The notes under the pieces: generated by a model | Seen by the model: only the letters and a program-made list of their open reading frames with translations | What the model was told of the DNA's origin: nothing | Database searches by the model: none | Made by a program: the position numbers and the translations under genes | Shown here: piece after piece, positions 1 through 64,000 of the stretch | Layout: the number at the start of each line of letters is the position of its first letter | Position numbering within the stretch: position 1 is the first letter of the stretch | From: Mobula hypostoma | Taxonomy: Eukaryota | DNA length: 64,000 nucleotides | Assembly (NCBI RefSeq): GCF_963921235.1 | Contig: NC_086107.1 | Span: 98,644,001-98,708,000, forward strand | Direction: 5' to 3'

Positions 1-1398
1 GAGGAGCCTATCTGCACTTTGGTCCTCACTCTGAGTCTTGACAATCTGAAGAGATTTCCTTCTGATCTTGAACGAAGACAAATGCCCTCAGTGGCCTTCC
101 CAAAGACGGACTTGAGCAATACTGCAGAGAAGATGCCGAACAGCATCGGAGCGAAGACACACCCCTGAGGATGTTGAGGGACTCTGATGTGGAGCAGTCG
201 AACACTATGGTCCCCTTCACGTCCTTATGAAACGACCTGATGATGCTGAGTAAGATTGGGGGGCAACCGAAGAGAGATGCCGCAATAATTGTTACAGTCG
301 GTCCTGCCACCCTTGTTCTTGTAGAGAGTGGCAATGTTTGCATCCCTCATGTATTGGGGCATGCCACCTTCTCTCCAACACTGGCAGAGAATTTGATGCA
401 GCTCTGGGATGAGGGTGCCCTTGGCACATTTGAGAACCCCAGGAGGGATGCCATCTTTTACTGGTGCTTCCCCAGTAAAAAGTGCTTCCGGTGCCTCGCT
501 GAGTTCCTTCTGTGTGGGGTCTGCATCAAGTTCGATCATGGTGGGTAGAGGTTCAAAGGTGTTCAGAGCTTTTTCTGCAACAACAGTCTCTCTGGCATAC
601 AGCTCCAAGTAATGTTCTACCCGGCGTTCCATCTGCCATGTTCTGTCCTTGATTTCCTCTCCTGTTAATGACTTTTGAGGGGCAGTCTCCCCACTAATGG
701 ACCAATGGCTTGCTTGATTCCGTCATACATTCCTCTGAGGTTGCCAGTGTCAGCAGTTTCCTGGAGCCAGTAGTCATTGGCACACCGCCTGACAGTCTGT
801 TGAACTTTGTTCCAGGTAGACTGGAGCACTTGCAGGTTTGTCTCACTAGGAGAGGACTTGTACGCTGTCAGTGTATTTCTCTTCTGCTCAGTCAGAGGCG
901 CTTCAGAGTGGGCCTCAAACCAGTCAGCAGACTTGACTGTCTCTTCTCCGGTGGATATCGTAGTGTTGTAGATGGTGTCCCGCAGGTTTTCCCATCTCTT
1001 GCTGACACTGGCGTCGGGAGAGCCAGGCAGAGCTTCCCCCAGGGCTTGCACAGACTCGGCTATCTTTACAGGATCACAAGTATTGCTGGTGTCAATGCGT
1101 GGCCTCCCCTCCCTTCCGGAATGATGAAAGCTTCTTGGCTGAAGTTCTATCTTGCTGCACTGAAGGGAGTGGTCAGTGTCGCAGTCTGCTCTCTGGCAAC
1201 TACAAGTCACCTTGACAGTCTAAAGACTGCTGCGTCTGGTGAGTATGAGATCAAGTTGGTGCCAATGTTTGGACCTTGGATTTCTCTTTGGGTTGAAGCT
1301 TAGTGTTGAAGAAGGTGTTAGTGATACAGAGATCAGGTTGGAGTTCAAGGGGGCACCAGTCATTTTCATTCATCTTTCCAGTTCCAAACGGTCCCAAA
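1..1398 (-). mobile_element. Decayed RTE-clade LINE ORF2 fragment (end of endonuclease, linker, start of RT)
   Basis: Minus-strand peptides ...DGIPPGVLK...WREGGMPQYMRDANIATLYKNKGGRTDCNNYCGISL and DTDHSL...DWFEAH...GMYDGIKQAIGP match RTE ORF2; frameshifts and an internal deletion are present. Confidence 0.85.
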
Positions 1399-1426
1399 TG
1401 TATATGTATGTGTGTGTGTGTGTGTG

Positions 1427-2510
1427 TTAAATTAACTAAGTAGTGAGGTAGTGTTCATGGGTTCAATGTCCATTCAGAAACTTGATGGCAGAATGGTAGA
1501 AGCTGTTCCTGAATTATTGTGTGTGCGCCTTCAGGCTTCTGTACCTCCTTCCTGATGGTAACAATGGGAAGAGGGCATGTCCTGGGTGGTGGGGGCCCTT
1601 AATGACGGACCTTTTTGAGGCACAGCTCCTTGAAGATGTCATGGGTACTACAGAGGCCAGTACCCATGATGGAACTGACTAATTTTACAACTCTTGCAGC
1701 TTGCTTTGATCCTGTGCAGTAGCACCCCCCCCCCCCCATACCAGCCAGTGATGCAGCCAGTCAGAATGCTCTCCACGACTGGTTGGCATCCATCTGTCTC
1801 GAAGGACAATGGGTGATGATGATCATCACAAGCCTGGGCAGAAGGTATGGAGATCCTGAGATGTCCAGTTGCCAAGACCCCTCTCTCGGCCTCACCAGTG
1901 TAGTCCAAAGGAAACCTTGTGAAGCAATTTGTTTGGCTTGGCTACGGGAGCTGCTGGAAGGATGTTCGATGATGTCCAGCCGCCTTAGGGGCTCCACTCC
2001 GGATTTGCTGTCTGGGTTTACTCCCGTAGCCTTCGTCTCTCCCGAGGCTGCCCACGGGGCAGTGGGGCTATTAACCCATAGCTGGGGATCTGGATTACGA
2101 GCACCAGGGCGTGTCCACACACCATGAGCCTGGGTGGTAAGTGAGCAGGGGCCAGACCTCCTCCCCGTCCTCTGTAGTTCAGCCTGAGTCCAAAAGGAGT
2201 TCAGCTTCTGTGTGTCGCCAGCGAGGAGGCAGAACGTCAGGCTTGCTGTTGGAGATGCTGTGTACTAGCAGGGAGAGACTTGCGCGCATTCAGCTCTCCT
2301 TTTCGCAAGACCGCTAGCCAGCAGTGGAAGCTGAAAGTGAGAGTGACAAGCACTACCTACTACACTACCACTCTAGATGCACCACAACAACCATTTTCTC
2401 CAAGGTATATCTGTAGAAATTTGAGTGTTTTAGGTGACGTATCTAATCTCCTCAAACTCCTAATGAAATATAGCTGCTGACTTGTCTTCTTTATAGGTCT
2501 ATCGATATAG
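1427..2510 (-). mobile_element. Rex1/Babar-type LINE 3' fragment, split by an insertion at 1778-2396
   Basis: Minus-strand VESILTGCITGWYG motif typical of the Rex1/Babar ORF2 C-terminus; the host sequence resumes at 2397. Confidence 0.75.
1778..2396 (-). mobile_element. Non-autonomous RTE-derived element, copy 1
   Basis: Closely similar to 24049-24651. The minus strand ends in CCATTGTCCTTCGAGACAGATGGATGCCAAC, an RTE-type 3' terminus. Flanked by TCTCCACG (1770-1777) and TCTCCAAG (2397-2404). Confidence 0.7.
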
Positions 2511-3210
2511 AATTGAATTACTTGCGTCCTTTACACATGAGGGGTAAAAATCTTTATGTTACATCTCTGTCCAAATGTACAATGTGCAATTTATAGTAAT
2601 TTATAATAAATAGTATGTACAACAGGACAGTCAATATAACATAGAAATACAGTTGTGTCAGCCTGAATTAATTGGTCTGTTCGCCTGGTGGAAGAAGCTG
2701 TCCCAGACCCTGTTGGTCCTGGCTTTATGTTGCAGTACCACTTCCTGGATGGTAGCAGATGGAACAGTTTGTGGTTGGGGTGATCAGGGTCCCCAGTGAT
2801 CCTTCAGGCCCTTTTTACACACCTGCCTTTGTAAATATCCTGATTCGTGGGAAGTTCACATCTACAGATGCGCTGGGCTGTCCACACCACTCTCTGCAGA
2901 GTCCTGTGATTAAGGGAGGTACAGTTCCCGTACCAGGCAATGATGCAGCCAGTCAGGGTGCTCTCAATTGTGCCCCTGTAGAAAGTTCTTAGGATTTGGG
3001 GGCCCATACCAAACTTCTTTAACTGTCTGAGGTGAAAGAGGCACTGTTGTGCTTTTTTCACCACATGGCTGGTATATACAGACCACGTGAGATCTTCAGT
3101 GATGTTTATGCTGAGGAACTTAAAGCTGTTGCGACCAGGCTAGACCCTCAGAGATATTGACACCCAGGAACTTGAAATTGCTCACTCTCTCCACTTGTGG
3201 CCCCTCTGAG
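2511..3210 (-). mobile_element. Rex1/Babar-type LINE 3' fragment
   Basis: ORF 2804-3064 KKAQQCLFHLRQLKKFG...IESTLTGCIIAWYGNC and ORF 3120-3314 VSNFKFLGVNISEGL. Confidence 0.85.
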
Positions 3211-4073
3211 GACTTGTGTGTGTTACCTCGCCTTGCCCTTTCTGAAGACTGTGAGAAGCTTCTGTCTGAACCCATTCCATACGCAAGTCGATTGAGGTAA
3301 TGCAAAGGGGACAAATAATGTGTTTGAGTTACAAACTACAAGGCAGGTGGACATGTAAAGGGCTGTGACAAGGTGGAGAGACCAGGAGTTCATCTTTATT
3401 GTGTAAAAGATCCGTGCAAGAGTCTGATAGCAGCAGGAAAGGAGTCTTGAGCCTGGAGGTGCAAGTTCTCTAACTTTTGTACCTTCTGCCTGATGGAAGG
3501 CGAGGGAAGAAAGAGTGGCGAGGTTGGAGGGGGGCCTTGCTTGCGCTGGCTGCTTTCCCAATGCAGTTGGAGGTGTAGGCAGAGTCACTGGAGGGGGGGC
3601 TGGATCTTGTGATAGATTAGGCTACTGTACGAATCTGGATGGGATGGCTTTGGAAGGATTTGCCATTGTAATTTCAAAATGTAGTTCCAATTTGTAAATC
3701 GAGATCATTAATGTTGAGTTCCCTCCAATAAATGAAAGTTTAACTGACATATTTATCACAAGCATGGTTGGTCCTGAATAGCTTCTTGCATGTGCAAGTA
3801 CCGCCTTGGGGCAAACGAGGATGGGTTGCCAAAATTGTACCTGTTCCAATGCAAGTTATTAATGAGTGGTACCGGTGGGCCCTCAGGAATGCTACCCATG
3901 CCACGTGCTGGTGAGGCTAGAAATAGGAAGATTATATAGCTTGACACGTGGCTGAGGAATTGGTGTAGGAGGAAGAGCTTCAGAGTTTTGGATCAATGAG
4001 CTCCCTTTCAGAGAAGGTGGGACCTGTACAGAAGGGACTGTTTGCACCTGAGCTGGAGGTGGACTAATATTCT

Positions 4074-4566
4074 TTTTTTAATATTCTTTTTATTTTTTTT
4101 ATTGCAAACAAACAAAAAAACAATAAAATACAGCACATCCACAAAAACCACGACCTTAACAAAATCAAATTAAATACTGAGCAGCAAAAGGGAGAAAAAT
4201 ATAAAGGCAAAAGTAAACATACACAGCAGAGGTGTACCTCACCAAAAAACCTCAGTCCTCACCCCGTAAGAAAGTCCAATACAGGGCCCCATATGCTTTC
4301 AAAGATGTCCCCTCTGTCCTTATTACATAGTCTCAGTCTCTCCAAATGCAAAGTATTTGCCGGTTCTCTCAGCCACAGATCATACGTAGTCACAGAGTCC
4401 ATTTTCCACATTTGCAGGATTAACTTCTTAGCAATCACCATTCCAAACAATACAGCCATTTTTTCGTACATATTGGCTGAAGATAGGGAGCTTGTTGCTC
4501 CAAGGATGGCTATGAGCGGGTCTGGTTCCCACCGCTTCCCAAAAGCCTCAGAGAAACAGTGAAAAA
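4074..4566 (-). mobile_element. 5'-truncated L1-clade LINE
   Basis: Poly(T) at 4074, L1 ORF2 C-terminus (IAKKLILQMWK...LHLERLRL...FESIWGP), perfect 15-bp TSD GTGGACTAATATTCT (4059-4073, 4567-4581). Confidence 0.85.
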
Positions 4567-5862
4567 GTGGACTAATATTCTAGTGGGAAGTTTTGTTAAT
4601 GCTCCACGGTGGGGTTTAAACTAGAGCTGCAGGAGGAAGGGAACCAAGGTGCCAGAAGAGTTAGTGGAAAGGTTGTGCAGACAGATGTTGGAATGACCTC
4701 AGACAAAGTCAGGAATCAAAAGGATGAGCATAGTGTGACTAGTGTCCTGAGCTGCATATATGTCAATGCAAGAAGTATTGTAGAGAAGACAGATGAGCAC
4801 AGGGCATGGATCAACACCTGGAATTATGATATTATAGCCATTAGTGAGACTTGGTTGCAGGAGGGGCAGGACTGGTGTGACTAGTCAGGGCAGTGCTCAG
4901 TCAGAGCAGACGGGAGAACTCGTCTAATGAGGTTTTATGGGTGGAACCGTGTAATAAGAAAGATAGCTACGTTAATGGAATTTACAGGAACAAATTTGTA
5001 GAGAGATCACAGACAGTTGCAAGAAACCCAAGTTATTAGAGGGAATGAGATAGGGCAGGTGATAAAAGTTTGTATAGCAGAACACTTTGCATCTCGTGAC
5101 TACAATGCCATTAGTTTCAAAGTAAATATGCAAAAAGATAGGTCTGGCCTGCAGGTTGAGGTTCTAAATTGGAGAAAGGGTATCAGAAAGGATTGAGACA
5201 GACTGTTTTCTGGCAAAAGGTGTGTTTGGTAAGTGGGAAGCCTTCAAGTGTGAAATTTTGAGAGTTCAAAGCTTGTTATGTACCTGTCAGAATAAAAGGT
5301 TAAGATAACAGGTGTAGGAAACCTGGATTTTCAAGGTAGATTAAGGCCCAAATTAAGAAAAAAAGGCAGGTGTGTAGGCAGGTAGGAACAAATGAGGTGT
5401 TTATGGAGTTTTTAAGAAATCAAAAGGGGTAAAAGAAGGTCTGAGGTTGCCCAAGCAGACACGGTGAAGGAGAAACCTAAGAAATTCTACAGACGTGTTA
5501 AGAGCCAAAGGATTGTAAGAGGCAAAAATGGTCCCTCTGAAAGATCAGAATAATAATCCCATGTGTGGAGCCAAAAGAGATGTGGGAGATCTGAAATGTT
5601 TGCACCTCAGGAGACGGACACGGGGTCTTTAGAAGTGAGGCAAATCTGCATCATTTTCATGGCCATGATACAGATTACAGAGGAGGCATTGTTTGCTGTC
5701 CTTAGGCAAATTACAGGATAAAGCCCCAGGGCCTGACAAGATATTCCCTCAGATCCTGCTGGAGGCAAGTGTACAAATTGCCAGGGCCCCAGCAGAGATA
5801 TTTAAATCATCCTTAGTGACAGGTGAGGTACCAGAGGACTGGAGGACAGCCAATGCTGTTCA

Positions 5863-6345
5863 AATAGTCATAGTTATAGTCATAGTCATACTTTATTGAT
5901 CCCGGAGGAAATTGGTTTTCGTTACAGTTGCACCATAAATAATAAATAGCAATAAAACCATAAATAGTTAAATAGTAATATGTAAATTATGCCAGTAAAT
6001 TATGAAATAAGTCCAGGACTAGCCTATTGGCTCAGGGTGTCTGACCCTCCAAGGGAGGAGTTGTAAAGTTTGATGGCCACAGGCAGGAATGACTTCCTAT
6101 GACGCTCTGTGTTGCATCTCGGTGGAATGAGTCTCTGGCTGAATGTACTCCTGTGCCCACCCAGTACATTATGTAGTGGATGGGAGACATTGTCCAAGAT
6201 GGCATGCAACTTAGACAGCATCCTCTTTTCAGACACCACCGTCAGAGAGTCCAGTTCCATCCCCACAACATCACTGGCCTTACGAATGAGTTTGTTGATT
6301 CTGTTGGTGTCTGCTACCCTCAGCCTGCTGCCCCGGCACACAACA
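5863..6345 (-). mobile_element. Rex1/Babar-type LINE 3' fragment nested in CR1
   Basis: ORF 6024-6341 KLIRKAS...HPLH...RHRKSFLPVAIKLYN; short tandem tail (ATAGTC)n at 5864-5892; CR1 resumes at ~6346. Confidence 0.85.
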
Positions 6346-8349
6346 ATGTTTTAAGAAAGGCTCTAAAAATAAACCAAGAAATTATAGGCTGGCAAGCCTG
6401 ACATCAGTGGTGAGAGAGTTATTGGAAGCTATACTAAGGAACTGGGTGTATAAGTAATTGGATAGACATGGACTGATTAAGGATAGTCAGCAAGGCTTTG
6501 TGCGTGGCACGTCATGTCTAACCAACCTTAGAATTTTTCAAGGAAGTTGCCAGGAAAGTGGATGGAGGCAAGGCATTGGATGTTGTCTACATGGACTTCA
6601 GCAAGGCTTTTGACATGGTCCCACATGGGAGTTTGGTCAAAAAGGTTCGGTCACTCAGCATTCAGGATGAGGTAGTAAATTAGATTAGACATTGGCTTTG
6701 TGGGAGAAGCCAGAGGGTGGTAGTAGATGGTTGTCTCTCTTGACCGGAGGTCTGTGACTAGTGGCGTGCCACAGGGATCGGTGCTGGATCCTTTGTTGTT
6801 TGTCATCTATATCAATGATCTGGACGATAATGTGGTTAACTGGATCAGCAAATTTGTGGATGACGCCAAGATTGGGGGTGCAGTAGACAGCGAGGAAGAC
6901 TATCATGGCTTGCAGTGGGATCTGAACCAACCGGAAAAATGGGCTGAAAAATGCAAGATGGAATTTAATGCAGACAAGTATGAGGTTCTGCACTTCGGCA
7001 GGACCAACCAGGGTAGGTCTCGCGCAGTGAATGGTAGGGCACTGAGGGGTGTGGTAGAACAAAGGGATCTGGGAATACAAGTCCATAATTCATTGAAAAT
7101 AGTGCCACAGGTAGATAAGGTTGTAAAGAAAGCTTTTGGCATATTGGCCTTCATAGAGCAAAGTATTGAGTACAGGAGATGGGATGTTATGTTGAAGTTG
7201 TATAAGCTGTTGGTGAGGCCTAATTTGGAGTATCGTGTGCAGTTTTAGTCACCTACCTACAGGAAAGATGTAAGTAGGGTTGAAAGAGTAGAGAGAAAAT
7301 TTACAAGGATGTTGCCGAGTCTGGAGGACCAGAGTTATAAGGAAAGATTGAAGAGGTTAGGACTTTATTCCTTGGAATGTAGAAGGTTGAGATGAGAATT
7401 GTTAGAGGTATACAGAATTAAGGTCCTGGATAAGGCAAGCAGGCTTTTTCCACTAAGGCTGGGTGGGACTACAACTAGAGGTCATGGGTTAAGGGTGAAA
7501 GGTGAAATGTTTAAGGGGTGCATGAGGGGAAACTTCAGTCAGAGGGTGGTTAGAGTGTGGAACAAGCTGCCGGCACAAATGGTGCATGCGAGCTCGATTT
7601 CAATGTTTGAGAAGTTTGGACAGGTACATGGATGGTAGGGGTATGGAAGGCTATAGTCCCGGGGCAGGTCAATGGGAGTAAGCAGTTTATAATGGTTTGG
7701 CACAGACTAGATGGACTGAATGGCCTGTTTCTGTGCTGTACTTTTCTATGATTCTATGACTATTTGAATTCATTTCTATCGTACTGAGCAACAAACAACT
7801 GATGTCTGCAGTGACATTTAATTTCCTTATTGGCATCATTCTGATGACTAAGCTCTCAACACTTGGACTCTTGCCAAAGTTCAATCAGGAATAGATTATT
7901 GTGTTGAAATGTTGCAATTTAGAGGGTCATGGGTTGACAACCTAAAAGTCAGCCTGTGGGGCCCGCGGCAGCAACTTGCATCTTGGTATAATTATAGTAA
8001 TTAGCCTTTATAATGTGAGAAATTGAACACAATGTCATACTGCAACTATATACTGTTTTAGTCAAACTGCACTGGAGTATTATATAGTTTTGGTTTCCTT
8101 ATTTAATAATTACATGCTAAAGGAAAAGAGCACATGATAAATATACTTTATTGTTGAATCCTGTTATGGAAGTTCAGCAGGCCGAGTTACAGGCTACTCA
8201 TACAAACTGCTGGAAGAACTCAGTAGGTCAGGCAGCATCTGTGGAAATGAATAAGCAGTTGACGTTTTGGAATGAGGACTGGAAAAGAAGGGGGAAGATA
8301 CCAGAGCAAACTGCCACTGCTCCTCAGGGTGTCCATTTCCTAGTCTCCT

Positions 8350-8660
8350 GCCGTTTCATAGGAGCAGGAGCCATTCAACTTTGTCCGACCAACCCTGATT
8401 AATCAAGAATTAGTCAGGTCACTAAAAGTGTGTGGGGAAAAGGCAGAAGAATCCCTATCAAACTCCACTTTAAATACACCCAATGACTTGGCCTATACAG
8501 CCGTGGCAATGAATTCCACAGATTCACAATCCTTTGGCTAAAGAAATTCCTCACTATCTCTGTTCTGAAGAGATTACCTTCTATTCTGAAGCTGTGCTCT
8601 CTGGTCCTAGACTCTCCCACTATTGGAAACATCTCCATGTCTACTCTGGGCCTTGCAATC
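8350..8660 (-). mobile_element. CR1 3' fragment
   Basis: MFPIVGESRTREHSFRIEG...RNFFSQRIVNLWNSLP motif. Confidence 0.8.
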
Positions 8661-9029
8661 TATTTGTGCCTTGATGCATCTGTTCATGACAGCAATGATA
8701 TAAATTAACACCGCACAGTCCTCGTGGAGACAAAAATCCTGTCTTCACCCAGTGACACTTACCACACTAAATGGGACAGACTCAAAGCAGTTCTGGTGGT
8801 TCAAAACTAGAATCAAGTTAAACACAACCAACCCAGTCCATACAAACTGTGTTAGGTACAGGTATTTCCTTAATATAGGCTTTCAGCAGCTCTGAGAAGA
8901 GTCTTTATTTACCTGGTGTCCATCTGGGGAGGAACTCCAGTGGCCTTGTAATCCAAAATGACCAAAATATCGTCAGTGGTTAACTGTGCTCTGAAATGAC
9001 TGAACAAGTATTGGACCATTACTGGTAGC

Positions 9030-9190
9030 CAGCCACCTTAATTCAAGTTCCCATTCCCACACAAACGTGCCTATCCACTGCCAGGTCAAAGATGACGCAA
9101 ATTCGAGGAACGGCATGTCCTACTGGGCAGTCTCCAACCTGGCAGCATGAGCATCAAATCAAATCAAATTCTTAAACTTCCAGGTAGCTT
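9030..9190 (+). mobile_element. Decayed Penelope-like GIY-YIG C-terminal fragment
   Basis: Encodes a degenerate ...LGSLQPGSMSI, homologous to LGSLQLDGMNINF at 33150-33247. Confidence 0.5.
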
Positions 9191-9349
9191 TCTGTCCCTT
9201 GTGCTTTCTAATATCGAGCCAATTATGTATCCACCTGGCTGGCTCTCCCTGGATCCCTTGTGATCTAACCTTCTACACAGGATCTTATCAAAGGCCATAG
9301 GTCCATATGGACCAGGGGGTTCCTAACCTTTATATATTTATTGTAAGTA

Positions 9350-9903
9350 GGATGCTATGCACAAATCTGATTTGATGGAGGCAGATGTGAGAAGCACGGA
9401 AGAACATCTGGAGAAACTTCTGAAATGCCCGGTTTGCTGCCACTGCTACTGTGCAATCGAGAATCTCCAGAAGGAAGGCACCAAAATCCTCGGATTTGCC
9501 TGCTGCTGGCGACCAGGGCTGTGGTCAAAGCACTCGGCAGGGATGGTGCTCGTTGTCGGAAGGCTGGTCAGAGGCTTGAAGTTTTCGGACGACTCAGAGT
9601 CGGACTGTGGTCGGGCATAGCAGGGAGAGTTTTCTTCCTTCTCCCGTCTGCGTGAGATGTGGGACTTTCGAGAGACTTTGAACTTTTTTTTACCGCGCCC
9701 ATGGCCTGTTCTTCATCAAGCTATGGTATTGCTTGCACTGTTGTAACTATATGTTATAATTATGTGTTTTTTGTCAGTTTTTCAGTCTTGGTCTGTCCTG
9801 TGTTTCTGTGATATCACACCAGAGGAATATTGTAACATTTCTTAATGCATGCATTACTAAATGACAATAAAAGAGGACTGCGTGTCCTCATAATCTAATC
9901 TAA
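9350..9903 (+). mobile_element. Non-coding LINE-dependent repeat, copy 1
   Basis: 9357-9555 is the reverse-complement match of 17905-18100; ends in ...GACAATAAAAG... plus a (TAATC)n tail. Confidence 0.65.
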
Positions 9904-9904
9904 G

Positions 9905-10157
9905 ATACAGTGCAGAATAGGCCCTTCCAGTCCTCAAACCACGCCGCCCAGCAATTTCCCGATCTAATGTCAGGTTCATCACGGGACAATTTACAATGAC
10001 CAATTAACCTACCAAGCAGCACGCTTTTAAACTGTGGGAGGAGACCACGTGATCACGGGGAGAACGTACAAACTTCTTACAGGCAGCGGCGGGAATTGAA
10101 CCCGGGTCGCCCGCACTGTAAAGCATTGTGCTAACCACTACGCTACCGTGCCGTCCC
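9905..10157 (-). mobile_element. HE1/V-SINE-type tRNA-derived SINE
   Basis: tRNA-like head (GGTAGCGTAGTGGTTAGC...GGTTCAATTCCC on the minus strand) and a V-domain-like core; same family as 16723-17000. Confidence 0.8.
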
Positions 10158-10159
10158 TA

Positions 10160-10980
10160 CCATTAACTGAGGGATCCGTGGACCCCAGATTGGGAACCCC
10201 CGTAGATGATGCCCCCTGCACTGCCCATATCAATCATGTAGTTTACCTCTAAAATAAGCTCTAACAAACTTGTGAAACACAATTGTCCATGCACAAAGCC
10301 ATGCTGGTTGTTCCCGGTCAGTCCTTGTTGATCAAAAGTGTTCATAGATCCCATCTCTCAGAACTCGCTCCGGTAATTTGCCCCATCGTTGGTATCAGGG
10401 CTCACCAGCCTGTATTTCCCCGGTTTGTCTACACTGACTTTTAAGTAACGGTACATTAGCCAACCTCCAGTCTTCCAGATCTTCACTGGAGCTAATGATG
10501 CATTCATTTATTTTTAGATGCAACGTGGAGTAGTCTCTTCTGCCCTTTCAAGCCATGCTGCCCAGCAATCCTCCAATTTAACCCTAGCCTAATCATAGGA
10601 CAATTTGTTATGACCAATTAACCTACCAACCGGTACGTCTTTGGACTGTGGGAGGAAACCGCAGCACCCGGAGAAAACTCACGGGGAGAATCTCTGCAAA
10701 GGCCTCTGCAATTTCTTTCCTAGGAAGGCCGGAAGGTGCACTCGGTCGGGCCCTGTACATTTTTCCATGTTTAGTATTCTTTAAGACTGCCACTACCTCA
10801 TCCTTGGTTATTTTTACATGGTCCAAAACATCACAACTCATTTGCCTCACTTCTTTAGCTTCCATGGTCTCAGCCTGGAAACTGTCATTAGAAGTCTCAC
10901 CCATCTCCTGTGGCTGTGTGGACAGATAACAATGCTGATCTTTAAGGGTACCATTTTTTTTCCCTAACTATCCTCTTACT
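10160..10980 (-). mobile_element. Decayed CR1 RT fragment containing a SINE at ~10510-10690
   Basis: NQHGFVHGQLCFTSLLE and DVLDHVKITKDEV peptides. Confidence 0.7.
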
Positions 10981-10984
10981 AAGT

Positions 10985-11570
10985 TTAAAAAAAGTAAATG
11001 TTATTATTAAAGTAGATATATGTCAATATATACAACCCTGCGAGTCATTTTCTTTTGGCCATACCCAGCAAATCTATAGAATAGTAACTATAACAGGATC
11101 AATGAAAGATCAACCAGAGTGCAGAAGACAACAAATTATGCAAATGCAAATAGAAATAATGAGAACGTGAGATAATAGGATTAAAAAGTCCTTAAGGTGA
11201 GATCATTGTTTGTGGAAAAGTAAATGAATGGGCAAGTGAGTGTAGTTACCTTCTTTAGTTGAAGAGCCTGATGGTTGAGGGATAGTAATTGTTCCCGAAC
11301 CTGGTGGTGCAAGTCCTGAGGCCCTTGTACCTTTGGCAGCAGTAAGAAAAGAGCCTGGTCTGGATGGTGAGGATTTCTGACGATGGATGCTGCTTTCCTA
11401 CGACAGCGTTTCATTTAGATGTGCTCAATGGTTGGGAAGGCTTTACCCGTGATATACAGGGTCAAATCCACTACCTTTTGTTGAATTTTCCATTCAAGGG
11501 CATTGGTGTTCCCATACCAGGGCATGATGCAGCCAGCTCATACACTGTCCACTACGCATCCATGGAACTT
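10985..11570 (-). mobile_element. Rex1/Babar-type LINE 3' fragment
   Basis: RCRRKAASIVRNPHHP motif and the family 3' UTR. Confidence 0.75.
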
Positions 11571-12089
11571 GCTCTTAATATACTTGTAGAATCTCTTGGT
11601 GGGTTCCTCAGCCTTACTTGCCAAATCCACCTCTTTTCTGTCCTCTTGATTTACCTGCTAACTTTACTAATACTCAAGTGACCTTCTTTCCCTGTCCTTT
11701 GTTCTGTTGTTCCCTGCATTTCTGTCTGGCCAGCAGCATCCTCCCAGAGCCCGGTGAGGGACTTGACATCGTTCTGACTAATACAGATCATATTTCCAAA
11801 ATCTGCAGTGTTTTTGCTTTCAGAAACTATCTGTAAAGTAATAGAGTTATTTCAATCCCCAATGTTAACTGGGATTCCCTTCGGTTTGAAGGACATGGGG
11901 CAGATGGGTGGGGAGGCAGGGGAGTGGGGAGATGCTGTTAGAATTTTTAAATTTCTTGCTACCAGTACAAAGCTGGTTCTCTTGGAGAAGAGCAACACTG
12001 AACTTGATCTTAGCCAGGTGAATGGCTGGAGTGTCAGTCAGTGAGAGAATATTTTGGAGATTTTGACTACAACTCAAATTGTTCGTGAT

Positions 12090-13235
12090 AAATATGGAAA
12101 TTATGGATGAGAACCGTCCAGAAAAATTAAGGTCTGAAAATGGGCTAAGGCCGATTTCAATGTAATGTGCAGGATCAGATAAATCTTATAAGTTAGGGCG
12201 TGAAAGGCAGGAGAATGGGGTTGAGACGAAAATGGATCGATCATGATCAAATGGCAAAGCAGACTCGATGGGCCGAATGGCCTGATTCTGCTCCAGTATC
12301 TCATGGCCTTAAACTGAGGCAACTACTTGCTGGTAAATCAAAATCTAACAAGTGGAATTATTCAAAAGTGGATCTACAAGAGTTCAGAACCAATGACTTC
12401 CCACAAGAGTGATAGGTAAGGACAGAAAAGTAAAGGAATTCTGGATGTCAAGAGAGTTCTATGTGGGGGGTCAAGAGATAAAAATTGACAGAACCTTCAG
12501 GAGCAGTATGTGAAAGGTACAGAGCAGGAAATTGGGATTGCAGTCAAGCGTTTCTTATTTCATGCATGAGGATAACTAAGGAAAGTGCAGGGCTGTTAGA
12601 AATCAAATGGGTAATCTGCGCATGGGTCAGCAGATGTAGGTGAGGTATTGAATGATTGCTTCTTATCTGTATTTACTGAAGGAATGGACTTTGTAGTTGG
12701 GGAATTCCATAAAGGGGCAGGAAGGTTCAAGAACTTACTGTAAATTTTAAAAGGAAGAGGTATTTGTGGTCTTGGCAGGTTTAAAGATGGATAAATCCTC
12801 AGGACATAATGAGTTATATCCCAGTCTCTGATGGGAGAGAGTCCAAAAAGGAGATAACTGTGGTGTTGGACAGCTTTTAATCTGTTGGCCACAGTTGAGG
12901 GACTAAATGACTAGACACCAGATGTGCTACCATTTATTCAAGCAGGGTAGTGGGAGCAAGGTTGTAAATCTAATACCAACGTTAGGGAAGTTTTCGGAAA
13001 AAGTTAAGGCACAGGATTAATATATTCTGGGAAAGCCCAGGATTATTTGTTGAAGGAATGACCTGTCTGATCAGTTTGATTCATGAGGGCAGTCTGGTTG
13101 ATGTAGTCTACATGGGCTTCGGTGAAACTTTTAACAATGTGCCACTTGGGAGATAGATCCAAGAGTGATAGAATCCATCAGATCCAAGTCAACTGGCTTG
13201 CTAAGAGAAGCATAGGTTGATGGTGGAGTCTTTTC
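12090..13235 (+). mobile_element. Strongly decayed CR1 ORF2 fragment
   Basis: Residual motifs GATGTAGTCTACATGG...TTTAACAATGTGCCAC (DVVYM.F..AF..VP) and similarity to other CR1 copies in the window. Confidence 0.6.
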
Positions 13236-13343
13236 TGTTGATCAGTGTCAAAACAGCCAAATTAAATCCACTGTGATTCAATGTTGTAAAACAATAAAAC
13301 ATGAAAACTTCCAAGGGGATGAATACTTTTTATAGGCTCTGTA
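13236..13343. mobile_element. Orphan Tc1 right-end TIR
   Basis: Reverse complement of the left TIR of the element at 35873; ends ...TATAGGCTCTG-TA. Confidence 0.75.
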
Positions 13344-13363
13344 CGTGTATATAATATACATCT

Positions 13364-15208
13364 TTCATCACCATCATCATCATCATCATCATCAGGTGCC
13401 GTGCCCAGTTTGAGCTTTGACTGCCGTGGCCCACACACTCCTGTTTTGGGTCAAGTGGATCAATTCATTGGTATTCATTCCCAGTTCTCTGGCTGCTGTC
13501 TCCATCATCATTTGTCTTTGTCTTCCTCTTGCTTTCTTCCCTTCAATCTTTCCCATAATTACCATGCATTCTAACTCCTCTGTCCTAATCACATGTCCAA
13601 TGAAGTCACGTTGCCTTTTCATGATCTCATACATTATTTCTCTTTTTGTGTTTGCTCCTTATTGACATCCTCGTTAGATATTCATTTCGTCCATGATATT
13701 CTTTGCTTCCTCCTCAAAAACCACATTTCTGCTGCTTCAATTCGATTCCTCATGTTACTAGATATTGTCCAACATTCTGAGCCATATAACATAACTGGAT
13801 AAACGTAACATTTCAGTACTCTGAGACGGGTTGTCATGCCTAGTTTAGTATTGGTCAGTATACTCTTCATTATCGTAAAGGTGTCTTTTGCCATCCCTAT
13901 TCTTCTTTTGATGTCCATGTCGCACCTGCCATCTGATGTCACCCAGCTTCCTAAGCAGCAAAAGTTCTGTACTTGTTTTATGTCTTCCCCGTTTATTCTC
14001 AGCCTGCAGATAGGATTCTCCTTCTTTTTGGATATCACCATACATTCTGTCTTTTTGCAATTGATAGATAGACCCATTTTTGCACTTTCTTCAACAATTG
14101 TATCAATTAAATTTTGTAGTTCTTCCTTCGTACTTGCAATTAACACAGTGTCATCTGCATATCTGAAATTATTGAAGTTTTCACTGCCAACTTTGATTCC
14201 CAAGATGTCTCTTATTTTTTGTAATATTGTTTCACTGTACGCATTAAATAAATCAGGGAAGAAAACACACCCTTGTCTAACGCCTCTCTTGATTTTTATA
14301 AACTAACTGACTTCTCCATCTATTCTTACAGCGGCAGTTTGTTCCCAATACAGATTTCTGATTAGGTGGAGGTCTTTCGAATCTAGATCTAAAGTTTTCC
14401 GTAATATTTCAAATAACTTTTATGTAGTGGATAAAACAAACAAACAAATCTTTTTGCACTTGAATAGCTCATTCTGATAGTATCCTTAACATCAATATTG
14501 CATTTTTTGTATCTTTGTCTTTCACAAAACCACATTGTTCTTTACCCATTTCAGCTTGTATCTTACTTTTAGCTCTTGTCATCAAAATTCTTAGAAGTAT
14601 CTTGGTGATATGACTCGTTAAACTTATGGGCCTATGTAATCCACATTCTATTGCTCCAGGTTTCTTAAGAAGAATGATAAACACTGATTTTTTCATCTCT
14701 TCTGATATTATTCCAGTCTCATAAATGTCATTGATTAAATCAGTAAGTTTTTCAATTCCATAATCTTCAAGGGCGATAATTTGTTCTATTACTAATTCAT
14801 CAGGACCTGCTGCCTTTCCTTTCTTCATCTTATATATTGCATTACGAACTTCAGATTTTAAAATACTTGGACCTTCAATCTTTTTCTTAGTTTCTGGTTT
14901 TTCACCTCAGTCATCTTCAAACAATTCCTGAATATACTCAGTCCATCTGTTCATAATCTCATCTTTTTCCATGATAGTGGTACTGTCCTTTGCTTTCAAA
15001 CATCCACCTGAAGAACAGAGGAGCTTTTTACCAATGATAGTCTTGATTTGTTGATGTAACCTTTTTGGATCAGTAATAGGGATTCTTTCTATTTGCTCAC
15101 ATTCCTGGTTTAACTATTCTTCTTTGGCTTTTTGACATAAGTTTTTAACTTTTTTATCTAAGGACTTACATTCTATAGGATTTGCTTTCTTCTGTCTCCT
15201 TTCTTTCT
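13364..15208 (-). mobile_element. 5'-truncated RTE-clade LINE, relatively young
   Basis: GKAAGPDE...RPISLTSHITK...EQCGF, NNFRYADD, YGSECWT, GKIEGKKARGRQR; (GAT)n tail; 10-bp TSD ATATACATCT (13354-13363, 15209-15218). Confidence 0.9.
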
Positions 15209-15229
15209 ATATACATCTCTAATAGATTA

Positions 15230-15725
15230 TATGGTAGTGAGACAACATTTCTCCGAACCAGGGTGTATAGCGCAGTAGTACACATAACACACACTCATAT
15301 GATAACTTATGATGGTAAGGATAAAATCTACAGATGAATAACAAGCAAAAGTGCATAAATTAAATATTGCAAAGTATGGAACAGATTAACCAGTGACACT
15401 TCAAAAATAATGCGGCAGGGAGTTCAGAAGGCTAATGGCCTGAGGGAATAAACTGTTTCTCATCCTGACCATTCTTGTCTTTCCAGTTTGATGGTAGAAA
15501 GTCAAAGGGGCTGATGGATGGGTAGGGTTCTTAATAATACTCAGGGCCCCGCGTACGCAGTGCTCCTGATAAATGTCCCCGATGGATGGTAGGGAGACCC
15601 CTATGATCCTCTCAGCTGTTCTCACAGCCCTTTGTAGGGATTTCCGGCCTGATACTCAGCACCACATGGAGATGCAACTTGTTAGGGCGCTCCCAATGGT
15701 GCTCCTGTAAAACGCAACATGCTAT
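15230..15725 (-). mobile_element. Rex1/Babar-type LINE 3' fragment
   Basis: RTAERIIGVSLPSIGDIY...RNSLFPQAISLLN. Confidence 0.8.
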
Positions 15726-16722
15726 GTAATACATTAGGGAGATTTAAGAGACTCTTAGATAGGCACGTGGATGAAAGAAAAATTGAGAGCTATGGGCTAT
15801 GTTAGATTGTAGCAAATGTTTATATAGATAGACACAACATTGTAGGCCGAAGGGCCTGTAATGACGATAGTCTGTGTTTGCTTCAATATTCTGTGTGACA
15901 CATGGTTCTATCGAAGTGTATGTTAGAATGAGCACACACTGTCTCTGACTGTACTCTGGTACCTTGGCTGGGACATAGTACATCCCATGGATGGTCTGAG
16001 GGCCACAGACATAAGCACTCAAAGTTAATGTTGTCAGAGCTGGCTGACTACACAAATATCCCATTTATTGATAGGACAAATATGTTTATAAGCATGTATG
16101 AGCCGCTCAGTGGCAAAATAACTTGGCTGGTATCTGATGCCTGTTTTGTATGCGGGCAAATTAACACAGCTCCATTGTCTGGTGTTTGGCTGTTGCTTAT
16201 ATGAGCATGTCATGCCAATCATTTCTGTTCACCAGCGCCCTACTGTTAGATATTGCTCTATAGACAGTTTGTTTACAAAACTGTCCTATTAATTTCAAAC
16301 TCATTACAGCTAGCAATTTATATTCAAGCTGGTCTTCCTGAAGTCTGGTTCTCATATGAATAATTGGCTGCATTATCGGTTGCTCCTGAATCCCTAACAT
16401 GGTGTACCACAGGGACTGGTGCTGGGACCCTTACTGTTATGAGCATTAATCATTTGGAGGTAAATGCAGGAGAGATGTTTCCCATGGGCATCGAGGATTG
16501 GTGGTATGGTTAATTAATGGACAGAGCGACGGCAGGGATGGAATTTAATTACTTATTAGTGTGTGGCTGAGTAGTTTTCTTTGGAGCAGGGGAAGCTGGA
16601 CGGAGGGTGGTCATATACTAAATTTAGGGACCTAGATAGAAACTTTTCCTCAGAGCAGGGGTGTCTAAAACCATAGAGCTGAGGTTTAAGGTGGGAGATG
16701 ATGAGGTGTAGTGGAGGTGGTT

Positions 16723-17000
16723 GGGGCAGCATGGTAGAGTAATGGTTAGCAGAATGCTTTATGGTACCAGAGGACCCGGGTTCAATTCCCGCCACTGCCT
16801 GTAAGGAGTTTGTACGTTCTCCCCGTGACCACGTGGGTTTCCTCCAGGTGCTCCGGTTTCCTCCCACAGTCCAAAGACGTACCAGTTGGTAGGTTAATTG
16901 GGCGTTGTAACTTGTCCCGTGATTGGGCTGGGATTAAATTAGAGGATTGCTGGGTGGAAGGGCGGGAAGGGCTTACTCCACACTGTATCTCGATAAATAA
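16723..17000 (+). mobile_element. HE1/V-SINE-type SINE
   Basis: A box TGGTAGAGTAATGG, B box GGTTCAATTCC, V-domain core GGGTTTCCTCCAGGTGCTCCGGTTTCCTCCCACAGTCCAAAGAC, tail ATAAATAAAT. Confidence 0.85.
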
Positions 17001-17904
17001 ATGGAGGATCTGAGGAAAAATTTTACCTGCTAGAGAACAGTTGGAATATCAGATGCACTGCTGATTAAATCTTGGAAGTGGGCAACTTTTAAGTGGCTAA
17101 GTGAGTACTTGAATCACCAAGGCACAGCAGGCTAAGGTCGAGGTGCAGAAAATGAAATCAGCAAGAATGGATGCCTGAGGGTACGCACAGGCATTGTGGG
17201 CCGAAGGATCTTCCTGGAACTCTGACTCTAATCTGAACTGTGGCGTCAGTGCTTAGAGCCTGCAAGCAATTTTCATTTTGCAGGTAACTTTGGCATGTGT
17301 TAGCCACAATTGCTTGTTCCTTGATGCAAGGAGTGCTGGGATGACTGTGTTAAATATCGCAGGTATTATTGATAGTGTTGGATCCTGGCAACTTTGCGAC
17401 CCAAAGGTTCTTTGGAAGTTGAGAATGAGGCATAAAACTCGTTGCGTACAGCCATTTTATTCAATGTGACAAAAACAAAGAGTTGAACCAAAAAAGAGCC
17501 AAGAAAACAAAGAAAAAGGGAAAAAACTGGCCAAATCGTATTCAGACTAGAAATACCAAAATTCCAATGGTAACAGTTAACCAGATTCAAGTGGCATCAC
17601 ACCTGGCACTAAAAACTTAGAAGCTTCTAGAAAAATACAGAAGCAACTGTGCAAAAAATACTGAACAATGACATGTACATACTGTAGGCAATTATATAAA
17701 TTACAAGCAAGCACAGGAAAGTTAAAGAGAAAAAAACGAGGAAAGATTACAATTCTGCACCCTCAAATATAAGGCCAGGTTCAGGAACTGTTATTACCCT
17801 TCAACCGTTAGACTCCTGAGCCAGAATGGATAACCTCACTCACCTCAACTCTGAACTGATTCCACAACCTGTGGACTCACTTTCAGGGTCTCTACCCTGA
17901 GCAC

Positions 17905-18175
17905 TGAGCACCATCTCTGCCGAACGCTTCGACCCCAGCCCCGGCTGCCAGCAGCAGGCAAAGCCGAGGATTTTGGGGCCTTCCCTCCGGAGATTCTTGA
18001 TCGCACAGTAGCAGCGGCAGTGAACCAGGCACTTCAGAAGTTACTCCAGATGTTCCTCCGTGCTTCTCACGGCTGTCTCCATCAAATCAGAATTGTGCAC
18101 GGCTCCTATTTAACAAATACGATATTTCACCGGAGAGGCTACGCGCGCTGCGTCGTGCCGCCATGTTCTCCTCCC
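17905..18175 (-). mobile_element. Non-coding LINE-dependent repeat, 5' part of copy 2
   Basis: Matches 9357-9555; the 5' end GGAGGAGAACATGGCGGC carries a YY1-like ATGGCG motif as in LINE 5' ends. Confidence 0.6.
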
Positions 18176-19206
18176 GCCTTTTACGTACTTTGAGAGGATC
18201 AATAAAGTTCGTGCACTTTGAGAGGCATGATAAAGGTAGCGCATACACAATGGTGGGACCCTTGTGACTGGAACGGAGACTGCTTGGTGTACATACGTCA
18301 GACCCTTGAAGTTGTCAGGACAGTTATATAAAGTGGTGAAGAAAACATACAGGATGCTGCATGTATGGGTGAGGCATGAAACATGAAAGAAGGGCAATAC
18401 GGTACAAATATATAAAAATGTTGGTTAGGACACAGCTGGTCACCACATCATCGGAAGCATGTGACTGCACTGAAGAGGGCACAGAGTAGATTCCAGAAAG
18501 TTGGGTGGGTTGGAATGTTTTGTTTTATCAGGAAATGCCTGGGATGCTGTGTTTGTTTTACTTGAAGAGGAACCGTCTGAGATGACCCAATTTAGGCTAT
18601 ACAAAATTATAGCGTAGATAGTAGGGAACAATTTTCCCCTTGTCAGAGAAGTCTTAAAATTGAGGGCACGGATTGAGTGTTAAAGAGAAAGAGGTTTAGA
18701 AGGAGATGTAAGAAAATTTTTTTTCACCCAGGGAGCGGCTGAAATCTGGAATGCACTGACTGAGGAGCCAGTGAAGGCAGATTTTCATATTTTGATTTGT
18801 TCTGAATGGACTTGGTGACCTAGTGAGCCTCCGCAGCCTCTGGGATTGAGAATTCCAAAGGCGCACCACCATCTGAGTGAAGAAGTCTTTTTTTCTAGAT
18901 GTGGCAGGTGAAGTTTAATGCAGAGAAAGTTTGTGTGTGTGTTTCCGACTCCCACATGCATTGCGGTTACATCACAGCCTAGAGATCTGAATGCAAGTTA
19001 GGTTCAGCACAAGATCTTACTCTGTAGTCTTACTTTAAAAGCCCCTCTGGTAGAGAGGCCTTCCCATAACCCAAAGTGACCCTAATTTTAAATGTTAAAA
19101 ACTGAGATTATTTTTCAGATGCAATTTTGGGGCACTCATTACTTGTTTTTGCTCTTTATGACACATTGGGCATTTTTTTTTGCTGTTTCCTTAACCATTT
19201 CCCTGT

Positions 19207-19330
19207 TTTTACGAGGCCGAGTTGTTAGCTCGACACTCAACCCAGCTCGGCATGCAAAGGGCCGGCTGGATTTTGAATCCAGGACCATTCGCCCCAAGGT
19301 CCAGTGCTGATGCCACTACACCACCGGCCA
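19207..19330 (-). mobile_element. tRNA-derived SINE (second family; other copies ~25645-25800 +, 28555-28690 -, 46540-46680 -)
   Basis: Shared motif GAGGCCGAGTTG.TAGCTCGACACTCAACCC plus a B-box-like GGATTCGAAC in four copies. Confidence 0.65.
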
Positions 19331-20233
19331 GCAATTACTTGAGTAGACCTGGAATTTTTGGTCTACCTGAACCTCAGCAGGAAACCGAGAATCTGTGCAG
19401 TTTCTATAGGAGACTAGTAATTATTTAAACCAGCTAGATAAATTGCAAAAGAGAAGGAGAGAGAGAACCAGTTTTGGTGAGATGCCCAAAGAAATGTCTT
19501 AGGTGCCAGATGCATCTGGTGGAACAGGACGAAGTTTACATATTAACCTAATATTGGCTAAAGTTTGAAGACAAAATGTGAAGCCTGCATCATAGCATTA
19601 TCACACCTGGTTTCAACACTTCTGGGGAGAAAGCCACGTGTTGAATTCCCTTTTAAATTGACAAGTGTGGAGAAGCCAACAGATAATGCTGGTCAAGGAA
19701 CTACGAAGGAAAAAATTCTAAAAGGTTGTAGACTAGTTGCCTACAATGACTGTTCGGAGTCTTACAAAGCAGCCAACAAAGCATTAGATCTTGTACCCAA
19801 TAAACTAATGGCAGGTATTACTTTAGTGCGAGCAGGTTTTTCAGCAAGCTTTACCAGTAACTCTGAGGTACTAAAGCAGGTGAATTGAAAGCCTATATTA
19901 ATACATCATACATTTGGGAAAATGCTGAGTAGTTACACTTGACAACTAATATGTGAGAGAACTTGTCAAGGGAGTTTGCTTTGGATTTATTCAAATTAGG
20001 AAATGGGGGAAATTAAACACCAAGTCTCAACAAGAATGAAACACACTTGGGCCGAATAGCAAGCTATTTTCCCCAATCTTACCTAAAGCAATTTGTGGTT
20101 GTGCAGGGTGAAGGAATTTGTGCGTTTGGCATGCACTCAGGATCTAACTTTCATGTGGGGCTCATCCCACTTCTCAAATTCCTCCTCACATTCTCAATTG
20201 CCTGATTTATACCAAGCTAATATTACTCTAGAG

Positions 20234-20316
20234 CAGGAGTTCCCAACCTTTTTTTTAATGCAATGGACCCCTACCATTAACTGAGGGGTTGGTGGTCTTC
20301 AATTTGGGAGCCGCTT
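20234..20316. mobile_element. Tiny hAT/Charlie-type MITE (related copy ~23161-23233)
   Basis: Ends CAGGAGTTCCCAA...TTGGGAGCCGCTT; 8-bp TSD CTCTAGAG (20226-20233) / CTCTAAAG (20317-20324). Confidence 0.65.
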
Positions 20317-20627
20317 CTCTAAAGCTTTACAACTGCCAACAGTGCTTTCTGACTTTTCAGTCTTTTCTAAGCTCAACCCAAATGGATTGTCAATGTACAC
20401 CACTGTCTTAAACCATGGCTGTTTCTCACCACTGCACAGATCTCCTTCCTGTTGGCACTGGAGATGATATTGTGAAGGAGGTTTTTTGGAAGTCAAGAAT
20501 AAGGTGCAAGTGTTGTGGTTACAGCTGTTTTATTAGATGTTGGAAACAAATAATAGTAGAACACAGCAGCAGGTAACTTACTCTTAACTATAACCAACTG
20601 ACTCTAACAAAGAACCTTCCCCATGGT

Positions 20628-20795
20628 AACTCAGCAGGCCAGGGAGCATCTACAGAAAAGAGTAAAGAGGAGTCTCAGCGTGAAACGTTGACAGTTTGCT
20701 CTATCCACAGATACTGCCTGGCCTGCTGAGTTCCTCCAGCATTTTGTGTGCATTGCTTTGGATTTCCAGCATCTGCAGACTTTTCTCATGTTTGT
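20628..20795. mobile_element. Penelope-derived palindromic element, centre deleted
   Basis: AACTCAGCAGGCCAGG...CCTGGCCTGCTGAGTT inverted arms; TSD GAACCTTCCCCATGGT (20612-20627) / GAACCTTCCTCGTGGT (20796-20811). Confidence 0.75.
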
Positions 20796-23700
20796 GAACC
20801 TTCCTCGTGGTCCTTCTTTATACTGGAAATTGGTTTAACCTGGACAGACAACAAATAAAGTCTTTATTTATGCTGCCATGACATCTCGGGCATATGGACA
20901 GAACTACAGATCTGAAAGAGCTACGCTGCAAATCACTGAAAATCCACCGAACATTTACTAGTGAGTAATTATATAAACATGTAAGCAGGCATATTGAAAG
21001 TTAAACTGTAAGAAGCATTACAGTAACAATTTAACCCCAAATCCAACGCTTATTAATTGTGCTCCACCGCCAGCTTTGCCTGTACTGTTTAAATGTTGAG
21101 TTCCCAGCTTCGGTCATATTTCTTGGTAATAGCTGTTAGATCATTCCCATTTGTTTTTGCTCGTCTATTTATATTGCAAGTGGCTTCTCTGTCCTTTAAT
21201 TCCCTTTGACGTTCCGAAGCTTAGTTCAAACTTTCCCAATATCTCTGGCAAATGCCCACGAGGATATTGGTTCCCTGCCCTGCTGGGGGACATCCCACCT
21301 CATTTTAACAGGGGCCCATCTGCCTCTGAAACCTGAACTCCCCCCTTCCTTTAGTGCCTTCCAACCACACTGTCACTTGCTCCGTACTGGCTGATCCGTG
21401 ATACCGAGGCAGTTTGTGATTTTTATTCTCTACTCTTCCAGATTCTTTTCTTCCTACACGGCCTTTCTCGCTATGTTACTGTTACAAATGTCAGTCACGC
21501 CCTTCCCTTTCAGGGAACTGCACCTTTTCAATGATATTGTTGAAGCTGGTTCCAGGAAGAAAGCTTGTCATTCTGAAACCAGTTCAATAGTCAACAATGT
21601 GCCTGTCCGTTTTAACACATTGCACTTTCAGCCTTCCTTGCCTGTTATACAGTTGAGTGTCTTAACAGTGCAATGCCCCCGGGACTGACTGCACTCTTCT
21701 AAGCAAGCGTCACCACCAGTAGGACACCAAAAGAGAGGTGGGGTGGGGGGTGGAAAAACGGTCCTTCAGATTGATTCAGAGTGTGCCAACGTGACCTGCC
21801 TGCTCACACTTGATCTGTGCTGTGACCACCTTATTGTCTCTATACAAATACCAAGATAAATTAAGTTTAGACAACAACTTAAATTATATTATCATGCATA
21901 AACTCACTCAGACCGCTTCTCCAACTTGTAATACTGAAATAAGGGATCAATTGGCCAAATGATTGATTCTTCTCCTCCCTACCCTTGGCGTGGGTATCTT
22001 CCTTGCAATAAATAGTCTCGAGTTTTTGCTGCTTTGTATCCGAAGCACTTCATTTCGATGCTCTTATCAGCTCAAGCGGTTGCATTAGCTCTGGCTTATC
22101 TGGCTAACATATGTCAGCATTTCGTTGGCTCTGGTCCAAGGCATCATGCTTTATTACCCTTCTCTCATAAACAACCTGAACCCATGCCTCTGTCTTTGTC
22201 CTCTCTGAATCAGAACAGATCAGCAAGTTGCTGGGTTGGAGTTACTTCAGTCCCAGACAGACTGCCCTATTCCTAAACCTGCATGTTCTATATAATCAAA
22301 GGACATCTCACAAACAACTCGTTCAACGGACCATCAGTAGCGACCTCATCGTTTCCACTTTTAATTGCTTTGATCCAGCCATTCCTTAGCAAAACCGGTT
22401 CACAGAATGGAGTTTGCTGGGCAGTCTCACTGGATGGTGGCCTCCATTCCTCCCACCACATGGCAAGAACAAAGATATTTGGTTTGCCCACTTCCCCTGC
22501 CCTTGGCCTATTCCAGTTCCATATTATCTTTCATATCTTCACTCGATCACGACCAGCAGCATTGCACAGTAAGGTCAGACTTGTTCATGTTTGTGTTCCG
22601 CTTGGGTAGCTCACAACCCAAAGGCATGAACATGGAAATTTTCTAAAACCACACACACACACACACAAAATGCTGAGGGCAGTATGTGGTGACGTATGTC
22701 CTTCGATAAATTTACTTTGAATTTTGAATCCTCGCATAAAAGGGCTGTCCTACCTTTTCCTTTACTGATGCTGGATCCACCTGCATGTTGAGGTTCAATG
22801 ACCTTGTCTCCTGGAACATCCATGTTACACGATCTCTCACCATTTTCAAACTGCTTGGCTTTTCTTTTGCGCTCCAAAGTGAATAGCGTTACTTTTATTT
22901 TGTCGCACTGCATTGCACCTGCCATCTTGACTGCTTGCACAGCTTTGCCCATTTCCTTGATGTCTGTTGGTACTCACCTCCCTATTTGGATTCCTTGGAA
23001 ATGTGCTATGTAGCAAACTCAACCTAACGGCTGACGTAGGTCGTGAATGGCCAAAGATGGATCACAGTCTTCCATCTTGCAAAATAAATGTTTATTCCCA
23101 TCTTCTTTCTCCCTTCTAACCAATTCTTAATCTACACTACTACCAGATTATCACCGTCATCAGGACTTCCTGGCTTGGGGTCCATGGACCTCTTGTTATT
23201 GGTCCATGACATAAAAATGGTTGGGAACCCTTGCTCCTTTGTAACCACCTAACTTTGTTAAAAAACTTCCGAAAATCCAAATACATCACATGCACTTATT
23301 CCCCCTTCTCTATTTCACCAAATACAACCTTAAAGAATCCCAGTAGATTGGGGCACAACTAGCAGAGCCAATGCCTCTCTGCTTTAATAATACAAGTTCA
23401 ATCCTGCCTGGAGTTTGCAATTTCTGCATGTTTTTTTTTGTTTCTCTCGTCCCTGCCCACATCCTAAAGATGTGCAGACTGGCAGGGTAATCAGCCGCTT
23501 TAAGTTGCCACTAGCGAGATTTCCCTTTGGACTTGGAGGCGATTCGATGTGGCCAGGTCAAGGCAGTGTGCCAGCCGTCGAGTGTGAGGAAGGCTCAAGA
23601 TTCGATCGTTTTAGGCACCATGCCAAAGGCCGAATCGAAGCCCCAAGGTCAGGGCACCAGACTGTATCCGATCGACCGAACTCGGATGTTTGGACGGAAA

Positions 23701-24048
23701 GTTGAGCACGGGGCTGAATCGAGGTGGTGGGGTCCAGGTGTCAGAGTGTATGGAGGTGATTGAACACAATATTTAGATGTTGATTTAGACACGGTGCCAG
23801 ATTGAAAAAGATCAGAGTGTCGGGGCCCGAGGCAAGAGCAGATCGCTGCTCCACACCTTGGCTCTGCCTGAACTATGGAACTCTCGTTGCAGACTTCAGT
23901 TAAGAATGCTACTTGCGTTACTGTTTGCATGATGTGTTTTTTTTTTCTCTCTCTGCACATTGGGTGTTCGGTCTTTTATAGGTTCTTTTGGGTTCCTTTG
24001 TTTCATGGCTGCCTGTTGGGGAGATAAATCTCAAGGTTGATTAAAGTA

Positions 24049-24651
24049 AGGTTGTTGGCATCCATCTGTCTCGAAGGATAATGGGTGAAGATCATCATCA
24101 CGAGCCTGGCCGGAGGGTATGGAGATCCTGAGATGCCCAGTCGTCAAGATCCCCCTCTCGGCCTCACCAGTGAAGTCCAAGGGAAAGCTTCTGGAGCAAT
24201 ACGTTTGGCAGCAGCTTGGCTGCAGGAACTGCCGGAAGGATGTTCAATGACGTCCAGCCGCCTTAGGGGCTCCACTCCGGATTTGCTGTCTGGGTTTATT
24301 CCCGTAGCCTTCGTCTCTCCTGAGGCTGCCCACAAAACAGTGGGGCTATTTTACCCATAGCTGGGGATCTGGTCCATAAACACCAGGGCGTGTCCACACA
24401 CTGGTGGGCCTGCGTGCTACGTGTGCAGGGGCCAGGCCTCTGTACTTCAGCCTGAGTGCGAAAGGAGCTCAGTTTCTGTGTTGTCGCCAGCGAGGAGGTG
24501 CTACATGAGGCTTGTTGTTGGAGGGGCTTACACATTCAGTTCTCCTTTTCGCAAGACTGCTAGCCAGCCGTGGAAGCTGAAAGTGAGAACAACAAGCACC
24601 ATCCACTGCGCTACCACACTAGACGCGTCACAGCAACTATTCTGACGCCAA
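24049..24651 (-). mobile_element. Non-autonomous RTE-derived element, copy 2
   Basis: Collinear with 1778-2396; degenerate TSD TGATTAAAGTA (24038-24048) / TGAATAATGTA (24652-24662). Confidence 0.7.
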
Positions 24652-26221
24652 TGAATAATGTATAAATACTTTGATAATAAATGTACTTTGAATTTTATTT
24701 TAACTTAAGTGGTAGAATCTGGGGAGAGTCGATGAGGACGTAGGGAGTGGAACTGGAAATGGCAGGGCAGTTCACACTGGATCCCTTGTTCCAATGTGCA
24801 GGACAGTACTTAGCTGGAGTGTTGCTCTGCTCGTTCAGTATTAGAGTAGCTCTGGTGTCTGGATGTCATCATTACTGTTGCTAACCAAGCGGGCGTAGTA
24901 CTCAAAGCTGGTACAATTACGGTAATTTTAATCACCAGTGAGGGTTTCCTTTACCTTGTGTAATCTGATGTATTACATTTAGAGGCTCTTTAGTCCCAAG
25001 GTTGGCATTGCAAGAGGAGTTGACCGAGCGCAGAGAGCTGGAATCGGTTTGTTATTGAGGTACAGTGAAAAGCTTGTCTTGTATGCTGTTCCTACAGATC
25101 AATTCGTTGCACAGTGCATCGAGAAGTGCAAGGTAAAACAATAACAGCGGAATGAAGTGTCACAATTAAAAAGAGGAACTGCAGCGCAGGCAATAAGCTG
25201 GAAGAAAATAATGAAGCTGGTTGTGAGGTCAGGAGTGTGTTATTGTACAAGGAAACCAATTACTAATCCTATAACAGCGGGATAGAAACAGTCTTTCAGT
25301 TGTGGTACATGCTTGCAGGCTCTTGAATCTGCTACTCGAAGGGAAAGTTGGGGGAGAAGGTGGGTGGATGGGGGTCTTTGTTTATACCAGCTGCTTTGAT
25401 TGTTTGGAGAAAAGTTCTCCCCCTCCGAAATGACATGACAGCAGGAATCTAGGTGAGTGAATGTGTCATGGCACAGCAGTGGTGTTTGACGCTTCTTGGT
25501 TTCTTAACTAGGAGAATTAGCTGATGTTGCCTCGTGCTGAAAGTTTACTTAACAATGATCACACTATTATTGAAAACTTTCTGAGTGTTATTGCAGCGCT
25601 TTTAATGTTACCACTTATAAATTACCAGTTCTCACAGTTGAGTCTGTGCCAGTGGTGCACTTCAGAGCAAGAGGTCCCGGCTTCGAATCCGGCCCGGCTC
25701 CTTGCACAAGTTCCACCCGCGCTGGGTTGAGCATCGAACCAGCAACTCAGCCTCGTAAAACAAATGCGAAAGAAACTGCAAGGTTGCTGCCCCATGCACC
25801 TCATGGCATGGGGAGGTACTTCCAGTTGAGTTGGGGGTCCTTCGTGGGGTCCAAGAACCCCATGAGCCACCAGTCCCTCAGTTCTCCATTACACTGTCTC
25901 CAATGACCATGCAGAAAGCAATGGTTAAAGTGCTGGGTTCAGTATTCTGGAGTCTCCAATTTAACAATCTAGAGTTAGGAGCTCAAATCCCATCTCAGCA
26001 GCTATGAAATTTAAATAGGGGTTAATTAAGGCTATAATTAATGACCACTGGCTCATAAATGTCCAGAAGGGAACAAAATCTGCTTTTTAGCCTGTCTGCC
26101 TCGTGTGTTGACTCCATCTCCACAACAGCGCAGTTTGCTCTTCTCTCCTAAGTTCGGTTGTATCAAAACTGCCAAATTAACACAATGTGATTAAAACTGT
26201 GGATCATCTGGCATCTGCCCA

Positions 26222-27045
26222 GAACATAGAACAGGAGCAGGCCCTTCTAATTAAATCACTAATTAAATTCATAATTAAATGCCCAACTAAACTAATCCCT
26301 TCTGCTGACACAATGTCCATATCCTTCCATTTCTTGCATATTCATGTGCCAATCTGAGAGCCTCCTGATATCAGCTCTGTTGTCTCCAACAGGCGTTCCA
26401 GTATGAAAAAAAACCTTGCATTGCACATAGTTAAATTTTCTCCCTCTCATCTTAAAATGTTTGCCCTCTGGTACTTTAACCCTGGGGAATAAATACAGAC
26501 TGTCTCCTTTATCTACGCTGCTCATAATCCTATAGGTCTGTCCTCAGCCTCCACTGCTCCAGAGAAAGCAACCCAAGTTTTAGCTCATCTGGACAGCATC
26601 CTGGTAAACTTTTTAACTTTGCCCTGCCCTAAGCCTCAGCATCCTTCCCGTAAAGGGGCAACCAGAATTGAATGCAATACTCCAAATGCAGCCAAGCTAT
26701 AGGGTTTTATAAAGCGGCAACATAACTTCCCGACTCTTGAACTTGGTTCCTCAACTAATAAAGATAAGCATGCCAAATGCTTTCTTTACCACCCTATCAA
26801 TCTGTGTAGCCACTTTGAGGGAACTGTTAAGTTCTTGCCATTTATATTTCATCTCACAAAGTACAACACTTCACACTTGGGTGGATTAAACTGTATCCGC
26901 CATTTCTCTGCCCATATCTGCATTCATCTATATCTCACAGTATTCTTTGCCAGTCTTCTACATTATCTACAACACCACCAATCTTCATATCATCTGGAAA
27001 CTTACTAACTCACCCATCTACATTTTCAATCAGATCATTTCTATC
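26222..27045 (-). mobile_element. Decayed CR1 3' fragment
   Basis: Similar to the other CR1 3' ends; LFPRVK...MQEMEGYG peptide. Confidence 0.75.
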
Positions 27046-29289
27046 ACCAAGCAGGTGCCATAAAGGCATCAAATTCGAGCAAAACAAAGCAAATATTAGT
27101 TTGAACAGTTCTGCTCATGCCTCAAATCTATTTTGAAAGAAGTGCTCTTCGGACTAATCAAGCAATAGCCTGATATAGCTGTACGTGTGGTCAACACACC
27201 TGGCTCCACCATCTCAGTGTCCAGTGAGCCAGAGCAATAGAAAGTGTTGGTATCTGTTGGAATGCTGTTGAATATTGTGTTATCGTATTGTGTTTTGCCG
27301 GTATGACTGAAGGAAAAGCATTAACTAGCTGAAGATTGCTGCGGCTAGGACACTACCCAGGGGAACTGCAGAGGTATCCTGTGGCTGAGATGATTGTCCT
27401 CCGACACCACAACTATCTTCCTCTGGGCTGAATATGATTCCGTTGTAAGGTGAACAAAGTCACCAGAGAGATATAGAAGTGTTTTATTCAACAAAAACAA
27501 GCACCAGGCATCCTATTGAGACCATCTTGGAGGAAGAGGCCTCCCTGACTGAATATTACATGACATTTGTGTATGCTAAGAATCAAAGACAAGCCAATTC
27601 TATAGTTACAAAGTGTCTACAATGCTTCCTTTGAATTACATGTAGTTTTCACACACGACTTTCTTCGTACCCACACTCCAGACACCCAGAATGAATGCTA
27701 ATCAGCATTGTCTGGTTTGCAATCAACTCCAGTCTACAGCTCCAGGAAAACTTGTTCAGGGCTGCATTTTAAATTCAACCTACAATCCATGTTCATGTCT
27801 AAAGGTTGTTTGCAGGTGAAATTAATATTTGCTATATACTTAACTTCAGAATATGCCATGATAATTTCACCAGCAGAAGATTCCTTGCCCACCCTGCCAA
27901 TTCCCATTGACTCCAGTTTAACTGGGTCTCCGTGATACAATACTCAATCAAATGCTGATTTGACATTGAGGGCAGTTGCTCTTTGTTCACCTCTGAAGTT
28001 CGGCTCTTTAGCCCATGTTTTTGACTAAGGTCAGGAGTTGACTGACTACGGCAGAGTCTGAACTGAGCGCTTGTGTGCAGGTTATTGCTGAGCGAGTGCC
28101 TCGTGACAGCTCTGTTGACTGTGCCTTCCATCTGCCGATGGTTGAGAGTAGACTAACGGGGCAGCATCCCACCAGGTTTTATGAAAAGTGACTTCAGAGA
28201 GTGGATTTGTTGGTTATGACCTTCCAAAAGTATCCAGATTCTGGAAAAGTTCCAGTACATAATAAAACAATGGATGTCTCTCTTTGAAAACAAGGAAAGA
28301 CACAAGTGGAAGCTATGGGATAATAGGGAAGATTGTGGAATCTGTTACTGAGAAAGTGACAACATGAAACTTAGGAAGATATGGTACAGCAGGGTAGTCA
28401 CTGTGGAAATGGTATTCAACAAATTGATCAGAGCACGTTGAAGATGCAGTTTTTTTAAGCGTGTTGTACCAGACATTCAGCCATTCTTGCCTGGCACGTG
28501 GTGTCAGGATTAACTGGGTCACGTTATGAATGTTTCTGACTCGACCCTTGTATTTTTTACGAGGCCATGTGGCTAGCTCGACACTCAACCCGGCACGGAT
28601 GGAAAGCGTGCTCGGGAGTGGCCCGACCTGGATTCGAACTCGGAAGCCTTCGCTCTGGAGTCCGGCACTGATCTCACTGCATCCATTAAGAAGATGCAGT
28701 GAGCAGCATCCATTAAGAATGACCAGTAAATGTAGTATACTTGGATTTCCAAAAGGCTTGTAATTCGGTGCCACGTAGCTGAGATTGGGAGCAGAATTAG
28801 GCCATTTGGCCCATCGAGTCTGCTCTGCTATTAGGCAAAATAAGTATAGTGTTCTCGTGCAGTGTGTTGAAACTCTGACTAAACACCAAGTTAAACCGGA
28901 GCCAATGAAGCCAGAGTCGTAGTAAGGTTAACCATTTACTGTTCACTCTTCTACATTAACATCATATGGGGAAAAGGTGTTGCTTCTATAACGTTTCTTT
29001 GTGGGTAGACACGGAGCTCTTCAGGATCATGCTGCACGACTTCTCCGAACCAGAGGTTACACATAAGACGCGGCGAAACCGGAGGTGACATCATCACATG
29101 CCGCGATATACCGTAGACAATGAATTTACCTTTGTTATACTGTAACTTAATTATCAACCTTTAACTTTAACTAGAAAATAGTTACAAACAACCATTTAAA
29201 GCACACACCCAACAAAGTCAGATAAATGCCTTAAGGGCAACACAATGAGAACTCATAATATGAAGCAATATTAGTATGGATAGAGTATT

Positions 29290-29640
29290 ATTATATGCTG
29301 TTGGTGTTCATGGTCTTTTGACCACGATTGTTCTTGGCAAATTCCTCTCCAGAAATGGTTTGCCATTGCCGCCTTCTGGGCAGTGTCTTTACAAGATGGC
29401 TGACCCCAGCCATCGTCGATACTGTTCAGAGATTGTCTGCCTGGTGTCAGTGGTCGCACAACCAAGAGTTGTGATATACACTGGCTCCTCATACGACCAT
29501 CCGCCACCAGCTCCCATGGCTTCACGTGACCCTGATCGCGGGGATGGGGGTTAAGGGTGACCTGCAGGCCAGCGGAGGGAAGGAGTGCCTTATAGCTCCT
29601 TTGGCAGAGATGCATGCCCAGCCCGCCACCCGATGGATAG
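29290..29640 (-). mobile_element. RTE-tailed SINE-like element
   Basis: The minus strand has AGAAGGCGGCAATGGCAAACCA, resembling the BovB/RTE-associated SINE motif. Confidence 0.5.
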
Positions 29641-29911
29641 AGCACTGATGAAGTAGATGTTGATGTGGATCATTTTCAAGTTCATTTCGATGGGTTTTCG
29701 CTATCACTTCATTTGTGCTTTTTTTCAAGAAGGGTGGCAAGGTTCCAGCTGGAGTTGTGCAAATACAGAGAAATTCTCTCTTTTTTATAAGAAGCCACAG
29801 AATAAATTGATGAAAACAACAGGAATTCTGCAGATGCTGGAAATTCAAGCAACATACATCAAAGTTGCTGGTGAACGCAGCAGGCCAGGCAGCATCTATA
29901 GGAAGAGGTGC

Positions 29912-29947
29912 AGTCGACGTTTCAGGCCGAGACCCTTCGTCAGGACT
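29912..29947 (-). ncRNA. Minimal type I hammerhead ribozyme motif
   Basis: The minus strand reads AGUC-CUGACGA-AGG(GUCUCGG)CCU-GAAA-CG-UC-GACU: intact core, stem I AGUC/GACU. Confidence 0.7.
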
Positions 29948-30019
29948 AACTGAAGGAAGAGTGAGTAAGAGATTTGAAAGCTCCAGCTTTCAAATCCCTT
30001 ACTCACTCTTCCTTCAGTT

Positions 30020-30055
30020 AGTCCTGACGAAGGGTCTCGGCCTGAAACGTCGACT
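30020..30055 (+). ncRNA. Minimal type I hammerhead ribozyme motif
   Basis: AGUC-CUGACGA-AGG(GUCUCGG)CCU-GAAA-CG-UC-GACU; palindromic ACGU in place of stem III; GUC cleavage triplet at 30049-30051. Confidence 0.7.
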
Positions 30056-30810
30056 GCGCCTCTTCCTATAGAATAAATTGATGAAAAAGGTTTTGTGGAT
30101 TAAAAATGAGTTTTGTGCAGCTGGGGTTAAGTTCAATTTCAAGTTTGCTATCATTCCAGCTGTATACCCCAAACAAAATAATGTACAATGCAATACGCAT
30201 AACTCACACACAACACATAAAGTAGCTTTACCACGAATAATTTAACAAATAAGATGGTGCATTTACTACACAAGTTAAAAAATAAAACAGTATGACGTTT
30301 CTGCCACCTCATCCGTGGTGAGACCTGGGTGGTGGCAGGCAGTTCAATAGTTCTACGTGTGGGGATGGAGAAGCTGTTTGTCATCCTAACAGTTCTAGTC
30401 CCAATGCAAATACTGATTCTCCTTGGGGAAGAGGAAGTTGACAGAAGTTTGTGTGAAGTATATTTTAAATTTTGAAATGTTTAGTTGAAGTATTTTTTTT
30501 AAAAGTTGTGCCATAACCTCTTACTCATACCCATGCCTCAGCTAATGAAAGCAAATACTTCATGCTCGGCCTTCACACTCTTAACTCCTTTGTTTCTTCA
30601 TCTCATGTTCTCGATATTTATTGCTTATCATTATTATTTGCTTTTCATTTTGCATTTACACAGTCTGTATTTTGCACATTGGTTGTTTGTCTTAGGTGCA
30701 GTCTTTCATCGATTCCATTGTGCTTCTTTGTGTTTGCTGTGAATGCCAGCACAAAAATGAATCTCGGGGTTAGAATATGGTGACATATATGTAATTTGAA
30801 AATAAGACGA

Positions 30811-31442
30811 CACGGTTGGGTAATGGTTAGCACAACGCTTTGGATGAAAGACGAACGTCTGCCGAAACAAATCTTCTACTCCCAGCTTAAAGAAGGCAAA
30901 CGTAAAAGAGGCGGACAACAGAAGAGATTCAAAGACGTCTTAAAAGCCAACATGAAGAAATGTAACATCAACATCAACAATTGGGAAACCAATGCCAAGG
31001 ACAGGAAACTGTGGCAAGCCATCATCCGAGAAGGAACAGCAACTTTCGAAGCCAACAGATGTGCAGAATTAGAAGAAACGAGAAGAAAATGGAAAGAGAG
31101 GCAGCAACAACCGAAGTCCGATCTGCCATCTGGAACTACCTGTCCTGAATGCGGAAGAACTTTCAAAGCCAAGATTGGACTCATAAGCCACTTTACTGTA
31201 CCAGCGATAGGTTAAATTCCCTTCGCTGCCTGTGAGCAGTTTGTACATTCTCCCTGTGACCATGTGGGTTTCCTCCAGATGCTCTGGTTTCCTCCCACAG
31301 TCCAAAGACGTACTGATTAGTAGGCTAATTGGACATTGTAGATTGCCCCGCGGTTAGGCTAGAGTTAAATCAGGGTTGCTGGGCAGTGAGGCTCAAAGGG
31401 CTGGGAGGGCCTATTTTACATTGCATCTTAATAATTAAATAA
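30811..31442 (+). mobile_element. HE1/V-SINE-type SINE interrupted by an RTE fragment
   Basis: Head GGTAATGGTTAGCACAACGCTTT resumes as TTTACTGTACCAGCGA at ~31192; V-domain core at 31262-31310. Confidence 0.75.
30841..31190 (+). mobile_element. RTE LINE ORF2 C-terminal fragment
   Basis: RLPKQIFYSQLKEGKRKRGGQQKRFKDVLK...WETNAKDRKLW...CPECGRTFKAKIGLISH (C-terminal zinc finger). Confidence 0.85.
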
Positions 31443-31498
31443 TTTCTTTGAACTTTTGAGCTTTGAACCTTTATTGCCACCTTTTGGGAATCTCTGTA

Positions 31499-31847
31499 CG
31501 ATCGGCTCTCCATATCCGCAGGAGTTTGGTTCCGGGACCCCCCCCCCTCCGTGGATACCAATTTCCGCGGATGCTCAAGTCCCCTATGTAAAATGGCGTA
31601 GTATTTGTATATAACCTACACACATCCTTCCGTATACTTTAAATCGTCTCTAAATTACTTATAATACCTAATACGATGTAAATGCTATGTAAGTAGTTGT
31701 TATACTGTATTGTTTAGGGAATAATGACAAGAAGAAAAAGTCTGTACATGTTCAAACAGCGAGTGCTGGCAAGAGAACTTCCGGGTTGTTTTTTTTTCCG
31801 ATCCCGATCCGCAGTTGGTTGAATCCGCGGATACGGAGGGCCGACTT
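31499..31847. mobile_element. MER2-like Tigger (pogo superfamily) MITE
   Basis: TIRs CGATCGGCTCTCCATATCCGC / GCGGATACGGAGGGCCGACTT, TA flanks at 31497-98 and 31848-49; the internal sequence matches my recollection of mammalian MER2. Confidence 0.85.
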
Positions 31848-32459
31848 TATATAGAGGTCCCTGTTTCCCAGTACTCTCCAGGACACGTCCTACCTTTGTT
31901 TGTTCCATCAAAGTGCCTCAACCATTCGGTTCCAACTAATCACCACAATAACACAATGTCTGCTTTAATCATTTTGCACTGAATAAGCTTATTGTTGAAA
32001 TTGTGTGAAATTTGTTTTTCTTGTGAATGCTGCTTATCTGATGCAATGTGCCAGTGATGGGGCTGCTGTGAATCTGCCAACCACTGCAGCTGTGCACACT
32101 TACTTCAGCATTTGATAATAAGCTCAACTTTGACTGTACGTTTGTTTGGGTTGAATTCCACAATTAACTTCAGGTTTAAATTTCAACGAAGCTTGCAAAG
32201 GTCAGTGGGCAAGGAAGGGGAAACGGGGGCACCTGATCTGAGATTTTTGCAGTGCTTCTAAATCAAAGCTTGCGTTGAGGGGCAGATAGCTAATCTCCTA
32301 CTTGCCCCCAAGCAATGGGTGCGGGTTTTAAGAACCGGTGCTCTCAAAGAACGGAGCTTGCACTTGCGGGGGGGGGGGCGGGGCGGGGGATGGGAAGAGA
32401 GACTGCGTTTCCAAAGCACGTTCGTTCATTCTGGACCAAAAGGTTTTGCAATGGCGGGG

Positions 32460-32698
32460 AATATTCCCACAATGAGGTGACTCACAAGATCATCTGATTT
32501 TTGGGATGCTCGGTCAAGGGTTAAAAATTGGCCGGAGCGCCAGGGAGAATATCCCTGCCCTTCATTGAAAATTTCCATTCAGGTCTTCTACCTGAGAAAG
32601 AAGATTCACCCTTGTCCTCATGTCTCAATGAAAAAACAGCAGTAGTCTTTCTGTACTGCATAGAAGCGTCAGCTTAGAATTTATTGCTTAAGTCTCTG
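32460..32698 (-). mobile_element. Ancient DeuSINE (SacSINE1-like) relic
   Basis: AATTGGCCGGAGCGCCAGGGAGAATATCCCTGCCCTTC...GTACTGCATAGAAGCGTCAGCTTAGAATTTATTGCTTAAGTCTCTG resembles the recalled Deu-domain shark SINE consensus; a further fragment lies at ~39688-39765. Confidence 0.55.
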
Positions 32699-32784
32699 TA
32701 ATGATTTAATTGCACTGCAAATTGACTCCAAGGTGAAAATGCTACCCACTGTAATACCAGGCATAACATTTCTTAAACATGACA

Positions 32785-33385
32785 GTCTGGAAATCCAAAG
32801 CAACACACACAAAATGCTGGAGGAACTCAGCAGGTCAGGCAGTATCCATGGAATTAGCAAACAGTCGACATTTTGGGCCAAGATCCTTCTTCAGGACTGA
32901 GAAGGAAGGGGGAAGACGCAGGAATATGAAGGTGGGGTTTGGGGAGGGAGGCTTGCTAGAAAGTGATGGGTAAAGCCAGGTGGGTGGGAAACGTCAAGGG
33001 CTGGAGAAGAAATCTGATGACAGAGGAGAATGGACAATAGGAGAAAGGGGAGGAGGAGACACTCCACAGAGAGTTGATAGGCAGGTGTGAAGAGGTAAAA
33101 GGCCAGAGTGGGGAATAGAAGAAGAGAGGAGGGAATTTTTTTTAACCAGAAGGGAAAATTGATATTCATGCCATCGAGTTGGAGGCTACCCAGATGGAAT
33201 ATAAGGTGTTTCTCCTCCACCCTGAAGGTAGCCTCATCTTGACACAAGAGGAGGTGTCTTGCCCCTTCCTTCCTTCTCAGTCCTGAAGAAGGGTCTCGGC
33301 TGGAAACATCGACTGTTCACATTTCCACAGATGCTGCCTGACCTGCTGAATCCCTCCTGCATTTTATGTGTGTTGCTTTGGGTTT
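32785..33385 (-). mobile_element. Truncated Penelope-like element: GIY-YIG C-terminus between inverted pseudo-LTR segments
   Basis: ORF 32891-33247 begins CQDEATFRVEEKHLIFHLGSLQLDGMNINF; terminal segments 32785-32910 and 33265-33385 are inverted, each with a degenerate hammerhead. Confidence 0.8.
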
Positions 33386-33849
33386 CTTAAAATCAACTCT
33401 CGATCTCTCTGCCTCCTGTAAGATTCGCAAGGTGAGGCAAGGGCAGGGTGAATTGAGGCATGAAATTCTGTAAAAGGATGTGATAGAATCGATTCCAAGA
33501 AGATACTTCCTCTTGGGGCAGTAATGAAAAACAAACAACAGCCTATTCAATGAGGAAGGAGATGAGCAAGCACCTTTCTCAGACAATGGACAGTGAATCC
33601 TCTGTTGCAGATGCTTGGAGATCACTTGGGACGCATGAGCCTGAGGATGATAAGGTTGTTTTAAGAGAAGGTGTCCATGGCATGGAGTAAAATCAGAGAA
33701 TTCTAAGTGAAGGGTGTTAATGTAAGACTTGTTTTGCTTTAAGTCTATCAAATCTTATTTTGTTTTTTAAGAGGGAGGGAAGACATTTTGGTCATGGATG
33801 TGTGATAGCTAGCTCCTCCCAGTTGTGTGTTGGGACCTTTATCATCTGA

Positions 33850-34100
33850 TATACAGTGCAGAACAGGCCCTCCCGAGTCGCGGCACCCAGCAATTCTCCG
33901 ATTTAATCCTACCCTAATTGTGGGGCAGTTTACAATGACCAGTTAGCCTATCAACCGGTACGTCTGGACTGTGGGAGGAAACTGGAGCACCCGGAGGAAA
34001 CCCACGCAGTCACAGGGAGAACGTACAGGCAATGGTGGGAATTGAACGCGAGTCACTGGTACTGTAAAGCATTGTGCTAACTAGTTCTACCCTGCTGCCC
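33850..34100 (-). mobile_element. HE1/V-SINE-type SINE
   Basis: Reverse-complement V-domain GGACTGTGGGAGGAAACTGGAGCACCCGGAGGAAACCCAC and a tRNA head. Confidence 0.8.
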
Positions 34101-34339
34101 CAATTTGTTCAGAAGAGACTGAGTGGGCCAAAGAAACCCACCTCTACATATCAGTCACGTCATGAGTTTCTCTTGTCTTCATTAATGGAGAGCCTGGTGT
34201 TTTTTCTCTTCATTACAACTGAAGCATTGAGACCAAATGCAGTTCCCCAGCTACCCCACTGGGCTCTGGGGATTTAAAATGGTGCTGTTCCCTGCACAGT
34301 AGAGAAACTGTCTTATTGCTGACATACGGGTGTTGGTGT

Positions 34340-35530
34340 TGGATCAAATCTGCAGCACGTTTGCAGGAGAAGCAGAGGAGCAATAAACAGAACAAAACAC
34401 TTCTGTTTTGCTGCCTTCCATACAGTTCATTCTATATAAGGGACATTTAAGTTCTACAAAGAGGAAAACAATAACAGAATGCAGAATATACGTAGTTGCA
34501 GATACACAGTAAATGCAGTGTAGGTGGACAACTAAGATGTCAGGGCCACGATGAGTTAATTGAGAGATGAAAAGTTCATCCGTATCATGTGAAATATGTT
34601 CAAAAGCCTTATTATAGCAGGATGGAAATTCCCTCGAGCTGGGTGGTGGTGTGTTTTCAACGTTTTGTATCTTCTGACCAATGGAAAGCGAGGTGAGTAA
34701 CTGAGGTGGGAAGGGACTTTGGTCATGTGAGTTGCTTTTCCGAAGTGTGGAGAGGAGCCTGGTTCTCATGATGGATTGCACAGTGCCCACAACTCTGCCA
34801 TCCCTTGTGCTTTTGAGGCAGAGCTGTTACCATTCCGAGCTGTATCCAGGTGGGATACTTTTAATGGTGTATCTATAAACATTGGTGAGAGTGAACAGGG
34901 ACATGGTGATATTGATGACCTTGGCAACTTGATGCTCCCACTCATCTCCATCTCAGCACCATCGATGCAGATGGTGTATACTCCACTTGCTTCCCGAAAT
35001 GAATGGCCAGCTCTGTTCTATTTCTAACATTGAGGGAAGAGTTCTTCTCAACATCCTGCTACTGGAAGATGTATCTGCTTCTTGTACTCCATCTCTTTGT
35101 TGTTTGAGATCCAGCCCACAACAGTAGTGTCATCTACAAACTTGTAGATTGAGTTAGAGCAGAATTTGGCCATGCAGTGGCAGGAGAATAGGGAGTCAAG
35201 TGGTGAGGACATAGACCTGTGGAGCATCATGATGGAAGTGTTGCTGCCTGTCCTTGCCGTGATCTTTGGTCAGGAAGTGAAGGAACCAGGTATGGAGAAC
35301 TGTGCCAAGCCCCAGCTGTAGGAGTTTAGAGGCAAAGTTGTCTAGAATTATGGTATTGAAGGTCAAACTAGAATTAGGAGTCTAATGTAAGTGTCTTTGT
35401 CATCCAGACGTTCCAGAGATAAGTGTAGGGCCACGGAGGTGACATCTGCCAAGGGTCTGTCCCAGCAGTAGAGTTCGAGAGCAGTCACCAGTCTTTCAGA
35501 GCATTTCATGATGGTAAAGGCTAAAGTAAA
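34340..35530 (-). mobile_element. Decayed Rex1/Babar-type LINE with RT motifs
   Basis: SIYKFVDDTTVVG, IMKCSERLV, KDTYIRLL peptides. Confidence 0.7.
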
Positions 35531-35872
35531 AGCTAAGTATGTGTACAACAAGTATTGAGTCATAGATACCAGCAAGTATCCAGCTAGTTGCAAAGGAATT
35601 AAGGGGAAATGGAAATAAGAAAGACGTTGGGAAAAGCCTAGCTACCAACTTAAATGTGTGTGGTGGGGTGGGGCCCATTAAGAACAATGTGAAGTTGCGC
35701 AAACGGAGGCCAGTGTTAAGGGACTAAATGAGCACGGTGCATCTGTCTCTTCACCAGGGAAGATGGGGGTTCCAAACAAATAGGGAAGGCAATGATAGTT
35801 GATATGTAAAATAAAAATATGTATATTTGCATGGAAGTAATAGGAAAAGTTGAATGAACTCAAAAATAGATA

Positions 35873-37222
35873 CAGTGCCTATAAAATGTATTCATCCCCC
35901 TTGGAAGTTTTCACGTTTTATTGTTTTACAACACTGAATCATAGTGAATTTAATTTGGCTTTTTTTTGACACTGATCAAAAGAAAAAGACCCCCTCGTGT
36001 CAAAGTGAAAATGTCTCTACAAGGTGATCTACATTAATTACAAAGATAAATCGCAAAATAATTGATTGTGTAAGTATTCACCCCCTTTAATATGATGCAC
36101 CATATCATCACTGGTGTAGCCAATTGGTTTTAGAAGTCACATAATTAGTTAAATGGAGATCACCTGTGTGCAATCGAGTGTGTCAATTGATTGTAGTAAA
36201 AATAGCCTGTATCTGGAAAGTCCAACTGCTGGTGAGTCAGTATCCTGGAAAAACCCACACCATGAAGACAAAAGAACACTCCAACCAAACTCCGCGAAAC
36301 AGCTATTGAAAAGTATTAGTCGCAGTCTTATGGGAGAGTGACAAAGAGAAAGCCACTTGGGAAAAAAATTCATGTGAAATCTCGGCTACAGTTTACCAGA
36401 AGGTATGTGGGAGACTCTGAAGTCAGCTGGAAGAAGGCTCTATGGTCTAATGAAACCAAAATTGAGATTTCTGGCCATCAGGCTAAACACTGTGTTTGGC
36501 ATGATCAGAAACACACCATCCCTATTGTGAAGCATGGTGGCGGCTGCATCATGCTGTGGGGACGCTTCACTGCAGCAGGCCCTGGAAGGCTTGTGAAGGT
36601 AGAGGGTAAAATGTATGCAGCAAAATACAGGGAAATCCTGGAGGAAAATTTGGTGCAGTTCTGCAAGAGAACTGCGACTTGAGAGAAGATTTGTTTTCCG
36701 GCAAGACAACGATCCCAAGCATAAAGCCAAAGCTACACTGGAATGGCTTAAAAGTAACAAAGCTAATGTCCTGGAGTGGCCAAGTCAGAGTCCAAACCTC
36801 AAACCAACTGAGAATTTCTGGCTGGACTTGAAAAGGGCTGTTCACTCTTGACCCCCATGCAATCTGACAGAGTTTGCGCAGTTTTGTAAAGCAGAATGGG
36901 GAAAAATTGATGAGTCTAGGTGTCCAAAGCTGATTAAGACCTATCCACACAAACTCCAGGCTGTAATTGCCACCAAAGGTGCATCTTCTAAATACTGACT
37001 TGAAGGAGGTGAATACTTGTGCAATCAATTATTTTGTGTTTTATATTTGTAATTAATTTAGATCATTTCATAGAGATCTGTTTTCACATTGACACGAAGG
37101 AGTCTTTTTCTGTTGATCTGTGTCAAAAAAGCCAAATTAAATCCACTCAGATTCAAACATGAAGACTTGAAAACTTCTGGGACAGGAAGGAGGAGTGGGG
37201 TGAATTCTTTTTATAGACACTA
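35873..37222 (+). mobile_element. Tc1-family DNA transposon (IR/DR type), internally deleted, inactive
   Basis: TA-CAGTG...CACTA-TA ends with long TIRs and an inner repeat GTATTCACCCCCTT; transposase motifs [42 protein letters not shown]; frameshift near 36650. Confidence 0.92.
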
Positions 37223-37351
37223 TAAGTCACCAAAACCACAACTACGCTTGTTTCATAATTGCACTTGCCTGCTTGTCCCAGGACAGGCCTTCCAAAATAA
37301 TAACACTTAGGAAATTAAATTTGCTGACACTCTCCACCTCTGTAAGTTTTT

Positions 37352-38760
37352 ACAAGACCATAAAGACATAGGAGCAGAATTAGGCCATTCAGCCCACTGA
37401 GTCTGCTCCGCCATTCCATCCCTACTGATTTATTGTCCCTCTCAGCTCCATTCTCCTGCCTTCTCCCCGTAACTTTTGACACCCTGACTAGGCAAAAACC
37501 TAACAGCCTCCGCTTCAAATATACTCAATGACTTGGCCTCCACAGTGTCCGTGGTGACAAGTTCCACAGATTCACCACCCTCTAGCTAAAGAAGTTCCTC
37601 CTCATCTCTGTTCTAAATTGATTTCTCTATTCTGAGGCTATGCCCTCTGGTCCTAGACTCACCTACTGTAGGAAACCCTCTCCACATCCTCTCTATTTAG
37701 GCCTTTCGATATTCAATAGGTTTCATTGAGAGCCCCCCTCAATCTTCTAAACTCCAGTGAGTACAGGGTCAGAGTCGTCAAATGCCCCTCATGTTAACCC
37801 TTTCATTTCCAGAATAATTCTTGAACACCTTCCCATCATTCTTTCCAATGCCAGCACATCTTTTAAATGAGGGGCCCAAAACTTCTCTCAATACTCCAAG
37901 TGCAATCTGACCAATGCCTTATTAAGCCTTAGCATCACGTCCTTGCTCTCATATTCTAGTCCTCTCAAAATGAGTACTAACATTGCATTGGCCTTCCTTA
38001 CTACCAACTCAACCTGCGAGTTAACCTTTAGGGAATCCTGCACTAGAACCCCCAAGTCCCTTTCTACTTCTGATTTTTGAACCTTCTCCCTGTTCAGAAA
38101 ATAGTCTACGCTTTCTGCCAAAGTGCTTGGCCATACACTTCCCTACACTATATTACGTCTGCCAATTCTTCCCAGTCTTCCAGTCTGTCCAAGGACTTCT
38201 GCAGACTCCCTGCTTCCTCAACACTACCTGCCCCTCCATCTATTTTTGTATCGTCTGCAAACTTGGCCACAAAGCCATCAATTCTATCTCCACATCATTG
38301 ACATATAACGTGAGAAGAAGCAATCCCAGTACTGACCCCTGCGGATCACCTCTAGTCACTGGCTGCCAACCAGAATGGGCCCTCTTTATTCGGACTCTTT
38401 GCCTCCTACCAATCAGCCAATCTTCTATCCATGCTAGTTATCTTTCCTGTAATACTATGGTCTCTTCTCTTGTTTACCAGCCTTGCGTGAGTCCCTTTGT
38501 CAAAGGCCTTCTGAAAATCCAAGTTCACAACATCCACCAACTCTCCTTTGTCTATCCTGCCTGTTATTTTCTCAAAGAATTCCAACATTCATCAGGCAAG
38601 ATTTCCCCTGAAGGCTGACTTTAGGCTACTTTTTTTTATGCGCCTCCAAATACCCTGAAACTTCACCCTTAATGATAGAATTCACTTTCCTCCCAACCAC
38701 TGATGTCAGGCTAACTAGCTAGCCTATAATTTCCTTTCTTCTGCTTCCCTCCCTCCTTAA
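37352..38760 (-). mobile_element. CR1 (HER1-like) RT and 3' fragment
   Basis: LEFFEKITGRIDKGELVDVVNLDFQKAFDK; ERDLGVLVQDSLK...ALVRLHLEY; tail ...CCATAAAGACATAGG. Confidence 0.85.
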
Positions 38761-39011
38761 TGAGAGAGTTCCCTGGTTGGGAGCAGGAATGGACACGATG
38801 GGCTGAATGGCCACATTCTGTGCTGTAACCATTCTGTACCTCCCTAATGATACAGGTATGGAGCGACTGCACTCTAGATTCTTGCTCTATGCTGTCCTTA
38901 CATTTTTAATACTTGTGAAAGGACAGGGTCCACCATTACTCCATGACTCACAATACCAGTATTGAATTGACTTTATTTCTTACATCCTTCACATACATGA
39001 GGAGTAAAAAT

Positions 39012-39512
39012 CATCATCTTCTTCTCTGTCTTGTTTTACGGTGGTTGGCGCCCAGCTCAATGGTGCATTACCGCCACCTTCTGCTCCAGAGTGTGTAATA
39101 AACTTGCACTCTAAACCCCTTCACCCAATCCCACACACATATATACCCTAACCTACACTTTATCCTCCCATCTTTGGCCATCCTAGTACCCTATTCCTGT
39201 TTATCCGTCATATCCTATGAAAAACCCCTGTACCCATTAAGAAAGCTAAAAATACCCTGACCTGTGCTCTCTCACCTATGCCCAGCAACCCTTTTAATGT
39301 GAATTCCTGTGCCCCCAATTCCCTTAGATTAATTCTCATCTCTGAAGCTACAAGCATTCTTCAAATCCTTCCCCATCTTTCATTCTTCAGTCCTGACGAA
39401 GGGTTCTGGCCCGAAGCGTCGACTCATCGTTTCTGACTGATGCTGCCCAACCTGCTGAGTTCATCCAGCGCACTGAAAGTGTTGCCTTAATTCTCATCTC
39501 TCTCTGTATCCA
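39012..39512 (-). mobile_element. Nimb/I-clade LINE 3' fragment nested in a Rex 3' end (38961-39665)
   Basis: The minus-strand end CACACTCTGGAGCAGAAGGTGGCGGTAATGCACC...GAAGAAGATGATG resembles Nimb 3' termini; Rex sequence continues on both sides. Confidence 0.55.
39344..39486 (+). mobile_element. Short Penelope pseudo-LTR insertion with a hammerhead variant
   Basis: 15-bp TSD TTAATTCTCATCTCT (39329-39343, 39487-39501); AGTC-CTGACGA-AGGG..CCC-GAAG-CGTC-GACT at 39389-39424. Confidence 0.75.
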
Positions 39513-39860
39513 AACGTCTCCATCTAAATGTGCAATCATAATAATTTATAATAAATAGAACAGTCAATGTAACATAGAAATACACTCAAATCAGTCTGGT
39601 GGCCTGCTGGAAGAAGCTGTCCTGGAGCCCGTTGGTCCTGGTTTTTATGCAGGGTACCATTTCCCGGGTGGTTTCCCGATTGGCAGTAAAGTAGTTTTTG
39701 AAGCGTAGTTACTGTTCTTTTATAAAAATAGTGGCAAACAATTTTCACAGCAAAGCTCTACAATAGGGTATAAGTAATTTGCATTGCAAAACACCAGTTG
39801 CATGAGCTGCTCCTGGGCTCTGACGTCAGTCTTCTCTGCCCTTTGAGCACGGCTCATTTA

Positions 39861-40347
39861 CACTTAGTGGCCACTTTATTAGGGGCCTCCTGTCCCCAGT
39901 AAAGTGGCCACTGAGTGTATGTTCGTGGTCTTCTGCTGCTGTAGCCCACCCCCTTCAAGGCTCAACGTGGGTGCTCAGAGATGCTCTTCTGCATAGCACT
40001 GGTGTAATGCGTGGTTTTATGAGTTGCTGTCGCTTTCCTGTCAGCTTGAACCAGTCTGGCTGTTAACCTATGACCTCGTTAACAAGGCATTTTCACCTAC
40101 AGAACTGCTGCTCGCTGGATTTTTTTTTTGGTTTTCGCACCATTCTCTGTAAACTTGCGTGTGAAAATCCCAGATCAGCAGTATCTGAGCTACTCAAACT
40201 ACCCCATCTGGCGCCAACAATCATTCCACGTAGATCACATTCTGAACCTCTTGACCATGGCTGCATACTTTTATGTTGCTGCCACATGATTGGCAGATTA
40301 GATATTTGCATTTTTTACAGGTGTACCTAATAAAGTGGCCTCTGAGT
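39861..40347 (-). mobile_element. Non-autonomous Tc1-like element
   Basis: TIRs CACTTAGTGGCCACTTTATTAGG / CCTAATAAAGTGGCCTCTGAGT after TA; transposase N-terminal remnant RGMIVGAR...TADLGFSH. Confidence 0.7.
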
Positions 40348-41609
40348 CCTGAAGAAGGGACTTGACCCGAAATGTTGATTGTTTATTCATAGCCATAAAT
40401 GCTGCCTGACCTGCTGAATTCCTCCATCATTTTGTGTGTTCCTAAGTGTATTTTCCCACTCAACCCCATTCCCTGCTTTCTCCCCATGACCTTTGAAGCC
40501 CTTACTAATCAAGAAGCTATCAACCTTAAATATACCCAATAACTTGGCTTCCACAGTCATCTGTGGCAATGAATTCCACAGATTCACCACCCTCTGGCTA
40601 AAGAAATTCCTCCTCATCTCTGTTCTAAAGTCTATTCTGAGCATGTCCCCTCTGGTCCCAGGTACCACAGTTGCCGGGGTGCGTGGCCACGCAGTAACTG
40701 AAATGCTCCCACGCACGTAGCCTTCGTTGCCGCGCAGCTAGAATTTTCTTTTATGTAATATTTTATTGAAGTGTCGTGCAGTTTTAAGGTCGTCTAACAA
40801 TTTCCTGTTCAGAGCAATGGGTGGTCGGCGCAGCTGTAAGATAAAATAGAAGGAACACTGCTGGATACTCTCCTGATTGGAAACACCCTCTCCACGTCCA
40901 CTTTATCAATAATTCAGAAGTTTCAGTGAGGTCCCCCATCATTCCTCTAAACTCCAGAGAGTACCATCAAATGCTCCTCCCACATTAACCTTTACATTGC
41001 CGCGATCATTCTTGTGAACAACCTCTGGACCCTCTCCACTCCAGCACTTCCTTTCTGATCCTGTGTCTCATGGCCTTGTGCTCTTTTCAGTGTCATGGGT
41101 AACACACACTCACAGTAAATGTACACTGCACCTGCCCTATTGGTTAGAGAGGCATTGGCCTCTCCACATCTGTGAATGGTATTTTCTAGATAGAAAAAGT
41201 GATGAGTTAAGGCCCATGTCAAATCAGGTTTATTATCACTGGCATGTATCATGAAATTTGTTGTACGATGCAATATATTTTTAAAAACTATAAATTACAA
41301 ACAGTTGACATTTCAGGTGGAGACCCTCAACAGGACTACTGTTTATTCCTCTCTATAGATGCTGCCAGACTTGCCGAGTTCCTCCAGTATTTCATGTGTC
41401 TTGCTCAAGATTTCCAGCATTTTCAGAATCTCGTGTTTAAAATTTCACGGTAATAAACCCGATTCTGATTTTTTTTTTTGTCTCTAATCAGATGGATCTT
41501 GCGAGTGTTTAGATTTGTTGCACCCAGCTTTTCGCTTTGTCTCCCTCCGTGAACGCCCGGCCAAAGCGTGTTTTCCAGAGCCCTGCAGTTGTTTGCGGTG
41601 TGTCTGACT

Positions 41610-41635
41610 GTCCTTCTCTGCTTGCCCCCTGTAGG
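41610..41635 (+). promoter_or_regulatory. MGAT3: Splice acceptor of the MGAT3 coding exon
   Basis: Polypyrimidine tract TCCTTCTCTGCTTGCCCCCTGTAG ending at 41634, then G-ATG. This fits the known MGAT3 layout of non-coding upstream exon(s) and a single coding exon. Confidence 0.85.
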
Positions 41636-43168
41636 ATGAAGATGCGGCGCCGCCGCATGGTCTTAATGCTGTGTATGGCAGGACTGTGCCTGATCTCCTT
41701 CCTGCACTTCCGCAAGGCCCTGTCCTACATCACGTTCTCCCGCGAGCTCTCTGTCTTCAGCCCTTCCCTCAGGTCCATGTTCGTCGACTCTCACCTCTTT
41801 TGGAAGCAGAACGAGGAGGAGGAGGATGCGAGTGCCAGTCTGGGTCTCCAGACGGCGCCCGGTGCTCACCAGGCAGGCTGGCCACATCTCCACCGAGCCC
41901 AGTTCCATCTGAAAGATGACGAGACAGAGTACTTCATACGGACCAAGGCGGGAGCCATTTGCTTCAAGCAGGGAACCAAAACGGAGAGCAGGATGGTGGG
42001 TTCGATGGAGGGAGCCAATCCCTGGGGCCACGGTTCCGTGGACAAGGCACTGACTCGTGAAGCAGGTGGCAGTGGGAGGCTGAGGCGTAGGTGGGTTGGG
42101 TGCCCTTGTCTCCCGGGCTGGCATGGGCCCTACTGTGGAGTGCCCACCATGGTCCAGTATTCCAACTTGCCCACGAAAGAGCGCCTCACCCCGCGGGCTA
42201 CGTCTCGCAGGGTCATCAACGCCATCAACATCAACCACGAGTTTGATCTGCTGGACGTCCGGTTCCATGAGCTGGGAAATGTAGTTGATGTGTTCATCAT
42301 CTGCGAATCCAACTTCACCGCCTTTGGAGACCCCAAACCACTGAAGTTCATTGAGATGCTCCTGAATGGGAGCTACAGCTACATAGCTCACAAGATCCTG
42401 TATGTGTTCCTGGACCACTTCCCCAGCGGAGGCAGGCAGGATGGCTGGATTGCTGACGACTACCTGCGGACCTTTCTCAGCCAGAACGGGATGAGCCGAA
42501 TCACCCAGCTCCGCGACGACGACATCTTCCTCATCAACGACGCCGATGAGATCCCGGCCCGCGACGGAGTTCTCTTCCTTAAACTCTTCGATGGGTGGAC
42601 GGAGCCTTTCGCCTTCCACCTTCGCAAGTCTCTCTATGGCTTTTTCTGGAAGCAGCCGGGGAGCCTGGAGGTGGTGTCGGGCTGCTCTGTGGCCATGCTG
42701 TTCATGGTGTACAACGGAGACGGCATCAAGCTGCGGCGGAGAGAGTACTACCTGATGCCAAACTTCCGGCAATACGAGAACAGCACCGGGCACATCCTGG
42801 TGCCGTGGTCGCTGGGAAGCGCACTTCACTTCGCCGGCTGGCACTGCTCCTGGTGCTTCAGGCCAGAGGGGATCCGTTACAAACTGCTGTCGGCCCAGAA
42901 TGGCGACTTCCCCCGCTGGGGGAACTACCAGGAGAAAAGGGATCTGAACTACATCCAGGAGCTGATCCAGACTGGGGGCTGGTTTGACGGTACTGAGCAG
43001 GAGTATCCGCCTGCGGACCCCAAAGAGCACATGTACGCCCCCAAGTATCTGCTGCAAAACTTTGAGAGGTACAAGTACATGTTGGAGAACCCGTACCGAA
43101 AGCAGAGCTGGGACCGGGGGCTGGGGAGAGCTGCTGAAATGTACAATCAGAGTGGGAAGATTACATAA
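41636..43168 (+). CDS. MGAT3: Beta-1,4-mannosyl-glycoprotein 4-beta-N-acetylglucosaminyltransferase (GnT-III, GT17), 510 aa, single coding exon
   Basis: MKMRRRRMVLMLCMAGLCLISFLHF type II anchor; EYFIRTKAG, CLPGWHGPYCGVPT, RRVINAININHEFDLLDVRFHEL, DADEIPARDGVLFLKL (DxD), AGWHCSWCF and SAQNGDFPRWG match vertebrate MGAT3. Confidence 0.98.
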   Translation: MKMRRRRMVLMLCMAGLCLISFLHFRKALSYITFSRELSVFSPSLRSMFVDSHLFWKQNEEEEDASASLGLQTAPGAHQAGWPHLHRAQFHLKDDETEYFIRTKAGAICFKQGTKTESRMVGSMEGANPWGHGSVDKALTREAGGSGRLRRRWVGCPCLPGWHGPYCGVPTMVQYSNLPTKERLTPRATSRRVINAININHEFDLLDVRFHELGNVVDVFIICESNFTAFGDPKPLKFIEMLLNGSYSYIAHKILYVFLDHFPSGGRQDGWIADDYLRTFLSQNGMSRITQLRDDDIFLINDADEIPARDGVLFLKLFDGWTEPFAFHLRKSLYGFFWKQPGSLEVVSGCSVAMLFMVYNGDGIKLRRREYYLMPNFRQYENSTGHILVPWSLGSALHFAGWHCSWCFRPEGIRYKLLSAQNGDFPRWGNYQEKRDLNYIQELIQTGGWFDGTEQEYPPADPKEHMYAPKYLLQNFERYKYMLENPYRKQSWDRGLGRAAEMYNQSGKIT

Positions 43169-45510
43169 GAGGCACTGACAACAACTGCGACACTGGAAGG
43201 TCAGGGTGACCTTGCATCATCTACTGTCTGGCTTCTTGCCACTACATGGGACCTGTGGACTTTGAAAACTTCTCTGTACTGCTGCCATTCAGGCCGATCT
43301 GCACCTGCACTTTCTCACTACATCGGCTGCGTCCGCGTCTCCAGCCCCTTCAGTTTGAGCCAAGCTGCTTTCTCTCTTTTTTCTCTTCCCCCCCACCCCC
43401 CGCCAGACTTCTGCTCGAGGTCTCTCTCCACGTCCCTCACCCTCACCCGGAACTGTTCTGCACCCGAGGTGCATTGCACGCCAGGTCAGCAGTTGGTGAG
43501 GTTCCCCTGGAGATTGGAGACCGCTAGCGGAGTCCCCGGCAGTGCTGGGGAGGGAGTGGGACAGGGGCGTGGAAGACAGTGAGCCGGTCTGTACACAAGG
43601 TCAGACTGAAATAACCTTTCTCACAAAATGTGGCTCCATTGAATCTGTGTAAATTTACACAAGAAGAAATGGGGGCTCCTCAGGGGGGAGAGAGGCAGTG
43701 ATGAAAACAGAGGGTTGTTTTGGGGGGGGGGTCATGGTTGGATTGAGGAAGAGGACAGGAGATCGGGTCTGTAACTCAAATCCGCTGCCTGGTCAGTTGT
43801 GTGAAGTGCAATCTATGTTCACACTTGGCCATGAATTTGCACACTCCAGTAGAGGGAACAAGGATGATCAGAGGGCAATGAAGGGCAGGTGTTTGGGGTA
43901 GTGGGAGATGGGGAGGGGGTGTTAAATGAGCGCAGTGAGTATGGGATACCGTGTCATTAACCCCATTAGTTTGTGTGGGGTGAATCCTGTAGCCCTGGTA
44001 AATGCTCAGAGAGTGTGACACCTGGTGGAAGGGTTGAGAACCCTTGGGGTACCAGCAAGCTCCCTTGATCCTGATCAGAATCCCTACCCAGGAAGAGCTG
44101 AGCCTGCAACCCTGCAGCTGCAGACAGTCCCTGCTCTCAGAGGAGCTTGGTCACAAGCCCGAAGCGGGGGTGGTGGGGCCGTGGGGGGGCGGGGGGCCTG
44201 CCTCAGTACTCACGATCTTCCCCACTCTGTGCAGCTGGATGTGCAAATCCAAGACCCAGAGACTAGCCTGCGCCACAGGGAGGCACTCTGCTGGGAGCGA
44301 GGTGGGGGGTGCGTGTGATCAGGCAGCAAAAAATGAAACAATTATTTAATGGGTTGGGAAATTGCTGCTGTTGTTGACTGAGCACTGGATCCCAGAGTTG
44401 TCGTCTCCCCCCCCCCCCCCCACCCTGGCCCGGTGTGCTCACAAGAAGAACAGAGCTGGGTTTAGGCAAACTGGGAATTGAAGTTGGAATGGTGACCCAC
44501 GCTATTTAGTCCCAGGCATCAGCCACTTGCCCCTACTGCACGCACCGATTGCCTCACTGGAACTTGCTTGTTGAAGAACTTACTTTGAAAAAAGGTTGAG
44601 GGCTGGGCTGGTTTTCACTCGGCTGTATATATGGCTGATGAGTTTAACTGTGTAACGTCTTCTCGCGGGGAACTTTCTGTGAAATTGTCAGGAGTCATCC
44701 GCTGTGGCCGGGCTCGTCCCGGCAAAGTGGCACGTACAGTTCCCTGTGCATGTCGGCGGTCCCTTGCACTGCAGTCTACAATGAAGGGACAAACCACTGA
44801 AGCGCCGGGAACCGGGCGGCAGCTCTGCCTTCGCACCGGCAGACGTCGCTGTTCGCCCGCGCCTGGCTGTCTTTAAAGCACTAATAAGGTGGCAGAGGGT
44901 GAGAAGGTTTCCCCAAGGCACAGCGTCTCCCCAGGGGCACAGCTACCAAGCGTGCTTGTGACACCCCAGACATTGGCCCCTTGCCCTGGCCTGAGCCACG
45001 GGCACTGCCACTCCTGGGACATGGGATGGAGCCTCTGGTTGGGTGCCCCATTGGTTATAAGGGTGCTCGGTGTGATCGAGATGGTTGGAGAATGAGCAGC
45101 TACTGTGTTAAAATGCCCATTCAGTCTGACTGTCGGGTGGGTGACTGATCTCAGTGTTTGGATAATATGGTTTCATTCAAGGAGAGCTCTGTTCCACAAG
45201 CTGCCCTTCCATTCCATGGGGTCTGGGCTAGAAGGGGCAAGACAGTGTGCTTGGGATGGTCCCACCCTGTGTCACAGCTGGCTCCACTGCATAGCTGTTG
45301 GTCCAGCTCTCCTACAGTCACCACTCGCTCTCATTTTGGAACGAACACACCTCGGTCAGCAGTGTGGCCCCTGGGCTTGGACTCCCTGCTGCCCACCAAC
45401 ACTGTGTGCAAGGAGTCAGTGTCAACTGTACCTTTGTAATAATGTTTGCGTAAAATATTTACCCATGGCATTAAATTGTACATAATAAAATGATTGTGCT
45501 GGTTTCATTT
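43169..45510 (+). other. MGAT3: Probable MGAT3 3' UTR
   Basis: Transposon-free stretch from the stop codon to a strong poly(A) signal; repeats resume just after it. Confidence 0.65.
45484..45489 (+). terminator. MGAT3: Polyadenylation signal AATAAA
   Basis: AATAAA preceded by ATTAAA (45470-45475) and several TGTA elements, followed by GT/T-rich sequence. Confidence 0.7.
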
Positions 45511-46896
45511 GTTACGTCTGTCTAGACAGGGGAGAGGTGTCAAGATCAGGGGGAGCCATCCAGCCATTCAGACCTGCCCTAATGTTTGTCATGGTCACAC
45601 TGTCAGTTTCTTGCCCTTTTTATTGCCTGAATATCCGGAAACCTACAGTGACCGAGCCTCCACAGCAAATCCCATCCCTCCTCAACACCACTGGGATAGA
45701 GAATTCCAAAGACTCACCACCCCCTGTGAGCAAGTTTCTTCATCTTGGTCCTTTTTTCAGACGCAATGACTTTCTAGTCTCCTCGGGGGTCGTGGGGGGG
45801 GGGGGGGATATGTCCTGTCTGCATCCCCCTCCTTGAGTGCTGAAACTATTTGGAAATTTCGATGAGATCTCCCCCTTCTCCTGAACACTAGAGGCCCAAT
45901 CCCCTTCACAGCCCTGGAGCGGTTCAGCAGAGAAAGCATTTCTTTGGCTCACCATACCCGTCCTGTTTGTCCATCTATGCTGATCCTGTGTTCCGGGTTT
46001 TTTTTTTATCTTTCTTACTCACATACCTCACTGCTCCTTAAAGTTGGTGACTTGTTATCTGCCCTGCCATCACCTGTGGCAGTGAATTCACTCTCAATAC
46101 TTCACATTTCAAAAAAAAACAAAAATCCCCAGGAGGCAGTGACTTACAAAGAATGTGATATGTTGCAGAAGTGAAGCTGCTACACGTTCGACCTGAACGT
46201 CTGAGGTACCAGGTGAACAGTGAGACCCTGCCACACTGTGTGACTGAGTCAGTCTCTCAATCTCTGTCTCACTGTCACACATGGTCTGTCTTAGTGTCTG
46301 CACCTCTTGGCGGGGGGGGGGGGCAGGGAGAAGAGATGCCTCTTTCTGCTATTACAGTGCCAGCAACCTGGTCAATTCTGTCTCAGTCTGTAAGGAGTTG
46401 GTATGGTTCCCCTGTGACTCTGAGTTTCCTCTGGGTGCTGTGGTTTCCACCACATCCTTAAGTCAGACAGGTCAATTAATCACATGGGTGTAATCACAAT
46501 ATTCTGCGTGGGAATTTAAACTGGAGGTGGCGGTTTCTTTTTAATATGAGGTCGAGTTGTGAGCTCGACATCAACCCGGCGCGGATGGAGAGTGCGCTCG
46601 GGAGCGGTCTGCCACTGGATCGAACTCGGGAACCTCTGTTCTCGAGCCCGGCGCTGATCTTACTGCACCACCAGCCGACCCACATTGGGCCGGAGGACCT
46701 GTTACTGTGTAGTATCTCTAAGTAAAAATTGCAGGGACACCCAGGACAATACCATTTTAAAGAAGCACTCTTCAATTTTTAATTACTTTTGTCTATTTTT
46801 CTTGCCTATTCACCTAGCCTGTCTAGATCTTCTTGAAGCTTTCTCCATCCTCCACACCACCACCACAAAGTTTTCTATTATCAGTAAACCTAGATG

Positions 46897-47012
46897 TACA
46901 GTGGCTATAAAAAGTACTTCCCCCCCCACACACACACACACATTTTCATGTTTTATAACATTGAATTACAGTGTATCTAATTTAATCACAGTGGCTCATT
47001 TTTGACACTGAT
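46897..47012. mobile_element. Orphan Tc1 left-end TIR
   Basis: TACAGTGGCTATAAAAAGTA...TTTTTGACACTGAT matches the left end at 35871. Confidence 0.65.
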
Positions 47013-49410
47013 GGAAAAAGACTGCTCATGACATCGCTGGCAGTTAGGGCAGCTATGCTGGTCCTCCATCTCTGTATAGAAAGATTCTTCTTTCCTGTTT
47101 CTGTAACATTTTTTTTTTTGACAAGTCAAGGTTGTTAGCCCTGAGCTGAACTCTCGAACCTGGAGGATCGGTGCACCACGCTTAGTCTGGCCTCGACCAA
47201 ATTACGAGGCCCTGACTCCAGCCAACTTAGCTCTCCGGGTCATTGAGGCACGCAAGGTTCTGAACCCTACAACAAGGATGTGGTCCTCTTGGTGGGTGGC
47301 CCTTACCTGCATGGCATTTCCTCTGCAACTATAACACTATATTCTGCCTTCTGTTTTCTTTTTACTACCTTCACCTTCTTATGTATGGCATGATCTGTCT
47401 GGACGGCAAGTAAACAAAAGCCCTTCACTGACATTAATGGAACCATTCCAATCAGTGTGGAGGGACGCAAGTTTGTTGCCGCCTCCACGGGGAAGGAGAA
47501 CATGACAAGCACAAAATACAATAAACTTGTTTAAGACAAGTGTAAGTGAATGGCTACTTTCACTTGACAGGTCCCTGGATGGTGAGAAGGGAAGAGGGAA
47601 AAGGGTTGTTGTACCCACTGCAGTCGCATGAGACGAGAAGTAGAAGATTGAAGTGAGTCAAACACTGCAGTAACTTGTGTCGCCTTCACATCAGTGGTGA
47701 AACTGTGCAGTGTCGAGCAGGTAACTGGGAACACCCGACACCTTCAAACATCATCAGACACAACAGCCATCCTCCTCCCTCATCTTCAAGGTAACGGAGA
47801 GGCCTTCTATAGAGCCATGCAGTCACAGACAGGACCCTTAGCCCATCTGGCTGACACTGACCAAGAAGCACATTTGGCTGTGTTTGGCCCGCTTCTCTCT
47901 AAACCTTTCCCATCCTCCTCCAGATCCCATTATCTGTTCATTCCCTCACTGAGGAAGCCTGGCCAGTAAACTGCTGGGTTGGAGATTAAGGTCTACCTCC
48001 AGCTGAGTTGCTGGACAGAATAGCTGTCAATGCTTTCCTACAAGGGCTGAACACTGGTCATAAACCAGTTGGTGACTCTATGCTATGATCTTCTTTCTAA
48101 GTCCATCTCTCCTTTTGAGGTATAGACCACTGATAGCAGTTCACCAGAGCCCTCTGTCCTGGACCAGTCTTTCAAGCTGTCCCCAGGTGTCAAATCTTTT
48201 CTCTCCCAGGCATGAGGCCTTTGGAGTTTCTGGTAGTGTTGCTGTAGCTCTGCTTTTACGGGATGAAATTGCTAGTGCCATGCCAAACCCCCCTCCTTTC
48301 ACACCTGAGAGTTGTCCATGGTGGAGCTACTGGTCGGTTACTTTGGACCTGCCCTCTTCTGGATGAAGAAGCTGCTGGATTCCTTTTACTGGGAAAGGAC
48401 ACTGTTGCATCTCTTCAGCTCCTGAGAAAGAGAGCACCCACCTGTGATGCTGCTTTTCCTGAGTTCTGAAACTGTGCAACCACATTGCGCACAGACCATG
48501 ACTGCTGAGTCCTTAGTGTGCCTCCACTGCTATAATCCCATTAGTTTGACACCAGAGGATTGAAGGATAGCCAATGTTGTTCCATTGTTTAAGAAAGGCT
48601 CTAAGAGTAAGCCATCAATTTATAGGATGGTGAGCCAGACATCAGCACTGAGTAAGTTGTTGGAAGATAGTCTGTGTCTGGACATGTAAGTATTTGGTTA
48701 GATGGGGACTGATTAAGGATAGTCAACAGGGCTCTGTGCGTGGTAGATCATGTCTAACTAATCTTATAGGAAAGCTGATGGAGGAAAGGCAGTGGATGTT
48801 GTCTACATGGACTTCAGCAAGGTCTTTGACAAAGAACTGCATGGGAGGTTGGTCAAGAAGATTCAGTCATTTGGCATTGAAGATGAGGTAGTAAATTGGA
48901 TTCAACATCAGCTTTGCAGAAGAAGCCATAATGCTGGTAGTAGATGGTTGTCTCTCTGACTGGAGACCTGTGACAAGTGGTGTGCCACAGGGATCGGTGC
49001 TGGGTCTGTTGTTTGTCATCTACATCAATGATCTGGGTGATAATGTAGTTAATTGGATCAGCAGATTTGCAGATGACCAAGAATGTGGGGCGTAGTGGAC
49101 AGCGAGGAAGGCTAACAAAGCTTGCAGCAGGGTCTGGACCAGCTGGAAAATGGCAGACAGAATTTAATGTAGACAGGTGTGATGTGTTGCACTTTGGGGG
49201 AGACAAAGCAAGGTAGGACTTGCATTATGAATAGTAGGGCACTGTGGAACATAGTAGAACAGAAGGATCTGGGACTACAGATCCCTAATTCCTGTGGTGG
49301 GGGGGGGGGAGCATCACAGGTAGATAGGGTTGTAAAGAGAGCTTTTGGCACATTACCCATCATTAATCAAGGTATTGAGTACAGGAGTGGGGATGTTTTG
49401 TGGAAGGTTG

Positions 49411-50330
49411 AATAGGTTCATTTATTATCAAGGTATACAACTCTGAAGTTCTTCTCCCGCTAGACACGAAATCAAGAAACAAAAGAAAGTCAGCACGATC
49501 ATGAACCCCCAAATTCCGCCTCCACGCACAAAACTGAACAGTCACATTGACTCCCACATCCCCCTCCCGGCACACCAAAAAACATGAGAAAGATCGGGTG
49601 GAAAACACAGAGTATAAACAAAACTATAAGACTGAAAAGAGTCCTCAGTCGAAGTCCGTATCAAAAAACGCGGAAAACCCGGGTAACGTTCTCCGAGCCC
49701 AGCGGCAGCCTCTCCCGTCTCCGGCAGCTGAGCGATCCAACCAGGGATCAAAAGGTAGTCTGCTCTCTCCGGCACCGGAGTAATCAAAAGGAAGTTTCCT
49801 GTTTCTGGCAGCAGAGCGACCTCACCAGGGATCAAAAGGTAGTCTGCTCTCTCCGGCACCGGAGTAATCAAAAGGAAGTTTCCTGTTTCTGGCAGCAGAG
49901 CGACCCCACCAGGGATCAAAAGGCTGTCTCCCCTCTCCGCAGCAGAACGATCCCACCACCGATGAAAAGGCAGGCAGTTGGTGCTTACCTTCTGCATTGG
50001 TCTCAATGTTTCAGTCTCCCTCGTCACTAAATCACGGACAATGGAAGCTTTAATCGGCAAAATGGAGTCGGAAACTGACTCGCGTCCCATCCCGCAGTCT
50101 TCTCTCCACGAGGTTAGAGCACGCTGTCTCTGTCTCCCGGAATCCTCTCGGAGACTGCAGAGTGCCGGAACACCCAAACGATCTCCAGACTGCAAATCAC
50201 AGGCTCCAACAGTTCCAGAATCACGTTCAAGATGGGAAGCAAATTTAAAAGACGTAAAATAAGTTAAATATGTAGTTTCATGGTCTATCTCGAAGATGTC
50301 GACCATGGGGCATTGTACGCAGGCACCATC
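49411..50330 (-). mobile_element. Non-autonomous LINE-dependent element with an internal tandem duplication
   Basis: The minus strand starts AGATGGTGCC and ends ...GATAATAAATGAACC; it interrupts the CR1. Confidence 0.55.
49740..49923. repeat. 84-bp tandem repeat, ~2.2 copies
   Basis: CCAGGGATCAAAAGG starts at 49741, 49825 and 49909; the units are near-identical. Confidence 0.9.
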
Positions 50331-50639
50331 TAGGACATTATTCCCTGGAGCGCAGGAGAATGGGGGGAGATTTCATAGAGGTATACAAAATTATGAGTCA
50401 TATATATATATAGGATAAGTGCAAACAGGTTCTTTTCCTCCACTGAAGTTGGATAAGACAAGAACTAAAGGTCATGGGTTAAGGGTGAAAGGTGAACTAT
50501 TTTAGGGGGAACATGAGGGGTACTGTCTTCACTCAAAGGGTTGTGAGAGTATGGAACAAACAGCCGGTAGAAGTTAAGGATGCACATTTAATTTCAATAT
50601 TTAAGGAATTTAGGAGCATAAATTGGAAGCAGATGTACT

Positions 50640-51565
50640 CAGTTGTTGGGGCGGGGGTGGGGGGAAGAAATGTACAACGCAAATGTTGAGGTTATTTAGG
50701 GAGCACTTCCATGGGGTTCCGGATAGGACTGTTCCATCGAGGCAAGGAAAGGATGGTAGGGTGAAGGAACCATAGTTGACAAGAGATGTGGAACATCTAG
50801 TCAAGAAGAAGAAAGAAACATACTTAAGTTTTAGGAAGCAAGGATCAGACAGGACTCTAGTGAGTTATACGATAGCCAGAAAGGAGCTTAAGAATGGACT
50901 TAGAGCTTGAAGGGGACAAGGGAAGGCCTTGATGAGTAGGATACAGGAAAAACCCAAGCAGTCCTACGTGTACATGAAGAACAGGAGGATGACTAGAGTG
51001 AGCACAGGACCAATCAGAGACAAAAGAGGAAACCTGCCTGGATTTGAAGGAGGTAAGGGAGATACTTAATACTTTTCTTTGGTATTCACCAGTGAGGACA
51101 ACCTAAAACATGATAAGGATGTGCTGGAATTTTTGAAAAACATTAGGTCAGATAAGTCCCCAGGCTGGGTGGGATATACCTCGTTACTATGGGAAGCGAG
51201 GGAAGAGATTGCTGCACCTTTGACGATGAGTCCTCATTGGCCTCGGGAGTATGATCAGAAGATTGGAAGGCAACAAATGTTATTCCTTTGATCAAGAAAG
51301 TTAATAGGGATAACCCTGGGAATTGTATCAGTGGTGGGCAAACTATTGGAAAGGATACTAAGAGGACTAACTAACGTTTGGTGAAGCAGAGTGATTGTCG
51401 GTATGATTTGTGAGGGGCAGGTTTTGCCTCATGAGCTTAATTGAGCTTTCTGAGGAGGTGACAAAAACAAATTGATGAAGGTAGAGTGGTGGGTGTGGTG
51501 TATATGGATCTTTGTGGGGTGTTTGACAAGGTTTCTTATGGTAGACTCATTCAGAAAGCAAAGAG
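50640..51565 (+). mobile_element. CR1 ORF2 fragment
   Basis: DVLEFLKNIRSDKSPG, VVYMDL..VFDKVSYGRLIQK. Confidence 0.8.
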
Positions 51566-52176
51566 CAGCTTTCACCAAGTTGATGATCTGCCAGCAGCAC
51601 CGGATGTTGGTCTCCGTGTGCATCCCCGGGAACAGCCCGTAGATCAGAGAGTCCTCTGTTACGCAGTTGCTGGGGATGAAACGTGACACTAGCCCATCCA
51701 TCCTCTTCCACACCCTCTCTGCGAACCCACAGTGTGCAAAGAGGTGGGTTACTGATTCCGCCCCACTGCAGTCCTCCCATGGGCAGCGGGGTGTGGAGAC
51801 CATGTTCCGGGCGTATAGGAGGGATCTGACTGGGAGGGCCCCTCTCACCGCCAGCCAGGTGAGGTCTGGTGATCCATTTTGCCAGATGGTTTAGACAGTC
51901 TACACAGGGAACCACCCCACTGTGTCCATCACATTCTTCTCCTGCAGTGTCCGCAGGACGTTCTGTGCTGACCGCTGCCTGATGGTCTTGTAGTCAAAGG
52001 TGTTGGTCTAGAAGTACTTTCCAGTAAACCACGAGTAGCACAGCATCATCCAGCCAACTGGGACTTTGCATGGCAATGGGGCCAGACCCATCCATCGCAA
52101 CGCCAGAGGGAGGTAAAACCCAGGCACATGGTACTTCAAACACGAGAAAATCTGCAGATGATGGAAATCCAAAGCA

Positions 52177-52207
<31 letters not shown>

Positions 52208-52337
52208 CACACAATGCTGGAGGAAATCAGCAGGCCAGGCAACATCTATAGAAAAAGAGTACACAGTCAACGTTTTGGGCTGAGACCCTTCATTAGTTCC
52301 AACAGCATTTTGTGTGTAGTGGTACTTGGCGCCCATG
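51566..52337 (-). mobile_element. Tx1-clade LINE ORF2 C-terminal (zinc-binding) part
   Basis: RGALPVRSLLYAR...CPWEDCSGAESVTHLFAHCGFAERVW; split by a Penelope palindrome at 52137-52319 (TSD TGGTACTT). Confidence 0.8.
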
Positions 52338-52737
52338 CACAGCGCTGTCCGAGAAAAATTAAAATGTTACGAGAAATGTTTGTAGTTAAAGAAAGTAATA
52401 GACAATTTTACAAATAAAAACTTGATTACTTTGTAGGTGTACAGCCGACTGTGTGACTAAACAAGGATAACAAAATTTAAGATAAACAAATTAAACGAAA
52501 ATTTTTTTATTCATTTTACTTTACATTGCTTCTGTGATGTCACTATTGCGTCAACTCTTTACCTGAAAGTTTACAAAAGTAATCTTGTAAATTGTCTGGC
52601 AGCCTTTTTGTTCTTGATTTGTTTTGTCTTTGCTCCACCTGGAGCTGTATTCCCTTTGTATTGTTTTGTATGTCTTCAATTTATTTTGTCTTTGTAAAAC
52701 TGAAAAGTGTAAATAAAGTATTAAAAAAAAACAAAGA

Positions 52738-55352
52738 TAACATAGAACATAGGACATAGAACAGTACAGCACAGTACAGGCCCTTCGGCCCACAATGTTG
52801 TGCCGACCCTCAAACCCTGCCTGCCATATAAGCCCCCACCTTAGATTCCTCCATATACCTGTCCAGTAGTCTCTTAAACTTCACGAGTGTATCTGCCTCC
52901 ACCACTGACTAAGGCAGTGCATTCCACGCACCAACCACTCTGAGTAAAAAACCTTCCCCTAATATCCCCCTTGAACTTCCCACCCTTTACCTTAAAGCCA
53001 TGTCCTCTTGTATTGAGCAGTGGTGCCCTGGGGAAGAGGCGCTGGCTATCCACTCTATCTATTCCTCTTATTATCTTGTACACCTCTATCATGTCTCCTC
53101 TCATCCTCCTTCTCTCCAAAGAGTAAAGCCCCAGCTCCCTTAATCTCTGATCATAATGCATACTTTCTAAACCAGGCAGCATCCTGGTAAATCTCCTCTG
53201 TACCCTTTCCAATGCTTCCACATCCTTCCTATAGTGAGGTGACCAGAACTGGACACAGTACTCCAAGTGTGGCCTAACCAGAGTTCTATAGAGCTGCATC
53301 ATTACATCGCGACTCAAACTCTATCCCTCGACTTATGAAAGCTAACACCCCATAAGCTTTCTTAACTACCCTATCCACCTGTGAGGCAACTTTCAGGGAT
53401 CTGTGGACATGTACCCCGAGATCCCTCCGCTCCTCCACACTACCAAGTATCCTGCCATTTACTTTGTACTCTGCCTTGGAGTTTGTCCTTCCAAAGTGTA
53501 CCACCTCACACTTCTCTGGGTTGAACTCCATCTGCCACTTCTCAGCCCACTTCTGCATCCTATCAATGTCTCTCTGCAATCTTTGACAGTCTTCTACACT
53601 ATCTACAACACCACCAACCTTTGTGTCATCTGCAAACTTGCCAACCCACCCTTCTACCCCCACATCCAGGTCGTTAATAAAAATCACAAAAAGTAGAGGT
53701 TCCAGAACAGATCCTTGTGGGACACCACTAGTCACAATCCTCCAATCTGAATGTACTCCCTCCACCACCACCCTCTGCCTTCTGCAGGCAAGCCAATTCT
53801 GAATCCACCTGGCCAAACTTCCCTGGATCCCATGCCTTCTAACTTTCTGAATAAGCCTACCGTGTGGAACCTTGTCAAATGCCTTACTAAAATCCATATA
53901 GATCACATCCACTGCACTACCCTCATCTATATGCCTGGTCACCTCCTCAAAGAACTCTATCAGGCTTGTTAGACACGATCTGCCCTTCACAAAGCCATGC
54001 TGACTGTCCCTGATCAGACCATGATTCTCTAAATGCCTATAGATCCTATCTCTAAGAATCTTTTCCAACAGCTTTCCCACCACAGATGTAAGGCTCACTG
54101 GTCTAGAATTACCAGGACTATCCCTACTACCTTTTTTGAACAAGGGAACAACATTCGCCTCCCTCCAATCCTCCGGTACCATTCCTGTGGATAATGAGGA
54201 CATAAAGATCCTAGCCAGAGGCTCAGCAATCTCTTTCTTCACCTCGTGGAGCAGCCTGGGGAATATTCCGTCAGGCCCTGGGGACTTATCCGTCCTAATG
54301 TATTTTAACAACTCCAACACCTCCTCTCCCTTAATATGAACATGCTCCAGAACATCAACCTCACTCATATTGTCCTCACCATCATCAAGTTCCCTCTCAT
54401 TGGTGAATACCGAAGAGAAGTATTCATTGAGGACCTCGCTCACTTCCACAGCCTCCAGGCTCATCTTCCCACCTTTATCTCTAATCGGTCCTACCTTCAC
54501 TCCTGTCATCCTTTTTTTCTTCACATAATTGAAGAATGCCTTGGGGTTTTCCTTTACCCTACTCGCCAAGGCCTTCTCATGCCCCCTTCTTGCTCTTCTC
54601 AGCCCCTTCTTAAGCTCCTTTCTTGCTTCCCTATATTCCTCAATAGACCCATCTGATCCTTGCTTCCTAAACCTCATGTATGCTGCCTTCTTCCACCTGA
54701 CTAGATTTTCCACCTCACTTGTCACCCATGGTTCCTTCACCCTACCATTCTTTATCTTCCTCACCGGGACAAATCTATCCCTAACATCCTGTAAGAGATC
54801 TCTAAACATCAATCATATTCCATAGTACATTTCCCTGCAAAAACATCATCCCAATTCACGCCCGCAAGTTCTAGCCTTATAGCCTCATAATTTGCCTTTC
54901 CCCAATTAAAAATTTTCCTGTCCTCTTTGATTCTATCCTTTTCCATGATAATTATAAAGGCCAGGGAGCAGTGGTCACTGTCCCCCAGATGCTCACCCAC
55001 TGAGAGATCTGTGACCTGACCCGGTTCATTACCTAGTACTAGATCTAGTATGGCATTCCCCCTGGTCGGCCTGTCCACCTACTGTGACAGGAACCCATCC
55101 TGGATACACTTAACAAATTCTGCCCCATCTAAACCCTTGGAACTAATCAGGTGCCAATCAATATTAGGGAAGTTAAAGTCACCCATGATAACAACCCTGT
55201 TATTTTTGCACTTTTCCAAAATCTGCCTCCCAATCTGCTCCCCTGTATCTCTGCTGCTACCAGGGGGCCTATAGAATACCCCCAGTAGAGTAACTGCTCC
55301 CTTCCTGTTCCTGACTTCCACCCATATGGACTCATAAGAGGATCCTGCTAAC
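52738..55352 (-). mobile_element. Young 5'-truncated CR1 LINE (end of APE, RT, tail)
   Basis: 508-aa ORF 53286-54812 with KSPGPDG, QHGF, MDFSKAFDKVPH, GVPQGSVL, KFADD; adjacent frames give MGDFNFP, LDLVL, SDH and RPHLEYCVQFW; (AACATAG)n tail; only a few frameshifts/stops. Confidence 0.95.
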
Positions 55353-56150
55353 AAACAGGATGCTAACGATCAATGACATAATGAGTTGAATGAACTGAAC
55401 TGATTAACTAAAACGGAGACTGGTGTAGAAGGAATCAAAATGGGCAAAGGACAAACTAAAATATGTGGGTGTGCCAGATGTGGTAATTTAACCTTCAAAT
55501 CATTTCTTATCCCATAGGAAGAGTGAGCGTAGCAACGAGACAGAAGGTGGGCATCCTGCATCAGCACGGTCTCTCCCAAACAGAAATTTCAAGATGTGCA
55601 GCCCATGCTCCTCCTGAAGAAGCACCAAGAAACCGAGGACCAGGAACGCAGTGGCCGGCCACGGAAACCGAGTGCAACAGGCGGGCGAGATGTCCCTTCT
55701 AAATCGGAAAAAGACCAGCACTGCCACCAGCTCTGAACTGACAGAGACCATTGGAGCCCAAGGACACCCCTCCACAGTCGGAGGTCTTGTCAGAAGTGGT
55801 CTTCATGGAAGAGTTGCTACCAGCAGAAACAAAGCCAAGAGGCTCACCTACGCACAAAAGCACAAGGACTGGAATGCTGAACAATGACAGCAGGCGCTCC
55901 GGACTGACGAGACAAAAATTTGAAAACTTTGGCTCAGACGGAAGGCAGTTTGCCCGTAGAAGAGCTGGCGAGCGCGACGCGGGTGAGTTGTCTGCAGCCA
56001 ACCGTGAGGCCCAGCGGAGGCTCCCTGCAAGTCTGGGGCTGCATTTCTGTGAATGAGTTGCTGATCTGCTCAGAATTAATGGAATCCTCGCTGCCGAGAC
56101 GTATGAGCACATTATCATCCATCACGCAATAATCATCGGCCCCAACTTCA
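55353..56150 (+). mobile_element. Tc1-like transposase fragment (5' end probably at ~52340-52700)
   Basis: LVRSGLHGRVA...KRLTYAQKHKDWNAEQ, TDETK, GGSLQVWGCIS motifs; frameshifted. Confidence 0.75.
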
Positions 56151-57550
56151 CTCGTCTGCCCCAGAGCAGACTTAACCCTGTTGGCGATAGCCTTGGACAG
56201 GATCTTGTAATTCACATTCAGGAGAGAGATGGGTCTCCAATTTCTAATGTCCTCCCTTTCCCCCTTCTGCTTGTAGATGAGGGTGATGATGCCCTTCCTC
56301 ATGGACTCAGACATACTGCCGGCCAGAAGCATAGCATTGTACACTTCCAGCAGGTCTGGGCCCATCCAGTTCCACAGAGCCGAGTACAACTCAGCCGGTA
56401 AGCCGTCGCTTCCGGGAGTCCTACCCGACCCAAAGGAACGGATGGAGCCTGTCAGCTCGTCCAGGGTCAGTGGCTGATCCAGACTCTCCCGCTTGCCGTC
56501 GTCTAAGACCTGCGTGATAGACGACAGGAAGTTGCGGGAGGCTGTGGATTCTGTGGCCTTTTCGTCGTACAGACCGGCATAGAAGGACTTGCAGATCCTC
56601 AGTATGTCGGTCTGCGAGGACGCGACTGAGCCGTCCTCTTCCTTAAGGTTGTAGATCACAGAGCTCCCCCTGTGCACCTTTTGGAAGAAGAAGCGTGAGC
56701 ACGTCTCGTCCTGCTCCACGATTTGGACCCTTGATCGGAAGATGATCTTGGAAGATTCGGCGGCGAGGTTATGGGCTTGCCGGCCCTTCACCTCTCGCAA
56801 TTCCTCCCTGACATCCACCCCCTTCGACTGCAGAAGGAGAAGTTGCTGCAACTCTGTCTGGAGTTTACGCAGTTCCCTCTGCTCCTGCCTTGCCTTCTGG
56901 ATACCCTTGCGGATGAAGAACCTCTTAATGTTCTCCTTGGTGGCTTCCCACCAGTGAACCGGGGAATCGAAGAAGGCTTTCAAGGTTCTCCAACCTGTGT
57001 ACTCCCTCTCTAGTTCCTCGATGTTCTCTGGGGTCAACAGCTTTACATTCAGCTTCCACGTCCCCCTGCCTGCCTTCTGGTCCTCCCGTAAAAGACAGGT
57101 GGCTCTCAGAAGGCAGTGGTCAGAGAAGAACACCGGCGTGACGTCGGTGGACCTGACCGTGAGGGACTCTGACAGGAAGAGGAAGTCGATCCGGGAGCGG
57201 GCTGAGCCGTCCGACCGTGTCCAGGTGGCTTGCGGCTGTGCTCCACCTGTGGGGGTGCCAAAGGCGTCGCGCAGCTTGGCCGTCTTTACTATTTCCTTCA
57301 GGAGTCTGGAGGTACTGTCCAGCCTGCCGTCGGCGCTGCCGGGTCCTCCAGCCGCATCAATGGTGCAGTTGAAGTCTCCGGCCAGAACGACCGGCTGGGA
57401 CGTCACCAGCAGCGGTGGGAGCCGCTCGCTCCGCACGGGGGAGGCGTACACGTTGATTCGCCGGCATTTTCCGTCCACCACTAGGAGGTGACCCCCAATG
57501 AGCTCTTTGACTTGGGTGATTGAGAAGTTGCCTCCCCGTGGCAGAGCGGC
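56151..57550 (-). mobile_element. Tx1-clade LINE ORF2 (APE endonuclease, linker, RT N-terminus)
   Basis: INVYASP, LAGDFNC, RIDFLF, FSDHC, WKLN, TPGSDGLPAELY, NWRPISLLNVNYKILSKAIANRVK; open for ~440 codons. Confidence 0.9.
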
Positions 57551-57959
57551 TGCCGCCCGTCTCTGTTGAGAGTCATCGTTGACACCCCCCTGTACTCACC
57601 CCGATGCTTCAGTCTGCCTCGCCGCTTCCAGATGGAGTCGTTCATGACCCAGCGCCTCAGCTATGGTCTTTTCCCGAGTCAGCCTGTGATCTTGGACATT
57701 TCCGGACCCTGTCCCCGATCTCCGGACAGGGCATAGCGGTGGAGTCCTAAACTGTGCGCACGGGCTCTATCAGTTCCCGTAACAAAAAAAAAGAAAGAAC
57801 AAGCAGAAGGCGTGGAAAAGAAAGAGAAATAATTGGATAGATTTGCTATCTGATAGATGTCGCCCGAGGAATCGTTGTTCGCCTTCCTGGTCAGAAGTTT
57901 ATGTACTGCTCTATGTGACAATAATAAACTAATTTACCTGTGCTTTTTAAACACTTTTT

Positions 57960-58598
57960 AATAGACAAAAGGTGCAGGAGTAGGCCATTCGGCCCTTCGA
58001 GTCAGCACCGCCATTCACTGTGATCATGGCTGATCATTCACAATCAGTACCCTTTTCCTGCCTTCTCCCCATATCCCTTCACTCCACTATCTTTAAGAGC
58101 TCTATCTAACTCTTTTTTGAAAGAATCCAAAGAGTTGGCCTCCACTGCCTTCTGAGGCAGAGCATTCCACAGAACCACAACCCTCTGTGTGAAAAAGTTT
58201 TTCCTCAACTCCGTTCTAAATGGTCTACCCCTTATTCTTAAACTGTGGCCTCTGGTTGTGGACTCCCCCAACATCGGGAACATGTTTCCTGCCTCCAGCG
58301 TGTCCAATCCCTTAATAATCTTATATGCTTCAATCAGACCCCCTCTCATCCTTCTAAATTCCAGTGTATACAATCCCAGTCGCTCCAATCTTTCAACATA
58401 TGACATTCCCGCCATCCCGGGAATTAACCTCGTGAACCTCCGTTGCACTCCCTCAATAGCAAGAATGTCCTTCCTCAAATTTGGAGACCAAAACTGCACA
58501 CAATACTCCAGGTGCAGTCTCACCAGGGCCTTGTACAACTGCAGAAGGAACTCTTTGCTCCTATACTCAACTCCCCTTGTTATGAAGGCCAACATGCC
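57960..58598 (-). mobile_element. CR1 (HER1-like) 3' fragment
   Basis: LYKALVRLHLEYCVQFWSP...RKNFFTQRVVVLWNALP. Confidence 0.9.
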
Positions 58599-58874
58599 TT
58601 GATTGTACTTGCCTCTACAACCTCCTCTGGTAGCTTGTTCCATGTCCCCACCATCCTCTCTGTGAGAAAAATCAGCTCCGAGATCTCAATCGGATCTCCC
58701 CAAAACATTTCTCCTCACGCCGTAAATTTATGTTTGGACGCCCCCTGCCGTTGGATAAAGAGCGTGATCGTCTGTTCTCCCTATGCTCTTCACAACTGTA
58801 TAAACCTATATAAGGTCACTCCTCAGCCTCCTGCACTCCCGTGAAAACGATCCCTTGCCGATCCAACCTCTCCT

Positions 58875-59075
58875 GCCGCTGTCTGTAAGGAGTTTGCACG
58901 TTCTCCGCGTGGCCGCGTGGGTTTCCTCCGGGTGCTCCGGTTTCCTCCCGCAGTCCAAAGACGTACCGGTTGGTAGGTCACTATAAATTGTCCCGTCATG
59001 AGACTAGGATTAAATCAGGTGTGGCTCAAAGGGCCAATTCCGAGCTGTATCTCAATTAATTAATCAATTAATAAA
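58875..59075 (+). mobile_element. HE1/V-SINE-type SINE, 5'-truncated
   Basis: V-domain core GGGTTTCCTCCGGGTGCTCCGGTTTCCTCCCGCAGTCCAAAGAC. Confidence 0.8.
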
Positions 59076-59243
59076 TCCGCCCAACATCTAGTAAATTTCT
59101 TTTAGTGCACCAACATCCTTTCCATAGTGTGGTAACCAGAACTACAGTACATACAATATTCCATTCGTGGTCCAACCTTTATCTTGCACAGCCCACATCT
59201 TATACTCAACAGCCTACCTACAAAGGCAAGCAAGTTAAATGCC

Positions 59244-59471
59244 TTAGCAACACACACAAAACGCCGGAGGAACTCGGCGGGCCAGGCAGCGTCCATGGAA
59301 AAGAGTAAATGGTCGGCGTTTCGGGCCCAGACCCTCTCAGTCCTGAAGAAGGGTCTCAGCCCGAAACGTCGACTGTTTTTCTTTTCCCCAGATACTGTCT
59401 GACCCGCTGAGCTCCTCCAGCATTTTGTGCGTGTTGCTTTGGATTTCCCGCATCTGCAGATTCTCTCTTGT
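59244..59471. mobile_element. Penelope-derived palindromic insertion
   Basis: Inverted arms; TSD AAGTTAAATGCC (59232-59243) / AAGCTAAATGCC (59472-59483). Confidence 0.75.
59338..59375 (+). ncRNA. Minimal type I hammerhead ribozyme motif
   Basis: CAGUC-CUGAAGA-A-GGG(UCUCAG)CCC-GAAA-CG-UC-GACUG; 5-bp stem I, intact core. Confidence 0.7.
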
Positions 59472-60914
59472 AAGCTAAATGCCAGTGGCTACCCGATCCG
59501 GCTGCGCTGTCATTTCATCAGGCCCTGGCGGGCAATGCACAAACGCCGGAAGAACTCGGCGGGTCCAGGCAGCATCTGCGGAGGAAAATGAACAGTCGAT
59601 GTTTAGGGTCGAGACCCTTCATCGGGACAGGGCGTATTTTATTTCAAACACCCCCTGTTTGAGACACGCGAGTTCCGAATTCTCAACACGCACCTCCCCA
59701 AACTCTCCAGCCTGCCCTTTTCCTTCTCGCTGGCGAATACTGACACCACGTGTTCATTCAGAAGAACAATTCCACCCTTCATCCCTCGCTGCCCTCTTGC
59801 TTCTAATATAATTATAAAACATTTTGTTCTTTTTCCCGAGTTTCTTTGTTCAATGTTATCACATCTCACCGCATCTGCCTCTTAACTTTACCGAGGCGCG
59901 CCGAATCTGAACCCTTACTGATTTTAAATGGTGGTGGTTGTCCGTCGTGTCCGCGGATGACGGGAGAACTGTGCGGGAGTTTTTAGTCCCGGTGATTGAA
60001 TTCCTTATCTCTTACATCCTTTATAAATACGAGGAGTAAAAATCTATATGTTAAGTCTCTGTCTTAATGTGCCATTTTGTAGTAATTTGCAATAAATAGT
60101 AACAGGACAGTCAATCTAGCATAGAAATACAATTGTATCAGCGTGAATTTATCAGTCTGGTGGCCTGGTGGGAGAAGCTGTCCTGGAGCCTGGCTTTGAT
60201 GCTGCGGTAACGTTTTAAAGTGGGGAAAGCTGTCGCACTGTGGGGCTGTCCTCTCTCTCGACCTCAGAAGCCCGGTCCAGTGGTACGAGCAAGCGTCACA
60301 AACTGGGGTCTTCCTTGGTCGCAGTGGCTGACCTCGACGGCTCCTGGGCCTCGTCATGCCCTTCGCTCTCCACCGAGTGTCGCAGAACCGCCCACTGACT
60401 TCGCATGCTGGGACGGGCGTGTCCCCATCTCACCGGGTACCCTCGCCTGGTCAGTCCTGCCTGCCGAAGTGACGCACCGGGCTGTGGCTGCTGTCGCAGG
60501 CGAACAGCTCCTTGGAGCCACGGGTGAGAGCTGAGTATGAGCGAGCTGCCCCGGAATGGACACGGGAAGCCCTTTCACCAGGGGTCCTATCCCCCCGGAC
60601 ATCCCATGTACCCCAACTAATTTTAGACTTAGAAAGTCAAGCAGCATTTCCACTCCCGCCCTCAGGAATCATTCACAGAGCCAACTCAAACCCTATCTGC
60701 GAGACTGCGAACCGACCGTGGATCCAAGCCGACTACATGAAAGCTTGCGGATTGACCTGTGCTCAGGGTTCCCAAAAGGTTCCACCACCTGCCCATCTTC
60801 ATTTCCTACAGTAAGCCCCCCCCCCCGCCCCGTAAGACTCTGTATACACAATGCTTTTTAAAAAAACCTTCCTGGATGCATTTAAGAACAAGCACCCATC
60901 CAAACATCTCCAAA

Positions 60915-61960
60915 ACGCAAGTTCAAAGTACATCTATGTCACTAAATACAACCCCGAGACTCATTTTCTTGCGGGCATTCACAGTAAATACAAAGAAACA
61001 AAATAGAACCAACGAAAGACCGCACACATAACAGGCCGGACAACCAATGTGTAAAAGACAACAAACTTCAAACACAAAAAGAAATAACAATGATAAATAA
61101 ATAAGCAATAAATATCGAGAACGTGAGATGAAGAGTCTCGGAAAGTGATGCGCACCCGTTGTGGGGACACTTCAGTGCGCGGTGGGCGAAGCTGAGTAAA
61201 GTTATCCCCTCTGGTTTAAGAGTCTGATGGCTAAGATCTCTAAAAATCTAACCTGGTCCAAACATATCGATATAGTTATAAAGAAGGCAAGACAACGGCT
61301 ATATTACGTTAGGAGTTTGAAAAATTTGGCATGTCAACAAATACACTCAGAAACTTCTATAGTTGTCATTCTAACAGGCCGCATCACTGTCTGGTATGGA
61401 GGGGCTACTGTACAGGACCGAAAGAAGCTGCAGAAGGTTGTAAATCTAGTCAGCTCCATCTTGGGTACTAGCCTACAAAGTACCCAGGACAAACTCAGGG
61501 AGCGGTGTCTCAGAAAGGCAGCGTCCTCCAGCATCCAGGACATGCCCTTTTCTCACTGTTACCATCAGGTAGGAGATACAGAAGCCTGAAGGCACACACT
61601 CAGTGATTCAGGAACAGCTTCCTCCCCTCTGCCATCCGATTCCTAAATGGACATGGAACCCGTGAACACTACCTCACTTTTTTTAATATACAGTATTTCT
61701 GTTTTTGCACGTTTAAAAAAAAATCTATTCAAGACCCGTAATTCATGTACTTGTTTATTTATTATTATAATGTTTTATTTGTTCTCTCTGCTAGATTATG
61801 CATTGCATTGAACTGCTGCTGCGAAATTAACAAATTTCACGTCACATGCCGGTGATAATAAACCTGATTCTGAGAGGTAATAACTGTTCCTGAACCAGCC
61901 GGACGGCAGCAGCGAGAAGAGGGCACGTCCTGGGTGGTGGGTGCTGCTTTCCTCTGACGG
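60915..61960. mobile_element. Nested Rex1/Babar-type LINE 3' fragments (a + copy at ~61235-61870 inside a - copy)
   Basis: ORF 61227-61589 LTWSKHI...KKARQRLYYVRSLK...ILTGRITVWYG; the flanks match the Rex 3' UTR seen at 10985-11400. Confidence 0.75.
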
Positions 61961-62279
61961 CGCTCCGTCTGGATTGCGCTCAATCCCAGCCAATCTGGGG
62001 AAAGTTAAAATCACGGCATATCCCTATTACAGCCACGTATTCGTTCTCGAACCTGTGTCATATTCCCACTTCACCGGCCGAACGTGATGGCGATGGCTCC
62101 CTTCGGTAAACAGGTTGGATCGATTTAGCTCACGGTTCGATGGAGTGAGGGAAATCTAAAACACATGTCGGGAACTTGAAAGAAAAGAAAGAAAACCAGT
62201 AGGGCCCTGCTGAGTATCTTCACCGTTTCCCGTTCCAATTTCGGTGACCCGATTATTTTGGTTTAAATTCTCCGAACTA

Positions 62280-63130
62280 CCGAGCAGTTCTGAATGATAC
62301 CGGCGGCGGTCTGACTCTTCCGTACCACGTGATGCCGGGGGGGCGGCACCGGTGCTGTAGTACCACGGGATACGGGATACACGGCGGCGCTTGCGCTGTA
62401 GTACGGGAGATGGTGCTGCAGTACCGCGAGTTACCGAGGGGTGACGCTGCTGCCGCAGACTCGCGTTATTCCCGAGGGCGATGGTGCTCCAGTACCGCGG
62501 AATGCCGGGGGCGGCGCTGTTGCTGCCGCCGCCGTTGCGGCGGTACCACGTGACACAGCGGGGGAACCGGAAGTGGTGCCAGGCGCTGCCGAGGCTCCGG
62601 AGCCGCTCCCATGGCGACCCGTGCGCTACAGGAATGGGCCCGGCGGCAGGTCGACGGCTACCCCGGCGTGGAGGTGAAGAACATGACCTCGAGCTTCAGG
62701 GACGGCCTCGCCTTCTGTGCCATCATCCACCGGCACCGGCCCGACCTCATGTGAGTGCCCGAGGTGGGGACACAGCGAGCGGAGACGGGGGTCTGTCGGG
62801 TGGTGAGGGGCCAGCGGGAGGGTGAGGGGATCAGGCGGACAACGAGGGGTCCGCAGCGAGGAAGTCAGCACGACCAGCGCTGGTTTCTTCCAGCCGCGGG
62901 GTCGAGCGGCTGGTTATGTGACGGTGAAGAAGTCATTCATTGCCAGTGTCTGGTTGTGGCTCTGCCGCAAGCGGGGTCTCTCGGCTGGGCAATGAACCGA
63001 TTCGGCTGGCCACGGTCGCAGTCTGGAAGGTCCCTCGTGTTCCACCAGTCGAATAGGCGACCACGACTTCTGCACCCGTCTGACGACTGTGTTTTCCCTG
63101 CTGTTAAACCCTGGGTTGATCGGTGTTGCC
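62280..63130. promoter_or_regulatory. MICALL1: CpG island / promoter of the MICAL-like gene
   Basis: Dense CpG; E-boxes CACGTG at 62326-62331 and 62547-62552; ETS consensus ACCGGAAGTG at 62566-62575, 35 bp before the ATG. Confidence 0.8.
62611..62750 (+). CDS. MICALL1: MICAL-like protein, first coding exon (N-terminal calponin-homology domain); the gene continues beyond the window
   Basis: Translates [46 protein letters not shown](I), then a phase-2 donor GTGAGT at 62751. The family call is secure. L1 rather than L2 is inferred from linkage with MGAT3 (both on human 22q13.1). Confidence 0.85.
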
Positions 63131-63714
63131 ATCAATTTGTTTTCGTTGTGTTACCGTGGCTGTAGAATTTCGGACGGGTGCGCAGGTTTTTACGGTGCTT
63201 TGCTGAGCGTCAAGTTGGCGGAGTGTTCTCCCTGCGCTGCAGTGTAGAACTCGAGATGTTCTCGCTCCCCGGGGATGGTTATCTGTGGAGACTTCACAGT
63301 CAGATGAGCATATCGACACCGTGCTGTTGGTGTCGCTGCCATTTTCCCCGTGCAAGATTCACCCTTACCTTGAATCTGATGTTCTGTAGAGTCAGGGCAC
63401 TGTTGCCAAGTTACTCCGATGGTGGAGCCGGGTGACTAGCCAACACCGACTGCATGTGATGAGACCTTTGTTTCAGGTTGCTCATCTAAAACAACCGGCT
63501 GCAGAGTGTTTGTTGAAGTAAAATTCCAGTGTGTTTTTCAACACCCTATAATTTGTTACCTTGGTAACCTGAGGCCAGGTTTTTAGCAGATTTAAGTGTG
63601 CAGGAGAGAAGTCAGTTTAAGAGGGCCAGTTCCAGAGCTGAGTGTATTCGGATGGCTGATTTGATCACGAATGTTCACAGGGAACTGTTCTATAGACAGA
63701 CAGAGAGAGAGAGA

Positions 63715-63980
63715 CACACACACACACACACACACCCACGCCCGCCCACCCACCCCTACCTGGAGGAACTCAGCAGGCCTGGCAACATCTATGGAAAAGT
63801 GTAAACAGTCGATGTTTCGGGCTGAGAGCCTTCATCAGGACTCATGAAGAAGGATCTCGGCCCGAAACGTCGACTGTTTACTCCTTTCCATAGTTGCTGC
63901 CTGGCCTGCTGAGTTCCTCCAGCATTTTGCATGCGTGGTGCTTTGGATTTCCAGCATCTGCAGATTTTCTCATGTTTGTG
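63715..63980. mobile_element. Penelope-derived palindromic element in MICALL intron 1
   Basis: Inverted arms centred near 63842; minus-strand hammerhead AGUC-CUGAUGA-AGG..CCC-GAAA-CA-UC-GACU at 63807-63842; the plus-strand core is mutated (AUGAAGA). Confidence 0.8.
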
Positions 63981-64000
63981 ACTGTTGTGTAGCCGATCAT

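Follow-up and report, generated by a model that had tools for sequence, protein, structure and literature searches.

How does a genome come to hold a near-perfect hairpin with a hammerhead ribozyme motif on each of its strands, and is such a hairpin a working RNA unit or the debris of an integration event? The question is raised by a 253-bp insert in the window, the term used here for the whole 64-kb stretch of Mobula hypostoma DNA that was analysed, which an earlier note made from the letters of that stretch had singled out as a hairpin insertion with a hammerhead on each strand and an 18-bp target-site duplication, and had connected with Penelope-like retroelements (PLEs).

Anatomy and history of the insert

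The insert lies between two copies of an exact 18-nt direct repeat, AGAATAAATTGATGAAAA, and an inverted-repeat search resolved within it two arms of 88 nt each (29895-29982 and 29985-30072), 98% complementary and separated by a 2-nt spacer, that differ at two positions, 29909 (T versus C, at a CpG site) and 29970 (A versus G); the length of the insert, the length of the hairpin and the number of arm differences were all found as the earlier note had claimed. Element positions, prefixed with c, are window positions minus 29813, counted from the 3' end of the element. The A/G difference, at c157, falls at a position of sub-family polymorphism and is the only arm difference outside a CpG site. 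The parts of the insert are as follows.

29799-29816, no strand: left copy of the target-site duplication, 15-18 nt, an exact direct repeat
29814-29982, minus strand: arm with the tail, made up of c1-c169, the final 169 nt of a PLE's 3' untranslated end
29814-29846, minus strand: 'tail' (c1-c33), a terminal extension present on one arm only
29983-29984, no strand: fold-back centre, CC, 2 nt
29985-30072, plus strand: inverted tail-less arm, running from c173/c169 down to c82, with its sense on the window plus strand
30070-30087, no strand: right copy of the target-site duplication, from the direct repeat and the empty-site contig

The sequence with which the element begins in other copies, AAACAACAGG, falls at 29814 in the insert, so the last 3 nt of the left repeat may be element (its final AAA could equally be the first element bases) and the duplication is 15-18 nt long; the right arm and the right repeat likewise overlap by 3 nt (AGA, 30070-30072). 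In the tail-bearing arm the sense strand of the element is the window minus strand, and an octamer, AARCAACA, opens both c1-8 (AAACAACA) and c34-41 (AAGCAACA). The right arm, taken in the minus-strand direction, extends the element by 4 bases (GGAG, c170-c173), with a 2-nt overlap (CT/AG) at the join, and BLAST against a copy that has no hairpin (L055) resolves the insert into c1-169 plus c82-173, a second arm of 92 nt set head to head with a first arm of 169 nt.

Contigs from run X1 extend without a single difference across the two outer junctions (29575-29835 and 30046-30220), while the centre of the insert is spanned by none of the contigs listed. A contig from related organism B (run X5, record 17) joins 29798 directly to 30070, an empty site with one copy of the repeat, and this establishes both that the insertion is real and lineage-specific and that the flanking repeat, 15-18 nt in length, is a true target-site duplication.

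Putative hammerhead motifs

A pattern search of the 64-kb window located the motif CTGACGAAGGGTCTCGGCCTGAAACGTC at 29916-29943 on the minus strand and at 30024-30051 on the plus strand, together with a diverged third copy at 59343-59370 on the plus strand; the pattern had no match in 100 shuffles of the window, with none expected by chance. Within the element, counted from its 3' end, the motif occupies c103-c130, on the strand that encodes the reverse transcriptase (RT) and GIY-YIG frames described below, and since each arm has the motif on the element sense strand there is one motif per window strand. Both motifs and, for the right arm, the parts read from the sequence are given here.

29916-29943, minus strand: minimal hammerhead motif of the left arm, predicted cut between 29916 and 29915
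30024-30051, plus strand: minimal hammerhead motif of the right arm, predicted cut after 30051
30019-30023 and 30052-30056, plus strand: helix I, UAGUC and GACUG
30024-30030, plus strand: CUGACGA box
30031, plus strand: bulged A
30032-30035 and 30040-30043, plus strand: stem II, GGGU and GCCU, with loop CUCG
30044-30047, plus strand: GAAA box
30048-30049, plus strand: CG
30050-30051, plus strand: UC

The layout that had been proposed for each strand, with its boxes, stems and ACGU, was thus recovered on both arms by pattern and by reading, and the anatomy of the motif puts the predicted cut at the position suggested before, after 30051. The catalytic boxes follow the type-I order (CUGANGA ... 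GAAA ... NUH triplet) exactly on both arms. An unpaired base (A 30031) stands after A9, between positions 9 and 10.1, and is present in all 12 tabulated motifs from three families; helix III is missing, GAAA, CG and UC following one another without a loop, and ACGU is self-complementary, with a palindromic CG at 15.2-16.2.

Stem pairing was judged from a position-by-position table of the 12 motifs, in which families B and C are represented by 10 rows chosen by eye from 100 listed rows; RNAalifold returned no structure on a MAFFT alignment of the same 12 motifs because the alignment had displaced the core by one base. All 12 motifs have G at position 10.1, which pairs with U or C in 11 of them, the pair 10.1-11.1 being G.U in both insert arms and G-C in the older copy at 59343. 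Covariation of the stems across copies, whose absence the earlier note had named as a refutation, stood between families: in stem II the pairs 10.2-11.2, 10.3-11.3 and 10.4-11.4 show two-sided changes between the three families with pairing kept, and in helix I three of four pairs differ on both sides between family A (AGUC/GACU) and family B (UGCA/UGCA), helix I being poor in family C, whereas inside family A, to which the insert belongs, two-sided changes were absent and only one-sided (wobble) changes were seen.

The Infernal-type hammerhead search that had also been called for came back empty, the hammerhead models of Rfam 15 giving no match at the gathering score over the whole window, at E<=1 over 2 kb or even at E<=10 over 81 nt, as expected for a motif without helix III. 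The only Rfam matches, in the 2-kb scan, were to microRNA-precursor models, and a microRNA-precursor reading was set aside, these matches being sub-threshold and such models matching any long perfect hairpin. Taken alone, a 53-nt segment of the arm folds no better than its shuffles (-11.7 kcal/mol, z +0.49), and in its predicted fold the core GACG pairs with CGUC. By its layout the motif fits the minimal, helix-III-less hammerhead type of PLEs and is a predicted ribozyme.

The parent element

At least 39 other places in the genome match the insert at 98-99% over 164-166 of 166 query bases, a count drawn from the 40 that were scored of 687 first-look candidates. Twenty-nine loci were fetched, one of which (L029) was left out by a filter, and 28 of the 28 other loci aligned start at AAACAACAGG and continue beyond c169. 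On the opposite strand, longer copies encode two frames, one of 505 aa containing PADKGG and one of 294 aa containing GIY-YIG; the RT frames also hold RYIDDC. The GIY-YIG domain (PF01541) scores 23.1 bits in copy L031, where the cut-off is 22.6, and 22.3 bits in L032. Homologues of the RT part number 229 at E<=1e-10; among the 120 listed, PF01541 occurs in 25 and PF00078 RVT_1 in most, and in a protein atlas the frame falls among 'reverse transcriptase domain-containing' clusters (score 0.96). Pfam RVT_1 had no match on the two RT frames scanned, so the RT identity rests on the homologues and motifs, and when the RT and endonuclease frames were searched against PDB sequences, only chance-level matches came up.

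The Penelope-like origin that had been suggested is thereby borne out, the longer family copies encoding RT and GIY-YIG on the motif-bearing strand, and derivation of the insert from a young, very abundant endonuclease-positive PLE is supported by these sequence comparisons; because the examined copies have frameshifts, it is the order of the frames that points to a fusion of RT with a C-terminal GIY-YIG. By analogy with known elements, the hammerhead of the parent presumably acts as a dimer in the processing or pairing of PLE transcripts.

Fold-backs across the genome

The pattern matches 90,772 times in the 3.48-Gb genome, against 512 matches for a reversed-pattern control, and head-to-head motif pairs with a gap of 0-90 nt occupy at least 3,642 loci, against none in controls. 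By gap, the pairs number 2,041 (0-29 nt), 1,055 (30-59 nt) and 546 (60-90 nt), the gap in the window insert being 80 nt. Of 28 copies sampled, 15 are accompanied, no more than 320 nt from where they are truncated, by a second copy in inverted orientation, which in 12 abuts the truncation point directly. Head-to-head fold-backs are a recurrent habit of this PLE family.

A subset of 17 fold-backs, taken as loci turning near c152-c187, gives the typical form. The first arm starts at c1-c2 in all 17; the second starts at c30-38 in 13 and at c61, c81, c82 (the window insert) and c91 in the rest. An exact flanking repeat of at least 8 nt is present in 14 of the 17, 13 of these being 13-18 nt long, with lengths overall of 8-18 nt and sequences that are all different between loci. 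At one further locus (L015), an inverted arm of c431-1639 follows a direct arm of c1-455. The sequence GAAAGCTTTC forms a perfect or near-perfect centre at four of the 50 fold-back loci listed. When the listed loci were read by eye, both arms of a fold-back usually belonged to one sub-family.

Two ideas about this population were given up. The 17 loci suggested a turn-round hot spot at c169-173, before a G-rich tract, which was dropped because the pair counts fall smoothly with the gap, and a master copy already bearing the hairpin was rejected because the joins differ (c152 to c187, with spacers of 0-26 nt) and so do all the flanking repeats. As for copies that might derive from cleavage, no pile-up of copy ends was seen at the predicted cut (29915/29916) among the best-supported loose ends listed, which carries little weight.

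The window holds a second, older example.

59232-59483, no strand: older head-to-head PLE stub, from pattern and inverted-repeat evidence

Its arms (59246-59335 and 59350-59438) are 80-83% complementary, the tail-bearing arm reaches to about 59471, the whole is flanked by a 12-nt repeat with one mismatch (59232-59243 and 59472-59483), and the diverged third motif copy (59343-59370, plus strand) belongs to it.

How the hairpin formed

The hairpin most likely arose during integration rather than afterwards, as shown by the single duplication round the unit, the empty site in the relative and a layout that recurs in thousands of independent insertions, and we regard it as highly probable that the insert consists of the last 169 nt of a PLE plus inverted c82-173 within one 15-18-nt duplication, its hairpin made as it integrated. 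For the way in which this came about, we lean towards an account in which both target strands were cut and each 3' end primed cDNA on the element RNA. The endonuclease would cut both target strands and each 3' end would prime cDNA on element RNA, the left target end at the terminal start site and the right target end internally at c82-84 through a 3-nt match, and the two cDNAs would stop near c169-173 and then join through a 2-nt overlap. Priming on two strands is described in vitro (PMC11167929) for a different PLE, from anole. The proposed priming by microhomology involves only 3 bases common to the right target end and the element, and two observations count against the account as a whole, namely that the second arm starts at c82, outside the usual c30-38, and that the A/G difference at c157 coincides with a sub-family polymorphism, which simple self-copying does not predict.

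Much of the same anatomy could come from a single cDNA that started at c1, stalled at c169-173, switched template onto the nascent cDNA by snap-back or self-priming, was copied back to c82 and was then joined. Near-identical arms (2 differences in 88) around a loop of only 2 nt are what such a course would give, as are the perfect or near-perfect centres of many other fold-backs and, on the by-eye reading, the shared sub-family of most arm pairs. Copying back gives no reason, however, for the ends at c30-38 seen in 13 of 17 second arms, which agree with a second PLE start site and the tail; several inverted arms, that of L015 among them, cover sequence missing from the first arm, which self-copying is unable to yield; and the c157 difference equals a sub-family polymorphism. 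We therefore hold a single-cDNA origin to be possible and rather unlikely. Another version of priming on both strands would have each cut end extended on its own RNA, the arms deriving from two co-delivered RNAs and the palindromic hammerhead serving mainly to pair PLE transcripts within a particle, somewhat as dimer linkage does in retroviruses. The c157 polymorphism and the defined second site at which sister second arms start are weak hints of this, and we think it improbable; were it so, thousands of perfect hairpins could also supply double-stranded RNA for silencing the PLE family.

Two successive insertions, a 169-nt stub and then a PLE in opposite orientation exactly at the truncated end of the stub, would accord with the tendency of PLEs to land in or beside earlier copies (PMC6765202), but a single duplication surrounds the whole unit, the second arm has no duplication of its own and directly adjoins the duplicated target, neither arm is present in the related organism, and 14 of 17 similar units are repeat-flanked as wholes, all of which makes two events very unlikely. 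Hairpin shape and a flanking direct repeat would also suit a DNA transposon of the fold-back type or a MITE, either of them with terminal inverted repeats, or else an artefact of assembling palindromic reads, readings to which we give next to no credence. The outer ends are not inverted repeats of one another, the left 81 nt being unpaired; the sequence derives from the 3' terminus of an element with RT and GIY-YIG; sister copies have flanking repeats of anything from 8 to 18 nt; and short-read contigs confirm both junctions, with the element ends facing outward.

Comparison with known systems

The insert is a known kind of structure. In LINE-1 twin priming, reportedly described by Ostertag and Kazazian in 2001, the second target strand is said to prime internally on the RNA, leaving a 5' inverted segment with one target-site duplication around the whole and microhomology where the parts join; the inverted segment is said to come from further upstream, so that the two parts are not duplicates of each other. 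Internal priming from the second strand (proposed here), a single duplication and microhomology at the joins are shared, whereas the machinery is a GIY-YIG/PLE RT here and an APE/L1 RT there, and the window arms, unlike those two parts, cover the same 88 nt and hence form a palindrome.

There is a close likeness to canonical endonuclease-positive PLE units, for which Craig et al. 2021 (PMC8557442) give as hallmarks an adjacent inverted 5'-truncated copy and a one-sided tail of 30-40 bp, the latter also in Frangieh et al. 2024 (PMC11167929). There, a purified PLE protein is reported to cut both strands of the target and to extend them, with reverse transcription starting at two internal sites bounding the tail. 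Measured against these sources (PMC8557442, PMC11167929), the RT with C-terminal GIY-YIG, the heavy 5' truncation, the inverted copy joined at truncated ends, the tail of about 33 nt on one arm and the variable duplications are the same, and the window insert differs in being an extreme miniature, 169 plus 92 nt with no coding sequence, and in its second arm, which runs from c82 and not from the usual c30-38.

The motif itself matches the minimal hammerheads (min-HHRs) of metazoan PLEs described by Cervera and de la Pena 2014 (PMC4209133) in its type-I layout, CUGANGA and GAAA boxes, missing helix III, palindromic CG, unpaired base between 9 and 10.1 and 5-bp helix I, in its place on the sense strand of the terminal region of the element, and in its massive occurrence, mostly in single truncated copies. 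Min-HHRs have a highly conserved G10.1-C11.1 pair and low cleavage activity, even as dimers, and pairs of them 100-700 bp apart on opposite strands were already mentioned for Schistosoma (all PMC4209133). The young window family differs at 10.1-11.1, where it has G.U (a CpG-type change) and G-C is the rule, and its stem II is 4 bp long against 7-8 bp in the Schistosoma families; its genome has about 90,800 motif matches against 4,000-9,000 in coelacanth and Xenopus (PMC4209133), counts obtained with differing descriptors.

Animal non-LTR retrozymes, short non-coding terminal derivatives of PLEs with hammerheads, are present in the one cartilaginous fish sampled by Li, Clavereau and Pollet 2026 (preprint, doi 10.64898/2026.07.22.740005). 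Retrozymes are tandem units arranged head to tail, from which circular RNA can arise, whereas the window insert is a single inverted pair from which no unit-length RNA could come by double cleavage, and identity with a retrozyme was excluded, the two motifs lying head to head on opposite strands. A literature search on the hammerheads of cartilaginous-fish PLEs gave one paper, in which 'shark' occurs only as a word for motif shape, though supplementary tables may list such genomes.

Consequences at the locus and for the element family

The nearby gene that gives the insert its context is represented by one exon.

41513-43168, plus strand: coding-exon ORF of glycosyltransferase family 17 (MGAT3-type), PF04724, E 6.1e-30, 104.9 bits

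The insert lies about 11.5 kb upstream of this ORF. It could be imagined as a working unit, either a ribozyme on one or other strand or a hairpin RNA of an MGAT3 intron that is cut, ADAR-edited or diced, a view to which the intact state of both motifs, the very stable hairpin predicted for its RNA (an 88-bp stem, -186.5 kcal/mol, z -24.4) and the plus-strand glycosyltransferase-17 gene 11.5 kb downstream lend some colour. Against it, the insert is missing from the orthologous site of the related organism; it is one of at least 3,642 pairs and 98-99% identical to dozens of copies; each motif is paired with its own antisense inside the hairpin; and PLE minimal hammerheads are poor cleavers even as dimers (PMC4209133). 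The absence in the relative, the thousands of pairs and the near-identical copies mean that nothing suggests selection at the locus, and the chance of such a function seems to us very slim.

Of the long double-stranded RNA foreseen by the earlier note, the predicted stem stands, and nothing indicates that the site is transcribed or falls within an MGAT3 intron: no RNA record was found among the listed sequence holders of the insert stretch, and run X9, whose RNA status is only guessed, covers 30102-30400 at a depth of about 3.5 and has nothing at 29624-29778, which speaks neither for expression nor against it. There is likewise a ribozyme motif on each strand, as had been said, as a by-product of an inverted duplication made thousands of times and not by design of the locus. 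The hammerhead of the stub would have no role; the 88-bp duplex predicted for any transcript would lock the motif away.

The insert is a recent, neutral retroelement scar, a dead, 5'-truncated double copy of the 3' end of a PLE, ordinary among thousands in the genome, and, lying upstream of a glycosyltransferase-17 gene, it is of little consequence in itself. It makes a tidy data point: the site is empty in a relative, one duplication encloses the pair, only one arm has a tail, and each of the three joins shows a short overlap. The insert and its sister loci, at least 3,642 in number, have the form of the footprints expected if PLE integration extends both cut strands from two starts, a process known in vitro for one anole element (PMC11167929), and a genome with some 90,800 motifs is rich ground both for the mechanism of integration and for the question of min-HHR cleavage in vivo.

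Structure of the insert

Repeat searches of the window place an exact 18-nt direct repeat on either side of the insert and, within it, an inverted repeat whose two arms are 98% complementary. The arms mismatch at only two positions: 29909, a CpG site, has T versus C, while 29970 has A versus G. This bears out the near-perfect 88-bp hairpin with two arm differences described in an earlier note. The 18-bp target-site duplication read there stands as an exact 18-nt repeat, but the true duplication is 15–18 nt, because the element begins at 29814 and three bases are shareable with it. Three bases are ambiguous at each outer join (AAA on the left, AGA on the right), and the centre join overlaps by 2 nt (CT/AG).

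Features of the insert and of the surrounding window
29799–29816 and 30070–30087: direct repeat
29895–29982 and 29985–30072: 88-nt inverted arms, spacer 2 nt
29916–29943, minus: hammerhead motif CTGACGAAGGGTCTCGGCCTGAAACGTC
30024–30051, plus: hammerhead motif CTGACGAAGGGTCTCGGCCTGAAACGTC, with core CUGACGA followed by an additional A at 30031, then stem II GGGU/GCCU with loop CUCG, next GAAA, CG, UC
30019–30023 and 30052–30056, plus: helix I, UAGUC/GACUG, end pair G.U
59343–59370: third, diverged copy of the motif
59232–59483: second, older head-to-head Penelope-like element (PLE) stub, arms 59246–59335 and 59350–59438, complementarity 80–83%
41513–43168, plus: single long open frame of glycosyltransferase-17 (MGAT3) type, PF04724 over residues 226–380 only

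In the genome holding the window (3.48 Gb, 200 contigs), the insert's leftmost 166 nt recur in at least 39 other places at 98–99% identity over 164–166 bases, a count drawn from 40 places scored out of 687 first-look candidates. We lined up 28 of 29 other loci (L029 was left out) and number element positions as c, the window position minus 29813. All 28 share the start AAACAACAGG (window 29814, c1), and none folds back at c169, the sequence continuing instead as GGAGGGGGAGGGGGAGAT...; the left part of the insert is thus the 169-nt terminus of a longer element. Comparison with a non-hairpin copy (L055) identifies the right arm as c82–c173, inverted. The dinucleotide GC directly precedes AAACAACAGG in about 12 of 29 copies (L003, L007, L012, L015, L017, L018, L020–L022, L024, L037, L039), a hint that the end of the element varies and can lie 2 nt farther out.

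The hammerhead motif and its relatives

The motif pattern was absent from all 100 shuffles of the window, and CTGANGA-N(10-24)-GAAACGTC gave 45,335 + 45,437 genome matches against 255 + 257 for a reversed-pattern control. Minimal PLE hammerheads have a helix I of 4–5 bp (PMC4209133), and the insert motif shows every feature of their descriptor but one, the 10.1–11.1 pair being G.U; in the older copy at 59343 this pair is G-C, and the G.U is CpG decay (C to T preceding G). Cleavage is predicted 3' of 30051 on the plus strand. The hammerhead that the earlier note saw on each strand is thus recovered in both arms by the minimal-PLE descriptor, but not by Rfam covariance models, the search that note had proposed: no Rfam hammerhead model matched the insert, whether in 2 kb at E≤1, in the whole window at gathering score or in 81 nt at E≤10. 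Thermodynamics gave no support for a 53-nt arm segment (-11.7 kcal/mol, z +0.49), whose predicted fold contains helices I and II with core GACG paired to CGUC; in 200 nt of the native 3' end the motif is missing from the minimum-energy fold.

Motifs in which 10.2 is other than G (3,581 genome matches versus 125 in the control) revealed two further families, each represented by five rows picked by eye among the 100 listed (5 of 5 clear GUCACC-type and 5 of 6 GAUGGC-type).

Stem II pairs across the three motif families
10.2–11.2: G-C, U-A, A-U
10.3–11.3: G-C, C-G, U-A
10.4–11.4: U.G, A-U, G-C

All three pairs undergo two-sided changes between families with pairing kept, and 10.1 is G in each of the 12 motifs tabulated. 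Helix I is AGUC/GACU in motif family A, that of the window, UGCA/UGCA in family B and poor in family C. Covariation of stems I and II, proposed earlier as a check, is accordingly seen for stem II between the three families, while the changes seen inside the window's own family fall in the loop or on one side of a stem only. The two further families, taken from ten places on contig C1 (L072–L081), have unrelated stem II sequences, GUCACC...GGUGAU and GAUGGC...GUCAUU; both have an additional base after A9 and GAAACGUC.

The parent element

Longer copies have open frames that read against the direction of the c numbering. In one such copy, L032, PADKGG lies in a frame of 505 aa, and a second frame, of 294 aa, closes with a CX..C...GVIYC...YIGET region; this second frame matches GIY-YIG (PF01541) at 22.3 bits, with 23.1 in another copy, L031, and a cut-off of 22.6. 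Two reverse transcriptase (RT) frames scanned at E≤0.01 gave no Pfam match to RVT_1. For the RT frame that contains RYIDDC, 229 longer homologues reach E≤1e-10, and among the 120 listed most carry PF00078 and 25 carry PF01541 as well; the best named of those listed are uncharacterised bamboo shark proteins (71% and 67% identity). A protein atlas groups the N-terminal frame, at a score of 0.96, with clusters named 'reverse transcriptase domain-containing'. As the portion of PMC8557442 on their definition has it, endonuclease-positive PLEs are marked by fusion of RT to a C-terminal GIY-YIG endonuclease; RT and GIY-YIG together therefore make c1 the element's 3' end, so that the sense strand is window minus in the left arm and window plus in the right. 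The hammerhead motif lies at c130 to c103 on this sense strand in either arm.

Fold-backs and their origin

Among 28 young copies sampled, an inverted second copy abuts the truncation point in 12, sits 43–316 nt off in three and at a greater distance in two of the remainder. Hairpin-centre and sister-hairpin searches found 16 fold-backs which, with the window's, make 17 turning at c152 to c187. The first arm begins at c1–2 in all 17 and the second at c30–38 in 13, the others starting at c61, c81, c82 (the window) and c91. In 14 the whole unit lies between exact direct repeats at least 8 nt long (13–18 nt in 13), and no two of these 14 repeats are alike. The self-complementary pattern CCCTTCGTCAG-N-CTGACGAAGGG occurs across the genome at 2,041, 1,055 and 546 loci for gaps of 0–29, 30–59 and 60–90 nt, with no control match in any of the three classes; the motif gap in the window's insert is 80 nt. 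Of the motif places listed, the first 100 include eight (-,+) pairs within 1 kb, no (+,-) pair and two pairs on the same strand. This layout is the published PLE picture, in which, according to sections of PMC8557442, units show strong 5' truncation, a neighbouring inverted 5'-truncated copy and a 30–40-bp tail that is often one-ended.

Flanking the older stub in the window is a 12-nt repeat with a single mismatch. The stub carries a tail on its right arm alone and turns round within the hammerhead region. A sister fold-back (L043/L040, C52:17411674–17411980) has a flanking repeat, AGCAGATGCTGGAA, similar to the element's own c16–c29, and may have landed in older PLE-like sequence.

We infer that the hairpin most likely arose through priming of cDNA synthesis from each of the two cut strands of the target. 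For a purified anole PLE protein, PMC11167929 reports cutting and extension of both strands of the target and reverse transcription beginning at two internal sites bounding the tail; this matches sister loci that have one arm from c1 and the other from about c34. The octamer AARCAACA, common to c1–8 (AAACAACA, 29814–29821) and c34–41 (AAGCAACA, 29847–29854), may mark two reverse-transcription start sites; the c34–41 copy sits where tail-less arms of sister fold-backs start. In the window, the second arm would have started at c82–84 on 3 bases matching the target, and both cDNAs would have ended at c169–173 before being joined across 2 bases. The main alternative, snap-back of a single cDNA, accounts for the near-identity of the arms, but leaves unexplained both the preferred c30–38 start of second arms and the inverted arms that extend more 5' than the direct arms, such as those at L015, L019 and L011.

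The one non-CpG difference between the arms (c157, A/G; 29970 versus 29997) coincides with a polymorphism that distinguishes element sub-families, the c96/c157 haplotypes among the copies compared being CG (20), CA (16), TA (10) and TG (4). Two template RNAs, gene conversion or later mutation of a variable position could each account for it. Discordance at c157 seems also to occur in at least one further fold-back among those listed (C1:212026220).

Insertion history and the locus

Contigs of read run X1, from organism A and perhaps from the sample used for the assembly itself, span both junctions without differences (29575–29835 and 30046–30220). In run X5 (organism B), a contig of 378 nt joins 29575–29798 straight to 30070–30223, with three differences from the window, and is an empty site holding one repeat copy; a 181-nt contig of run X11 (organism C), of which a single piece is listed, also starts its match at 30070 and is only suggestive of a further empty site. 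The insertion is real and recent, and the unit integrated as a whole, because a single duplication encloses both arms, a relative's site is empty and the layout recurs in many independent insertions.

The long double-stranded RNA envisaged by the earlier note agrees with modelling, in which insert RNA is a predicted duplex (-186.5 kcal/mol, z -24.4) that pairs each motif with its own antisense. Exons upstream of the glycosyltransferase-17 frame were looked for and none was located. A role at this locus is disfavoured because the insert is missing in organism B, has thousands of sister loci and is 98–99% identical to other copies. Elsewhere in the window, long open frames (53286–54812, 55934–57595 and 13682–14302, minus; 6727–7248, plus) have RT-like motifs (e.g. 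FADDTK, YADDT) together with an N-terminal part resembling an endonuclease; they are probably LINE fragments with no relation to the PLE.

Relation to published work

The motif type, its PLE link, likely action as a dimer and low in vitro activity are already published (passages of PMC4209133 and PMC6765202), as are the inverted arrangement and tail of PLEs (passages of PMC8557442 and PMC11167929). Our literature search found nothing on hammerheads of cartilaginous-fish PLEs; retrozymes are reported for one cartilaginous fish species in part of a preprint (doi 10.64898/2026.07.22.740005). The earlier observation was correct, and the insert is an ordinary retroelement scar of a previously described kind, its novelty perhaps limited to this particular family and its scale in the Mobula hypostoma genome.

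What the first reader, a model, noticed from the sequence alone, without database searches (positions are those of the whole stretch)
31499..31847. MITE apparently near-identical to mammalian MER2 in a cartilaginous-fish-type genome: horizontal-transfer candidate
Seen: 349-bp element with TIRs and TA flanks. From memory of the eutherian MER2 (Tigger) consensus, its length, TIRs and non-coding interior (GGATGCTCAAGTCCC...AAAATGGCGTAGTATTTG...TACTTATAATACCTAATAC...GTATTGTTTAGGGAATAATGACAAG...GTCTGTACATGTTCA) match closely. Neutral non-coding DNA should not stay this alignable since the chondrichthyan-mammal split. Inference: horizontal transfer of the Tigger family, possibly with the MITE itself. 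The flanks are host-type repeats, which argues against contamination.
Basis: partly seen in the sequence, partly recalled or inferred. Interest (0 to 1): 0.7.

Follow-up and report, generated by a model that had tools for sequence, protein, structure and literature searches.

The report
Human-type MER2 mini-transposon in a ray
A short, dead, non-coding jumping element in a ray's genome is far more like a common human repeat than shared ancestry can explain, so this element family probably crossed between very distant animals, although the route and the donor are unknown.

Summary
The element is real: 349 bp, TA on both sides, 23-bp terminal inverted repeats (TIRs) matching 17/23, the only such case among 16,878 TA-bounded segments of the window. 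The host is a myliobatiform ray. A human copy printed in PMC6578592 aligns by hand at 222/283 columns (78%; interior 160/192, 83%). Human MER2 copies lie a median 18.5% from their consensus, so the ray interior should be close to that consensus. It equals the majority residue of 37 unnamed library copies at 39/46 translated columns. The neighbouring MGAT3 protein is only 63-67% identical to mammals. The ray copy keeps 20 CpGs against 3 in the human copy, which argues against contamination. 'Near-identical' overstates it: about 50 nt do not align, a 15-nt unit is missing and both TIR ends are damaged. Copy number, distribution, junction reads and the Dfam consensus were not tested. Horizontal transfer of this lineage is likely (0.85); whether the non-autonomous element itself moved is open. 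Tigger transfer between eutherians and sharks is already claimed (PMC9219625); none of 10 paper searches found MER2 in a ray.

The parts
31497..31498 (.). left TA target-site duplication
31499..31521 (+). left TIR, 23 bp; 17/23 complementary to the right TIR; terminal triplet reads CGA
31522..31551 (+). subterminal segment with a C run about 7 nt longer than in the human copy
   Evidence: hand alignment to the copy printed
31552..31754 (+). non-coding interior, colinear with the human MER2-type copy (160/192 columns, 83%); minus-strand translation equals the majority residue of 37 library copies at 39/46 columns of depth 10 or more
   Evidence: (hand count)
31755..31804 (+). junction zone, 50 nt; not alignable to the human copy apart from a short start and a T run; likely holds the internal-deletion breakpoint (inferred)
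   Evidence: hand comparison; library copies also vary here
31805..31824 (+). right subterminal segment, colinear with the human copy; the ray lacks a 15-nt unit that the human copy has near 31832
   Evidence: hand count 32/43 for 31805-31847
31825..31847 (-). right TIR, 23 bp; terminal base deviates from the CAG start of Tigger TIRs
   Evidence: Tigger TIR rows
31848..31849 (.). right TA target-site duplication
31499..31847 (+). whole element: non-autonomous Tigger/pogo-type MITE, 20 CpGs (observed/expected 1.18; window 0.44)

Best explanation
This is a genuine, now dead, non-autonomous Tigger (pogo superfamily) MITE of the MER2 lineage in a myliobatiform ray. It encodes no transposase. It was moved in trans by a pogo/Tigger DDE transposase that bound its 23-bp TIRs and inserted it at a TA site, which was duplicated (mechanism from established knowledge; the TIRs and TA pair are shown). 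It has since decayed at both TIR ends. Its non-coding interior is too close to the eutherian family for descent from the jawed-vertebrate ancestor, so this Tigger lineage reached the ray lineage and the eutherian lineage by at least one horizontal transfer, most simply around the time MER2 was active in early eutherians (inferred). Donor, direction and vector are unknown; both lineages may have received it from a third host.
For: Anatomy: (1 of 16,878 segments). Host: MGAT3 is 95% identical to Hypanus, 86% Leucoraja, 81% Chiloscyllium, 73% Callorhinchus and 63-67% to mammals over near-full length, with one partial Bos hit at 73% over 68% of the query. Human homologue: 222/283 columns by hand, interior 160/192; interior Jukes-Cantor distance 0.19 against 0.21 for the median human MER2 copy to its own consensus. 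MER2 consensus length is 345; the printed human copy is about 342 by my count. 37 of 38 library hits align in one frame; the ray equals the majority at 39/46 columns, 16/17 of them in columns outside the search query, and 3 of the 7 differences are CpG sites that the ray keeps intact. DNA transposons evolve neutrally within vertebrate genomes (PMC7070016). MER2 was active near the divergence of the eutherian orders sampled (PMC1914374). Against contamination: 20 CpGs against 3 (hand count), exact TA boundaries between ray repeats, and runs X1 and X2 hold 0.57 and 0.32 of its words, with X1 contigs identical to the unique right flank over 349 and 221 nt.
Against: No computed alignment to the Dfam/Repbase MER2 consensus; the DNA-level comparison is a hand count against one human copy, which the paper does not label MER2 (that label rests on length, TA ends and my recall). 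Library copies are unnamed and were selected for likeness to the ray query; in the 29 query columns the ray matches the majority no better than the median library copy (23/29, 0.79 for both). Only one copy is in hand: no genome is held, and PMC7070016 required five copies per clade to exclude contamination. X1 and X2 may be the sample behind the assembly. Distribution across jawed vertebrates was not surveyed. No autonomous partner was found. Protein identity of MGAT3 is a rough control, not a synonymous distance.
Confidence: 0.85

Rival explanations
1. Sub-case of transfer, parent only: an autonomous Tigger moved between lineages, and the ray MITE and mammalian MER2 arose as separate internal deletions of that parent.
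For: The 50-nt junction zone differs and a 15-nt subterminal unit is absent. Other transferred families made their MITEs locally, e.g. OC1 in the Tasmanian devil (PMC3621081) and Mariner-N1_CPe in bats (PMC3517439). PMC7070016 concludes that functional transposition proteins are needed to invade a genome. Library entries P0147 and P0154 share the left arm but carry another right-hand part, so several deletion products of one parent exist.
Against: Lengths nearly agree (349 against 345) and both arms stay colinear up to the same zone of at most 50 nt, so two independent deletions would have to fall in nearly the same place. Library copies also vary in this zone (P0001, P0129, P0139). No parent was found in two published Tigger tables.
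Confidence: 0.43
2. Vertical inheritance: an old Tigger MITE lineage persisted in both lineages since the jawed-vertebrate ancestor, with its interior held by selection, as claimed for conserved SINE domains.
For: Conserved non-coding domains in TEs exist (V domain in MER6, PMC6887750). The distribution was not surveyed here.
Against: Similarity spans about 260 nt of AT-rich interior, with 83% identity to an already decayed human copy, above the 63-67% protein identity of a conserved host gene. [quoted passage not shown] MER2 activity falls near the eutherian radiation.
Confidence: 0.06
3. Assembly contamination or chimera: a piece of mammalian DNA carrying MER2 was assembled into the ray contig.
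For: Single copy in the window; junction-spanning reads were not examined; the best-holding runs may be the assembly's own sample.
Against: Similarity starts and stops at the TA duplications, with ray repeats on both sides. The copy keeps 20 CpGs where the human copy keeps 3, and it has the intact CpG at sites where library copies are split between decay products. Its junction zone is unlike the human copy.
Confidence: 0.04
4. The likeness is chance, convergence, or limited to the TIRs of a common Tigger type.
For: Nematode Tigger TIRs match the right TIR at up to 19/23 (Trichuris suis row, hand count) without a visible interior match, so TIR likeness alone is cheap.
Against: The interior aligns better (83%) than the ends; 222/283 has a binomial probability near 1e-63 at 30% background, ignoring gap freedom; 37 library entries match the interior frame.
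Confidence: 0.01

Closest known systems
MER2 (human/eutherian non-autonomous Mariner/Tc1-class, Tigger-type element; Repbase list in PMC5753468)
   Same: Length 349 against 345, TA duplication, about 23-bp TIRs, colinear left 256 nt and right 43 nt with a human copy.
   Different: Host is a ray; about 50-nt junction zone unalignable; one 15-nt subterminal unit missing; longer C run; CpGs largely kept; both TIR ends damaged.
MER2B (336 bp) and other elements sharing the left arm
   Same: Library entries P0147 and P0154 share the left arm up to about 31700; calling them MER2B-like is recalled.
   Different: They diverge from the ray element before 31710, whereas the ray stays colinear with the MER2-type copy to 31754.
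Tigger family transfers claimed between Eutheria and Chondrichthyes (PMC9219625)
   Same: Same family, TA duplication, same two host classes.
   Different: Based on transposase coding sequence with a 70% identity floor, in two sharks; their TIRs start CAGTA and differ from this element; truncated and non-coding elements were left out.
OC1 and Mariner1_BT/Mariner-1_Tbel horizontal transfers into mammals (PMC3621081, PMC3517439)
   Same: DNA transposon families shared by distant animals at high identity, with local MITE derivatives.
   Different: Those cases rest on autonomous consensus sequences and many copies; here there is one non-autonomous copy and no known parent.
MER6 (PMC6887750)
   Same: Another human Tigger-type MITE whose parts trace to non-mammalian vertebrates.
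   Different: Only parts of MER6 match outside mammals (about 39% divergence to fish SINEs); here nearly the whole element matches.

Membership tests
Tigger/pogo-type MITE | TA target-site duplication | tested here: met
   TA at 31497-31498 and 31848-31849
Tigger/pogo-type MITE | short TIRs (8-33 bp in PMC9219625) | tested here: met
   23 bp, 17/23; 1 of 16,878 TA-bounded segments
Tigger/pogo-type MITE | TIR starts with CAG(T), as in most Tigger rows seen | tested here: inconclusive
   Left end reads CGA, right end AAG; each is one or two changes from CAG and they differ from each other, as expected from decay (rows)
Tigger/pogo-type MITE | short, no transposase coding capacity | tested here: met
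   349 bp; longest overlapping stop-to-stop frames 81-84 aa, running into flanks
Tigger/pogo-type MITE | many dispersed copies of uniform length | not testable with these tools
   No genome held; one copy in 64 kb
Tigger/pogo-type MITE | autonomous partner with the same ends and a DD29-36D transposase | tested here: inconclusive
   No matching ends plus interior in two published tables (long cells are cut at 400 characters); none seen among window ORFs (by eye)
MER2 | full-length alignment to the MER2 consensus (345 bp) at 80% or more | tested here: inconclusive
   Consensus not available. Proxy: 222/283 (78%) to one human copy by hand, 283 of 349 ray positions aligned; human copies lie a median 18.5% from consensus
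MER2 | same junction zone and right subterminal structure | tested here: not met
   31755-31804 unalignable and a 15-nt unit missing against the one human copy; so filed as a MER2-lineage relative, not as MER2 itself
Horizontal transposon transfer | TE divergence far below host neutral divergence | tested here: inconclusive
   Direction supports transfer (83% non-coding DNA against 63-67% MGAT3 protein), but no synonymous distances were computed
Horizontal transposon transfer | patchy taxonomic distribution | not testable with these tools
   No animal genome collection; library hits and runs are unnamed
Horizontal transposon transfer | contamination excluded (several copies, host flanks, junction reads) | tested here: inconclusive
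   Host flanks, TA boundaries and CpG retention met; copy number and junction reads not examined

The most novel reading that the evidence does not exclude
The non-autonomous element itself, not only its parent, travelled between hosts as distant as rays, eutherians and perhaps arthropods. MER2 would then be the mammalian branch of a cross-phylum MITE invasion from about the time of the eutherian radiation, and the CpG-rich ray copies would be close to the ancestral form of one of the common human repeats (8,377 annotated fragments).
Probability: 0.42. Interest if true: 0.7.

Novelty: new member of a known kind. Interest (0 to 1): 0.5.

Why it matters
Transfers involving mammals are rare in the largest vertebrate screen (24 of 975 events involve mammals or birds; PMC7070016), and that screen needed protein-coding regions, so purely non-coding MITEs were out of its reach. 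A ray relative of MER2 gives a handle on where a widespread human repeat came from, a place to look for its missing autonomous parent, and a direct test of whether non-autonomous elements cross between hosts or are remade in each. It changes no mechanism: Tigger transfer between these classes is already claimed in print.

Tried and rejected
Whole genome: none held. Rfam over 29000-34500: 0 of 8 matches lie on the element. Plasmid and phage blastn: no match. Motif scans: genome contigs 0 and 0; viral contigs 1, 0 and 3 loci; metagenome contigs 0 and 9 loci. All 13 loci match only the motif plus at most 3 bases and are chance hits. Word-index protein searches with the 53-aa frame: 1 weak hit among 2 candidates (P0001, E 0.4) and 0 of 5 among longer proteins. 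Cluster look-ups gave no organism for P0001 or for 20 of the 38 library hits submitted. P0146 was dropped before the majority count as an unrelated 546-aa protein. Pfam on 15 library proteins gave no match above cut-off, so the reading that some carry Alu- or Bov-tA-like tails stays recalled. On the flank, X3 has one contig at 34 differences over 293 nt (a related animal) and X4 has none, which proves no absence. Folding: not significant. PMC1832089 not held. PMC3014272 mentions only end-similarity of anole MITEs to marsupial Tiggers, PMC3525145 and PMC4678618 never name MER2. Earlier-findings look-ups by sequence, near place and the full word set were empty.

Full report
Observation. The element occupies 31499-31847 (349 bp) with TA on both sides. 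Its 23-bp ends are 17/23 complementary, and it is the only one of 16,878 TA-bounded 300-400-nt segments in the window to reach that score. The first three bases of the two ends differ from each other and from the CAG start seen in most Tigger TIR rows, so the copy is probably dead. It has 20 CpGs (observed/expected 1.18, against 0.44 for the window); only 1 of 183 tiles of 349 bp reaches that value. It is the only copy in the window, has no coding frame of note and no Rfam match.

Host. The ORF at 41636-43168 is MGAT3: 95% identical to Hypanus, 86% to Leucoraja, 81% to Chiloscyllium, 73% to Callorhinchus and 63-67% to near-full-length mammalian proteins (best 120 of 353 hits listed). The host is therefore a myliobatiform ray. 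An earlier AI note calls this genome a devil ray; I confirmed only the order. The left flank 31210-31440 and the right flank 32787-32916 are repeats with several copies in the window. Two runs of organism A carry contigs identical to the unique right flank (349 and 221 nt in X1, 372 nt in X14). X1 and X2 hold 0.57 and 0.32 of the element's 37 sampled words. These runs may be the assembly's own sample.

Likeness to the human repeat. No consensus library was available. A full-text search with six interior motifs found 1 paper. Its Table S2 prints a probe for the human lncRNA p4516 that contains a TA-flanked element of about 342 nt colinear with the ray element (PMC6578592, one passage seen). My hand alignment gives 190/240 matched columns over 31499-31754 (gaps of 7, 3, 3, 1 and 3 nt) and 32/43 over 31805-31847 (one 15-nt gap): 222/283, 78%. 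The interior 31552-31754 alone gives 160/192, 83%. Positions 31755-31804 do not align. The paper does not name the repeat. RepeatMasker rows in the supplement of PMC1914374 give MER2 a 345-bp consensus, 8,377 human fragments and a median divergence of 18.5%; the name MER2 rests on this length, the TA ends and my recall. The interior distance to that one human copy (Jukes-Cantor 0.19) is no larger than the median distance of human copies to their own consensus (0.21), so the ray interior should lie close to the consensus. This is an inference from one copy whose own divergence is unknown.

Second line. A phmmer search with the 55-codon minus-strand frame found 38 library entries at E up to 0.001; 37 are spurious translations of this repeat and 1 (P0146) was dropped. 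At columns with at least 10 copies the ray equals the majority residue at 39 of 46, including 16 of 17 columns outside the query. Three of the 7 differences are codons where the ray keeps a CpG; 6 of the 7 need one base change. That suggests roughly 90-95% DNA identity to the family's ancestor in this 138-nt stretch (inferred). Against this, the hits were chosen for likeness to the ray, and in the 29 query columns the ray fits the majority no better than the median copy (0.79 each). The entries are unnamed (20 of 38 looked up); two lie on contigs of 147 and 264 Mb, and some have tails that I recall as Alu- and Bov-tA-like, which Pfam did not confirm.

Mechanism. From established knowledge of pogo/Tigger elements (TA duplication, short TIRs, DDE transposase; PMC9219625 results and part of the discussion read; PMC7386202 passages), this is a non-autonomous deletion product that was moved in trans. 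The TA pair and TIRs are shown; the transposase is not. Searches of the supplements of both papers found no element with these ends and this interior (long cells are cut). The nearest TIR seen is a Trichuris suis Tigger at 19/23 by hand, with no visible interior match.

Why transfer. Non-coding DNA at 83% to a decayed human copy stands against 63-67% protein identity for a conserved neighbouring gene. DNA transposons evolve neutrally inside vertebrate genomes (PMC7070016, passages), and MER2 was active near the divergence of the eutherian orders sampled (PMC1914374, passages). The ray-mammal split is roughly 450 million years old (own knowledge), so vertical descent would leave the interior largely unalignable. 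Contamination fits badly: the likeness stops at the TA pair, the copy keeps 20 CpGs against 3 in the human copy, and its junction zone differs. What is missing is a copy count, junction-spanning reads, a synonymous-distance control and a distribution survey; PMC7070016 asked for five copies per clade, and I have one.

MITE or parent. The two arms stay colinear up to the same zone of at most 50 nt and the lengths nearly agree, which favours a shared deletion product. The different junction zone and the missing 15-nt unit, and precedents for local MITE formation after transfer (PMC3621081 and PMC3517439, passages), favour separate deletions. I put these at about even. Three earlier AI notes report decayed MER2-like copies in arthropod or other invertebrate genomes; I could not test them, but they make a third-party donor a live option.

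What is in print. PMC9219625 already claims Tigger transfer between a eutherian and two sharks from transposase sequences; their TIRs differ from this element. PMC6887750 (first part and passages) traces parts of MER6 to non-mammals. PMC5753468 (passages) lists MER2 under Mariner/Tc1 without a non-mammalian copy. Ten searches of the open library showed no report of MER2 in a cartilaginous fish; for I saw 25 of 144 listings, none with MER2 or transposon counts. Subscription papers, Repbase and Dfam annotations, and bioRxiv supplements could not be seen, and a ray family may already be filed there.

Verdict. Observation confirmed; interpretation partly supported. A MER2-lineage Tigger MITE in a ray, probably reflecting horizontal transfer (0.85). 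New member of a known kind; interest 0.5, or 0.7 if the MITE itself is shown to have crossed hosts (probability about 0.42).

Noticed in passing
window 30806-31440: A SINE-like repeat seems split by an inserted LINE 3' fragment: 30806-30841 and 31210-31440 both match the copy at 9901-10155, and the stretch between holds most of a 143-aa frame (30784-31215) that I recall as an RTE-clade C-terminus.
   Followed up: partly
window 29895-30072: An 88-nt inverted repeat, 98% complementary with a 2-nt loop, inside a repeat family common in the window; it gives only below-threshold microRNA matches in Rfam.
   Followed up: partly
window 41636-43168 (+): Intact 510-aa MGAT3 coding stretch, 95% identical to a Hypanus protein, about 10 kb from the element.
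   Followed up: yes
window 31990-32070: A fragment of a very high-copy repeat: well over a thousand contigs from each run of organism A and about a hundred from organism B land mostly here.
   Followed up: no
window 36320-37028: Frames that I recall as a broken Tc1-type transposase; an earlier AI note reports a Sleeping Beauty-type element elsewhere in this genome.
   Followed up: no
window 53286-54812 (-), 55934-57595 (-), 13682-14906 (-): Long reverse-transcriptase-like frames of 508 aa, 553 aa and 206+145 aa, recalled as CR1-, Tx1- and RTE-type LINEs.
   Followed up: no
window 31755-31804 against library entries P0147 and P0154: One minus-strand frame of the ray's unalignable zone shows two short residue pairs in the same order as the right-hand part of these entries; too short to test, but it may mark sequence from the right arm of a shared parent.
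   Followed up: no
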